Below the pieces are notes generated by a model that saw only the letters and a list, made by a program, of their open reading frames with translations, was not told the origin of the DNA and did no database searches. Position numbers and translations under genes: made by a program. A stretch of DNA of 64,000 nt from Macrostomum lignano (taxonomy: Eukaryota), in the NCBI GenBank assembly GCA_002269645.1, contig NIVC01000365.1, forward strand, positions 558,001 through 622,000, in the 5' to 3' direction. Of this stretch, positions 1 through 64,000 are shown one piece after another; the stretch's first letter is position 1, and each line of letters begins with the position of its first letter.

Positions 1-530
1 GATGACTCAGGGCTGATTGGAGGATGACTCAGGGATGATTGGGGGATGACTCAGGGATGATTGGGGGATGACTCAAGGATGATTGAGGGATGACTCAGGG
101 ATGATTGGAGGATGACTCAGGGATGATTGGGGGATGACTCAAGGATGATTGAGGGATGACTCAGGGATGATTGGGGGATGACTCAGGGATGATTGGGGGA
201 TGACTCAAGGATGATTGGGGACTCAGGGCTGATTGGAGGATGACTGAGGGATGATTGGGGGATGACTCAGGGATGATTGGGGGATGACTCAGGGATGATT
301 GGGGGATGACTCAGGGATGATTGGGGGATGACTCAGGGATGATTGGGGGATGACTCAGGGATGATTGGGGGATGACTCAGGGATGATTGGGGGATGACTC
401 AGGGATGATTCGGGGATGACTCAGGGATGATTCGGGGATGACTCAGGGATGATTGGAGGATGACTGAAGGATGATTGGGGAATGACTGAGGAATGATTGG
501 AGGGTGACTGTGGGATGATTTAGAGAATAA
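1..530. repeat. ~22-bp minisatellite (GATGACTCAGGGATGATTGGGG), truncated by window start
   Basis: Direct tandem repeats visible from base 1; units degenerate after ~470. Confidence 0.95.
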
Positions 531-886
531 CTGAGAGGCATGACAGGGGAATTACAACACCCTAAGTCTCCAAGGTCTACAGCAGACATGCGGGTGACCA
601 AACACTTGACCGAGACGCTCAGCCTGAATATGAAATTCGTATTCTTAAGAACCGGCTCTGCCAGATCGCTGTGGAGAATAAAAAATTATTGGCATCCGTA
701 AAAGCCAAGACTTTACTGACTGCTAACAGTAGACATGACAGTTTTGCACTGTTAATGAATTCTTCACACCTTGGCTTTGCTTACTCGGCACAATTAGCAG
801 TCACTCCAAGAGTAAGAGTGGGCTCGAACCCATGACTTCAGGATATCAAAAACATCACGGGGAAAAAACTAAGTTCACATCGATCA

Positions 887-2052
<1,166 letters not shown>

Positions 2053-2342
2053 AAAATCTATAAAAGCCTTTCATGCTACTTCCAGCAACCTCATCAAAAG
2101 TTGTTAACGGAGATTTTGATTGTCAGAGGCCGCCTACAACTGATAGGATTCGATCTGTGAGTTGCATCATAAACACAGTGAAAGTTATGCACTGTTGCCT
2201 TGCAAAATAATTATTTTAATTATTATTATTTTGCCTTGCAAAAAAAACTGCTACCTCCGTTGGTATAGCAACACACGGTAATCTCGAGGGCAACTTTGAG
2301 CTTGCAGCCTGAGCCGCAGCAAGTCAGACTGGCTGCGTTGGT

Positions 2343-3082
2343 GGTGAGATTCCCGGTAAGATTTTCTTGTGATGAGATTCCCGGTAAGATTTTCTTGTGA
2401 TGAGATTCCCGGTAAGATTTTCTTGTGATGAGATTCCCGGTAAGATTTTCTTGTGATGAGATTCCCGGTAAGATTTTCGTGTGATGAGATTCCCGGTAAG
2501 ACACCCGGTGGTGCAATGAGATTCCTGGTAAGACTGTCCGGTGGTGCAGTGAGATTTCCGGTGAGACTGTCCGGTGGTGCAGTGAGATTCCCGGTGAGAC
2601 TGTCCGGTGGTGCAGTGAGATTCCAAATGAGACTGTCCGGTGGTGCAGTGAGATTCCCGGTGAGACTGTCCGGTGGTGCAGTGAGATTCCCGGTGAGACT
2701 GTCCGGTGGTGCAGTGAGATTCCCGGTGAGACTGTCCGGTGGTGCAGTGAGATTCCCGGTGAGACTGTCCGGTGGTGCAGTGAGATTCCCGGTGAGACTG
2801 TCCGGTGGTGCAGTGAGATTCCCGGTGAGACTGTCCGGTGGTGCAGTGAGATTCCCGGTGAGACTGTCCGGTGGTGCAGTGAGATTCCCGGTGAGACTGT
2901 CCGGTGGTGCAGTGAGATTCCCGGTGAGACTGTCCGGTGGTGCAGTGAGATTCCCGGTGAGACTGTCCGGTGGTGCAGTGAGATTCCCGGTGAGACTGTC
3001 CGGTGGTGCAGTGAGATTCCCGGTGAGACTGTCCGGTGGTGCAGTGAGATTCCCGGTGAGACTGTCCGGTGGTGCAGTGAGA
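2343..3082. repeat. Compound minisatellite: 28-bp units then 33-bp units (GTGAGATTCCCGGTGAGACTGTCCGGTGGTGCA)
   Basis: Tandem units share the core GAGATTCCCGGT(A/G)AGA. Confidence 0.95.
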
Positions 3083-3311
3083 TTTTTCGGTCGCTGAACT
3101 TGATTATCCTGCAAAATCTTTCTGATAATTTTGACTAACTAGAGCACTTTGCATGGCTTTAACCAACTCAAAGTTTCTACTAATTCCCCCCACCAATGTT
3201 GAGCAAATATTGAGCAACAGTTGAACAAGATCATATCTGTTGGATTTTCAAAGAGCAAAGTAGTTAAGACTTTTTATTCGGCAGCAGTTTCATTGAAAAC
3301 TTTTACTGCAG

Positions 3312-4437
3312 GTCAATAGCAAGGAGCAGCAGATGCAGCAACAGCAGAAGCAACAACAGGTGCAGCAGCAGAAGCAACAACAGGTGCAGCAGCAGAAGCA
3401 ACAACAGGTGCAGCAGCAGAAGCAACAACAGGTGCAGCAGCAGAAGCAACAACAGGAGCAGCAGAAGCAACAACAGGAGCAGCACAAGCAACAACAGGTG
3501 CAGCGGCAAAAGCAACAACAGATGCAGCAGCAAAACTCCGCATCTGCAACCGAGGCAAGAGCGGTATCTACAGATCAAGGCAGCGACAAGCCTCGAGTGG
3601 CTGAAAGAATCCGAGACCTGCAGCGGCACAGCAGACAGGTGACTCAGAACTCAGGAGCTGGGCTTCTTGTACAAACTAAGTTGCTGCGTTTTTGAAGTTC
3701 GCTTGTATAATTAGGACACCCTTCATCACCACCACCTGTTCAGCAGCACTTGAGCACGGTTGAGCACCAGCGGGCCGACCCCAACGAGGAGCTGCCGGCT
3801 GCTGGCACCACCCGCAGCCTCTTGGGCTTCTGGCGGCAGCGCGAGGCTCTCGAGGGCTGGCAGGTAAGGCAGGCGGAGACAGAAGCTCCAGCTGTCTCAC
3901 CCTCCTTATACCTCTTACTATCTAGTGTAGCATTAGTACTAGTCTTCCACCACTCTTCTCCCTCTGCACTCTTCTCCCTCCTCACTCCTCTCCCTCCCCC
4001 ACTCCTCTCCCTCCTCACTCCTCTCCCTCCTCACTCCTCTCCCTCCTCACTCCTCTCCCTCCTCTCCCTCCTCACTCCTCTCCCTCCTCACTCCTCTCAC
4101 TCCTCTCCCTCCTCACTCCTCTCCCTCCGCTCTCCTCTCCCTCCTCACTCCTCTCCCTCCTCACTCCTCTCCCTCCTCACTCCTCTCCCTCCTCACTCCT
4201 CTCCCTCCTCACTCCTCTCCCTCCGCTCTCTTCTCCCTCATTCCCTCCCTCCGCATCCGTGAAGTTTACTGCATCTTCCACTAGCAAACCGGTTTCTCAT
4301 TGATTTCTCTCGAATTTTCCCGCCGCCCCGCCCGACAGCTGCGGTCGCGAGCGGGCTCCGGCCGGCCGGCCACGGGCTCTCAACGGGGGACGCCAGGTGC
4401 GGCCATGGCGCCGGCCAGCCACAGCCGAGCGGCTTGA
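3312..4437 (+). CDS. Probable 3' exons of the LIM gene (3312-3638 Gln-rich, 3744-3863, 4339-4437)
   Basis: All three have canonical AG/GT borders in phase 0. The middle exon EELPAAGTTRSLLGFWRQRE resembles the repeat of invertebrate LIM/EPLIN-like proteins. The link to the LIM exons is not resolved. Confidence 0.45.
3945..4255. repeat. CT-rich low-complexity tandem repeat (intronic)
   Basis: CTCCTCACTCCTCTCC-like units. Confidence 0.9.
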
Positions 4438-5299
4438 GTCGCTGGAGACCGGACTCAGTCGCGCCGGAAGCTCCAAATTTAAAACAAAAAGCATTAGCCT
4501 ACTCAAGCAGTTCTCAATGACCACAGTTTTAGTGACGGTGTCCAGCCATAAAATTTTGCATAAAAGTTTTCTCTCACCAATACACGGAAGCAGCCTACCC
4601 ACACAAATAACGAACCAAGTTTGAAGACTGCTCACGAATTCAGTTCAAAGTTCGCACGAGATCAATGGGCGGTGCGGGGTATTTTGCATTTTTTGCGATT
4701 GGCAATTGATCAAAGAGCTGCCGCCTTTGCAGCTTCGCAGTGGATTGAAAAATCGAGCATTAGAGAAATTGTAACGTCAACGAATTAACGGAATCTCATT
4801 TTCAGAATCTGCCTACGACGTCAATAAATAATTTGGCGCAATCGAAGAGCGTATAACAAGATTTTGTTCGCCATTAATAAACACTCGAGTTCGCGGCGGA
4901 GGGCGGCAGCGAGCGCGCACACAGTAAAACAAACGCCGACCTTCGGTCGATCTCGGCAGGTTCGGACGAGGGGGCAATGGGGGAGTGGGCGAAAATCGAG
5001 CATTGAGATAAACAGGCGAGGCTAAACAGTTCGAAGAAAAACGGCTGTGAAAATTAATTGGTTAGAGTAAAATAATTGTGAAATTGAGGCGAAACAAAAA
5101 AGCCAGTAGCATTGGGAGAGTGGGCGAAGCGGAGTGTCCGAAGAGCATCTCGTTCAGCGGAGTAACTCGGCCAGTTATTTAGCATATTAGGAGAACGGAA
5201 GCGGCGAGCATGCAGAGCAAAACCGAGTGTTAAATAAATATATATATGAAGCGCAGAGTTCAGCCGCTGGAGCTGCTACTAACAGTAGCGCGGCTCGCT

Positions 5300-6610
5300 T
5301 CAACAGTTGAGGCCGTAGCCCAGGCCGCCCGGAATGGCGAACGGGAACGGATTGGCCGACAGCAGCTGCGTCAGCGCGTCTGTCCCGCTGGCCGCGGCGG
5401 CGACGCCACCGGTCGAGACCGTAGCGGGGCCGGTCAGGCCGGCGCCGGCGCCAGTCAGAGAGGCCGCGCTGCTGACGGCGCCAGGCGACTGCAGCTGCTG
5501 CTGCTGAGCGCGCAAGCGCAGAAAGTCGAAGATCGGCGGCACCTCGGCGCTGGCGGGCAGGTTCAGCGCCGCCTTGATGGCCTGATCGTCCAGCGGCGGG
5601 CAGGCAGCCAGCACGGCCGGGTCCGGCGACAAGGAGCGGCCCGTCATGGCGGCGATGAGGTGCAGCTGCTGAGTGAGCAGCCAATAGCGACGCCGCTGCT
5701 CACCAAGCAGTCCCTGCCCAGCTGGCGCGGCAGCAGCGGAGGCCGCAGAAGTCGACTGCGAGGAGCTGGGCACAGACAGGCGGCGGCCGGAGCTGCGGAC
5801 CGGCCGAGGCGACAGCGCGGCGATGGCAGCGGCGGCGCTGTGCTGATGGTAGTGCTGGTGACCGGCGGCCGCAGTGTGGGCGGCGGCGGCAGCGGCAGCG
5901 GCGGCAGCGGCGGCGGCGGCGGAGGGGCTAGTGTCGAACTCGCCTGCCAGCTGCGGGGGTGGCGGCGGGAAGGAATGACGCATTCGGCTCGGCGTAGTGT
6001 GCCGGCGCTGCTGGATGGCGCTCGGGCTGCCGCGGCTGACGAGCTCCGATGGCGGGGAGGCGGCGGCAGCAGCGGCAGCGGCTTTCGAGACGATGGGAGA
6101 CGTGACGGTGCGCGCTGGCACGGCCTCCTCATCGCTCGGCGTCTGCGTGGCGACTGTGGCAGTGCGTACGGCGCGCGCCTCCTCGGAGCACTTGAGCTCT
6201 TCTAGAAGCCGGATGAGGTCCTCCTCCTCCTTGGCGATGACTTCCTCGTCCTTCGGTGGCAGCGGCGCGGCATCTTTGGCCTCGGGGCCGAGGATCTTCT
6301 TGCGCAGGTAGTTGCGGATGTGCAGCGGCGGGTGGAAGAACATGTCCAGGTTGATCTCGCGCCGCGCTGTCGGGTCCATGTGCTGGCAGGCGCAATCGCC
6401 GTACAGCACGAAGTTCTTGCAGCAGATCACGAGGCCGGCCGGGAACGACTCGTAGAGAAATCGGGGGTGAAAGATGCGAACGCGCTTGGCCGGGTGGGCC
6501 AGCATGCAGTCGCCTTTGCAGCCGCTGTTCTCCAGGAACTCCTGGCACACCGGGTGCATGTAGGGGCCGTGGATGTAGTGGTTAAACACTTCTCTTGGCA
6601 GGTAGGCCAT
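5300..6610 (-). CDS. Intronless CCCH zinc-finger protein, divergent muscleblind(MBNL)-like, ~436 aa
   Basis: ATG at 6610 (MAYLPREVF). VCQEFLENSGCKGDCMLAHP...GLVICCKNF...FFHPPLHIRNYL parallels MBNL CREF..CKFAHP..GRVIAC..YLHPPPHLK. Followed by poly-Ala, low-complexity C-terminus. Confidence 0.6.
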   Translation of the reverse strand: MAYLPREVFNHYIHGPYMHPVCQEFLENSGCKGDCMLAHPAKRVRIFHPRFLYESFPAGLVICCKNFVLYGDCACQHMDPTARREINLDMFFHPPLHIRNYLRKKILGPEAKDAAPLPPKDEEVIAKEEEDLIRLLEELKCSEEARAVRTATVATQTPSDEEAVPARTVTSPIVSKAAAAAAAASPPSELVSRGSPSAIQQRRHTTPSRMRHSFPPPPPQLAGEFDTSPSAAAAAAAAAAAAAAHTAAAGHQHYHQHSAAAAIAALSPRPVRSSGRRLSVPSSSQSTSAASAAAAPAGQGLLGEQRRRYWLLTQQLHLIAAMTGRSLSPDPAVLAACPPLDDQAIKAALNLPASAEVPPIFDFLRLRAQQQQLQSPGAVSSAASLTGAGAGLTGPATVSTGGVAAAASGTDALTQLLSANPFPFAIPGGLGYGLNC

Positions 6611-7627
6611 CTTGGACTGCGGACTCTGCTGTCTTGTCGGATCTCTTCTGCCTGATAAAACTACACCTCTCTCTGACAATTGAGGGTTGGGACCAGGTCT
6701 TTAAACTTGTGTTAGCCCACCTCAGCACCAACCCCTCCCCAGCCCTTCTCAGGCGGCGAAGGATTAGGCCGCAGCCAATCAGAACGAAGCTCATTAATAA
6801 TAAAGTGCCAACGCCGGGGGGCAAAACAAGCTCTCACACTGACTAAACCAACCGAATCTAAAAATAGAAACGTTTGGACAGAGGGGGTAGAAGGGCGATG
6901 ACTCAGCTTAGTCAGCAGGGGTTGACTATAATTTGCCTTATCTGGCCAATCGATTGATTCAGCGACTGTACGCACCGATTTTTCTTACCCCCCTTGCGAC
7001 CCCACTCCACTCCCCCAGGCCCGCTTCTTCTCCTTTCACTTCAGTGGCAGCGATGATAAGGGTTGAATACACATGGCCAATAATTCACTTTAGTGCACAC
7101 ACCCAGACCCAGCCTACACATTTAATCAATGTGGTGCAATTAATTCAGCTCAATATTTCACAATAAAACCGCGACTCGGTAAATAATTCTGAAATCAATT
7201 TATTTCTGGAAGCTGGATAGATCGCAACTTAACGTTTTATAAGCAAAAATTAACTTGCATAGAACCTAAAAAAATCGGAAGCATTGCAATATAATCATCA
7301 TAAACGCACCACCGCACATTACAGAAATATGATTCCAAGCAGAAGAAGCATTAAAGCGAACAGAAATAAATAGCAGCCATATAACAAGCAGCCTACAAAG
7401 ACATTTCTAAAAATGACTTTTAATTTCTCATCATTTACCATACATAAAAAAGACTTCATAGGTACTGAATAGATTTACTTAAAAGCAGGCATCATAAGTG
7501 AAAACAAATACGAATTTGAGATTCTTATAGATGAAAGGGAAAATATATTTATTCAATACAAAAGCTGCTAAGCTGGGTACCAAAACAGTGCGAAATGCGA
7601 CTGTCAGATTCAAGGAATCAGGAATAC

Positions 7628-9138
7628 TCAGGTAATGTAGGCCCTGACAGCTCCCAGGATGCGGGATCCGCACTGCGGACAGGCCGAACTCGAGCTCAGG
7701 CAGCCGCGGCACAGCAAGAAGTGCGCGCACGGCAGGGTCACGTGATCCCGGGTGCGCTCTCGGCACAGCAGGCACTTATCACTCTGAGCTGCGACCTCTG
7801 CGTCCTCCTCCACGGAGATCTGCGAATGAAAGCCCGGGTGACCGGACTTCTCTGCAGCCTGCGCTGACTGGGGCTTGGAACTTCTGGCTGCTTGGGCTAG
7901 GGATTGAAGGGCTTCTGATTTCTGCTGCTCCAGTGCGGGTCTCTGCTGCTCCAGTGCGGGTCTCTGCTGCTCCAGTGCGGGTCTCTGCTGCTCCAGTGCG
8001 GGTCTCTGCTGCTCCAGTGCGGGTCTCTGCTGCTCCAGTGCGGGTCTCTGCTGCTCCAGTGCGGGTCTCTGCTGCTCCAGTGCGGGTCTCTGCTGCTCCA
8101 GTGCGGGTCTCTGCTGCTCCAGTGCGGGTCTCTGCTGCTCCAGTGCGGGTCTCTGCTGCTCCATTATGGATCTCTGCTGCTCCAGTGCGGGTCTCTGCTG
8201 CTCCAGTGCGGGTCTCTGCTGCTCCAGTGCGGGTCTCTGCTGCTCCAGTGCGGGTCTCTGCTGCTCCAGTGCGGGTCTCTGCTGCTCCAGTGCGGGTCTC
8301 TGCTGCTCCAGTGCGGGTCTCTGCTGCTCCAGTGCGGGTCTCTGCTGCCGCTCCCCTGACGCTCCCGACTCGTTCAGCGTTGCGCAGTCGCTCAGCACGG
8401 CCTCCACGTCGATCACGTGACCCCAGTCGGGCTGCAGCTCCTCGAACTCGCGGATCATCTCGATGAGGTCGCCCGGCCTGCAGGCCAGCTGGCCGCCCCG
8501 AGTCATGAAGTGCCGGCAGGCGCAGTACAGCACGCTGCTCCTGGCGAAGCCGAACGACTCGACCAGACCGAGCATCGATCTGCGCTCGAGCAGGTCGCTG
8601 CTCAGCTTGGCGAGCGCGCGTCTCAGCTTGGCGGAGGTGGCGACGACCCGGTCGTGTCGCTCGCTCAGCATTCCGTGAGCAACCTTGAGCAGCGTGAGCA
8701 GCTCGCACTGCTCGCCTCCCAGCTGCTCGTGAAGCCGCAGCGGCTCGTCGGTCGGGCCGCCCGGCCGCACCGGAAGCCGGCAGCCGCAGTGGAAGCAGCG
8801 AACTGCTCCGGTGGCCGCCTCATCAGCCGGCAGGAAGAGGCCAGCATCCGCCCAGCGATACCGGGCCGCCTCATCAGCCAGGAAGGGCGCCGCCGACCGA
8901 CTGAGCGACCGCAGCCGCGTCGCGTACTCGGCGAAAGCGGGGAACCTGGCGGCGGTGACGCAGAACAGCAGGCTGCCTGGAAGGAAAATTGTGTGCTGTT
9001 AGTTCCATCGCAGACTTTTGATATTGCAGCAATATTTTTAATGAACACACCACTGAGCAAGTTACCTCTCGTGTAGAAGCTTGCGCTGTCTGCAAGTGTC
9101 AAGCAGAGCTGCTTGCTGAATGCGGAGCTGCCTTCCAT
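7628..9138 (-). CDS. IAP-like copy A: BIR-UBA-(EQQRPAL)20-RING; exons 9138-9066 and 8976-7628
   Basis: BIR (RLRSL..WADAG..VRCFHCG..H..C), UBA-like (FGF..V..G..LI), C-terminal IAP-type RING CLLC..LPCAH..CRGC..CPQC..RAYIT*. The 89-nt phase-1 intron restores the frame; TATATAA at ~9226-9232. Confidence 0.85.
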
Positions 9139-9615
9139 TCCGCAGTTTGTGCAGTGGCGTTTGGTTTCGCTCGTTTCTGCAAAATCTGCAGTGTTTGCAG
9201 AGGGGCTGTTTGGATACAAGCAACTTATATATGCGGGCTAACATCTATATTTACTTAGTGCTTGGCTAAAAATAGCCCCACCCAAGTGCTTGGACTCTCC
9301 GATCGCAAGCACGGGGGCTTCCCGTGTAATTTGCTTGCAGGCCGAAAATAGTCCGAATTGCAACTTCCTCATTCTGCAGTACGAGTTGCTGGTCATGTAG
9401 AACCCAACTGACTGAGTACAACATGTGCACAAATAGCCAGCTAGAGCCTCAACAAAAGGAACTTGAAGTTCGCAATCATTGACGTAATCTTTTCATTTTT
9501 TAGGTACACTAAATTAGCGATTTTCGATTTTCGATTTCCATTATTTTGAAGTACGAGCTGAAACCTATTTTAAGCCATTGAATTGTAGGAACAATGAGCT
9601 GTGTCATGCATCAGG

Positions 9616-10215
9616 GAATGGATTGCTAATCTAGCCTATCACGGGTGCAGGAATAGAATGGATTGCTAATCTAGCCTATCATAGGTGCAGGAATAGAATG
9701 GATTGCTAATCTAGCCTATCATGGGTGCAGGAATAGAATGGATTGCTAATCTAGCCTATCACGGGTGCAGGAATAGAATGGATTGCTAATCTAGCCTATC
9801 ATTGATGCAGGAATAGAATGGATTGCTAATCTAGCCTATCATGGATGCAGGAATAGAATGGATTGCTAATCTAGCCTATCACGGGTGCAGGAATAGAATG
9901 GATTGCTAATCTAGCCTATCACGGGTGCAGGAATAGAATGGATTGCTAATCTAGCCTATCATGGATGCAGGAATAGAATGGATTGCTAATCTAGCCTATC
10001 ACGGATGCAGGAATAGAATGGATTGCTAATCTAGCCTATCACGGGTGCAGGAATAGAATGGATTGCTAATCTAGCCTATCACGGGTGCAGGAATAGAATG
10101 GATTGCTAATCTAGCCTATCATGGATGCAGGAATAGAATGGATTGCTAATCTAGCCTATCACGGGTGCAGGAATAGAATGGATTGCTAATCTAGCCTATC
10201 ACGGGTGCAGGAATG
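9616..10215. repeat. 40-bp minisatellite
   Basis: ATGGATTGCTAATCTAGCCTATCACGGGTGCAGGAATAGA x ~15. Confidence 0.95.
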
Positions 10216-11040
10216 AAATAGTTTGACTTGTTAAAAGATTCACTCAATTCTGGTTTGCACCTTCACCAGACAAGACAAAAACCTGTGCTATCACAATGTC
10301 TGTACACTAATTTTCTTAGCTATATGCGAGCATGCATCATTCGTGCGAATTAAAACCATCTTTGATGGCGATGTCAACAAGCTTTGACAGGCATCAGAGA
10401 CTAAGGGCAGAACCCCGTCAATTTTACAAGTTTTGCGGCACAATGCCCGTATCGGGGCTGGTCGCGAGCCCAGGTCCCTCCTGCTTAGCAACCATTCAAT
10501 GGAGTAGAATGAGAGGTCTCTAGCTGACTGGCTCAGGACATTCGCCGCCAGTCCTGGAACCCAAGTTAAGCAGAGTTGGCCACGGTTAGTACGCTGCTAC
10601 ATAGACTTTTTGCGTCACCCCCTGAAGGCAGACATGCGTGAGTTGAGCTCCAGCTCACCAGCTGAGCTGTGGTGGCGCGAGAGTTCGAACCCCACACGAC
10701 ATAAATCGGAGCTAAGATAGTCCAAAGCATTGTGTCTTTGAAATAAATCTTTGCACGCGATTCCAACAACAGAGACGGCAAAATTCAATCAGTTTTTAAA
10801 AACCCATTAGGCAGTAATGCAATGCTGGGAAGTTGTAAAATACGAGTATATTACGAGGTATTATGGCTATTGAGCTGAGTAAAATCTCTAGTTAAAGCTA
10901 AGAGACATTCGTACTTTAGCCCTGGATTAAGTGGAAATGCCGATCAAACAAGTCATTGAAGTTAATTCATTGGACAGTAAAGTACACCCCACAGCTGCAG
11001 TACTGAGCGCAACGGAATAAAAACAGGGCAGCAACGCCAT

Positions 11041-12212
11041 TCAGGCGATAAACGCCCTCAGAGATGCCAGGATGCGGCCACCGCACTGTGGACAGTCTGT
11101 TCTAGAGCTGACGCAGCCGTGGCACAGCAGGAAGTGTGCGCATGGCAGGGTCACGTGATCCCGGGTGCGCTCTCGGCACAGCAAACACTTCTCTGAGCAG
11201 CCGCCGAGCTCGTTGGGCTTCAGCTGATCAGCGTCGGGAGAAACTGACGGCTGCCGAGCAACACCAACTAGTGAGCTTCCACCGACTGTGGCTGCCCGGC
11301 ACATCGCCACCGCCCCCTGCTGCTCCAGTGCGGGTCTCTGCTGCTCCAGTGCGGGTCTCTGCTGCTCCAGTGCGGGTCTCTGCTGCTCCAGTGCGGGTCT
11401 CTGCTGACGCTCCCCTGACGCTCCCGACTCGTTCAGCGTCGCGCAGTCGCTCAGCACGGCCTCCACGTCGATCACGTGACCCCAGTCGGGCTGCAGCTCC
11501 TCGAACTCGCAGATCATCTCGATGAGGTCGCCCGGCCTGCAGGCCAGCTGGCCGCCCCGAGTCATGAAGTGCCGGCAGGCGCAGTACAGCACGCTGCTCC
11601 TGGCGAAGCCGAACGACTCGACCAGACCGAGCATCGATCTGCGCTCGAGCAGGTCGCTGCTCAGCTTGGCGAGCGCGCGTCTCAGCTTGGCGGAGGTGGC
11701 GACGACCCGGTCGTGTCGCTCGCTCAGCATTCCGTGAGCAACCTTGAGCAGCGTGAGCAGCTCGCACTGCTCGCCTCCCAGCTGCTCGTGAAGCCGCAGC
11801 GGCTCGTCGGTCGGGCCGCCCGGCCGCACCGGAAGCCGGCAGCCGCAGTGGAAGCAGCGAACTGCTCCGGTGGCCGCCTCATCAGCCGGCAGGAAGAGGC
11901 CAGCATCCGCCCAGCGACAACGGGCCGCCTCATCAGCCAGGAAGGGCGCCGCCGACCGACTGAGCGACCGCAGCCGCGTCGCGTACTCGGCGAAAGCGGG
12001 GAACCTGGCGGCGGTGACGCAGAACAGCAGGCTGCCTGGAAGGTCGGTGAGGGAGCAGTGGTTGAGCATTCTCAGCCTATTGACAGGAAAATCATAGGGC
12101 AAGTCAGCCAGCAGTGCAGAGAGGTCTCACCCCGCGCATATTCAGAGTTCCGAGTTCCGAGCTGGCGCAAATTTTGCGCAGTCCGCTGGCCGAAGACGCC
12201 ATTGCGCTGCAT
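11041..12212 (-). CDS. IAP-like copy B: BIR-UBA-(EQQRPAL)4-RING; exons 12212-12131 and 12035-11041
   Basis: Same core as A, own linker and RING tail (..LRAFIA*). 95-nt phase-1 intron (GTGAGA..TTCCAG); TATAAG ~75 nt upstream of the ATG. Confidence 0.85.
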
Positions 12213-12922
12213 CCACAGCCTGGCACTGACACAAGCTTCTGCTGCTGCTGGCCACTCTGTGCTCTGTGCAAGGCTTGGCAGCTTATAACCGCTGCTTGCA
12301 AACCGGTTTTGGTTCCAAGTTAAGCATTTGTAGATAACTTTGCCAAGAGACGAAAGTATATTCGGGGATCTCTCACGTACCCCGTAGCCAGTTCTTGCAG
12401 TGGAGTGGAAATTTCTATTTTTAGCTCTGATTCTCAGTCGGGTTTGAATGCCAGTGTACATTGGATGTACATTTAGAGTGCGCGCTCAGTTTGAAAGCGG
12501 TTTCTGTGAAGCAGCGCAACGCCCTCTAAAAGTAATTTACTTTGAATGCAATTGCTTCATTGCCCTTCAAATATATATTTAAAATTTATGGATATGAAAA
12601 TGCCGTAAATATGCTTTGTAAAATAATCTAACAGATATAAGAGAATACCATTGATTATTCAAAATTAACATTTAGTATTTCACTAACTATTTAGCCCCCC
12701 CCCTTTGGGGGCCTTAAAAATGACACCAAATTGCCATGAATCAAAACTTTCATCAAGAAAGTTTCTTTCATCAACCCAAAACCCTTTCTCAATCAGCAAA
12801 TAGTGCTTATCCTTTCAAGCACAAACTCTTAGTGCATATTGTCACTGGCCGGGGCATATTCTGGTCTACAGCAGGAGCTCACGGCCTTATACCTCTCTTT
12901 ATTAGCCTAACTCAAAGAATCC

Positions 12923-13345
12923 CCCAGACAGCAAGCATCCCCCAGACAGCAAGCATCAGCAAGCATCCCCCAGACAGCAAGCATCCCCCAGACAGCAAGC
13001 ATCAGCAAGCATCCCCCAGACAGCAAGCATCAGCAAGCATCCCCCAGACAGCAAGCATCAGCAAGCATCCCCCAGACAGCAAGCATCCCCCAGACAGCAA
13101 GCATCAGCAAGCATCCCCCAGACAGCAAGCATCAGCAAGCATCCCCAGACAGCAAGCATCAGCAAGCATCCCCCAGACAGCAAGCATCAGCAAGCATCCC
13201 CCAGACAGCAAGCATCAGCAAGCATCCCCCAGACAGCAAGCATCAGCAAGCATCCCCCAGACAGCAAGCATCAGCAAGCATCCCCCAGACAGCAAGCATC
13301 AGCAAGCATCCCCCAGACAGCAAGCGTCCCCCAGACAGCAAGCAT
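12923..13345. repeat. Minisatellite of CAGACAGCAAGCAT/CAGCAAGCATCCCC units
   Basis: Tandem units abutting the transposon left TIR; a short inverted relative lies at ~20845-20905. Confidence 0.9.
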
Positions 13346-13350
13346 ATGCT

Positions 13351-16300
13351 GGGCACTGATATCGAGGAAAAAATTGCCACAATACGGCAGCTATGTACCA
13401 TTAAACTACTGCCTTTCTGTAGTTTGGAAAGCCCACTCATTAAAGTTCATGTGCCTATCTTTGCTGTGTATGGCACTATATGTTTCGGTAAACTTTAAAA
13501 GAAAATATTTTATTGTTCTAATAGAATTTTTGCTAATCAAATGAAAATTATGAATAGACCACAAAGGACTGTGGGAGTAAATATTGCCCCATATCTGCTT
13601 GAGCAATAAAACGCTGCACCACAGGTACCAGTAGCTTATGCCTTCTAATTGCAGTCATAAAAAGGAATTTATCAATAGTAATAACACAGTAGTATCTTAT
13701 CTATAATTGCTTTGTAATATTTCTGCCAGGTGCGTTAACTTGGTTATCATACTGCTCAATTTACTTATAAAGGTTTGATCTAGTTCTATCTTATCTAAAA
13801 CAAGCGAGTGCCTGAACTGAAAGAGCTGTTTGCATAGCTTGTACTGTCTACAATGCCAACGACAAAAAAAACTCATAACGAGAACAGGAAAAGTTTGTGC
13901 CTGCTCTGCTTGAGACGAGCTTCTGTGCTGATTTCTTCTTGCTCTAATTTCGAATCCGTGGCAGCCGACTTGTTCCAGGACTACGAGGCAGTGCGGCACT
14001 TTCTACCTGAAGGAGTCTGCCAGGGCTGCAGGCGCGTTTTATCGTCACTAAGAAGTCTGACGCCTCGTGCTCTGCCACCGCGACCAGATTACGAGAAGAT
14101 AATAGCCGATATGAAGAGTCTGCCTCCAGCCACCAGAAGCAGACCGGATTGCAACTGCCAACTGTGCGAAATGGCTCGAGGCAATCACCACAAAGGCAGC
14201 GATCCAAAGACGCCTTACACAACAGGTCCTGCTCGAGCCCCACCTGGTCGACCACGCGAAAGATCCCCAGCGCCAGCTGAAGGAGCAACGGCTGTGCTTT
14301 CCTGCTCATACTGTCCTTCTCCAGTTGGGCGTGGCAAACAGCACAAATGCAACTCGACAGCCAAGGTGACTAACATCGAGCAAACAGTCAGCCCAAGGAC
14401 AAGGGAGATGCTGGCCAGCAACTGCATTGCCGAAAAGACGGGTGGGTCGACGGCGGATTCGAATTCGATCACTCTGGCCAGACATCGAGGCGGCCATCCG
14501 ATTCGAGTTGCTGTGCATGTTGCTCAAAACAGCAGTGCGAGCTTTCCTCCAACGAGGACGGACACTATGATGCACTTGAAAACAACTCTGAATCTGAGCA
14601 ACAATCAAGTGCTACAGGCTGCTCAAGTGCTTCGTGCTGGTGCGAGCTCATCTCGTGCAGTCGAGTCAAACTTGAAGAAAATTTTGGTACAGTAAAATCG
14701 AGCATTGGAGGATTACTTCGACAACCAGAATCTCCACTTCTCGGAGCTGACCTCGACTGCCGCAACAGCCGACACTATTTGCCGCCCGACTGTTGTCTGC
14801 AACGACTCGGTCAAACTCATTGCACATGTTGCTCAGCAACGCAGTTTCAATGATTTTCACTGTCTGCTGGGTCTCGATGGTGGCGGCGGATTTTTTAAAG
14901 TTTGCGTTTCGATAATTGGCTCTAACGCAAAACCCGAAATCGGAACTCGAGGAGCCAACAGCAGGAAATTCCGTGACATGGGTGTCAAGAAGATCCTGTT
15001 GCTTGCGATCGTCAACGATGTTCCTGAGACTTACGGAAATATTCAGGCTCTGCTCGAGGCGATCGCTGTCAACGAACTTCAAATCCCAGTCACTGCAGAT
15101 ATGAAAGTTGCAAACATTATCTGCGGACTGCAACCTCATTCCTGTACACATATGTGCCCCTATTGCGAAGCTCTGGCTCCTCTTACAGAAAATGGTGTGC
15201 CAAGAACTCTTGGGAGAATTCGGCAGTTTGCTCAGCAGTTTCAAGCAGCTGGCCAAGTTCGTGCAAAGGCAAAGAACTTTAAAAACTGTGTCAACATGCC
15301 ACTGCTACCAGGCGATGATGACAAAGAAGTTTTGATGCTTCTGCCGCCACCTGAGCTGCACCTGCTCCTTGGAGTCAGCAACCGACTGCTGGACAAGCTC
15401 AACGAAGCTTGGGGTGCGAATCGCGCGTTCGAGTGGGCTCATCAGCATGGCATTATTCGAGCTGATTACAGAGGCGGCATGATGGAAGGAAACGCCTGCC
15501 GCCAGCTGCTCCGCAAATCACCGCAGCTTCACGCTGATCTGCCTCCACCATTACAGCCGTACGGGGCGTGTCTGATGGCGTTCGATCGGCTGGTCAGCAG
15601 CGCCTTTGGAACCGAATTGGCGGCAGACTTTGAAGAGGCAATTGAGAATTTTCGCCTGGCCTACATGAGCTTAAGCTTGCCTGTCACCCCAAAAGTTCAC
15701 GTTGTCTTTTGCCATATTGGAGAGTTCTGCCGGCGGACAGAGCAAGCGCTTGGCAGCTGCAGCGAGCAAGCAGTGGAGAGTGTTCACTCTGATTTTGCCC
15801 AAACGTGGTCACGGTACAGCCTGCCAGCGCACCATGCTGAGTTTGGCCAAAATCTTTTGCGCGCCGTGGTTGCTTACAACAGCCACCACATTTAATCCCG
15901 GTAACTCGGTTTTCTGCTTTAAAAGAAATGGCAGTGGTTGTTAGTTAGTCTCACAGTAAAGTAGTATTCAAAGGACCCTATAAATTTAAAATACTAAACT
16001 TTTTGCAAGCTCCCGTACTGTCGAAAGCTTTCATACTTTTGCTACTTTATATGCTAATACGAGCGTACCTTGCAATATTATTGCAGAAATGCATGTAGTT
16101 CTGGTTCATATTTGAGGTACTTGCTACACAAAAAGAATATAGTTATTTCGAAATTTTTCTATAAAACCCATGCTGTTTCCGAGTATTTAAATGTAAACAA
16201 TTTGTAATGTTAGAAATCGTAAAATTATTTAACTTACTAACTCACAAGCTAGTTAACAAGTAAAACGAGCAATAATACTACACAAACATTAACCTAAATA

Positions 16301-16534
16301 AACTTATTGTAATCTTGTACTCTTTTTGTACAAGTATACATTGAGTCTGCCACTTGCTAAGAATTTCTGCTTGTCTTATTAACGAGAGCAATTAACGAGA
16401 GCAATTGTACACAGATTGTACACAAAGATAGGCACATGAATTTTAATGAGTGGGCTTTCTGAACTACAGAAAGGCAGTAGTTTAATGGTACATAGGTGCC
16501 GCCTTGTGGCAATTTTTCCCCAATATCAGTGCCC
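13351..16534 (+). mobile_element. Chapaev-like (CMC/RAG1-Transib-related) DNA transposon, ~3.2 kb
   Basis: Imperfect ~113-bp TIRs at 13351-13463 and 16423-16534 (GGGCACTGATAT..., about 9 differences). Flanks ATGCT/ATGCC resemble a TSD. Transposase inside. Confidence 0.8.
13853..15895 (+). pseudogene. Transposase, ~680 codons, interrupted by one in-frame TAA at 14693-14695
   Basis: The 280-aa and 396-aa ORFs share one frame. N-terminal H-x7-C-x2-C-x32-P-x3-C-x2-C (Chapa-like); core GLDGGG / TADMK / CPYC / PELH / H-x4-H / SEQAVES. Confidence 0.8.
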
Positions 16535-17005
16535 ATGCCCAGCCTAACCTTTGGTAAGTCAGTCCCTTACTGTCTAAAATACTTAGATTAGCTTTTTTGA
16601 CTTAAAAAATGTATTTATTTTTAACTGACTGTTTATTAAAAATATTCTAGTTATCGATAATTTTCAGCTTCAAGAACAGTTGGAAGCCAAGAGAAGGCAT
16701 GAAGGTCACGCGAACATGGCACTAACATATAATAGCAAAACTTATCTCGGATTCACCCACAGCGGCTAAATATGAAACCAGAAACCCCAAAGGCCACTTG
16801 AGTGCAGCACTGACGTAGGCGTACGTTAATTCATTACGTTGTGCATCAGACACAACCAGTGAGCCATTACTCACATGCTAAATATAGACTGTAATGTACA
16901 TGGCCTGTCCACGCCAATAGAACACTATAAAAGCACTGCTAGATGTAGGGCTAGCATGGACCAACCAAACAGGCCGCATTCGCAGCACCCACTGCCAGTC
17001 CTGAC

Positions 17006-18429
17006 ATGCCGGCATTCAGCAAAGTCACCGAGGACAAAATACACTCGGCCAGATCGCCCTACAGACTGGGTAAGCAGAGCTGTCCGCTCTCTTTTACTAC
17101 TGAAATTTACTCTGCTGTGATGTTAAAAAATTGCTCAATCACTGCTCCCTCACCGACCTTCCAGGCAGCCTGCTGTTCTGCGTCACCGCCGCCAGGTTCC
17201 CCGCCTTCGCCGAGTACGCGACGCGGCTGCGGTCGCTCAGTCGGTCGGCGGCGCCCTTCCTGGCTGATGAGGCGGCCCGGTGTCGCTGGGCGGATGTTGG
17301 CCTCTTCCTGCCGGCTGATGAGGCGGCCACCGGAGCAGTTCGCTGCTTCCACTGCGGCTGCCGGCTTCCGGTGCGGCCGGGCGGCCCGACCGACGAGCCG
17401 CTGCGGCTTCACGAGCAGCTGGGAGGCGAGCAGTGCGAGCTGCTCACGCTGCTCAAGGTTGCTCACGGAATGCTGAGCGAGCGACACGACCGGGTCGTCG
17501 CCACCTCCGCCAAGCTGAGACGCGCGCTCGCCAAGCTGAGCAGCGACCTGCTCGAGCGCAGATCGATGCTCGGTCTGGTCGAGTCGTTCGGCTTCGCCAG
17601 GAGCAGCGTGCTGTACTGCGCCTGCCGGCACTTCATGACTCGGGGCGGCCAGCTGGCCTGCAGGCCGGGCGACCTCATCGAGATGATCCGCGAGTTCGAG
17701 GAGCTGCAGCCCGACTGGGGTCACGTGATCGACGTCGAGGCCGTGCTGAGCGACTGCGCAACGCTGAACGAGTCGGGAGCGTCAGGGGAGCGGCAGCAGA
17801 GACCCGCACTGGAGCAGCAGAGACCCCCACTGGAGCAGCAGAGACCCGCACTGGAGCAGCAGAGACCCGCACTGGAGCAGCAGAGACCCGCACTGGAGCA
17901 GCAGAGACCCGTACTGGAGCAGCAGAGACCCGCACTGGAGCAGCAGAGACCCGCACTGGAGCAGCAGAGACCCGCACTGGAGCAGCAGAGACCCGCACTG
18001 GAGCAGCAGAGACCCGCACTGGAGCAGCAGAGACCCGCACTGGAGCAGCAGAGACCCGCACTGGAGCAGCAGAGACCCGCACTGGAGCAGCAGAGACCCG
18101 CACTGGAGCAGCAGAGACCCATAATGGAGCAGCAGAAATCAGAAGCCCTTCAATCCCGAGCCCAAGCAGCCAGAAGTTCCAAGCCCCAGTCAGCGCAGGC
18201 TGCAGAGAAGTCCGGTCACCCGGGCTTTCATTCGCAGATCTCCGTGGAGGAGGACGCAGAGTTCGCAGCTCAGAGTGATAAGTGCCTGCTGTGCCGAGAG
18301 CGCACCCGGGATCACGTGACCCTGCCGTGCGCGCACTTCTTGCTGTGCCGCGGCTGCCTGAGCTCGAGTTCCGCCTGTCCGCAGTGCGGATCCCGCATCC
18401 TGGGAGCCGTCAGGGCCTACATTACCTGA
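17006..18429 (+). CDS. IAP-like copy C: BIR-UBA-(EQQRPAL)16-RING; exons 17006-17069 and 17165-18429
   Basis: TATAAAA at 16926; GTAAGC donor at 17070; 95-nt phase-1 intron; tail nearly identical to copy A. Confidence 0.87.
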
Positions 18430-19119
18430 GCCATTTTGCTGCGACTTTGAAACGCCTTTGTTGGTTCCGGCAGCGCATTTTCTAGGATTTCGCGAAGAAT
18501 TTTCGACTCAACTTTCATGGACGACTCAGGTTGGACTCAAAATAGCAGTTCTTGCTTGATTTTTCGACTTAAATTTTGATCTACCGGCTGGCTTGAAGTT
18601 TGACTGTCGGTCTTTTGCCACAATTGAGTTCTTGGTTGTTTATCTCGCCTTTCTCTCCGCCTTCAAAGTCTTCAATGCTCAATTGTTTTACTATAATGCG
18701 GATAAAGAATAACTGCGTTTTATATTTAAACTTATATTTAAGCTTTTTATTATGTTTTATAGATTAGTTAGCTTCGTCAAGACTCAAGACGTTAATTGGT
18801 TTGTTAAAATGCGCTCTATGAAATATTTTGTACTGTTATTTATTATCAACAATAAATAAACCGGTCGTATGAACGAAATTCCAAGTGACTTCTCGAGGGC
18901 TTTTCTCAGAGTTTTTGGTGCCCAAAATTTGGTGGGATTTCATTGTCGGCTATGCCGTTTAGGAGTATTTAGGGCAATGACCTGTGGGCCTATTTCGAGC
19001 TCTCAATGAGCTTTTATGCTCCTTATGATACCGAAGTATTGTCCTAAAAATATGAGCAGTCTGGGTTCAGCCGCTATCAAGCATGAGGGAGAAACAAATG
19101 TTGTGCCTTCGCCTGCAGC

Positions 19120-20220
19120 TCTGCAGTCTCTGACCCTCATCTCCGCTCCCCTTCTCTCCCTCCCTGCAGCCTCTGAACCTCATCTCCGCTCCTCTTCCCT
19201 CCCTCCCTGCAGCCTCTGAACCTCATCTCCGCTCCCCTTCTCTCCCTCCCTGCAGCCTCTGAACCTCATCTCCGCTCCTCTTCCCTCCCTCCCTGCAGCC
19301 TCTGAACCTCATCTCCGCTCCCCTTCTCTCCCTCCCTGCAGTCTCTGACCCTCATCTCCGCTCCTCTTCCCTCCCTCCCTGCAGCCTCTGAACCTCATCT
19401 CCGCTCCCCTTCTCTCCCTCCCTGCAGCCTCTGACCCTCATCTCCGCTCCCCTTCCCTCCCTCCCTGCAGCCTCTGAACCTCATCTCCGCTCCTCTTCCC
19501 TCCCTCCCTGCAGCCTCTGAACCTCATCTCCGCTCCCCTTCCCTCCCTCCCTGCAGCCTCTGACCCTCATCTCCGCTCCCCTTCCCTCCCTCCCTGCAGC
19601 CTCTGAAACTCATCTCCGCTCCCCTTCCCTCCCTCCCTGCAGCCTCTGAACCTCATCTCCGCTCCTCTTCCCTCCCTCCCTGCAGCCTCTGACCCTCATC
19701 TCCGCTCCTCTTCCCTCCCTCCCTGCAGCCTCTGAACCTCATCTCCGCTCCCCTTCCCTCCCTCCCTGCAGCCTCTGACCCTCATCTCCGCTCCCCTTCC
19801 CTCCCTCCCTGCAGCCTCTGAAACTCATCTCCGCTCCCCTTCCCTCCCTCCCTGCAGCCTCTGAACCTCATCTCCGCTCCCCTTCTCTCCCTCCCTGCAG
19901 CCTCTGACCCTCATCTCCGCTCCCCTTCCCTCCCTCCCTGCAGCCTCTGAAACTCATCTCCGCTCCTCTTCCCTCCCTCCCTGCAGCCTCTGAAACTCAT
20001 CTCCGCTCCTCTTCCCTCCCTCCCTGCAGCCTCTGAACCTCATCTCCGCTCCCCTTCTCTCCCTCCCTGCAGCCTCTGAACCTCATCTCCGCTCCCCTTC
20101 TCTCCCTCCCTGCAGCCTCTGAACCTCATCTCCGCTCCCCTTCTCTCCCTCCCTGCAGCCTCTGAACCTCATCTCCGCTCCTCTTCCCTCCCTCCCTGCA
20201 GCCTCTGAACCTCATCTCCC
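19120..20220. repeat. 43-bp pyrimidine-rich minisatellite
   Basis: CTGCAGCCTCTGAACCTCATCTCCGCTCCCCTTCTCTCCCTCC x ~25. Confidence 0.95.
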
Positions 20221-21127
20221 TTTCACTTAGTTTTGAATAAATTCTGCACACAATCATCATCAAAAAACAATATACTAAATCTCTTAGATCTGTCTGACCG
20301 GTATTTCAGTATTCAGCCTGAATGCCTGAACCGAATTTTTTCAAACTTGCTGCATTGAATTGGAAATTCTTGTGAGATTGTGTGGGTGTAATTGCATTAA
20401 AAAATTAGAATGGGAAGATGGTTAAATATTCGAAAAACTGTATTTTCCCCATCTAATTAGTGTATTTTTTCGCAGTGAGGGCTCAATATGTCTTTGGCCA
20501 TAGACTAAACTTCAGCTTCTTGAGCTGATGCTCCGAGCCATAAATAATTAAATACGAGTATTCGAAAACATGCTTTTTGCATAAGGGAGAGATATCAGCC
20601 AGTGCACTTTAAAAGTATTGAAGTATTGCGCAACTGTGTATAGGCCTCACTGCTATATATCACTCACTGTGTATATCACTGCTATGTATTTGACTGCAGT
20701 GCCGAAGCATACATGGCTGATGCTAAAAATGGTCTGTCGGTGTGTGCCCCGGTGGGTGCTTGCTACGTCTGTTGGATGCTTGCTGTTTGGCGCCACTATA
20801 TAGTATATGCAAATGATAGAAAAATGCTCAGCGGCTGCGTGCTGTTTGGGAAATGCTTGCTGTCTTGGGGATGCTTGCTGTCTGAGGAATGCTTGCTGTC
20901 TGCGGGCCTGTCTGCAATGTGCAATTTCATGTTCATGAATTTTTGAAACAAATGCAACCCATTGAGTTCGCGGGTACGTAGCGGAGTGCAGCGAACATTG
21001 AACCCTTAAATCTAGACTTAGTGTAGACTGAAGTCCAAAGTACTGAGAGATAAACATTGCGCCCAGAGTTCGCATAAGTCTATTAATACAAAGTACTGAC
21101 GCCAGACACCAGGTAGATCAGAGCCGT

Positions 21128-21740
21128 AAGCTAATGACACTGCAGGTAGATCAACTGTAGGCTAATGACACTGCAGGTAGATCAACTGTAGGCTAATGAC
21201 ACTGCAGGTAGATCAACTGTAGGCTAATGACACTGCAGGTAGATCAACTGTAGGCTAATGACACTGCAGGTAGATCAACTGTAGGCTAATGGCACTGCAG
21301 GTAGATCAGCTGTAAGCTAATGGCACTGCAGGTAGATCAGCTGTAGGCTAATGACACTGCAGGTAGATCAACTGTAGGCTAATGGCACTGCAGGTAGATC
21401 AGCTGTAGGCTAATGACACTGCAGGTAGATCAACTGTAGGCTAATGACACTGCAGGTAGATCAACTGTAGGCTAATGGCACTGCAGGTAGATCAGCTGTA
21501 AGCTAATGGCACTGCAGGTAGATCAGCTGTAGGCTAATGACACTGCAGGTAGATCAGCTGTAAGCTAATGGCACTGCAGGTAGATCAGCTGTAGGCTAAT
21601 GACACTGCAGGTAGATCAGCTGTAGGCTAATGACACTGCAGGTAGATCAGCTGTAGGCTAATGACACTGCAGGTAGATCAGCTGTAGGCTAATGACACTG
21701 CAGGTAGATCAGCTGTAGGCTAATGACACTGCAGGTAGAT
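21128..21740. repeat. 31-bp minisatellite
   Basis: GCTAATGACACTGCAGGTAGATCAACTGTAG x ~20. Confidence 0.95.
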
Positions 21741-22015
21741 GCTCGGTCTTGTCGAGACGTTCAGCTTCGTCAGAGCTATTGAAAAACTGAAAAAATAATC
21801 TATAAAGCGATAGCCAAACTTGACGCACTTGATAGCAACCGAAAGTGACCCAGCAATCCAAAGGTCACAGTGCAGTGCATTCTTGCCCAAAAATAACTGT
21901 GAACCAGAGGACTGCAGCAAAATACTTTATTAGCCTAGCCCAAGATTTATTCTAAAACCTGTTTAGCTCTCGAGCGAAGCGCTGCATCTGCTGGAACTGA
22001 GCCTACCGATCCCCG

Positions 22016-23311
22016 ATGCACAGCTGCCGGCTACTTGGAGCCAAGGTTGCCGCGAGACTGCAGCCCGGAACAGCCTACGTGAGCAGTAAGTGAGCAAGCA
22101 AAGACCCCCCAATCTTGGCGGAGTTGGCCTAAACCTGCCGAGCTGATTGACCTCCTTCCAGGCAGCCTGCTGTTCTGCGTCACCGCCGCCAGGTTCCCCG
22201 CTTTCGCCGAGTACGCGACGCGGCTGCGGTCGCTCAGTCGGTCGGCGGCGCCCTTCCTGGCTGATGAGGCGGCCCGGTGTCGCTGGGCGGATGCTGGCCT
22301 CTTCCTGCCGGCTGATGAGGCGGCCACCGGAGCAGTTCGCTGCTTCCACTGCGGCTGCCGGCTTCCGGTGCGGCCGGCGGCCCGACCGACGAGCCGCTGC
22401 GGCTTCACGAGCAGCTGGGAGGCGAGCAGTGCGAGCTGCTCACGCTGCTCAAGGTTGCTCACGGAATGCTGAGCGAGCGACACGACCGGGTCGTCGCCAC
22501 CTCCGCCAAGCTGAGACGCGCGCTCGCCAAGCTGAGCAGCGACCTGCTCGAGCGCAGATCGATGCTCGGTCTGGTCGAGTCGTTCGGCTTCGCCAGGAGC
22601 AGCGTGCTGTACTGCGCCTGCCGGCACTTCATGACTCGGGGCGGCCAGCTGGCCTGCAGGCCGGGCGACCTCATCGAGATGATCCGCGAGTTCGAGGAGC
22701 TGCAGCCCGACTGGGGTCACGTGATCGACGTGGAGGCCGTGCTGAGCGACTGCGCGACGCAGAACGAGTCGGGAGCGTCAGGGGAAAGGCGGCAGAGACC
22801 CGCACTGGAGCAGCAGAGACCCGCACTGGAGCAGCAGAGACCCGCACTGGAGCAGCAGAGACCCGCACTGGAGCAGCAGAGACCCGTACTGGAGCAGCAG
22901 AGACCCGCACTGGAGCAGCAGAGACCCGCACTGGAGCAGCAGAGACCCGCACTGGAACAGCAGAGACCCGCACTGGAGCAGCAGAGACCCGCACTGGAGC
23001 AGCAGAGACCCGCACTGGAGCAGCAGAGACCCGCACTGGAGCAGCAGAGACCCACACTGGAGCAGCAGAGACCCGCACTGGAGCAGCAGAGACCCACAAT
23101 GGAACAGCAGAGACAGTCCGCATCAGCCTGTTCCATCAGCAAGAATTCAGTTGCATCAGACAGGTGCACGGGTTGCTGGCAAAGTGCCAAGAGCCAGGTA
23201 ACCCTGCCCTGCGCGCACCTGCTGCTGTGTGCTGACTGCCTTCAAGCTCGGTCCCGCTGCCCCAGCTGTGGGGTACGAATCTTGGCCTCCGTTCGGGCCT
23301 ATCTCGTTTAA
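22016..23311 (+). pseudogene. IAP-like copy D: BIR-UBA-(EQQRPAL)15-RING with a 1-nt deletion in the BIR (real or assembly error); exons 22016-22085 and 22162-23311
   Basis: GTAAGT donor, 76-nt phase-1 intron. CGGCCGGCGG at ~22371-22380 vs CGGCCGGGCGG in copies A-C. Own RING CTGC..LPCAH..CADC..CPSC..RAYLV*. Confidence 0.75.
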
Positions 23312-23643
23312 GGCGAGCTCAGTGATTGCCAGCAGCACCTGTGGCCCTTACCCTTCCCATGTCTTTTATGTTTGAACCTAAAAAAATAAGTTTGAAAAGT
23401 CACATCAACAGTCATTGCGATCCTTCTTTTTTCAAGTTGTATTTGTTTGAACATTCACTTGATATTCAAGCGACGAAAACCCCGCCGCAGGCTGACGACG
23501 TTGAGTCTGAAAAATGCGAATTGAGTGGCTGAGCTGACTCGCACTGCTGATCTGATCTGTTGGATTAATATTGCAAGCTTCTCACTAGTTCGAAATAAAA
23601 CTTATTCAGCGATATGCTCGCTTTTTCACGCTTCTGCTTAGCT

Positions 23644-23890
23644 CTCCCTAGCAACCCATCTCCCTAGCAACCCATCTCCCTAGCAACCATCTCCCTAGCA
23701 ACCCATCTCCCTAGCAACCCATCTCCCTAGCAACCCATCTCCCTAGCAACCCATCTCCCTAGCAACCCATCTCCCTAGCAACCCATCTCCCTAGCAACCC
23801 ATCTCCCTAGCAACCCATCTCCCTAGCAACCCATCTCCCTAGCAACCCATCTCCCTAGCAACCCATCTCCCTAGCAACCCATCTCCCTAG
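23644..23890. repeat. 16-bp minisatellite (CCCATCTCCCTAGCAA)
   Basis: ~15 tandem units. Confidence 0.95.
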
Positions 23891-23900
23891 TAATGTGATC

Positions 23901-24427
23901 TCACTCACTCAGCTGGTGTCCCGGCCTGGCCTTCCTGGATCCAACATGCAGCTCACAGAAATGGGGGCTGTTGTTAAAATCGCAAACGCAGGTGCCCTCC
24001 ATCAGCTGCCTTTTCAGATAGGCCTTGCTGTGCTCTGGCGTGTTCTGAGCAGCCGAGAGCCGCTGGCAGCGGCCTCCGGTTGAGTCTGGCGACTGGCCGA
24101 GCGGGCAGGGGTTGGGCGGGTCGCACAGCCTCAGGCACGATCGGTTCCTGGCTCCAGCGGGCAACGGCGGCAGCGTCACGGCCGAGTTCATCGGCCGCGG
24201 CTCCGCGGGCTTCCCAAGGCTCGCCAGCTGCTGCCACAGCCGGTCGGTGGCCGCGGCCTGAGCCTCCTTGGACAGCGCAGCTTCAGTCCAGTTGGCCACC
24301 TGCACCAGCCGGCGGAACTGAGCCTGCAGACGGTCCAGGAGGTCCTCTTGATAGGCGGGCCGGCCGCGCAGCGACTGCGGCAGCAGCAGCAGCAAAATTA
24401 GCAGCGAGGTTCTCTCAACAGCGGCAT
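23901..24427 (-). CDS. Neuroendocrine protein 7B2 (secretogranin V)-like; start and 3' end uncertain
   Basis: Hydrophobic leader LLILLLLLPQSLRG. CDPPNPCPLG..C..NTPEHSKAY..Q..CVCD matches the 7B2 PPNPCP-..-NTAEFSR..Q..C.CD pattern. Confidence 0.6.
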
Positions 24428-24714
24428 GGCTGGCTGGTTGGCTTCCGCTTCTTCTGCTCTCTCGGCGGATTAACACTCGGGCAAATTAAAGGGAAATTTT
24501 GCTACAATTTTGCTTTTGGTCCCCCGTGCCAGCAGGGCGCAGAGAAATTCGATCAATGAACTCGAGCGGGACAGAAGCGTTTTCGAAAAATATTCTAGAA
24601 GCAATCGCTGACTGAATTGGAATTCTGTGTTGCTGCAGTTTGAAGTTCAAATAATTGCGACTTTCTGGCTTCAGTAAGCTCTTGCTCTGGATTTGCTTTT
24701 TGTCAGGAGCGGCA

Positions 24715-24890
24715 GCAGCTCAGCCTGAATCTCGCGCCAGAGTGCCCGGGTTCGATTCCGTGCGCGGGCCTGCCCATGAGGGCCAACCCGCAAGGCACTG
24801 AGACTGTACATGCCTGACGGTTAAAAATTTCTGGGTCGCTGTACACCCTGTGTGAGCGGGTGTGCTCAGAGGCAGCGGGATGGGCCTGAC
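24715..24890 (+). mobile_element. Possible tRNA-derived SINE remnant; related partial copy at ~52535-52640 (minus)
   Basis: B-box GGTTCGATTCC, then a core (GTGTACA..TGTGTGAGC..CTCAGAGGCAGCGGGATGG) shared with the second locus, which also has a B-box-like GGCTCGACTCC. Confidence 0.35.
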
Positions 24891-25248
24891 TGATGGATGC
24901 CGGTGGACTGTCGACGTGACCTGCGGCAGCGCCCACAGCCCCCTGCAATCGTACTAAAACTAAGCTGTTTGGTTTCAGACGATGTGAAGAAATAAACTAA
25001 ATTACGAAATTGGAGGTAGTGGCCAGGGAAACGGATTCTAGAAGTCCTTGCTTGGCCAGCGCACGCTCGGGAAACTCTACAGTGTACTCCTTCTGTGTAC
25101 TTTTAAACAGTGTACTTTTTAACAGTGTACTTTTGAACAGTGTACTTTTGAACAGTGCACTTTTGAACTGTGCACTTTTGAACTGTGCACTTTTGAACTG
25201 TGTACTTTTGTTTTTGTATTGCGTCATAACCAATCAGTCCTGAAGACT

Positions 25249-25276
25249 TCATCGTTGCAGCAGCCGGCTTGCTGAT

Positions 25277-25313
<37 letters not shown>

Positions 25314-26668
25314 CTCCAGCCGCAGGTCGACGGACACCCGAGCCCGCAGCTCCTCGAGCAGTCGGCGTCGCCGATCCTCCCGTAGCCTCGTCGCCATCGC
25401 CGTCAGCCTCTCGCCGGGCGTCGCCGCCGTCGCCGTCGTCGTCAGCAGCAGTCGGGAGCAGCTTGCGGAGCAGGCGGTGCGCGGTGAACACCAGCGGGCT
25501 GGCGAGGTTGTAGGGCACGGGCAGCGGCAGCAGCTGGTGGCGGTGCAACAGGGCGAAGCGGATCATCCGCCTGCTGCGGGCCCTCAGCCAGCTGTTTTCC
25601 TTGTCGGCCTGGACGCGCTGGAAGCTCGCCGACACCATGGTGATCAACAGTTTGACGCCGACCACGAAGCCGAGGATCATCCAGCTGGCGTAGAGGATCG
25701 AACCTTTGGCGGCGCGGTGGGAGAGGGGCGGCGGTTCACTCGAATTTGCTGGACTTTGATCCCGAATGCGGCGCTACAATGCGGCGCTGGAGGCATTTAA
25801 GCCAGCACCCTGAAGCCAGCACCCTGAAGCCAGCACCCTGAAGCCATCACCCTGAAGCCAGCATCCTGAAGCCATCACCCTGAAGCCATCACCCTGAAGC
25901 CATCACCCTGAAGCCATCACCCTGAAGCCATCACCCTGAAGACATCAACCTGAAGCCATCACCCTGAAGACATCAACCTGAAGCCATCACCCTGAAGACA
26001 TCAACCTGAAGCCATCACCCTGAAGATATCACCCTGACGCCATCACCCTGAAGCCATCACCCTGAAGCCATCACCCTGAAGCCATCAACCTGAAGCCATC
26101 AACCTGAAGCCATCACCCTGAAGACATCACCCTGAAGATATCACCCTGAAGCCATCACCCTGAAGATATCACCCTGACGCCAGCACCCTGAAGCCATCAC
26201 CCTGAAGCCATCACCCTGAAGCCATCAACCTGAAGCCATCAACCTGAAGACATCAACCTGAAGCCATCACCCTGAAGCCATCACCCTAAGGCCAGAACCT
26301 CAGAAACCGGGCCGAACCTCACCCATGAAGGTTGTGAACCGCGCAGTGTGTGGGCAGCGGGCTGAAATACTGATCCCAGGTGGCGGAGGTGCCAGTCAGG
26401 CTGTAGTCCTGAGGGGTTGTCATGTCGAACATCGCCCAGAAGAAGGTCACAGCAATAGACGTGAAGGTGTTGCCGAAGACGCTGCTGCCGTACTGGAAGT
26501 TCCGGTACAGGTTGGTCATGGCGGTGGTGTAGGCGATGTTCACCGTGATCAGCACGGACAGGAACTTGGCCGCGTTCTTCATCATGCTCTGCACCGTGAT
26601 GGCCAGCACCCCCATGGTCTTCTGCCACACGAACACGTTGCCCAGGGAGACGAACAGGAACAGATTGC
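25249..26668 (-). CDS. TRP cation channel (TRPC/TRPgamma-like) exons: S4-S5-pore (26668-~26323) and S6-TRP helix (~25703-25249); partial gene
   Basis: MGVLAITVQSMMKNAAKF..FFWAMF..; VVGVKLLITMVSASFQRV..ENSWLRAR..LPVPYNL parallels TRPC LGPLQISLGRM..LFWA.F / LLNMLIAMM.SYQ..EWKFAR..LPPPFN. Exon joins not fully resolved. Confidence 0.7.
25798..26287. repeat. 14-bp minisatellite (GCCATCACCCTGAA) in TRP intron
   Basis: Tandem units. Confidence 0.95.
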
Positions 26669-26698
26669 CTGCGGTCGGGGCCGCGCGAGTGCTGTAGT

Positions 26699-27060
26699 CT
26701 GGTCCTCATTCTCTCAACTGGTCCTCATTCTCTCAACTGGTCCTCATTCTCTCAACTGGTCCTCATTCTCTCAACTGGTCCTCATTCTCTCAACTGGTCC
26801 TCATTCTCTCAACTGGTCCTCATTCTCTCAACTGGTCCTCATTCTCTCAACTGGTCCTCATTCTCTCAACTGGTCCTCATTCTCTCAACTGGTCCTCATT
26901 CTCCCAACTGGTCCTCATTCTCTCAACTGGTCCTTCGTTTTCTCAACTGGTCCTCATTCTCTCAACTGGTCCTCATTCTCTCAACTGGTCCTCATTCTCT
27001 CAACTGGTCCTCATTCTCTCAACTGGTCCTCATTCTACACCCAACTGGTTCTCATTCTAT
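26699..27060. repeat. 19-bp minisatellite (TGGTCCTCATTCTCTCAAC)
   Basis: Tandem units. Confidence 0.95.
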
Positions 27061-27072
27061 GCTCAAATGGTC

Positions 27073-28660
27073 TTGACTTAGCTGTAAGGTGGTCCGTAGA
27101 CACAGCGGGGAGGCGAGGGTCGCCCATTCTGCTAGCCCCTGAAGGCCCACAGACAGACAGAGGCGTGGGGCCGGTCATGGTGGTCCGCCGGTCAGGGTGG
27201 TCCGCCGGTCAGGGTGGTCCGCCGGTCAGGGTGGTCCGCCGGTCAGGGTGGTCCGCCGGTCAGGGTGGTCCGCCGGTCAGGGTGGTCCGCCGGTCAGGGT
27301 GGTCCGCCGGTCAGGGTGGTCCGCCGGTCAGGGTGGTCCGCCGGTCCGTTCTGCAGCGTGATCTTCCGTTGGGAAGAAACTGGCTCGTCTAGTCGCCCGA
27401 AGGAACTGGATGAGCCGTGGGATGCTGTCAGGCTGGCAGACCTCGTCAATGGACGGGTTCGGCCCGAGGTAGCGTAGCCGGTCTCTGGTAAAGAAAGAGC
27501 AGTGACAGACAAAGTGCTGAGCATCTTCATTGTCGTACTCACAAAAAGGGCAAAGTTCACTCTCGAGGTCGCCTCGGAGGAGGCAGTGCTTAACGAGGTA
27601 GCCATGGCCGGTAAAGGTCATGACATGGGCTCGAATATCCTTCCGATTTTGGTTCAGAAGGACGTTTCTGAGCCTGCGAGAGGGTCAAGGAACCGCGGCA
27701 CGAGATTGCCGGTAGTTTTGGGTGCCCGCCCCTCTGTCCCTGTGGAGAGAGTCAGTCCAGTCATCGATCTGACGATTGATGACTGTCAAGGGCATAGGGA
27801 CCAAGTGGGCAGGGCCAAAGAAAGAGCCAGAGCGCCGCCCCTCTTGGAGAAGGTGTCGGCCAGCTCGTTCCCCGGAAACCCTGCGTGCCCTGGGATCCAC
27901 TTCAGCCTGACAGTATTGCTACTGGCCATGAGGTTGAGCTGCCGGACGCAGTCGGCGACTGTCCGGGAGTTCGTTGTGGTGTGGCAAAGGGCCTGTAAGG
28001 CCGCTTGGCTATCGGAGTGGATGACGATAGTCTCTCCTCTCGTACCCTTGGCGTTCAGCTCTGCAGCGCAGGAGCTGATGGCAAGGACTTTGTTCAGAAA
28101 GACCGAGGAGAGTCTGCCAGTGTTCTGGGCAAGCGTGGCAATGACGCGGCCGTTGATGATGATGCAGACCCCAAAGCCGGCGCGGCCGTCTTTGATGGAT
28201 CCGTCCGTGTAGCAATGGACCTCCTGGAAATTCCAGTGGTCAGTGGCAGCATCCCTAGAGGGGATGGAGACCTTGTAGCGCTGAAAGAGGTTGAGAGTGC
28301 GGGGTTCACCGTCAGATAAGACGTGGAGTGGAGCCCGCCGCTGTCTCTCAAGTCTTTGAGGCAGAGGTCGGCGTGAGGCAGGAGCTTGTGCTTAGTCATG
28401 GCCCTGTGGGGCCATGGCTAAGCACAAGCTCGAATACGAATGCCAGCGTCAATTAGACGGCGGGCAGTCTTTGCCGCTTCCCTGGGGACAAAGATGTCCA
28501 GCGGGGGAATGTTGAGGAAGGCGTTGAGACCATCGTGAGGAGCAGACGGGGGGCGCTCATGATCATGCGACATGTACGCCTGATGCGCTCTCCTGAGAGC
28601 CTCTAGGCAGGTCTTCATCTGCTGGGCGCGTGTCGTCGTATGTCGTCGTGGATCCACTTG
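27073..28660 (-). mobile_element. 5'-truncated, decayed RNase H-containing non-LTR retrotransposon (LOA/I-group-like), copy 1
   Basis: Thumb region LNAFLNIPPLD, RNase H HCYTDGS..HSDSQAAL..WIPGH..GNELAD, zinc knuckle TGHG..CPFC..EDAQHFVCHC, 3' tail CTAAGTCAAG; stops and frameshifts present. Confidence 0.8.
27178..27345. repeat. 17-bp minisatellite inside the LINE 3' UTR
   Basis: CCGGTCAGGGTGGTCCG x ~10. Confidence 0.9.
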
Positions 28661-28689
28661 ACTTTTTCGAGTCCAGCTAGAACTCCCAG

Positions 28690-29025
28690 CTAGATGCCTT
28701 CACCCTCGAGCTGACGACAGGTTTCTAACATATATCGCAGGAAGACGATGGTGTTCTTCTTGTCTAGGTGGTCCTGAATGTTCTTTGCCAGATCCTTGGC
28801 TGTGTCTCCCCGCGCAATGTTGTTGTCCTCAACTAATGTGGGGATGTACTCGCCTGCAGAGTAGAGTAGAATCTCCTGGGCCTGGCTCTCGTCCTTGATT
28901 CCGGCTGCTACGACATAGCTCTCGAACCGCCGGGTCCAGGTCTTCCATCGTTGAGCGACTGCATGAGGCTCGCCTTCTGCCTCGAACGCACTGGGAGGCA
29001 GTAGTGCTATGGCTTGCGACGCCAT
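28690..29025 (-). mobile_element. Ty3/gypsy-type gag (capsid N-terminal) fragment, truncated where LINE copy 1 begins
   Basis: PPSAF..WKTWTRRFESYVVAAG..LLYSAG..KNTIVFLRY..RQLEGEGI matches the metaviral gag pattern; no LTR pair found. Confidence 0.55.
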
Positions 29026-29260
29026 ATAAGAGTTCAAGTATGATTTGGCAGAAAAGGCTCAGAGCCCCTACACAGGCGATGTGATTATATTTATTTAGAA
29101 TATGGAATATTTGACTGTCGCCGATATTGAGCATTGAGCAATGTACATTAAATATGAGCTAGAGTAGCGATCAGGCTATGTACGCTGAGTCATGCGCGGG
29201 GTGGAGAATGGGGGGGCGGTCGCCAACTAATTAAATAAAGTATATGAAAGTGCATCACAC

Positions 29261-30030
29261 TGTCCACCTCTCACCCTGACACTCTCATATTGATTCTCTG
29301 ACTCTCTGTCCACCTCTCACCCTGACACTCTCATATTGATTCTCTGACTCTCCTGTCCACCTCTCACCCTGACACTCTCATATTGATTCTCTGACTCTCC
29401 TGTCCACCTCTCACCCTGACACTCTCATATTGATTCTCTGACTCTCCTGTCCACCTCTCACCCTGACACTCTCATATTGATTCTCTGACTCTCCTGTCCA
29501 CCTCTCACCCTGACACTCTCATATTGATTCTCTGACTCTCCTGTCCACCTCTCACCCTGACACTCTCATATTGATTCTCAGACTCTCCTGTCCACCTCTC
29601 ACCCTGACACTCTCATATTGATTCTCTGACTCTCCTGTCCACCTCTCACCCTGAAACTCTCATATTGATTCTCTGACTCTCCTGTCCACCTCTCACCCTG
29701 ACACTCTCATATTGATTCTCTGACTCTCCTGTCTACCTCTCACCCTGACACTCTCATATTGATTCTCTGACTCTCCTGTCTACCTCTCACCCTGACACTC
29801 TCATATTGATTCTCTGACTCTCCTGTCTACCTCTCACCCTGAAACTCTCATATTGATTCTCTGACTCTCCTGTCCACCTCTCACCCTGACACTCTCATAT
29901 TGATTCTCTGACTCTCCTGTCCACCTCTCACCCTGACACTCTCATATTGATTCTCTGACTCTCCTGTCCACCTCTCACACTGACACTCTCATAATTCTCT
30001 GACTCTCCTGTCCACCTCTCATCCTGACAC
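29261..30030. repeat. 47-bp minisatellite
   Basis: TGTCCACCTCTCACCCTGACACTCTCATATTGATTCTCTGACTCTCC x ~16. Confidence 0.95.
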
Positions 30031-30242
30031 CCTTAAGGTCACTCTGCACTGCTTCAACCGTCAATCCTACTACGAAGTCCCAAGGACTACTACATCTACT
30101 TAAGTTGTCCTTGCGAAGTCCTTGGAAATTTCTTTAAATAAAAGTAGCAAGCTGAGCTGACACTGCGCAGTAGTATGTTTAGCGCATGATTCAAACTGTC
30201 AAAGGCCATCCAATCCCAGCCGAGCTGATCTGCTGCAGTCCC

Positions 30243-30249
30243 TATAAAA
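30243..30249 (+). promoter_or_regulatory. TATA box of the neuropeptide gene
   Basis: TATAAAA ~125 nt upstream of the ATG; AATAAA at 30815-30820 downstream of the stop. Confidence 0.5.
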
Positions 30250-30367
30250 CCGGAACTGCAGCTGCAGTCGCTCGCGCATCGCCCGACAGCTCTGGAGGTC
30301 GCCAATCCGCGAACAGCCAGCAGCAGGGGATTTCAACAAGCTGATCTTCGAGACCCTTCTGAACCGG

Positions 30368-30664
30368 ATGATGCTTCAGTCAGCGGACAGGATTCGGCTG
30401 GCGTCGCTGCTCCTGGCCGCGACGCTGGCGATGACGGCGGCGGCCACGGAGACTCCCAAAGAGGGCGGGCCGCCGCGTCGGCTGGTGTCGAAGCGGCCGC
30501 TCCGCCTGATCTCCTCGCAGCTGTCCTACCAGCCGCTGAGGCAGCAGCTGCTCCAACAGCTGAACAGGCAGCGCCTCTTCAACGGCTGGCTGATGAACGT
30601 CGTCGGCAATCGCAGGGGCGATCGCGGCGGCGGCAGCGTCCGGAGCGTCATGCGGTTCGGCTGA
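30368..30664 (+). CDS. Intronless RFamide-type neuropeptide precursor, 98 aa
   Basis: Signal-peptide-like LASLLLAATLAMTAAA, dibasic RR/KR/RR sites, ends VMRF-G-stop (amidation donor). Confidence 0.6.
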   Translation: MMLQSADRIRLASLLLAATLAMTAAATETPKEGGPPRRLVSKRPLRLISSQLSYQPLRQQLLQQLNRQRLFNGWLMNVVGNRRGDRGGGSVRSVMRFG

Positions 30665-31046
30665 CCGGTTCGGCATGGAGCAACAGCTGTGACTCTTGGC
30701 TAGCCGCTGAGCACATCGTTGAGCACACTGACTGCTGGCCCAACAACCTCCCCGAGCCCACTCATCGACCCTGCTCCCAAACCAATGCGATTTTGAACTC
30801 TCTTCAAAAAAATCAATAAATAAATGAGTCACCACCGATCTACCGCATCAAAAGTGCCCAAAACCTGCCGTCTGCTTAAGAGGACTGGGCTTTTCTGTTG
30901 CGACTCAAAACTGCTTCGAGTTTTAGTTCGCTTTTAGTGCAAATCATTTTTAGTATATAGGACTAGCAATCAGGCCCCCGTTGGGGAGGCAAAAAAGAAT
31001 CGAAAAAATTATTGACTAAACTATACATGTAGCTTCTGACCTCTTA

Positions 31047-31460
31047 GCCTGGACATCTCAGCAATTCCCTTAGCAAGCCTGGACATCTCAGCAATTCCCT
31101 TAGAAAGCCTGGACATCTCAGCAATTCCCTCAGCAAGCCTGGACATCTCAGCAATTCCCTCAGCAAGCGTGGACATCTCAGCAATTCCCTCAGCAAGCCT
31201 GGACATCTCAGCAATTCCCTCAGCAAGCCTGGACATCTCAGCAATTCCCTCAGCAAGCGTGGACATCTCAGCAATTCCCTCAGCAAGCGTGGACATCTCA
31301 GCAATTCCCTCAGCAAGCCTGGACATCTCAGCAATTCCCTCAGCAAGCCTGGACATCTCAGCAATTCCCTCAGCAAGCGTGGACATCTCAGCAATTCCCT
31401 CAGCAAGCCTGGACATCTCAGCAATTCCCTCAGCAAGCCTGGACATCTCAGCAATTTCCC
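31047..31460. repeat. 30-bp minisatellite
   Basis: CCTGGACATCTCAGCAATTCCCTCAGCAAG x ~14. Confidence 0.95.
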
Positions 31461-31780
31461 CCGTCAGCACTCTCAAAATTCGAATGAGAGCACAGGAGTA
31501 ACCCGATATGCATAATCCAGAAGCCAGACATAATAAATGCGATTAACACCGATCAGACTGATGAAGAAAGGAAAATTGGGCCCTCCCTCACCCACCTGTG
31601 AGGGCGTGGTAAAGGGTGGGGTCTTCCTATCAGATTTCTATGCAATTTCTGTGCAGTCTCACTTCTCTTACATGCATCAATACGAATATTTTTTATTACA
31701 AACTCCAATTAAAATTGGTTTGTTGGTTGAAAATGTATACAAAATATAATAATTCCTTAACGCAATCAATCTTATAATCA

Positions 31781-32258
31781 GACTGAGATTGTAGCTCAGG
31801 TAGACTGAGATGGTAGCTCAGGTAGACTGAGATGGTAGCTCAGGTAGACTGAGATGGTAGCTCAGGTAGACTGAGATGGTAGCTCAGGTAGACTGAGATG
31901 GTAGCTCAGGTAGACTGAGATGGTAGCTCAGGTAGACTGAGATGGTAGCTCAGGTAGACTGAGATGGTAGCTCAGGTAGACTGAGATGGTAGCTCAGGTA
32001 GACTGAGATGGTAGCTCAGGTAGACTGAGATGGTAGCTCAGGTAGACTGAGATGGTAGCTCAGGTAGACTGAGATGGTAGCTCAGGTAGACTGAGATGGT
32101 AGCTCAGGTAGACTGAGATGGTAGCTCAGGTAGACTGAGATGGTAGCTCAGGTAGACTGAGATGGTAGCTCAGGTAGACTGAGATGGTAGCTCAGGTAGA
32201 CTGAGATGGTAGCTCAGGTAGACTGAGATGGTAGCTCAGGTAGACTGAGATGGTAGCT
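31781..32258. repeat. 22-bp minisatellite, left part
   Basis: GTAGACTGAGATGGTAGCTCAG units; the same unit resumes at 39949. Confidence 0.95.
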
Positions 32259-32635
32259 CTTCTTGACTTACTTGACTTAGCTGCAGGGCTGTCCTGCAGA
32301 GGGGACACAGCGGGAAGGCGCGGACGCCCATTCCGCTAATCCCTGAACGGCCGACGCATCGCTATGGACGAAGGGTTGGCGCCGCTCAGGGAGGTCCCCC
32401 AGTGTCGCCAGCAGCTATGATGCTCTCTGGAAAGGAGAGTTCAGCCCTGCGGGTGGCCCGGAGGTAGCGCATGAGCTGATTAAAGTTTTCGGGTTTACAC
32501 GCTTCGTAATAGATGTGTGTGGCCCGAGGTAAGTGAGTTTGGCTCTCAATGATGGCGGGACCGGGACAGATGCTGACAAAATCCTCAGCAGTTTCGTCAC
32601 CCGAGTAGCAAAAACTGTATTTGGCGTTGTTGGTG
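32259..32635 (-). mobile_element. LOA/I-like LINE copy 2, 3' half
   Basis: ..SFC..DETAEDFVSICP..YLRATRRA, with (TAAGTCAAG)2 tail, homologous to copy 1. Confidence 0.8.
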
Positions 32636-33772
32636 CCCTACTCTCTTATCATGGATAAATCATCTATGATCCATGATCCATTGATAAATCATGCATGTTC
32701 ATGGTATTTTCATGCATGGATTTTTAAAACTTTCCATGGTAAAATCATCCATGTCAGGGAGTTCATACGGGAAAATAAATAACTAAGCTTATAAAAAATT
32801 TCAGGCTATTTTATGTATATCTAATAAAGTTTTAAATATATTTAATAAAAGCGAAATTGTAAATACAAAAAATAGTTTAATAAATTTGTTAAAATCTTCA
32901 CCTACAAATTGCTTTGAATATATTACCAGCAATTTTGTTGGCCATTTTGTTTCGGTTTAGTTAATTACGGACTTAACTTCCCATAAACATAAATTACTAG
33001 GCCTATTTTTCCTTTCTAAGAGGACTCTGTCACTCTTGCATGTTGTCATCATTTCATTATGTGTCACTATGTGCTATGTTTATGTTTATGTTTTTTCTTA
33101 GCTATATACTTCCAGTTCCACTTTTGGTAGCTAGTTTTAAAATTCGGTGGCTTGTAAGGTTTTTTGACATGCTAATTTTGATCTTCACTCCTTCAGTGAA
33201 AATTGTATTTGTAGATATATTAGAAAATAGAAACCCTATTATATATTATATTTGGGATGCAAAGATAACCTATAGGGGTTAGATGTATATTTTTGAATGA
33301 TATTTTGCTGCATTTTTATAATGATAGGTTGGCCTAACCAAAGCCAAAGGCCTAGTCTAAAGTGGCATCCTAGACCTAGGCCATAGCCTAATGATAAAAA
33401 TCACATGGTAGGCTGACAGTTTCAAAATAATAAAAAATAATAGTATATTATGGTAATTGGTACTTAATTTCGAGACCTTTCATGTCCTTTGTATCTAATA
33501 TACAGTCTATAATCAAAACTAGACTAGACTAGGCCCAATTAGGCCTAATATTGTCTACTTTGTATCAGAAAATCCACAATGGCACAACTTTATAATTATA
33601 GGCCTATATATAGGGCCTAGGCCTTATATTATAATTTTTATTTAAAATCATAGGGGCCTAGGGTCCCTACATTAAATTTTTTTTATATACAATTCTAATT
33701 GGTTTGTCATTGGCCTCTTGATTGATTCTTCAAACCTTATCTCCTTGTGAAACTTTTTCAGAACAAATTGTT

Positions 33773-35723
33773 ATGGATGATATTGGATTAAGTGCATCTA
33801 ATTCTAGGCCTCTTCGAAAGCAGACAAAAAGTACTTCTAAATTTGGAAATGACAATTCAGCATTGTTTTTCTGCTTTATTCTTCACAATGTTGGCCATGA
33901 TGAGCAATATGTGACCATTGCATTTGGGTCTCCCTATTGGCCAAGTACAATAACTAATGATGAAAAGTTGGAACTTGCACAAGTAAGATTTTAAGTTGGA
34001 TTTATATGCATAATATTTTGTTATTGAGTACATGGTTTCTAAAACAAATTATTCCAACTACAAATGTAATATTACTTTATTAAATTATATTTTAGGGGAC
34101 TAAAGTCTTTTTACGCATGTATGGCAAACTATTTTCTGCTACACTTGTGGCAAAAGGTAGTGAAAGGCAAATGGCTTCAACTATGAACCAACTTTCCAAC
34201 TTGGTTAGTGAGGCTGAAAATACTGATTCATTGATTAGCCAAGCTATTGAGCTTTTTGCAATGAAAGATCCCCAAGCTGGCATTGCAAATGTAAGGACAA
34301 TAAGGTCATCTAGTTCAAAGCAGGTTGCTTCAAGTTCTAGTTGTCATCAGCATGGACTACTTGACGAGCTTTATGAAGTGGATAGTGAAAGTGGCGAACC
34401 AAATTTGGCGATACCAGCTACTCAATCAATGGGTAAAACTGCAATATATATGAACTATTAATTGTTTGCAATTTGTTTTTTTTGTTGTATTATTTGATTA
34501 ATTATTATTTTTTAGAAAAAGCCATTTCTGCATTTGAGAGAGAGGCATCTTTGGTTGAAAATGAGCAAGCTCGTGCCACAGGCCTCTTGGAATCAAGTTT
34601 GTATATTCTATTACACCTAATTGAAAACCAAATACCAAATGAGTCAATATTTTTGTAGCAATAAGCCTTTTTTATCACTAGGTGCAATTCAAGAAGTGCA
34701 ACCCCTCCGAGGGGTACAGATAGTAAACAGTGAATCGGATGCAACAATGAAAGGTATAATTTTATTTTTTTAATATGATACAATCACATTATTAAAAATC
34801 AAAATCACCATATTTTTATATATGAGCATATATCTTACTCTAGATCTAAAACTGTTCATTCAATCCGAGTTGCTTTCTCTTGAGAAGCGTCTTGCTGCAA
34901 GGATATGCCGACTTTTAAAAAAGGATGACAACTTTGGTGGAATGCTAACAATTAAAGAATACCAAAATGAGGTATGTCAGTTTTTTCTTAGCATCAGCAG
35001 CATCACGTCTGTAGTATAAAAGTTCTACTATATAATAACATTTTTTAGGAATTTAGGTGCATTGATGGTTCCCTAGCTGAGCTGTCTTCAATTCTTTGCA
35101 ACGATCCTAAGGTGTTCCTCCGAAGGTATATCAAGCTGCGATTTGGCGAAGGCTACTTGCTTGAGCATATAATCGATTCATCCTGTGGTGCTCGCAGTTC
35201 CCGAAGGCCTGCTCCATCTGAGCATGTGACAGAGTTTCAACGTAAATATATATATATAATTTTTTCACAGTTTTGTGCAATTTTTTTATTATAAAGCAAT
35301 TTAGGCTAATTAATGCTAAATGATCTGAATCCAATACTTGGGATATTTTCTAAAAAAACACATTTAGGTCTGAGATAAAAGAAATTGAGGAAAAATAGTT
35401 CTAAAGTTCAATACATCCCATTGACCTATTTAATGATTAGCATCATAAATCAACTTCCTTTTAAATTTAGCCTATTTCTACTATAAACACAGTACACAAT
35501 GTCTATTGTAAAAATATTTTACTATACTCGTGAATTTTCAGGTTTGCTTCAATTGTGCTATCGAACATCTGGCTACGACTTCCACGAAATCTGGAAGTCT
35601 GTACGAGACCATCTCAATCAGCTGGCCAGGGAGGAGACACGGGCGAGAAAGCGAACTTCAACTGCTGCTTCTGGACCCGAGTCAGGGGATTCCATTTCCC
35701 GCTCAAGGCGAATGGGACCGTGA
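33773..35723 (+). CDS. 7-exon transposon accessory gene, ~400 aa, C-terminal BEN-like domain
   Basis: Exons 33773-33982, 34096-34432, 34516-34596, 34682-34753, 34844-34971, 35049-35241, 35542-35723 are phase-consistent and sum to 1203 nt. FLRRYIKLRFGEGYLLEH..G..RPAP..EIWKSVRDHLNQLAR resembles the BEN consensus. Confidence 0.7.
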
Positions 35724-35772
35724 ATTGCGGAAAAAATTCTAGTAACTTTTGAATATTTGAATTGCTATTTTT

Positions 35773-38073
35773 ATGTCTAGTAAATCAGAATCTGAGCACT
35801 CTCTTTCTACTAATTACTCAGCCTACTCTTGTCAGGCGATTTCTTCTCCCTCAAATAGTTTTTCTACAAGTAATAGGAGTTCAATTTCAAGCGAAGCCGG
35901 TGTAACGCACTCGCACAGCTGTCCTGACGCTGTGGAAACTTTTATTGGTGAAAACAATGCTGTGCCTGTGCTTGAGGAGAGTTCAGATAGCTTAGCGAAT
36001 TTGGCTTCCATCTCAGATCCCAGTGTGCAGGCGGCTCTGATTTTTCAGTGGGCAATTACTTCCGGAGTTTCAGAGGCTGCTCTTGATAGACTCCTGAAGC
36101 TACTTTCTATTTTTAGTAGAGATTCTCTAGCTCTTCCAAATAGCGTCAAGTTGCTCAAATCATTGATTCAAGATACTTGCCCTCTTGATGATAGTGACGT
36201 GTCTGAATTTGGCTTTTGCCCAGAATGCAAAAGCCAGTGTCAGGTTCATTCCCCAAAGTCAAAGGTTGCTGTGACACAGCTCAATATTGTTCCACAGCTG
36301 CGGACTATCTTAAGCAGCCACACTTCAACTATTCTGCAGTATGAGCAAGAATTGCAAAAGGATAAAAACACAGACGTTTTGAATTCCAAAATAGTTAAAG
36401 AACAAGGCTTAAGCCTATCTTCTGGCAAGTCGCTTCACTTGCATCTTCTAATCTCAGCTGATGGCGCCAATTTTTTTGAATCTGTTCAGAGTAGCTTTTG
36501 GCCATTTCAGGCTCAACTTCTAAACCTTCCTGTTTACATCCGTCAACGCTTTGCAAATTTAATTCTAATTGCTCTTGTTTCATCGAAGGCAGTCCCGCAT
36601 TTCCAGTCTTTTCTGTCTGAAATTATGAACAATTTGCCAAAACAGTTTATATTCTCGGAATACACCGTTCATGTCCATTACACACTCTTTGTTTGTGACT
36701 TGCCCGCTCTTGCTAAGCTCTTCTGCATTCACCAGTACAATGGTGCGTTTAGCTGTCCTAGGTGCTTGCACCCAGGTGAGAGCTTTAAAGTATCCGAGAA
36801 AGGTAAAAACTGGATCTTCCGCTATGGTGAAGGCTACTTGTTTCCTTTGAGAAACCCATCTTCCCATCTTGAACACTGTCGGCTCGCACAAATTCGAAAT
36901 CGGCCTGTTTTTGGCGTAAAGATGCGCAGTTGCTTGTTAGACTATGTTCCGTTTCCCAGCTGCAATCCTATTGACAGTTTACACTGCTTTTTCGAAGGCC
37001 ACACCAAGTATCTACTAGAAGAGCTGTCATTACCTGCAAACAGGCGCGAGTTGTATTTTTGCTCAGCTAATTGCATGGATTTCATATCTAATTGTATTCG
37101 TCAATCTATAACTCCTTCTAGCATCACAATCAACACAAATTTTAAAGGCTTTTCAGATTGGAAAGCAAAGCATTTTAAAAACTTTGCGCTATACTTTCTT
37201 CTTCCTACGTTTTTGCAGAGAATTTCGCATTTTCCATTGAAACTGCTGTTAACTAATTTAGTTCTTATTTATCACATGTTGTATAGCCCCCAATCAAATA
37301 AGACTGATATCGAAAAGCTATGCAAAGCTTTTATCTCCAATGCTCAGCAAATATTCGGACCGAAAGTACTCCGCCTTAATTTCCACCTGCTTTTGCATAT
37401 GGCTGAACAGTACGAATTGTACGGACCTGTATTTAATTATTCTATGTTCGCATTTGAGAGCTCCATTGGCATGTTCAAAAAGTTCTTATGCGGAACTGTG
37501 TCATTTGGCCCACAGCTTGTTCGCAAGTTTTTGTTTCAAAAGTTGCTACATCACTACTTTTCTTGTGTTAAGGACTCTATTGTAGTGGATGCAGTTAACT
37601 CTATATCTTTAGAGCCATCCAGGCCACATGGTATTCTTCGAAACTCACTTGCTTATTTTAATGGACATTTTTTCTCGACAAGCTCAGCTTGTGCGTCGAA
37701 AAATTCTAACCATCTTTGCCAATTGAAGTCCGGCGAAATCTGCACTATTGCAGAGTTCCTCGAGCCTAATACTATTCGAGTGCAAATTTTGGATCCCATT
37801 GGTTCGCTGTTTGATTTTGTTTTACGAGTACCAGCAGCAACTTTCCCCATCGATTTACTTAATTGGAAAGCATTGCTGGAATCCATGTTCAAAAAGTCTT
37901 CGACATTCAATTTTGTATTGATATCCCTGTCTAATGCGCCCAGATCGGCCAGACGCGAACGTATAGTTAATTTTTCAGAGGTCGATCGACCCTGCATCGC
38001 TGTTCCAGTAGAATCGTTCAGCAAAGACTGTTATTGCGCTGTGCCATTGTTCAAAGAGTTTGAACATGATTAA
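35773..38073 (+). CDS. CACTA/EnSpm transposase, 766 aa, intact ORF
   Basis: ADG..SFWP..LLNLP, CDLPA..NGAFSCPRC, DSLH, WKA, NFHLLLH..YGP..MFAFES motifs. Confidence 0.9.
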   Translation: MSSKSESEHSLSTNYSAYSCQAISSPSNSFSTSNRSSISSEAGVTHSHSCPDAVETFIGENNAVPVLEESSDSLANLASISDPSVQAALIFQWAITSGVSEAALDRLLKLLSIFSRDSLALPNSVKLLKSLIQDTCPLDDSDVSEFGFCPECKSQCQVHSPKSKVAVTQLNIVPQLRTILSSHTSTILQYEQELQKDKNTDVLNSKIVKEQGLSLSSGKSLHLHLLISADGANFFESVQSSFWPFQAQLLNLPVYIRQRFANLILIALVSSKAVPHFQSFLSEIMNNLPKQFIFSEYTVHVHYTLFVCDLPALAKLFCIHQYNGAFSCPRCLHPGESFKVSEKGKNWIFRYGEGYLFPLRNPSSHLEHCRLAQIRNRPVFGVKMRSCLLDYVPFPSCNPIDSLHCFFEGHTKYLLEELSLPANRRELYFCSANCMDFISNCIRQSITPSSITINTNFKGFSDWKAKHFKNFALYFLLPTFLQRISHFPLKLLLTNLVLIYHMLYSPQSNKTDIEKLCKAFISNAQQIFGPKVLRLNFHLLLHMAEQYELYGPVFNYSMFAFESSIGMFKKFLCGTVSFGPQLVRKFLFQKLLHHYFSCVKDSIVVDAVNSISLEPSRPHGILRNSLAYFNGHFFSTSSACASKNSNHLCQLKSGEICTIAEFLEPNTIRVQILDPIGSLFDFVLRVPAATFPIDLLNWKALLESMFKKSSTFNFVLISLSNAPRSARRERIVNFSEVDRPCIAVPVESFSKDCYCAVPLFKEFEHD

Positions 38074-38404
38074 AAAGGTACGAGTATGTGTCCGTACCTT
38101 AGATCCGATTATTTTATTATTAATGCTGCAAAGTCTGGCAGAAAATAAAATTATGCTCCATGACCAAGATAAAACCATCAGGGAATCAGAATAACTTTCC
38201 AGATGCCCAACTTCCTCCCTCTCAGACTCCCACCGTTACCTCTCTTTGTCCGATCTCTCCATATTCAAAATCTCCAAGTTTCTGTGCGCAAATAATTGAC
38301 TAATGCAGCATTAACTTCGTTTCGTAAAGGATTAGTCGGCCCTTGCCCTTAATGCGTACCGAATTCGGCTAATTCTATTTATTGACTGTTCAGTAAAATT
38401 TACT

Positions 38405-38950
38405 GTTTTATTTTTTCTTACAGTACCTTGAAATGCGTCAAATTCTGTCTATTCTGTATCTTAAAGCTCTCTGAGCTGTTTTATTTTTTCTTACAGTACC
38501 TTGAAATGCGTCAAATTCTGTCTATTCTGTATCTTAAAGCTCTCTGAGCTGTTTTATTTTTCTTACAGTACCTTGAAATGCGTCAAATTCTGTCTATTCT
38601 GTATTTTAAAGCTCTCTGAGCTGTTTTATTTTTTCTTACAGTACCTTGAAATGCGTCAAATTCTGTCTATTCTGTATTTTAAAGCTCTCTGAGCTGTTTT
38701 ATTTTTTCTTACAGTACCTTGAAATGCGTCAAATTCTGTCTATTCTGTATTTTAAAGCTCTCTGAGCTGTTTTATTTTTTCTTACAGTACCTTGAAATGC
38801 GTCAAATTCTGTCTATTCTGTATTTTAAAGCTCTCTGAGCTGTCTTATTTTTTCTTACAGTACCTTGAAATGCGTCAAATTCTGTCCATTCTGTATTTTA
38901 AAGCTCTCTGAGACTGAGCTGTCTTATTTTTTCTTACAGTACTTTGAAAT
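38405..38950. repeat. 72-73-bp tandem repeat inside the CACTA 3' region
   Basis: ~7.5 units, each with TTTTATTTTTTCTTACAG. Confidence 0.95.
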
Positions 38951-39366
38951 GAATTATGCCTAATTATCATTAATAATATAAGTCTCGAAATGGTCATCAT
39001 ACGAGTTTTCAATTACTTCTACATTTAATTGCATAAGTATTTGTTCTGATACTTTTTTGTTTTGAAAGTGATTTATAAGGGAATGGAAACATATTTCTCA
39101 GCAGCACTAAAGATGCTGCCGAATTTGTTTAGAAAATTTCAGCTTTAAAATGAACCTACGCAAACATTGCGTTCTACTAACAGTAGTGTAGTAAGGAAAA
39201 TTATATTTAAAATCATACATCAATGTACATGGATGGAAAGTAACCATGGATGAAGTTTACGTGGAACCATGTATGATCAGGTATGGCTCCATACATGTTC
39301 AGGTATGATCCATACATGGCATCATGGATGCTTCATCCATGATTTATCCATGCAAGGAGAGTAGGG

Positions 39367-39948
39367 TGTTGCCCTGCAGGTATTGGTGACTGGAGAAGCA
39401 GCCGTGGCCTGAGAGGGTCATGGTGGCAGCCCGGATGTTTCTTCGCGAGAGGCGCAGGAGAAGCTTCTGGAGTTGGTGAGAGGGCTGAGGGACAGCGCCT
39501 CTGGATTGCCTGCATGTAGTGCAGTTCACCCAGGCTAAGCGGTGCTGGGTCCTGATCCACGCCTTGATGCGCGAGTCGATGACACAGCCGGGAATCGGGA
39601 CAAGGGGTTGCCAATGGGATCTTCAGGAAGATTCCAACACCAAAGCCGGTGTTGACTAATGCTTAGAAACATCGGTGTAGCAGTGGAGCGATCATCAGGG
39701 TTCCAGTGGTCATTGATGATATCGCGCGGGTAGATAGCTACGGAGTAGCGTTGTCTCAGGTCGAGCGTTGAGGCAATGCCATCGGTGAAGACGCGATTGG
39801 CCTGGCACTCACTGAGAATGTTGAGGCACAGGTCGCTATGTGGAACAAGGTTCCGCTTAGCAGGTGCTCATGTAGAGGAATTTGACGCCGGCGTCTATGC
39901 CGGCGTCTAGTATAGACGCCGCGTCGTTCTGGCCGCCTCACCCCTGAC
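39367..39948 (-). mobile_element. LINE copy 2, 5' half (RNase H largely deleted)
   Basis: LVPHSDLCL..HCYTD (cf. LLPHADLCL..HCYTD in copy 1), then CRQSRGAVPQPS..LSRRNIR..LSGHG..YLQGNT, which continues in frame into the 3' half. Confidence 0.8.
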
Positions 39949-40142
39949 GTAGACTGAGATGGTAGCTCAGGTAGACTGAGATGATAGCTCAGGTAGACTG
40001 AGATGGTAGCTCAGGTAGACTGAGATGATAGCTCAGGTAGACTGAGATGATAGCTCAGGTAGACTGAGGTGATAGCTCAGGTAGACTGAGATGGTAGCTC
40101 AGGTAGACTGAGATGATAGCTCAGGTAGACTGAGATGGTATC
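39949..40142. repeat. 22-bp minisatellite, right part
   Basis: Same unit as 31781-32258. Confidence 0.93.
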
Positions 40143-40615
40143 TCAAAAGCTGGTTCCCCATAAGCTGAATATGAGGAGTAGGACAGACAAGAAACAAAGA
40201 CAACGGTGATTGACAGGTGACATACGATTTAACTCCTGGCCTAATGGCCAACCAAAAACGTAGAGTTGGAAAACAAACTTAAATTTATATTTCTCAAAGT
40301 AACCTGAAAACAAGAAGCGCCAGCAAAAAAGTGTGAAAATGCGAACAGAAAAAACACATTTTAGTAAACTGCAGGGGGGCAAATGCTTCACAGTGAGATC
40401 TGAGGATAGGCTTGCCAACAGGCAATAAACAGGCGGCTGGGTATTTAAATCTTATTTATAAGTGGATAGGGAAACAAAAAGTGTTTGTTGGGAAAAAACT
40501 TGACACTGGACTGGGAGACGAGTTAATTTGGAAAGTAGCTCGTAAAACAACAAGAAAAACAGAGGAACAAAACTGTCTTCTTCTTCTCAAAAGACCAGTC
40601 AAGAAGAGTTCCGTC

Positions 40616-43600
40616 TCACTGCTGCTCCTGAGAATCGGCAGCAGCTGAGCGGCTCACAGCTCCAGACTTCTCGTCTTTCTTCTTTTTCTTCTTTTGCTGC
40701 TGCTTCTGCTGGCTCAGCATGTTGCACAGGTTGCGCAGCAGGCGGATCTCAGCCTCCGCGCCCTCCATCTCCGACAGCATCTCCGTTGCGTCGGACACCA
40801 GGTCCTGCATCTCCAAGCTGCAGATATCGGCCTCCTCCCTAAATGCGGTCGATATGGGGTGGTCTAAATTAAGTTTCAAGAAATATGAAATGTTAAGAGC
40901 GGGAATCTTATAATCTTCCTGACAGTAAAAGCGAGTAGTTAATTGTAGACTTGTATTAAACCTGCAGAATGTCAGATGATGTCCAGTCTATTTATGGAAC
41001 CACACACACAAGTGATGTGGGTTCTATTCATGGAAGCATGCAAATGACGGTTCTATTCGAGGAAACACACAAGTGACGTCGGTTCTATTTATAGAAACAC
41101 GCAAGTGACGTCGGTTCTATTTATGGAAACATGCAAGTGACGTCGGTTCTATTAATAGAAACACGCAAGTGACGTCGGTTCTATTAATAGAAACACGCAA
41201 GTGACGTCGGTTCTATTAATAGAAACACGCAAGTGACGTCGGTTCTATTAATAGAAACACGCAAGTGACGTCGGTTCTATTAATAGAAACACGCAAGGGA
41301 CTTCTGTGGCAGGCAGTCGCCATAGTTCTACTATATTATGTTTATGCTTGATTGCTTGCCTATGGAATCTCTAATATAAGGCTGCACCCACCCTCACACA
41401 ATAACTTTGGTTCTATTTATAGAAACTCGCCAATAACGGGAAGAAAAGCATCAACAACGCCAATTGCAATTATAGAAATACAGCTGCAAAAAACAAGCAC
41501 TAATCGGTTGTTAGGTCTTATTTTTGTCCCACCAGCTCTGGCAAGCGGAACACGTGACGCCAAACCGGACGGGCTCAGGTGACAAAAAACAAGATAAAGA
41601 TGGTCAATCCCAAAAGAGACTGCGGACAAAGCACCTGCGTGACCAGCTGCGCCGCAAGCATATTTTGTAGGAAAGAGCAGACTAGTCAAGAGGGAGGCAA
41701 AATGGGATAATTAAAACTGTAACAAACTGCCGGCGCGCAGGTGGCGTTAACTGGAGTCGGACGGCACCAGCTGGCAAGGGCTCTCGGGCGGAGGCCCCTG
41801 ACAGGAAACCCTAGCGCTAATTGAGCGAATACCTCGCAGCGGAAAGAATTTTTGAAGAGGCTTCGGAACCGGTTATTCGGAATCGCTTTATTTTTTCCGA
41901 TTGAAGCGTGACACAGCAAGAATGCAGCTTCAGATTGTGATTGGCACAAATTAAAGACAGTGACACGGTAATGTAACTGGTATCCCGGATGGAATTACCG
42001 CATACAGTAGAAGACTAAGACAGTTCATTGTTAAACCGTATGAGTGCATCTGCACTGTTTTAACTGGATTTTTTAAAGAGTTTATTCAAGGACCACTAGA
42101 AGTTACCGTTGTATCTGTTACTGTTGTACAACGGTAACTTCTAGTGGTCCTTGAGTTTATTCTTAGAATTATATCTGCGATCGCCTACGAGCAGAATAGT
42201 GTATGAGTGTTTGCAGACTCGTCCCGCCCATTCAATTCTGTGCGTATTTATAGCGTACACATAGCCAACATTGATTCAGTACAGAGTGCATTGATAGTGT
42301 ACACATAGCCATCATTGATTCTGTACAGAGTGCATTGATAGTGTACACATAGCCATCATTGATTCTGTACAGAGTGTATTTATAGTGTACACATAGCCAT
42401 CATTGATTCTGTACAGAATGTATTTATAGTGTACACATAGCCATCATTGATTCTGTACAGAGTGTATTTATAGTGTACACACATAGCCAACATTGATTCT
42501 GTAGAGTGTATTTATAGTGTACACATAGCCAACATTGATTCTGTACAGAGTGTATTTATAGTGTACACACATAGCCAACACTGATTCTGTACAGAGTGTA
42601 TTTATAGTGTACACATAGCCATCATTGATTCTGTACAGAGTGTATTTATAGTGTACACATAGCCATCATTGATTCTGTACAGAGTGTATTTATAGTGTAC
42701 ACACATAGCCAACATTGATTCTGTAGAGTGTATTTATAGTGTACACATAGCCATCATTGATTCTGTACAGAGTGTATTTATAGTGTACACATAGCCATCA
42801 TTGATTCTGAACAGAGTGTATTTATAGTGTACACATAGCCAACATTGATTCTGTACAGAGTGCATTTATAGTGTACACATAGCCAACATTGATTCTGTAC
42901 AGAGTGTATGTATAGTGTACACATAGCCAACATTGATTCTGTACAGAGTGTATGTATAGTGTACACATAGCCAACATTGATTCTGTACAGAGTGTATGTA
43001 TAGTGTACACATAGCCAACATTGATTCTGTACAGAGTGTATTTATAGTGTACACATAGCCATCATTGATTCTGTACAGAGTGTATGTATAGTGTACACAT
43101 AGCCAACATTGATTCTGTACAGAGTGTATTTATAGTGTACACATAGCCATCATTGATTCTGTACAGAGTGCATTTATAGTGTACACATAGCCAACATTGA
43201 TTCTGTACAGAGTGCATTTATAGTGTACACATAGCCAACATTGATTCTGTACAGAGTGCATTTATAGTGTACACATAGCCAACATTGATTCTGTACAGAG
43301 TGCATTTATAGTGTACACATAGCCAACATTGATTCTGTACAGAGTGTATGTATAGTGTACACATAGCCAACATTGATTCTGTACAGAGTGTATTTATAGT
43401 GTACACAGAGCCATCATTGATTCTGTACAGAGTGTATTTATAGTGTACACATAGCCATCATTGATTCTGTACAGAGTATATTTATAGTGTACACATAGCC
43501 AACATTGATTCTGTACAGAGTGTATTTATAGTGTACACATAGCCATCATTGATTCTGTACAGAGTGCATTTATAGTGTACACATAGCCAACATTGATTCT

Positions 43601-44431
43601 GTACAGAGTGCATTTATAGTGTACACATAGCCAACATTGATTCTGTACAGAGTGCATTTATAGTGTACACATAGCCAACATTGATTCTGTACAGAGTGCA
43701 TTTATAGTGTACACATAGCCAACATTGATTCTGTACAGAGTGTATGTATAGTGTACACATAGCCAACATTGATTCTGTACAGAGTGTATGTATAGTGTAC
43801 ACATAGCCAACATTGATTCTGTACAGAGTGTATGTATAGTGTACACATAGCCAACATTGATTCTGTACAGTGTATTTATAGTGTACACATAGCCAACATT
43901 GATTCTGAACAGTGTATTTCTGTACAGACTAATGTAACTCTAAAATCCGTAACTAATTCCTCGGACCCAAAACTTAGAATGTGAACTGGAACAGAGCTCC
44001 CAGCTGCTGCTATTATCATCTGGCAGCACACTAAAGGCCACTCACCGCTCCAGCTGCTCCAGCCCATCCATCAGTGCTTCAGTATGGACGGCCAGTTTCG
44101 AGCGCAGTCGAGCTTCGATAGTCTCGCCGTCGCCGTCAGCAGCCTCGTTGGCCTCGCCCTCGGCGTCGGCTCCCTCCGCCGCATCCTCAGCAGCCTCTCC
44201 GCCTTCAACAGCCGGGTCGCTGCAGTCCAGCCAGCCGGCCAGGTCTTCCCCATTGTCGCCGAGAGCCTCGTCGGACGGATCGTCCAGCACCTGCAGGGCG
44301 CCAACGATGTCCTCCACGGTATTGGCGAGCTCGTCCTGCACGCGGGCTCGGTAAGCCTCGCCGAATGCCACCAGGCAGTCCTGGCTGGAATCCTCGTTGC
44401 CAACTGGCTGCTCGGGCTCCTTGTCCACCTC
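40616..44431 (-). CDS. Uncharacterised acidic/coiled-coil protein; exons 44431-44046 and 40838-40616
   Basis: TTCCAG|GAG acceptor, CG|GTGAGT donor and TTTAG|G acceptor join in phase 2 to ..EQLER-EEADICSLEMQDL..; no family recognised. Confidence 0.6.
41050..41300. repeat. 32-bp minisatellite containing the palindrome TTCTATTAATAGAA
   Basis: GCAAGTGACGTCGGTTCTATTAATAGAAACAC units. Confidence 0.9.
42088..42152. mobile_element. 65-bp foldback micro-element with 10-bp TSD
   Basis: 26-bp perfect TIRs around a 13-nt loop, flanked by GAGTTTATTC at 42078-87 and 42153-62. Confidence 0.75.
42250..43912. repeat. 44-bp minisatellite (intronic)
   Basis: ATAGTGTACACATAGCCAACATTGATTCTGTACAGAGTGTATTT x ~38. 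Confidence 0.95.
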
Positions 44432-44489
44432 CTGGAAGAGAAGAGGTGAAAATGTGAGTTATTGATGCGCCTGTTCTGCGAGTGATGTG

Positions 44490-44965
44490 TAACAAATGTG
44501 ATTGACTCCAGTGTGTGTCACAACTGTGATTGACTCCAGTGATGTGTCACAACTGTGATTCACTTCAGTGATGTCACAACTGTGATTGACTCCAGTGTGT
44601 GACCACAACTGTGATTGACTCCAGTGATGTGTCACAACTGTGATTGACTCCAGTGATGTGTCACAACTGTGATTGACTCCAGTGATGTGTCACAACTGTG
44701 ATTGACTCCAGTGATGTGTCACAACTGTGATTGACCCACTGTGACTCACTGTGATTGACTGTGTCAGTCATGTGATTACTGTGTCAGTACAGTGATCATG
44801 GAGCATTGTCAGTCATGTGATTACTGTGGCAGTACACTCACTGATCATGGAGCATTGTCAGTCATGTGATTACTGTGTCAGTACAGTGATCATAGAGCAT
44901 TGTCAGTCATGTGATTACTGTGTCAGTACAGTGATCATGGAGCATTGTCAGTCATGTGATACTGT
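44490..44965. repeat. Two adjacent short minisatellites (CACAACTGTGATTGACTCCAGTGATGTGT; CATTGTCAGTCATGTGATTACTGTGTCAG)
   Basis: Tandem units. Confidence 0.85.
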
Positions 44966-45532
44966 GTCAGTGCCGATTAAGACACCAGAAAGAGAGAGGG
45001 GCGGCGCTGCAATTAGAGCAGAAGCTGAGCCCAACACAAACTAGAAGCTAAATCAGACAATTATTAAATAGATAAAACATGAAAATTGCGAGCTTGCGCG
45101 GTAAAAATGACTCAACATTTATTTGATCCCGCGCTCATTAGCATATTTATAGCTATGATAAACAATCGGCAGGTGCATGCAGGCGAAGCCGGTGCTTCTC
45201 AAATACTAATTGGGTTGCGCGTGTAAACAATTCGGTCCAACAAAGTGATTTGAATTGCGACATCAAAAAATTGCAGATAAGAGCGTACATGTAGCAAGGA
45301 AACAGAAGCCATATCTATCTATTCCAGAGAAGGAACTTGTGCAGAAGCTTAGTCATTTACTCGTGTTATTTATGAGACATCACAACAGCAAAACAAAGAC
45401 TACAGATAGATAGGATAGACCCAACAGCAGAGCGCAGTAAAAGAGCATCTTGCACTATATATAATTGCCAATAAAATAATAAGCCTTGACTGGCTAAAGC
45501 TAATTGCGAATCGGCAAGGTCTTTGCGGAGGC

Positions 45533-46820
45533 CTGAGACCTGAGCCTGCACACTGTGATGGGGGTGGCCGGTCACTGAGACCTGAGCCTGCACACTGTGA
45601 TGGAGGGTGGCCGGTCACTGAGACCTGAGACTGCACACTGTGATGGGGGGTGGCCGGTCACTGAGACCTGAGACTGCACACTGATAGGGGGGGGGGGGCG
45701 GTGGCCGGTCTCTGAGACCTGAGACTGCACACTGATAGGGGGGGGGGCGGTGGCCGGTCACTGAGACCTGAGACTGCACACTGTGATGGGGGGTGGCCGG
45801 TCACTGAGACCTGAGACTGCACACTGTGATGGGGGGTGGCCGGTCACTGAGACCTGAGACTGCACACTGTGATGGGGGGTGGCCGGTCACTGAGACCTGA
45901 GACTGCACACTGATAGGGGGGGGGCGGTGGCCGGTCACTGAGACCTGAGACTGCACACTGTGATGGTGGGTGGCCGGTCACTGAGACCTGAGACTGCACA
46001 CTGTGATGGGGGGGGGGTGGCCGGTCACTGAGACCTGAGCCTGCACACTGTGATATGAGGTGGCCGGTTTCTGAGACCTGAGCCTGCACACTGTGATGGG
46101 GGGTGGCCGGTTTCTGAGACCTGAGCCTGCACACTGTGATGGGGTGGCCGGTCACTGAGACCTGAACCTGCACACTGTGATGGGGGGTGGCCGGTCTCTG
46201 AGACCTGAGCCTGCACACTGTGATGGGGGTGGCCGGTCTCTGAGACCTGAGCCTGCACACTGTGATGGGGGTGGCCGGTCTCTGAGACCTGAGCCTGCAC
46301 ACTGTGATGGGGGGTGGCCGGTCTCTGAGACCTGAGCCTGCACACTGTGATGGGGGTGGCCGGTTTCTGAGACCTGAGCCTGCACACTGTGATGGGGGTG
46401 GCCGGTTTCTGAGACCTGAGCCTGCACACTGTGATGGAGGGTGGCCGGTCACTGAGACCTGAGCCTGCACACTGTGATATGAGGTGGCCGGTTTCTGAGA
46501 CCTGAGCCTGCACACTGTGATGGGGGGTGGCCGGTCACTGAGACCTGAGCCTGCACACTGTGATGGAGGGTGGCCGGTCACTGAGACCTGAGCCTGCACA
46601 CTGTGATGGGGGTGGGTGGCCGGTTTCTGAGACCTGAGCCTGCACACTGTGATGGGGGGTGGCCGGTCTCTGAGACCTGAGCCTGCACACTGTGATGGGG
46701 GTGGGTGGCCGGTTTCTGAGACCTGAGCCTGCACACTGTGATGGGGGTGGCCGGTCACTGAGACCTGAGCCTGCACACTGTGATGGGGGGTGGCTGGTTT
46801 CTGAGACCTGAGCCTACACA
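45533..46820. repeat. ~43-bp minisatellite with a variable G-run
   Basis: GAGACCTGAGCCTGCACACTGTGATGGGGGTGGCCGGTCACT units. Confidence 0.95.
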
Positions 46821-46925
46821 CAGGAATGGAGTTCATGGCCATGGAATTACAGTGCAGGTACTGGTGCTAATGCATAGTTCAGAGAGATTAGACCTTCAAT
46901 TTAAATCATGAATAGTTTTAATCTG

Positions 46926-49900
46926 TCAGCTGCGGCCGTCCACATCCAGCGACTCTGGCCAGGCGTCCACCCGCACCCTGGGCAGCTGGCCGTCGAACAG
47001 CCGGTCCAGCCAGTTCGGCAGGCCGGCCAGCAGGTCCCGCTCGAACAGCGGCGCGTCCGGCTCGCTCAGCGGGTCCCCGAAGCCTCCGCCGGTGTCGCCA
47101 CCGTCGCGTCGACGTCGTCGCCGTCGTTTCAGCGTGGCTGCCTCGCCGTCGTAGTCGTCCGAGGAGTCCTCGGAGGATTCGTCCGAGTCGTGCAGGCCGA
47201 GGAAGCGGCAGTCGAACTGGCGCTGCATGGCCGACCGGATTTTCGGGTGGTAGATGCAGAAGTACCTGAGGAGTGGGGTGGGTGCGGGATGCAGAAGTAC
47301 CTGAGGAGTGGGGTGGGTGCGGGATGCAGAAGTACCTGAGGAGTGGGGTGGGTGCGGGATGCAGAAGTACCTGAGGAGTGGGGTGGGTGCGGGATGCAGA
47401 ATTACCTGAGTGGGGTGGGTGCGGGATGCAGAAGTACCTGAGGAGTGGGGTGGGTGCGGGATGCAGAAGTACCTGAGGAGTGGGGTGGGTGCGGGATGCA
47501 GAAGTACCTGAGGAGTGGGGTGGGTGCTGATGCAGAAGTACCTGAGGAGTGGGGTAGGTGCGGGATGCAGAAGTACCTGAGGAGTGGGGTGGGTGCGGGA
47601 TGCAGAAGTACCTGAGGAGTGGGGTGGGTGCTGATGCAGAAGTACCTGAGGAGTGGGGTGGGTGCTGATGCAGAAGTACCTGAGGAGTGGGGTGGGTGCG
47701 GGATGCAGAAGTACCTGAGGAGTGGGGTGGGTGCGGGATGCAGAAGTACCTGAGGAGTGGGGTGGGTGCTGATGCAGAAGTACCTGCGGGTTATTTAGGC
47801 TGCAATAAAACTTGGGAGCTCGATATGATGTGACATTTCGAGCTTATAAAACGGTTATTGACCCTCGAGTGACAAGCCCGATGAAAACGGTACCCAGGCC
47901 AAGAAGCGTCCCAGAGCCACTTGCCTTGCCCCAGAGTCGTTGCAGGTAGCACAGGTAAGATAGGAAAGAGCTGACTCTAGACGACAACTCTAAAACGACA
48001 AGATGTCCCGGTACAAGTCGCCAAAAAGTCATCAAAGAGTCACCTAAGAGCCAATTTGAAGTGTTTTATTGTCCGCGACTCTGAGGCGCTTCTATAATGA
48101 ATCTGAGGCCGTAGAGTCGTATTTGAGGCGTGCTGGATTTCATCTCATTTCGCATTAATAACAACTCGATTTAGACTACTTGAGTTAGTAGAAAGTTAGG
48201 CGCTAACATAGCGACTCTTCCGATTCTGCAACTCAAGTGATGACTCAACAGTCGCCTCTCTGTCGCACTGTAGTCATTTGAATCGTTAAAAAGTCGCCCC
48301 AGAGATTTTCCAGAGTCACTAGTGAGTTGTTTGCATTGACTCTTTAAGCGATTCTTGTCACGGTAAAGTTTTCAATGGACAGGCCAATTTCAGTGCACGC
48401 AGAGCACAGCTACCCCCCCCCGCCAACATGTTCCCATCTCACTTTCGGAACCCGTTAACGGCCAGCACAGTCCCGGAGCAGTTTCTCGGCTGGACCACCC
48501 GCTGTTCGCCCAGCTTCCGGCCGATGACAAACTCGAGGATGGCGCGGTACCAGCCCATCCGCTCGCCGACGTCCAGCACGGCGAAGCGTAGCCGTTCGAC
48601 GCTGGCGAATGGCGCCAGGCAGCGGGCGAAGTCGGCGGCCAGCTTGGCCTTCAGGCTGGAGTCCACCACCAGCACCAGGGAGATCTGGCCCTGCGGACTG
48701 GCGCTGATGAGGCGCCTGTAGTTGCTGGACTCTAGCTCCGCCAGCATCCGCGTGTTGTCCGGCCGCCGGCCAGCTGTCTCGAACGGGCTCGGCGCCCCAG
48801 TCTGGCGCCGCTGACCTGCGCCGCTGCCAGTCCCGTTGCTATGCTGGTTGCTATGCGACTTGCGATTTGCCGAGCGGAGCTTCTGCTCCTCCCACTGGGC
48901 CAGACGGGTCATGATGTAGGCAGTGCCGATCACCATGGCAACGGTGAGCACCACGAGCATTGGACCGCTGGGGTCGACGCCCCGCAGGTGCAGCATCGCC
49001 CGGCCGCACAGGGTGTGCAGGCGGCGCCAGATGCGGATGGGCAGCGCCGGCCGGGACTCGTCGGCAAAAGCCGGCGCCGAGGCCAGCACGGTCAGGCCGA
49101 GGGAGTCCTCAGCGACTGCGGCGATGGACTCGCGGAGCTGCTCGACGGTCAGGCTGACGTTCCAGCGGCCAGCCAGCCAGCGGTAGCCGACGCGGCTGGC
49201 CGTGGCCCGCCACAGCAGCAGCACTCGGCCGGCGAAGCTGGCGGCTGGCTCCTCGGCCGAGCCGAGCGAGCGGAGAAAGTCCAGCTGCAAGTCGGCGTGG
49301 ATGTAGGCCAGTCGCACCCGAGAGTCGGCGGCTCCGTCTCGACGCCGCCGGTCCCAGCGGCGGGCCTCACGTCTGGGAATCGAGGGAAGCAGGGCGGAGT
49401 GCGAGTTACGGACGGAGTTGCTCAGATGGTGAATGGCTCAGGAGGAGTTGCTCAGATGGTGAATGGCTCAGGAGGAGTTGCTCAGATGGTGAATGGCTCA
49501 GGGGAAATGCTCAGATGGTGAATGGCTCAGGAGGAGTTGCTCAGATAGTGAATGGCTCAGGAGGAGTTGCTCAGATGGTGAATGGCTCAGGAGGAGTTGC
49601 TCAGATAGTGAATGGCTCAGGAGGAGTTGCTCGGATGGTGAATGGCTCAGGAGGAGTTGCTCAGATGGTGAATGGCTCAGGGGAAATGCTCAGATGGTGA
49701 ATGGCTCAGGAGGAGTTGCTCAGATAGTGAATGGCTCAGGAGGAGTTGCTCAGATGGTGAATGGCTCAGGAGGAGTTGCTCAGATAGTGAATGGCTCAGG
49801 AGGAGTTGCTCAGATGGTGAATGGCTCAGGAGGAGTTGCTCAGATGGTGAATGGCTCAGGGGGAAATGCTCAGATGGTGAATGGCTCAGGAGGAAATGCT

Positions 49901-51190
49901 CAGATGGTGAATGGCTCAGGAGGAACAGCCTGGATGGTAAATCACTCAGAGGGAATCAACCGAATGGTAAATGATTTGCTCAGGCAGAGAAAAAGTTCGA
50001 ATGTAAGTCGCTCACCTGAAGAAGGCCGCAGCCAGTCCGTTCTCCTCACCGGGCCGCAGCAGCAGCAGCACGCAGAGAAATTTGTCCCGATATGCCATCT
50101 GCGCGGGGCAGAGCTCTTCGGCCAGCTCAGGCGAGGCCAGCCGAGGCAAGGCCAGATGCTTGCGAGCTTCCAGCCAGGCGGACAGGGCCTCAGTCTCCAG
50201 GCGCGCAGACTCGAGCCGGCCGACCTCCCCGTCTTCGTCGAACAGCAGGACGGACTCCAGGCCGCCGGACAGCCGCCTGGCGGAGCGGAAGGCCTCGACG
50301 GAGCTGGAAGCGGTGTCCGCATAGGCGAAGGCCAGCCGGCTGCGCCAGGCGTAGGCGGCCATGAGGAAGCGGATCGGTGGCCGGCCGAGCGGCTTGGCCA
50401 GCACCGCGCGCGGCCGGTTGTCCGACCAGCCGGACAGGAAGGCGGCCGCGCCCGAGTCGGCAAGCGGCGGCAGAGTGTCCACGGGGAACAGGGAGCGGTA
50501 GAAGTCGCGGAGGCCGGCCAAGGACAGCTGTCCGGAGTAGTGGTACGCCACGCCGTCCACCACCCCGATGATGGCGGGCACCTGGTCGATGCGCAGGATC
50601 TCGGCCAGGTTGGAGGACATCCCGGCGTGGACGACGGCCATGGGGACGCCCAGGGGCAGCAGGTCCTCGGCCAGGCGGCGCCACAGCGGGCCGACTCGCA
50701 TGCAGGGAAAGCAGAAGTCGGCTGTGGCGAATAGAAGGGCCGGCCGGCGCCACGAATCCGGCGCCAGGCGCACCTGATACTGGCGCAGGGTGATCTGCTC
50801 CAGCGCGGGGCCGCCGGCCTCGTCAGAGTGCTGCTGGTGCTGGTGAAAGAACTCGGCGAAGGGGGAAGCGTGGAACGAGTGGAAGCTGGGGTGGCGCGGG
50901 TCGGCCTGCACAGTGCCGAACATGTCGTACTCGCGCCGCTTGCTGGCATCGGACAGGATCTCGTAGGCCTCGTTAATGCGGACGAATCTGTCCGAGGCGC
51001 CAGGGTCCTTGGACTTGTCCGGGTGGTTGGCTCTGGCCAGCCGCTTGTAGGCCTGCTTGACCTCCTGGGGAGTCGCCGAACGGGACACGCCCAGCACCGA
51101 GTACAGGTCCTGCTGCTCCTCCGAGAGGGCTGCTGGCGGCAGCAGACAGAGCAGCAGCAGCAGCGACAGCAGGCGGCAGTGAGAGTGCAT
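46926..51190 (-). CDS. DNAJC16: DnaJ homolog subfamily C member 16-like, ~814 aa; exons 51190-50016, 49372-48443, 47265-46926
   Basis: Signal peptide, J domain (DLYSVLGV..HPDK..AYEILSD), thioredoxin-like CFPC, TM helix, C-terminal VLAVNGFRKYFCIYHP..WLDRLFDGQLPR..WP. Both introns phase 2; sum 2445 nt. Confidence 0.85.
47253..47787 (-). repeat. 35-bp minisatellite whose unit contains the DNAJC16 last-exon splice junction
   Basis: Minus-strand unit CCGCACCCACCCCACTCCTCAG|GTACTTCTGCATC; ~16 copies of the junction. Confidence 0.93.
49413..49925. repeat. 30-bp minisatellite in DNAJC16 intron 1
   Basis: GTTGCTCAGATGGTGAATGGCTCAGGAGGA units. Confidence 0.95.
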
Positions 51191-51285
51191 GTTTGCTGAC
51201 TTGCTGCCGTCTGCCTCTAGCAGCAATCGCTGTTGGCATGAAGGAATGAGGGAATAGAGTGAAAATAGGCGGTTTACATAATCTA

Positions 51286-51820
51286 AGATCTCACCCGTGA
51301 GAACACCTAGTAACCCGAGATCTCACCCGTGAAAATACCTAGTAACCTGAGATCTCACCCGTGAAAATACCTAGTAACCTGAGATCTCACCCATGATCAA
51401 ATACCTAGTAACCTGAGATCTCACCAATGATCAAATACCTAGTAACCTGAGATCTCACCCGTGAGAATACCTAGTAACCTGAGATCTCACCCCCGTGAGA
51501 ATACCTAGTAACCTGAGATCTCACCCGTGAGAATACCCAGTAACCTGAGATTTCACCCGTGAGAATACCTAGTAACCTGAGATCTCACCCATGATCAAAT
51601 ACCTAGTAACCTGAGATCTCACCCATGATCAAATACCCAGTAACCTGAGATCTCACCCATGATCAAATACCTAGTAACCTGAGATCTCACCCATGATCAA
51701 ATACCTAGTAACCTGAGATCTCACCCATGATCAAATACCTAGTAACCTGAGATCTCACCCGTGAAAATACCTAGTAACCTGAGATCTCACCCATGAGAAT
51801 AGCTGGTAACCTGAGATCTC
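51286..51820. repeat. 32-33-bp minisatellite upstream of DNAJC16
   Basis: GAGATCTCACCCGTGAAAATACCTAGTAACCT units. Confidence 0.95.
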
Positions 51821-53224
51821 TGGTGTCAATCGGAATAAATTCCCACTCAGGTGGTAGAGCATAGGTCAGTGGTTCGAGGCCTTGTCCACTAATAATAATT
51901 CTATTATTTCCTATTTTAGTCAGTCTCTCTCAGGAAATTCAGTTAAACAGAGTCAAACGCTGCAAGAAGCAGAAAAAAGCTTGGTTCCGTGTGTAATTCC
52001 AGACTCGTCTGGGCGCGTGCTGAGTGGTTGAGACATCACGGTTTGAGACCTGTTAAAGTGCGGCCTCTGACTAGAGTAGAGCACAAAGTCGAGCTCAGAG
52101 TCAGTCTGAATAAAACAAGCTGCTCAAAAAAACAAATAGCGGCCCGTTTGGCGTGTCGCTAGCTTTGAGCAACAACAACAACAACAACAAACTCTTTAAT
52201 GCGAATGAATATGCATTGTTTAGTGCTGTGCAAGAGAATCTTCACAGCACTACTTGCAGTAAGCCCGGCGGACGGTGCAATAACAAATACGAGTAGATAG
52301 TATAAAATAGCCTCACACTGCTGCAAGCAAGAAGCACACTAAGCAGACTAGACCGGTAATAAACTAAAGTAATTGGCCGCTCTATTATGCAAGCAATAAT
52401 TTGATTTCAAAATCACATGAGCACTACTCTTCACGCAAGTGAATTTCGATGTGTAATAATAATAGTATTAGTGCCAATATAGTATAAATAGAAGCTGCAA
52501 TAACTTGCACCAGATCTGCATACCTGAGTGCATATTAACCATCCCGCTGCCTCTGAGGACGCTCACACAAGGTGTACACACATCGTCAGAGAAGTACCAA
52601 ATTAAGGTGGCAGCTCTAGGAGTCGAGCCTCCCCCCCAGCCGGGACCGAGGAACCAAGTCCTCAAGACCATCTAGATGTTCAAGCTGTCCTCATCAAGCC
52701 TCTTGAAGCTGCCTAAAATCGAGCCCGCTGTGAGCATGGAGCATTATCGGTCAGACAAGCAGGTGCCAAATTAAAATAAAACACGGGATCGCAGAATATG
52801 CGGTAACTCAATGGAACTCTGCACTGTAAGAGTAAAGAAAGCTGAGGGCACAGAGCAAGGCACAGAGTTCAGCCACTGCACTCTGACACTAATTAACTTT
52901 CGGAGGCTGGAAAGAATCGCCTCATCACATTGATAACAATACAAGCTGCGCACCAGGGGATCTTAGTTACCTGAATAAACTATTGGGGAGCTCTAAGGAT
53001 CCATACAGGATTTGCAGCCGGGATCCTTGAGGATTTGGACAAGAACCACTGTTGTATATCAGGACATTAAACTCATTTTTTCATCACAAAATCAATGATT
53101 GAATTTGATCTGGGGCAGTGAAGATTGCCATTTCTTTAATTTAGCATGCATGCGCGATCTTTGAGTTTACGCCCTGTTATGCTACAGTGGTCCTTGGATT
53201 CGGGAGCTCAGATCCGGGATCCGG

Positions 53225-53767
53225 TCATCTCGCTGCGGCAGACGAAGGCGAAGCGGAACCGGATGAAGCCGACGAGGAGGCTGAGGCGGATCCAGCCGGG
53301 TGCTCGCGGTTGCCAGGCGCGTTTCCTGGCGCTGTAGAGGCGGCCGCATCAGCACCTGCAGCACCGGCGACGGCGGCGGCGAGCTGCTCTGAAAAGTGCG
53401 GCACGTACTCCGAATAGGCGCAGTCGCCAACGCCCACCCGGCTGGCGAACGGGGCGCCGGGCCTCGGCCGGATGTATATGTGGCCGAGCGGCCTGCGGTC
53501 GATGGGGCAGGTGGGGCTGGTCTGGCACCAGCGGGCCAGGCAGGCGAAGCAGTACTGGTGGCAGCAGGCGTCGGGGACGCCAACGTCCGACTCGATGCGG
53601 TCGCAGCAGATGGCGCAGTCGCTGCCGATGTCCAGCATGTAGGTGGCCAGCCGGAGCTCGCCGCCGGTGGAGGCGTCGCGATCGGCGACTGTCGCTGCAG
53701 CTGGCAGCTGGCGGCCGGTGCCGCCGGACTGAAAGTCGAGGAAGGGGGCAAGAAGAGGACTAGTCAT
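53225..53767 (-). CDS. Small RING-finger protein (PHRF1/SCAF11-type RING), 180 aa
   Basis: CAIC..VGVPDACCHQYCFACLARW..TCPIDR..IYIR. Confidence 0.7.
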   Translation of the reverse strand: MTSPLLAPFLDFQSGGTGRQLPAAATVADRDASTGGELRLATYMLDIGSDCAICCDRIESDVGVPDACCHQYCFACLARWCQTSPTCPIDRRPLGHIYIRPRPGAPFASRVGVGDCAYSEYVPHFSEQLAAAVAGAAGADAAASTAPGNAPGNREHPAGSASASSSASSGSASPSSAAAR

Positions 53768-53967
53768 GGGATTTGAGGTTCAAGGCAGGGGATCTGACAG
53801 AGTTGCGGATTTGGGAGAAAAGGGTTCTGGTTAGAATAGGGGATTTGGGAGTAGGGGATTCGGAAATAGGGGATTTGCCTATAACGTAGCTTTGGAAAAA
53901 TATTCAATTCGGTAAATTCCGGGGCTCAGTGATTTGGGATACCAGTAATTTTAACTTGGATTCGGAA

Positions 53968-54447
53968 TTAGCCTAAAACTCGATCAACAGCTGCCCTCAC
54001 CTCGCTAGCTCCGCCGCTAGCTCCGCCGCCGCCATCGTCAGAGTCGTACTCGAACGGCGCCGGCAGCAGCCACCAGAGGCCGGTGGCGGCGGCGGCAGCG
54101 GCAGCGCCAGCCGGCTCGCAGTCCAACTCGTCCAGCGGGCACTGGCCGCAGGGCCGGCCCGCCCGAATCTTGTGAAAGCAGAGCTCGCGAAATATTCGAC
54201 CGCAGGTTGGACAGCGCGAGCCGCTGACCGGGTCGCTGCGCCCGATGTAGGCCAGCATGCAGTTGATGTGGCAGAAGTGATCTGGGCAGGTCATGGGGTG
54301 GCACAGCTCGCTCTGGCCGAGGCCGACGGCGCCCCAGGCCCGGATGACCCGGCAGCACAGCAGGCAGACGGTGTGCGGCCTGGCGCGGGTCTGGCACCGG
54401 TGCCGAGCCCGCCAGACGCTTCTCTGCTTCTCCAGCCACTTCAGCAT
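53968..54447 (-). CDS. Small divergent RING-finger protein, ~159 aa
   Basis: CLLC..PMTCPDHFCHINC..RCPTCGRIFREL; ATG at 54447. Confidence 0.55.
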   Translation of the reverse strand: MLKWLEKQRSVWRARHRCQTRARPHTVCLLCCRVIRAWGAVGLGQSELCHPMTCPDHFCHINCMLAYIGRSDPVSGSRCPTCGRIFRELCFHKIRAGRPCGQCPLDELDCEPAGAAAAAAATGLWWLLPAPFEYDSDDGGGGASGGASEVRAAVDRVLG

Positions 54448-54699
54448 GCGACGGCGGCAGCTCGGGGCTGAAATGGTGCATGCGCCTTGCAGACTACTGA
54501 CTGAGGAACTGGGCAGTAGCAAAATTAGAAAATACGGTTAATTTAAATTGTTATACCGAATGATTTAAGAGAAGGACACAAAAGATACGCGTGGTAACTA
54601 AGAAGCCAACAAATGCGAATTGGCATTGAAAAATTGCATAATTATATATTTATCTAAATTACAGCCAGCTCCAGCTCAGCCACTCTGTACTCAGTCCAT

Positions 54700-54900
54700 T
54701 CAGTCCGAGGAGCCGTGCTTTCGCAGAGTTCGAATCTTCTTCACCTCCCTGTACAGCACCTCCTGCTGCACCAGCGGGTCGAAGGCCAGCAGCTCTTTTT
54801 TGGTTGGAGAGTTTCGCGGCCTGAAAGCCAGCCGGGTGTGGCCGGTGCCCGCCAGGCTCTCAACCAGCACCATCGTCATGCGCACGAAGCCGCTCGACAT
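54700..54900 (-). CDS. mRpL33: Mitochondrial ribosomal protein L33 (bL33m), 66 aa
   Basis: VLVESLAGTGH..FDPLVQQEVLYREVKKIRTL matches bL33m. Confidence 0.8.
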   Translation of the reverse strand: MSSGFVRMTMVLVESLAGTGHTRLAFRPRNSPTKKELLAFDPLVQQEVLYREVKKIRTLRKHGSSD

Positions 54901-54946
54901 GGCAACGGCTGCAACAGGTGAGCGGCTGTGCTTTAGCGGACACACA

Positions 54947-55225
54947 GTACATGACCCTCAGCACAGACACACATTGCATGACCCTCAGCACAGACACACA
55001 TTGCATGACCCTCAGCACGGACACACATTGCATGACCCTCAGCACGGACACACATTGCATGACCCTCAGCACGGACACACATTGCATGACCCTCAGCACA
55101 GACACACATTGCATGACCCTCAGCACAGACACACATTGCATGACCCTCAGCACAGACACACATTGCATGACCCTCAGCACAGACACACATTGCATGACCC
55201 TCAGCACAGACACACATTACATGAC
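54947..55225. repeat. 27-bp minisatellite
   Basis: CATGACCCTCAGCACAGACACACATTG units. Confidence 0.95.
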
Positions 55226-55919
55226 TCCGAAACACTACAGATTATGATACGAGCCAGAGTCGAAGAAGACCAAAGCAGCCATTTGGGAGCAAAGGTGTAA
55301 ACTGAAATAACTGTATTTCAATACATCCGACAGCGCCAGTCCTGACAGGGGATCGATCACGTGACAGCAAGGGCCAGGGAAAGCTCAGCGTGCCGAAAAG
55401 GGATGGAGCCAACAGTGACATGCAATGTCTGGGAAGGGGCGCAATGGAAAGACAACAGTGCAAAAATGAAGGGCAAATTGAACAGAATGAACACAATTTT
55501 GAATAATAAATTATTCAGTTTTAAAAGCGCTGGCTGAAAGCAGAGCAGAAATGCCAACAAGTGTAATATATGATCATACACGGGAGTGAAATGAAGCTAA
55601 CGTGGCTTAAAGAATACTTTGAAGTGAAATTATGAGCAAAATTATAACTATACGTTTATAATTAAACAATTTACACTCAGTATGTCACGCTAGTAATGAA
55701 ACAAGATAATACTACATATACATAATATTACACCAGGTTGTAATACATGTAACACATTGGCACAAATTAGAATTTCAATTTTTCAATAATTCATTAAAAT
55801 TTCCAGTGCTAGAGTAGCTGACAATTAGCACAATTCAATAATGCCGCTCTGTATAGCTGACTAGTATAAACTCATTCCAACCTTGGCTAATCTGGTAATT
55901 AATCTCCCTGGTACTTGTT

Positions 55920-56630
55920 TGACAGGGGAATGGAGACCAGGGGTATGCCACCATTGACAGGGGAATGGAGACCAGGGGTATGCCACCATTGACAGGGGAA
56001 TGGAGACCAGGGGTATGCCACCATTGACAGGGGAATGGAGACCAGGGGTGTGCCACCATTGACAGGGGAATGGAGACCAGGGGTATGCCACCATTGACAG
56101 GGGAATGGAGACCAGGGGTATGCCACCATTGACAGGGTAATGGAGACCAGGGGTATGCCACCATTGACAGGGGAATGGAGACCAAGGGTATGCCACCATT
56201 GACAGGGGAATGGAGACCAGGGGTATGCCACCATTGACAGGGGAATGGAGACCAGGCACGCCACCCGAGCCAGGGGAATGGAGACCAGGTACACCACCCT
56301 AGCCAGGGGAATGGAGACCAGGTACGCCACCCGAGCCAGGGGAATGGAGACCAGGTACACCACCCTAGCCAGGGGAATGGAGACCAGGTACGCCACCCGA
56401 GCCAGGGGAATGGAGACCAGGTACACCACCCTAGCCAGGGGAATGGAGACCAGGTACGCCACCCGAGCCAGGGGAATGGAGACCAGGTACACCACCCTAG
56501 CCAGGGGAATGGAGACCAGGTACACCACCCTAGCCAGGGGAATGGAGACCAGGTACACCACCCTAGCCAGGGGAATGGAGACCAGGTACACCACCCGAGC
56601 CAGGGGAATGGAGACCAGATACGCCACCCT
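55920..56630. repeat. Compound minisatellite: ~36-bp units then 33-bp units sharing AGGGGAATGGAGACCAGG
   Basis: Unit switch at ~56255. Confidence 0.95.
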
Positions 56631-56769
56631 GAACCTGGAAGTGGGGTCAGTTGATGATGTGCACACCAGGATGCGTGCGCAAATCCCCTGGAATAAAGCA
56701 GCTGAACCCAGCGCTTTGTTCAACCCCTGGAATCCCCAGTGGTAAAAATCCCGCGGCGATTGGCGAGCC

Positions 56770-59130
56770 TCACTTGGCCTGCACGTACACGGTGTCGGTT
56801 GGGCAGAGTCCCAGCTCGGCCAGGCTGGCCATGGGCTGCAGCTGGGACAGCAGCCGCCTGGGATGCGTGGCCAGCAATTCAAAGTCCTCAGCTGGGAAGC
56901 CTTCGCTGTCCAGCAGCACCGTCAGAGCCTTCAACCGGCTGCTGGCTGGCCAGTCCAGCGAGTTGCGCCGGCCGTCCGGGTAGCGGATGAGCAGCCGGCA
57001 GCGCTGCGGCTCATCTGGGTCGCCCAGCCACAGCCGGTGGTCCTGACCGTCCACCAGCCTGGAGGCCGCCACGGCACGGCGCAGCTGCTCCGCCTCGGCC
57101 TCTTCGCCGTTGTCGCAGTCAGGCCGCCTCGCCCCGACACCTTTGGCACCAAGCTCGGGCTGGTCGACACTTTGGCGGAGCTCCGGCGATTTGGACCGAG
57201 CCCGCTTGGCGGCCGGGGCAGCCGGCCCCGCAGCCGCTTCATCGATGGCAGCCGCAGCCTCCGAGTCGGACTCCGGCAGGCATTCCGGCCGCTCGAACTG
57301 CGCCAGAAACTCGGTCAGCCTGTCCAGGAAACTGTCCAGGTGGCGCAGCTGGCCGGGCGCGAACCTCAGCCGCTGCTCGCCCGTCACCGGGTCTAGCAGG
57401 GCCACGAAGGGGCAGCCGCCGGGAGCGCGGTAGTTGACGGCAAAACGGCAGCCGGCGGGAGACCGGCTGTCCAGCTGGAGGAACACGCAGCTGGCCTCCA
57501 GCACCGACTGCACGGCCGGCTCTGACCACAGGTCCCGGTTGAGCAGCTGGCAGCTGAACTCGCCCACGTCCTGCGGCGTTTGAGATTCGCCAGCTGTAGC
57601 TGGACTGTAGTAGCCCTGCAGCCTGCGCTGCAGCCCCATCCGCCCCAGCTTGCAGTCTCCTCTGCCCCAGTTGCAGTCCCCTCTGCCCAAGCCTGTGCTG
57701 CAGTCCCCTCTGCCCCAGTTGCAGTCCCCTCTACCCCAGTTGCAGTCCCCTGTGCCCCAGTTGCAGTCCCCTCTGCCCAAGCCTGTGCTGCAGCCCCCTT
57801 CGGCCCCAGCTTGCAGCCCCCTCTGCTCCAGTCTGCTGCAGGCAGCCCCCTCTGCTCCAGCCTGTGCTGCAGCCCCCTCTGCTCCAGTCTGTGCTGCAGC
57901 CCCCTCTGCTCCAGTCTGTGCTGCAGCCCCTTCTGCTCCAGTCTGTGCTGCAGCCCCCTCTGCTCCAGTCTGTGCTGCAGGCAGCCCCTTCTGCTCCAGT
58001 CTGTGCTGCAGCCCCCTCTGCTCCAGTCTGTGCTGCAGGCAGCCCCTTCTGCTCCAGTCTGTGCTGCAGCCCCCTCTGCTCCAGTCTGTGCTGCAGGCAG
58101 CCCCTTCTGCTCCAGTCTGTGCTGCAGCCCCCTTCTGCTCCAGCCTGCGCTGCAGCCCCATCCGCCCCAGCTTGCAGTCTCCTCTGCTCCAGCCTGTGCT
58201 GAAGCCCGCAGCTCCCTCTGCTCCAGCCTGCGGCCCTTCTGCTCCAGCCTATTATGCAGCTCCTTCTGCCCCCAGCCTGTGCTGCAGCCTCCTCGCCCAC
58301 CAGCCTACAGCCCCAGTCAGCAAGAATCAACAGGCCACAGCAGTAGCGCAGCCCGCCCCACCTGCAGGTCCACCAGCAGCCATTTGCCGGCCAGCCGGGC
58401 CTGCCGCATCGCGGATTCCAGGCTGCCGGGGTGCAGCAGCCCGCTGGGCGGCCGGTACAGGTCGTGCAGGCTGCGTTTGCCGGGTCGCCCGCCGCTGCTG
58501 CCACTGGCCGCCCCCGCCTCCTCCAGCATGGCGGCGCGATGATCGGCAAACGGTTGAACTGTCGGTCTGGCAGCGCCGCCGCTGCCATTGGCGCCGCTAT
58601 GCTGCGCAAAAATAGCGCCAGCATTTGGTGTCAGCTGCGCCACAGTCTGCGGCATCGGCGCCCGAGCCTCCTCGGAGCTGTCGGAGGGGGTGGCGGCCAG
58701 GCCGGAGTCGCCACTGCTTCCATCGGTGCCGGGGTGGAGCCGGCTGGCAGCCGGGGTTGGCGGCCCAGTCTCCATGTACATGTTCAGCGCCATCTCCAGG
58801 TTGTTGTTGCAGGCGGCCAGGTACTGGGCAGCCACTGCGCTTGTTGCCCCTGCGAAAGATGGAGAGGGTGGAATAATAATGTTAATAACAATGCAGGGCT
58901 GTGGACACCCTGGTGCAACACCTTCGGCAGCCCATTCCACAGACTTCTGAGCACATATTAAGAACAAATGGCAAGGTTTCCAATGTGGATTCAAACAATG
59001 TGCTTTTGGAGAGCACCTTATTAAAAAGATAGCTTGACTAGAGTTCTCTCCCATTGCAATAACAGTTTGAGCAATTTCAGAATAGCAGCTCACCTGTAAT
59101 AGCACAGAAGTTCTCAGCCTCAGGCCCCAT
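56770..59130 (-). CDS. UBXN7: UBX domain-containing protein 7-like, ~441 aa; exons 59130-59094, 58849-58362, 57570-56770
   Basis: UBA-like FCAITGA..LAACNNNLEMAL, UAS SLHDLYRPP..KWLLVDLQ-DVGEFSCQLLNRDLW, UIM EQLRRAVAAS, UBX RLLIRYPDGRR; phase-consistent introns. Confidence 0.88.
57640..58310. repeat. GC-rich ~21-27-bp tandem repeats in UBXN7 intron 2
   Basis: GCAGCCCCCTCTGCTCCAGTCTGTGCT and TGCAGTCCCCTCTGCCCCAGT units. Confidence 0.85.
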
Positions 59131-59699
59131 CCTGTTGCATATGAAGGACAGGCTGCTAGATTGAACTAGGTGGAGAGCAATTTCCAACAAAATATCATGC
59201 AAATATGTGCCATCTATATATACTCACAGTTCTTCATTTAGATATATAAGGCCACAGAAAAGTGACTGTTTATATAAGTTAATGTCTTGAAATTTAACTA
59301 GGTGCTATCATTTAGTAAAATATAGTAAAAAATTCAATATCTTAAATGCCTCTATTTCAATAGCATATAAGTATTTAATATTGAAGTTGTCATTTCTCTA
59401 GTAGAATTTTCTACTCATATTGAATAAAGCAAAAGATTTTAAAAGGGATGAAAGAAATTAATTGGATATTTGCTATTATCTTTGCTAACAACATAAGTAT
59501 ACAATAAACTTTTATGTCTAAACTTTTGTAGTTTTACTATTCTAAACACAACTTAATAGAAGCATAAGAATATATTTAAAAACATGCTTCAAGCTTCAAC
59601 ATGTTGGTAAATATTAATAAAAAGTCTAAAAAATAAATTATTTTATCAACTTTTTATAGAAAACTACCAACATGACTATTTTAATTGTAAGGCTTAGAA

Positions 59700-60296
59700 T
59701 AAGGGTTTGCAACCTCTGGCCCACAGACTTTCTATGTGGCCTATGAATTTCTTCTATCTTCATTATTATAATCTAGCCTGCACCATAGCAATAAACTTTT
59801 TTGGCCTATAAAAGTTTTATGTACTGAAAATGGGGAATTTCTTTTCTTAATTTTCAATTTTAATCACAAATTAATAATGAGACACGAACTAAGTCTGAGT
59901 GGCTGTTTACAAAGTTTTCAAAGACAGACAGCACATCAGTTCAAACTTTTGAATAGAATAGTGAAATAGGGGAACTGGTGGCAAAGGAAAGTGAGGTAGT
60001 GGCTTGCCAACAATAGGGATACAAATATAGTATATTGATTGGGCTGGCTGTGCAATAGAATCAAACTTTCTAAGAATGCATCAAATTATTATAAAATTGT
60101 TTTGATCAAATATTTTAGAACATTAGTGGCACAAATAGAAATTTGTTGAGGGCAGATTCTAGAGGGTAGAGACCCATGGAAGGATTTTGGAGGATAAAGA
60201 CCCAGGGAGGGGCAGAGTAATAAGGGGCAACCTATGGCCCATGTATTTGAACTGAAAACCTCACCTGGCCTTCAAGTAAAAAGTTGCCGACCCCTA
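59700..60296. mobile_element. Non-autonomous hAT element, 597 bp
   Basis: Imperfect TIRs TA(A/G)GGGT..GCAAC; perfect 8-bp TSD GCTTAGAA (59692-99 / 60297-304). Confidence 0.75.
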
Positions 60297-60554
60297 GCTT
60301 AGAATCTCAAACATTAAACTTAAAGATAAGAAAAAGTCAATTTTTAACAATAGCAAAATATTTATATTGTCAAATACTTTGAAAGCATTATAAATAGAAA
60401 AATAAAGCAGTATTTGTAGTGTTAGGCATAGGCCGCATAGTTAATAAAAATCTTAACTCCTTTTAATGGTAAAAGCATTTGGATTAAATCCATTAGGGCC
60501 TATACTTAAAAATCTTAACTTGTTAACTAGGCCTAGGGCCTAATATGATAATCT

Positions 60555-60665
60555 GGCTATCTTCAAGTTTCGTTCGTTTAATTCTAACACCCACCCCCCA
60601 CCACCCTTGAATAGAGGGCGAAATAATTCTGGAAATAATTAAACGAACGAAACTTGAAGATTGCC
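60555..60665. mobile_element. 111-bp MITE with ~29-bp TIRs
   Basis: GGC(T/A)ATCTTCAAGTTTCGTTCGTTTAATT arms; flanks GATAATCT/GATAATCC (8-bp TSD, one mismatch). Confidence 0.65.
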
Positions 60666-61849
60666 GATAATCCTTAATATACATTAATCTATTGAAGTTA
60701 ATATAGAAAATATAGCTACAGGAATTTTGCAATTTTTTTACCAAAACAGACTTTATAATGCACAGTGATGCATTGTCTTCTTTTCTATCTTTTTAGCAAA
60801 ACACAGTCCATAGTCAGAGGTCAATTTAAAAGCTAAAAAATAATAGACAATAATAACAGACATTTTATATACAAGTTTTTACTTGTATATAAAATGCTAC
60901 TAAAAGTATGCATAAAGTAACTTAAATTTTTTTGAAACCTGAAAAAGAATTAGTTAAGAATAAAATACAAACAGGAAGGTTGTAATGTTGTATCAAAAAG
61001 CATAGGCTGAATCTTACTAGGCCATCATATTCTATGAATAGGCAACAGTGACGGTCATGCTAATCATAAATCATACGATGTCGATAGAATGAAAACAAAA
61101 AGCCATAATTTTATACCAGTTTTCGTATTTATTTTCTTGCATTAGATATATTATTACATTGTTATACCTAGAAATGTCATGCAAACCCAAAAATATGCCA
61201 ACTTACTAGCACAAACTCAACTTTATGCCAGAATTTTTCAGTATATGTAGATGTATAATGTTCAAGGTGCCTGAAATACAAATTTTTGATGTTTAATGTA
61301 CGTGCGTGAAAAAACTTGACCCTGACCCAATCAACTCTCTTCTTCGACGAGGACGAGGTGAAACAATTTTTTTATTCTTGTTAAAAGTTCCAAGCATCGA
61401 AGCTACATTTTTTTGAAAAAACAAATACTAAATAAAGAAGAAAGAAAAATAAAGAAAAATAAAGAAGATAAGAAAAATAAAGAACATCCAGCAAAAAATT
61501 ACTTACCAATAAGACAGACCATGCACTTTTTAACAACTTGACTTTCGGCGAATAATTTTTCAGCTGGCTTGCGGCGGCGATCCTTACTATTAAAGTTGCT
61601 GTATTTTTCGTAGTTCTACAAGAACACGACAAATCACAACGACTTAAGAGTTTGATGTTCAATTGCTATCGCGTAGGACACCTGCACATTTTTTTATTTT
61701 CTTGTGGATTATTACCGTCAATCTATTTTAAAGAACACATCTGTTTCAATAATCTTAAATGGGTATGTTATTTGACCTGTGCTGTTACTCATGTATATTA
61801 CTTTCAAAAAATTAGGTTGTAGCATGCTTTATTTTTTTACTGTTGCCAT

Positions 61850-62023
61850 CAATAGCAGATCCAGAAAATTTTGAATGGGGGGTGCAGACTATTAAGGTAC
61901 ATATATATTCATATAATGTACAAGTATATGTACATGATAATGTGTATTTTCCATATAAAAAATCAAAAAAATCTAACTCAACAGGGGGCACGCCCTGTGC
62001 GCCCCCCTCTAAATCCGCTACTG
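61850..62023. mobile_element. 174-bp hAT-type MITE
   Basis: Imperfect TIR CA(A/G)TAGC(A/G)GAT..AGA; perfect 8-bp TSD GTTGCCAT (61842-49 / 62024-31). Confidence 0.75.
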
Positions 62024-62450
62024 GTTGCCATATATGATATTAGGTGCATTTACCCACAAATCATGTTTTGTATAACATAAAAACAGGCATATATTTTTTT
62101 TTGTAGTTTGTAGTTTGTGTAGTCTAGGGCCTAAGTAAGCAAAGTAATCTATAAATGTAAGACAGATTTTTCATTTTTATAGGTATAAACTATAGGTTAA
62201 GATATACAGTAGTATTAGTAATTAAAATTAGCAATTACAATATATAATAGGCCTAAAACAAGGGCTACATCTAAAAATTAAGACTATGTTTAGAACTTTA
62301 GGCTAGGCCTAACTTAAAATATTGAAATGTTTATTTTCTTATATAGTATATCAGTTTGATAGAATATAATCTAGTGAAAGAAGTATAGATTTTTGATATT
62401 CTTATAACTATTTTATCTCATTTTTTCTACCTTTTTCAAAACTTTTATAG

Positions 62451-63609
62451 GTGACCAGCTTGAGAACATCCCCTATCCATCTATGATCTCATTTGTGCTC
62501 ATCCTAGTAGGCGGCTGCATCATGACTGGCACACTCTATGAAGCAGTTCGAAGGACAGATACCTACTTTCGCAGCACATTTTATCCTATAGATGGGTAAG
62601 TGGCTGCTTTAAAAACAAGCTCAAAATTTCTTTTATATCAAAATATTTCTGTTGTGAGCTGGTGAAAGTGACTAGAAGCACAATGTGAAATTTTAAGCTT
62701 GTGAAAGATCCTGTCTTTTGACAATATGAAACTATAAAGCTTCAAGTCTGCTCAGAATCCCCTACTTGAAACAAAACCACCCTGCCGCACCGCACTGCAG
62801 TTTCTCCTATGCCCAGACAGTCAGCGTCATCATCACCCCAATCACGGTAGTGCTGGCTGCCGCTCTGCTAGCATTTGGTTGCCTAGCAACCGGTGCAACC
62901 CGAGAGAAAATCTACCGAGGCAACAGGTCGATCTTGTCTGGCCGGGGCGCGGCCTTGGTGTTCCTGGCGCTGGCCCACCTGAGCTGCCTGTGCTGGCTGG
63001 CGCTGATGTGCGGCCTGATGTTCCCGGCCACCGGCTGGCTGGTCATGGACCGCGTCTGCGCCGAGGAGTGGCGCTACTGGCTGAACATCGACGGCGAGAA
63101 GACCAACGCCAAGTTCTTTAATTACTTCCGGTTCAACCTGACTCATTATGGTTTGTAAAAAATCCCTTACCAATTTCCACTAAACCGTGATGCTGTGCGT
63201 TAACAGTGGGAGTCTTAATTGATACTCGATTTTTTTCCTCATCTAATTAGAGCTTCTAAATTTCAATTCAATATCCCCCCAATCGCAGGCATCTACAAGA
63301 AGCTGTACAATTTCAATCCTTCGCTGAAGTACAACGAGACGATAACAACTGCCACGGCGTTTCAGAACTTCTGCTCGAATGTGAGTGAGAGGCTGAGCTA
63401 TTCGAAATTTTCCCGTTACTTTGCCTGTTTTTTCACCGTCTAAATTTTTTTTTCATGAGAAGTTGGACTCTCCCGAAAATCATTTAACATCAATGGCGAA
63501 CTAAAATCGCAAACTTATTACAGATCATTGCAAATTTCTACAGGTGAACACAATCGGCCCTCTGTACATGTTTGCCTTGGGCGGCGCCATGTTCGTGCTG
63601 TTCGGGCTG
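62451..63609 (+). CDS. M6: M6/myelin proteolipid family protein, internal exons 62451-62595, 62801-63150, 63289-63380, 63544-63609; partial
   Basis: IPYPSMISFVLILVG..; AFGCLATGATREKIYR..SGR.. match M6/PLP TM1-TM3; four TM segments; all junctions phase-consistent. Confidence 0.75.
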
Positions 63610-63727
63610 GTGAGTAATGGCTGCCTGCACAGGGCTGCTGGGGTCCGGGGATGACTGCACACTGCATTGCAAGGTGCAGCTACCTTGGTTGAGACCTGTT
63701 CTGTTGTCTTCTGATCTAACTGATTCT

Positions 63728-64000
63728 CCCAGATTATCACGTGGGACTGCAGCCACTCCCAGATTGTCAGATGGGATTGCAGCCACTCCCAGATTGTCAG
63801 ATGGGATTGCAGCCACTCTCCCAGATTGTCAGATGGGATTGCAGCCACTCCCAGATTGTCAGATGGGATTGCAGCCACTCCCAGATTGTCATGTGGGATT
63901 TCAGCCACTCCCAGATTGTCAGATGGGACTGCAGCCACTCATAGATTGTCAGGTGGGATTGTAGCCACTCCCAGATTGTCAGATGGGATTGCAGCCACTC
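63728..64000. repeat. ~30-bp intronic minisatellite, truncated by window end
   Basis: CCCAGATTGTCAGATGGGATTGCAGCCACT units. Confidence 0.93.

Follow-up and report, generated by a model that had tools for sequence, protein, structure and literature searches.

Partly homogenised paralogs in a divergent BIR-RING gene cluster of Macrostomum lignano point to interlocus gene conversion

Results

Organization of the four-gene cluster

Examination of a 64,000-nucleotide stretch of Macrostomum lignano contig NIVC01000365.1 (here termed the window, from the first base of which all positions are counted) revealed four paralogous genes, designated A to D, arranged as two inverted pairs inside 16 kb, with A and B found on the minus strand and C and D on the plus strand. 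Each encodes, in order, a divergent BIR, a helical domain, a series of QQRPALE heptad repeats and a C-terminal RING. In the gene models, exon 1 begins with an ATG start and comprises 21-27 full codons and a split codon, with a phase-1 intron preceding a long exon 2 in all four genes. The short exon 1, phase-1 intron of 76-95 nt and long exon 2 reported in the initial annotation of this region were thus upheld. The models are as follows, with a slash marking each donor site.

7628-9138, minus strand: gene A, predicted, 473 aa, ATG at 9138
9138-9066 and 8976-7628, minus strand: exons 1 and 2 of gene A, predicted
9065-8977, minus strand: intron of gene A, 89 nt, predicted, donor GAG/GTAACT
11041-12212, minus strand: gene B, 358 aa counted from the first ATG, ATG at 12212
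12212-12131 and 12035-11041, minus strand: exons 1 and 2 of gene B, NCBI transcript-based model
12130-12036, minus strand: intron of gene B, 95 nt, donor GGG/GTGAGA
17006-18429, plus strand: gene C, 442 aa, ATG at 17006
17006-17069 and 17165-18429, plus strand: exons 1 and 2 of gene C, from the model of counterpart C'
17070-17164, plus strand: intron of gene C, 95 nt, donor TGG/GTAAGC
22016-23311, plus strand: gene D, predicted, ATG at 22016, frame broken by a 1-nt deletion
22016-22085 and 22162-23311, plus strand: exons 1 and 2 of gene D, predicted
22086-22161, plus strand: intron of gene D, 76 nt, predicted, donor GCA/GTAAGT

The splice assigned to B is exactly that of NCBI transcript-based model PAA84649.1, while that assigned to C (PYRLG/SLLFC) is exactly that of the annotated model of C' (PAA 'Mlig008615g1'), the counterpart of C on contig NIVC01000707.1. 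Gene A is not annotated in NIVC01000365.1, and for its counterpart, A', annotation covers no more than the part from the acceptor on, in a model that begins 1 base 5' of exon 2; the donor of the predicted A intron, GTAAC, deviates from the species motif GT[G/A]AG. In D, one G is absent between positions 22375 and 22376 (GGCCGGGCGG becoming GGCCGGCGG), such that the frame shifts within the zinc motif and a stop is reached after 126 codons, whereas D' on NIVC01000707.1 is intact. The cluster contains four paralogs, as earlier described, one of which is broken in NIVC01000365.1 by a 1-nt frameshift. The frameshift sits in a G run, a typical context for indel errors.

A homogenised core with abrupt edges

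The portions of the four genes that are shared to different extents are listed below.

8349-8983, minus strand: core of A, running from acceptor CTTCCAG through the divergent BIR to the helical domain
11407-12067, minus strand: core of B, including 25 extra intron bases common to B and C only
17133-17792, plus strand: core of C, including 25 extra intron bases common to C and B only
22155-22788, plus strand: core of D, containing the 1-nt deletion
7921-8348, minus strand: 21-bp array of A, in-frame, encoding QQRPALE heptads, 20 units
11317-11406, minus strand: 21-bp array of B, 4 units, the 3' end of the homogenised block of B
17793-18136, plus strand: 21-bp array of C, 16 units
22792-23114, plus strand: 21-bp array of D, about 15 units, the 3' end of the homogenised block of D
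7628-7920, minus strand: linker and RING (zf-C3HC4_3) of A, near-identical to C until one base past TGA
18137-18429, plus strand: linker and RING of C, near-identical to A until one base past TGA
11044-11196, minus strand: RING of B, 79% nucleotide identity to A/C, dS about 0.5
23156-23308, plus strand: RING of D, 55-57% nucleotide identity to A, B and C, synonymous sites saturated

The core spans some 636 bp, from the exon-2 acceptor CTTCCAG (first base at 8983 in A, 12042 in B, 17158 in C and 22155 in D) to the 21-bp in-frame tandem array. Pairs of cores among A to D differ by only 4-7 substitutions per 636 nt, in agreement with the near-identical block of about 630 bp previously noted from the acceptor onward. 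In all copies, identity begins abruptly at the same point. In the 200 nt upstream, paralogs share 44-56% identity, as compared to 42.5% (maximum 50%) in a shuffled control, and exon 1, the intron and promoter sequence likewise show random-level identity between paralogs. Such unalignable upstream DNA suggests that the promoters of A to D may be independent. Between B and C, identity extends 25 intron bases past CTTCCAG, giving 32 nt with 1 mismatch and substantiating an earlier reported stretch of intron 3' end common to these two genes.

At the other end, A and C continue to match through linker and RING, with 2 amino acid differences, and become unalignable from one base past TGA. The claim that A/C identity stops at the stop codon thus held, the end being TGA plus one base. 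A and C hence carry the same E3 end. RING dS is 0.05 between A and C, about 0.5 when either is compared with B, and saturated in comparisons with D; the RING tails of B and D are thus homologous to those of A and C but anciently diverged. The RINGs of B and D, which are unconverted, have a GC3 of 0.69-0.71, lower than that of the A and C RINGs (0.80-0.82) or of the core (0.87). A 40-bp run shared by A (7731-7770) and B (11144-11183) inside the RING, previously taken as a converted patch, was considered by a run-length (GENECONV-type) permutation. The run exists, with P=0.002 in a codon-position-aware permutation of all sites, but is not solid as a separate event, given P=0.10 when third positions alone were permuted.

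A second cluster separates the history of flanks and core

Contig NIVC01000707.1 contains D', C', B' and A', with order, orientation and edges as in the first cluster. The long flanks of the two clusters share 96.6-99% identity, while sequence upstream of counterparts is 97.5-98.5% identical for B, C and D and 87.5% identical for A and A' in an ungapped alignment. In the core, counterparts differ at 3, 5, 5 and 9 positions and paralogs at 4-10, with no derived sites being common to D and D'. The flanks therefore group by position, whereas the core retains no positional signal. When the four-gamete test was applied to the 5 informative sites of the core, 8 of 10 site pairs failed (Rm=3), with about 0.16 chance coincidences being expected. 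At least three exchange events are thus shown, as are the mosaic along the genes, the age structure of this mosaic and the loss of positional signal in the core. One of the informative sites, column 603, is a CpG transition and could recur; some of the shared variants seen in the four-gamete test could also have been introduced on polishing of this PacBio assembly, had reads been mapped to the wrong one of several 99%-identical copies. The arrays of the two contigs are of very different lengths. Blocks of ≥95% identity make up 180 Mb of the assembly, and NIVC01000365.1 and NIVC01000707.1 are candidates for homeologs, extra-chromosome copies or haplotigs.

The encoded proteins

Searches of the full proteins against Pfam detected the RING only, which in B, C and D matched PF13920 with scores exceeding the gathering threshold (E 1e-9 to 1e-7); the RING peptide of A is identical to that of C. 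PF00653 (BIR) did not reach its gathering score, and with hits allowed up to E≤10 the core still yielded neither BIR nor UBA. When a 7-sequence family profile of the N-terminal region was compared with PDB, BIR proteins accounted for 60 of the 60 matches listed, with E-values of 5e-8 to 9e-4 (NAIP, 5e-8; survivin, 2e-5; XIAP, 1e-4). Zinc ligands C63, C66, H85 and C93 are invariant across the family, although in the window proteins these are spaced C-x2-C-x18-H-x7-C rather than in the canonical C-x2-C-x16-H-x6-8-C manner. An AF2 model of the BIR-like domain (mean pLDDT 66) gave cIAP1, survivin and BIRC6 as best Foldseek matches, led by cIAP1 BIR3-RING (3t6p), all weak (E≥0.12, TM≤0.24). The BIR assignment thus survives as remote homology detected by family profile, in a divergent form lying below the Pfam threshold. 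Tryptophans serve as peptide-groove residues in IBM-binding (type II) BIRs, a role known from XIAP BIR3. Both such NAIP tryptophans (GNW and DDPW) align to non-aromatic family residues, the window proteins presenting RLPVRP and DEPL at these sites.

The helical bundle 3' of the BIR was modelled with confidence (pLDDT 83), yet the top Foldseek matches were to the USP13 tandem UBA (E=4, probability 0.10) and RuvA domain III. As UBA was absent from the PDB and Pfam profile matches and appeared in Foldseek only at E≥4, the 'UBA' label earlier given to this region is not supported, there being no significant sequence or structure match. Distant paralogs of 27-41% identity present the same, ancestral BIR-like, helical and RING architecture, which shows that the four genes did not arise by the joining of unrelated parts. 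No homologs were found outside M. lignano. Judging from sequence, A to D would represent a divergent BIR-RING family of IAP-like E3 ligases that is apparently lineage-restricted.

Discussion

The reading best fitting these observations, to which a probability of roughly 0.8 is assigned, is that A to D are four old paralogs evolving partly in concert via interlocus (ectopic) gene conversion at the DNA level. That old paralogs have been repeatedly overwritten, in inverted and direct pairs alike, as originally proposed, is borne out by the contrast in dS between RING and core, by that between flanks and core, by an Rm of 3 and by differing tract ends. The accompanying proposal that a fixed sensor module is paired with variable E3 ends is not supported, as A and C do not differ in their E3 end, D is frameshifted in this contig and the BIR-like domain has neither of the tryptophans aligned to those of NAIP BIRs. 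Tract ends vary by pair, with all four copies matching to the array, A and C to the stop codon, and B and C for 25 nt deeper into the intron, which argues for several DNA-level events. In the proposed process, homologous repair would copy one paralog into another, with tracts forming only where copies remain alike. Four-copy tracts would thus be limited to the region from the exon-2 acceptor through the end of the 21-bp array, with those of A and C running as far as the stop codon. Divergence would already prevent pairing in exon 1, the intron and the UTRs, as well as in the linkers and RINGs of B and D, such that these parts would diverge further and the edges would become ever sharper at coding boundaries. 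Repair may follow an SDSA-like mechanism, with breaks beginning in the unstable 21-bp array, and GC-biased conversion may help to explain why GC3 is so high in the core.

That the core is identical through purifying selection alone, without exchange, might be considered, given that it encodes the conserved zinc motif and helical domain. Nonetheless, synonymous sites are identical too, with GC3-rich codons matching at all but a few positions, and the equally constrained RING shows a dS of 0.5 to saturation. As about half of the variable sites in the core are synonymous, such selection cannot account for core identity; this explanation, already refuted by the synonymous-site contrast between core and RING, retains virtually no probability. 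An unlikely alternative is that identity reflects youth, with the stretch from the exon-2 acceptor onward having been recently pasted by non-homologous means into or beside other genes. The onset of identity at one abrupt point in all copies and its abrupt end at the stop codon in A and C would be so explained, and the caution that ORF-limited duplication yields the same picture as conversion (PMC3966223) applies here. Yet the RINGs of B and D are homologous, in the same position and in frame, but old (dS 0.5 to saturated), meaning that the recipients were already family members. Moreover, three or four independent pastes would be needed, all breaking at one acceptor and in frame, while the four copies and their edges predate the split of the contigs and the core neither groups by position nor passes the four-gamete test.

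Edges at exon and coding boundaries could also have arisen had the mRNA of one copy, spliced or SL-trans-spliced, been turned into cDNA that then served to repair the others. The 5' edge indeed lies at the acceptor in all copies and the A' model starts where a trimmed trans-spliced transcript would. While the 6-7 intron bases included (TTCCAG) match the species acceptor motif [T/C]TNCAG and could be held by selection, the 25 further intron bases shared by B and C speak against it, as do the end of A-C identity one base past TGA, where a cDNA would include the 3' UTR, and the terminal ATG of the SL, which would read the +1 frame and not that of the BIR. RNA-templated conversion is accordingly deemed very unlikely. 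Still less probable is an artefact of assembly or polishing, in which false near-identity came from the collapse or cross-correction of a repeated core. A highly redundant PacBio assembly, the position of the D frameshift in a G run and the very different array lengths of the two contigs all fit such an origin, but separately assembled contigs agree in four-gene layout and edges, each copy is set apart by substitutions of its own and by its array length, and B, A', B' and C' all have transcript-based models. As a counterpoint to gene conversion as outlined above, identity stays high right up to the coding edge at either end, whereas tract ends confined to homologous sequence should have caused it to taper off. 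It is highly improbable that such exon-delimited edges, rather than marking where homology passively ends, reflect a transcript-linked process actively keeping the BIR-like/helical module identical across differently regulated paralogs, be it through repair on RNA or cDNA templates from mRNAs spliced or SL-trans-spliced at the acceptor or through transcription-coupled breaks in the 21-bp array.

Interlocus gene conversion is a known phenomenon, seen here in a new gene family and involving no new mechanism. The silkmoth chorion 'patchwork' genes offer one example. Coding-limited interlocus conversion in clustered paralogs is likewise seen in the C. elegans hsp16 inverted modules and col-12/col-13 (PMC3966223), with precedents for the same signature in both orientations being reviewed therein, and in the Arabidopsis halleri HMA4 triplicate (bioRxiv 10.1101/2025.10.29.685298). 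As in hsp16, col-12/col-13, HMA4 and chorion, the Macrostomum genes combine near-identical frames with unalignable flanks, mosaic identity and both direct and inverted neighbours, and paralogs are as similar as are positional counterparts. Unlike in those systems, two of the four Macrostomum copies are homogenised over only part of the frame, with the inner edge being an in-frame 21-bp array and the outer edges lying at the splice acceptor and no more than about one base from the stop codon. In terms of protein architecture, the C-terminal RING (PF13920, zf-C3HC4_3) and BIR-related N-terminal domain recall XIAP, cIAP1/2, DIAP1 and ML-IAP. The Macrostomum proteins differ from IAPs in that the BIR falls below the Pfam threshold, with ligands spaced x18/x7 rather than x16/x6, and in the heptad-repeat array, which has no IAP counterpart; they differ from NAIP BIRs in that both tryptophans between the zinc ligands are replaced. 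As with the UBA of cIAP and XIAP, a helical bundle follows the BIR here too, albeit without a significant UBA match.

In practical terms, the core sequence of A to D cannot separate the copies in RNA-seq, RNAi or CRISPR designs, with copy-specific sequence being confined to exon 1, the UTRs and the tails of B and D. More broadly, paralog ages drawn from coding identity in the hidden-polyploid genome of M. lignano can be badly wrong, and the duplicated cluster provides, within one assembly, a well-controlled example of partial concerted evolution.

Gene models and splice sites

Six-frame translation and self-BLAST revealed four homologous genes in the window, termed A to D, and no fifth copy was found by tblastn across its 64 kb. 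As the initial annotation had proposed, all four models begin with an ATG in a short exon 1, which is separated by a phase-1 intron from a long exon 2. Positional counterparts, termed A' to D', lie on a second contig, NIVC01000707.1, stretches of which are referred to as L002 and L004.

Gene models in the window
Gene A, 7628-9138, minus strand: 89-nt phase-1 intron; not annotated in NIVC01000365.1, exon 1 predicted
Gene B, 11041-12212, minus strand: 95-nt phase-1 intron; splice exactly that of NCBI model PAA84649.1
Gene C, 17006-18429, plus strand: 95-nt phase-1 intron; splice exactly that of P0017, the annotated model of C'
Gene D, 22016-23311, plus strand: 76-nt phase-1 intron; not annotated in NIVC01000365.1, exon 1 predicted

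The window lies on contig NIVC01000365.1 of assembly GCA_002269645.1. Both contigs belong to the PacBio-based Mlig_3_7 assembly, annotated from RNA-seq, in which 180 Mb of non-repetitive blocks are duplicated at ≥95% identity, the cause being extra chromosomes in the sequenced line (Wudarski et al., 2017; PMC5730564). Because the transcript-based model PAA84649.1 combines a 1322-nt gene with a 408-aa product, the intron in B must measure 95 nt, and P0017 reads SPYRLG|SLLFCV across the splice, as in C. Given the M. lignano splice motifs, namely GT[G/A]AG for donors and [T/C]TNCAG for acceptors (PMC8629364), the donors of B, C and D conform, that of A (GTAAC) is weaker, and the TTCCAG acceptor common to A-D fits; the acceptor of D' differs at one base.

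The acceptors at 8977 (A), 12036 (B), 17164 (C) and 22161 (D) also fit the trans-splice motif of the species, and the NCBI model of A' starts one base ahead of exon 2 (L002 13719), such that the acceptor may be SL-trans-spliced as well. The SL ends in ATG; its supplying the start codon was considered but rejected, as that ATG would open the +1 frame rather than the BIR frame. The +1 frame is open for about 104 codons, and its stop is lost in A' and B'.

A shared core joined to divergent ends

From the first base of CTTCCAG, at the exon 2 acceptor, to the point at which an in-frame array of 21-bp units encoding QQRPALE heptads sets in, i.e., over some 636 bp, any two window copies differ by only 4-7 substitutions. 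By contrast, the 200 nt upstream of the genes are 44-56% identical between paralogs, as compared to 42.5% (maximum 50%) in shuffled controls. B and C alone have in common a further 25 intron bases beyond the acceptor. The linker and RING of A and C are near-identical (two amino acid differences), with the two genes becoming unalignable from one base past the TGA. The features reported in the initial annotation were confirmed almost throughout, and the mosaic is real and well beyond chance.

In-frame 21-bp arrays in the window and unit numbers in the counterparts
7921-8348, gene A: 20 units, versus 7 in A'
11317-11406, gene B: 4 units, versus 7 in B'
17793-18136, gene C: 16 units, versus 14 in C'
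22792-23114, gene D: about 15 units, versus 10 in D'

Three units of the C' array are 24 nt long, each with an extra CAG, and the annotated C' mRNA model leaves out 177 nt of the array.

Beyond the array, the linkers of B and D are unrelated. The RINGs of B and D are homologous to those of A and C but old: in alignments of the window pairs and B', the B RING shows 79% nucleotide identity to A/C, with a dS of about 0.5, and the D RING shows 55-57% nucleotide identity, with synonymous sites saturated. A, C, A' and C' were compared in a separate alignment. The 40-bp identical run noted earlier between the RINGs of A and B indeed exists. It is improbable under permutation of all mismatches within the RING that keeps each at its codon position (P=0.002), but not when permutation is limited to third positions (P=0.10), and it encodes a stretch in which the two proteins are identical. 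As such, the run is possibly a small conversion tract, rather than a demonstrated one.

A collinear cluster on a second contig

NIVC01000707.1 was reached via two proteins of the 90% cluster of B. This contig is collinear with the window across the whole cluster, with D', C', B' and A' retaining order, orientation and the edges of identity. Kilobase-scale flanks of counterparts are 96.6-99% identical, while the upstream 200 nt are 97.5-98.5% identical for B, C and D, and 87.5% identical for A and A' in an ungapped alignment. RING sequences cluster according to type, A and C with A' and C', B with B', and D with D'.

The second contig allowed for the comparison of core and flank histories called for in the initial annotation: flanks track position and the core does not. 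Counterpart pairs differ at 3, 5, 5 and 9 of the 636 core positions and paralog pairs at 4-10, such that counterparts are no closer than paralogs and position has left no trace in the core; no derived core site is common to D and D'. Similarly, the last 300 coding bases of A, A', C and C' contain no fixed differences between A and C types, yet one base past the TGA the pattern turns to perfect A=A' and C=C'. Fifteen of the 20 variable core sites are private to a single copy. Sharing at the five informative sites, core columns 48, 140, 318, 603 and 636, crosses position (C and B'; A' and B'; A, C, A' and D'; B, B' and C'), and all four gametes are seen in 8 of the 10 site pairs, implying a minimum of three exchange events. 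Independent mutation predicts about 0.16 same-site, same-base coincidences in the core.

In the D' core (L004, about 17362-18000), five G:C to A:T transitions are private to this copy, three of which replace Gly with Asp or Arg; every other copy has at most four private core changes. Constraint may be relaxed here, the mutations may have arisen as a cluster, or the consensus may be in error.

In the window, D carries a 1-nt frameshift that the initial annotation overlooked. One G is missing in GGCCGGGCGG, between 22375 and 22376, shifting the frame within the zinc motif and ending the predicted protein after 126 codons. Both D' and P0011, a D-like UniRef entry, are intact. D is thus either a very recent pseudogene or the product of a homopolymer error in the long-read consensus.

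Identity of the encoded proteins

When the proteins were searched against Pfam, a C-terminal zf-C3HC4_3 RING was the sole match. The core alone matched neither BIR nor UBA in Pfam, even at E≤10, nor any PDB entry by phmmer, and a word-indexed protein search with the core returned only the D ORF of the window (P0001). Across 1.84 billion representatives, exhaustive HMMER searching revealed eight proteins, all from M. lignano and sharing 27-41% identity outside this cluster; a profile search added no family members in other taxa. When a profile built from seven members was compared with the PDB, convincing matches were obtained, those listed being exclusively BIR proteins (NAIP, 5e-8; survivin, 2e-5; XIAP, cIAP, BIRC6 and DIAP1, about 1e-4), and the four zinc ligands of the BIR-like domain are invariant across the family. 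The AlphaFold model of this domain is mediocre (pLDDT 66), and its best Foldseek matches, cIAP1 (3t6p; probability 0.85, E 0.12) followed by survivin and BIRC6, are not significant. Relative to canonical BIR domains, the zinc-ligand spacing differs (x18/x7), and in the profile-PDB alignment both tryptophans of the NAIP BIRs are replaced.

The proposed IAP identity thus holds in the sense of 'IAP-like', i.e., a divergent BIR together with a RING, with the BIR falling under the Pfam threshold. The region termed UBA is a confidently folded helical bundle (AF2 pLDDT 83); the label itself was not borne out, as neither UBA nor any other domain was significantly matched by profile versus PDB, Pfam searches of each family member, or AF2 and Foldseek. 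The picture of a single constant sensor combined with differing E3 ends is likewise unsupported, given that A and C have the same end and D is broken in the window. To judge from these searches, this is apparently an uncharacterised, Macrostomum-restricted gene family; no earlier account of it was found in the literature.

Origin of the mosaic

Interlocus gene conversion among old paralogs would best explain the mosaic, with old RINGs, a core without positional signal, four-gamete failures and differing tract ends all pointing to repeated overwriting, inverted copies included, as first suggested. Because identity ends at the array for all four copies, at the stop codon for A and C, and 25 nt into the intron for B and C, several DNA-level events are indicated, rather than one. 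Conversion would have acted on direct (A-B, C-D) and inverted (A-C, B-C) pairs alike, with tracts limited to those stretches where copies were still able to pair. Copy-number swings between the contigs make the 21-bp array a plausible origin of initiating breaks. GC3 is 0.87 in the core (e.g., 17165-17792) and 0.80-0.82 in the converted A/C RINGs, as compared to 0.69-0.71 in the RINGs of B and D (e.g., 23156-23308), which are unconverted; flanking DNA is at 33-47% GC. GC-biased conversion would be expected to produce such a gradient.

Recent duplication limited to an ORF can mimic the signature of conversion (PMC3966223). Here, recent partial duplication is unlikely, since the recipients already carried RINGs that are old, homologous and in the same frame, every copy with its edges is older than the split of the two contigs, and incompatible site patterns occur within the core all the same. 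Conversion from a cDNA would fit boundaries at exon edges, and the common TTCCAG could be kept by selection as an acceptor motif, yet the B-C tract crosses into the intron and the A-C tract leaves out the 3' UTR, making such a route highly improbable. Purifying selection alone is excluded: synonymous changes make up about half of the variants in the core, such that selection at the protein level cannot account for the identity. Finally, the agreement of two contigs, private variants in each copy and the existence of transcript models render an assembly artefact an unlikely source of the overall mosaic, although such artefacts could still affect single shared variants as well as the frameshift in D.

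Surroundings of the cluster

Between B and C, a frame of about 680 codons (13853-15895, plus strand) is interrupted by a single stop at 14693-14695, yielding ORFs of 280 and 396 aa, neither with a Pfam or PDB match. In the second contig, window positions 13514-15819 are replaced by 380 unrelated bases (L002 8778-9158), and a 118-bp inverted repeat (13350-13467 and 16420-16535; 91.5%) brackets this region. The segment probably represents a mobile element in decay, located between the divergent genes B and C. A 2.5-kb insertion immediately 3' of A' (L002 14953-17520) is absent at window position 7470. A long tandem array sits in every intergenic space of the cluster; the repeat periods are 40, 28/56, 43, 31 and 16 bp. 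The array with the 31-bp period measures 0.63 kb in the window, as compared to about 2.7 kb on NIVC01000707.1.

Intergenic tandem arrays
9616-10214, window
12929-13325, window
19121-20219, window
21110-21740, window
23643-23890, window
765-3523, L002

The neighbouring gene at 5300-6610 (minus strand) is a single exon annotated as encoding 436 aa, with long poly-Ala and poly-Gln runs; a longer ORF there (459 aa; 5300-6679) had no Pfam match.

Significance

Near-identical ORFs with unalignable flanks, in either orientation, are a long-known feature of C. elegans hsp16, col-12/col-13 and other genes (PMC3966223), and the present cluster bears the same signature. No earlier description of gene conversion in Macrostomum was found in the literature. 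The cluster offers a clean new instance of a well-known process, is of modest general interest, and is useful for the design of copy-specific reagents and for dating duplicates in the M. lignano genome.
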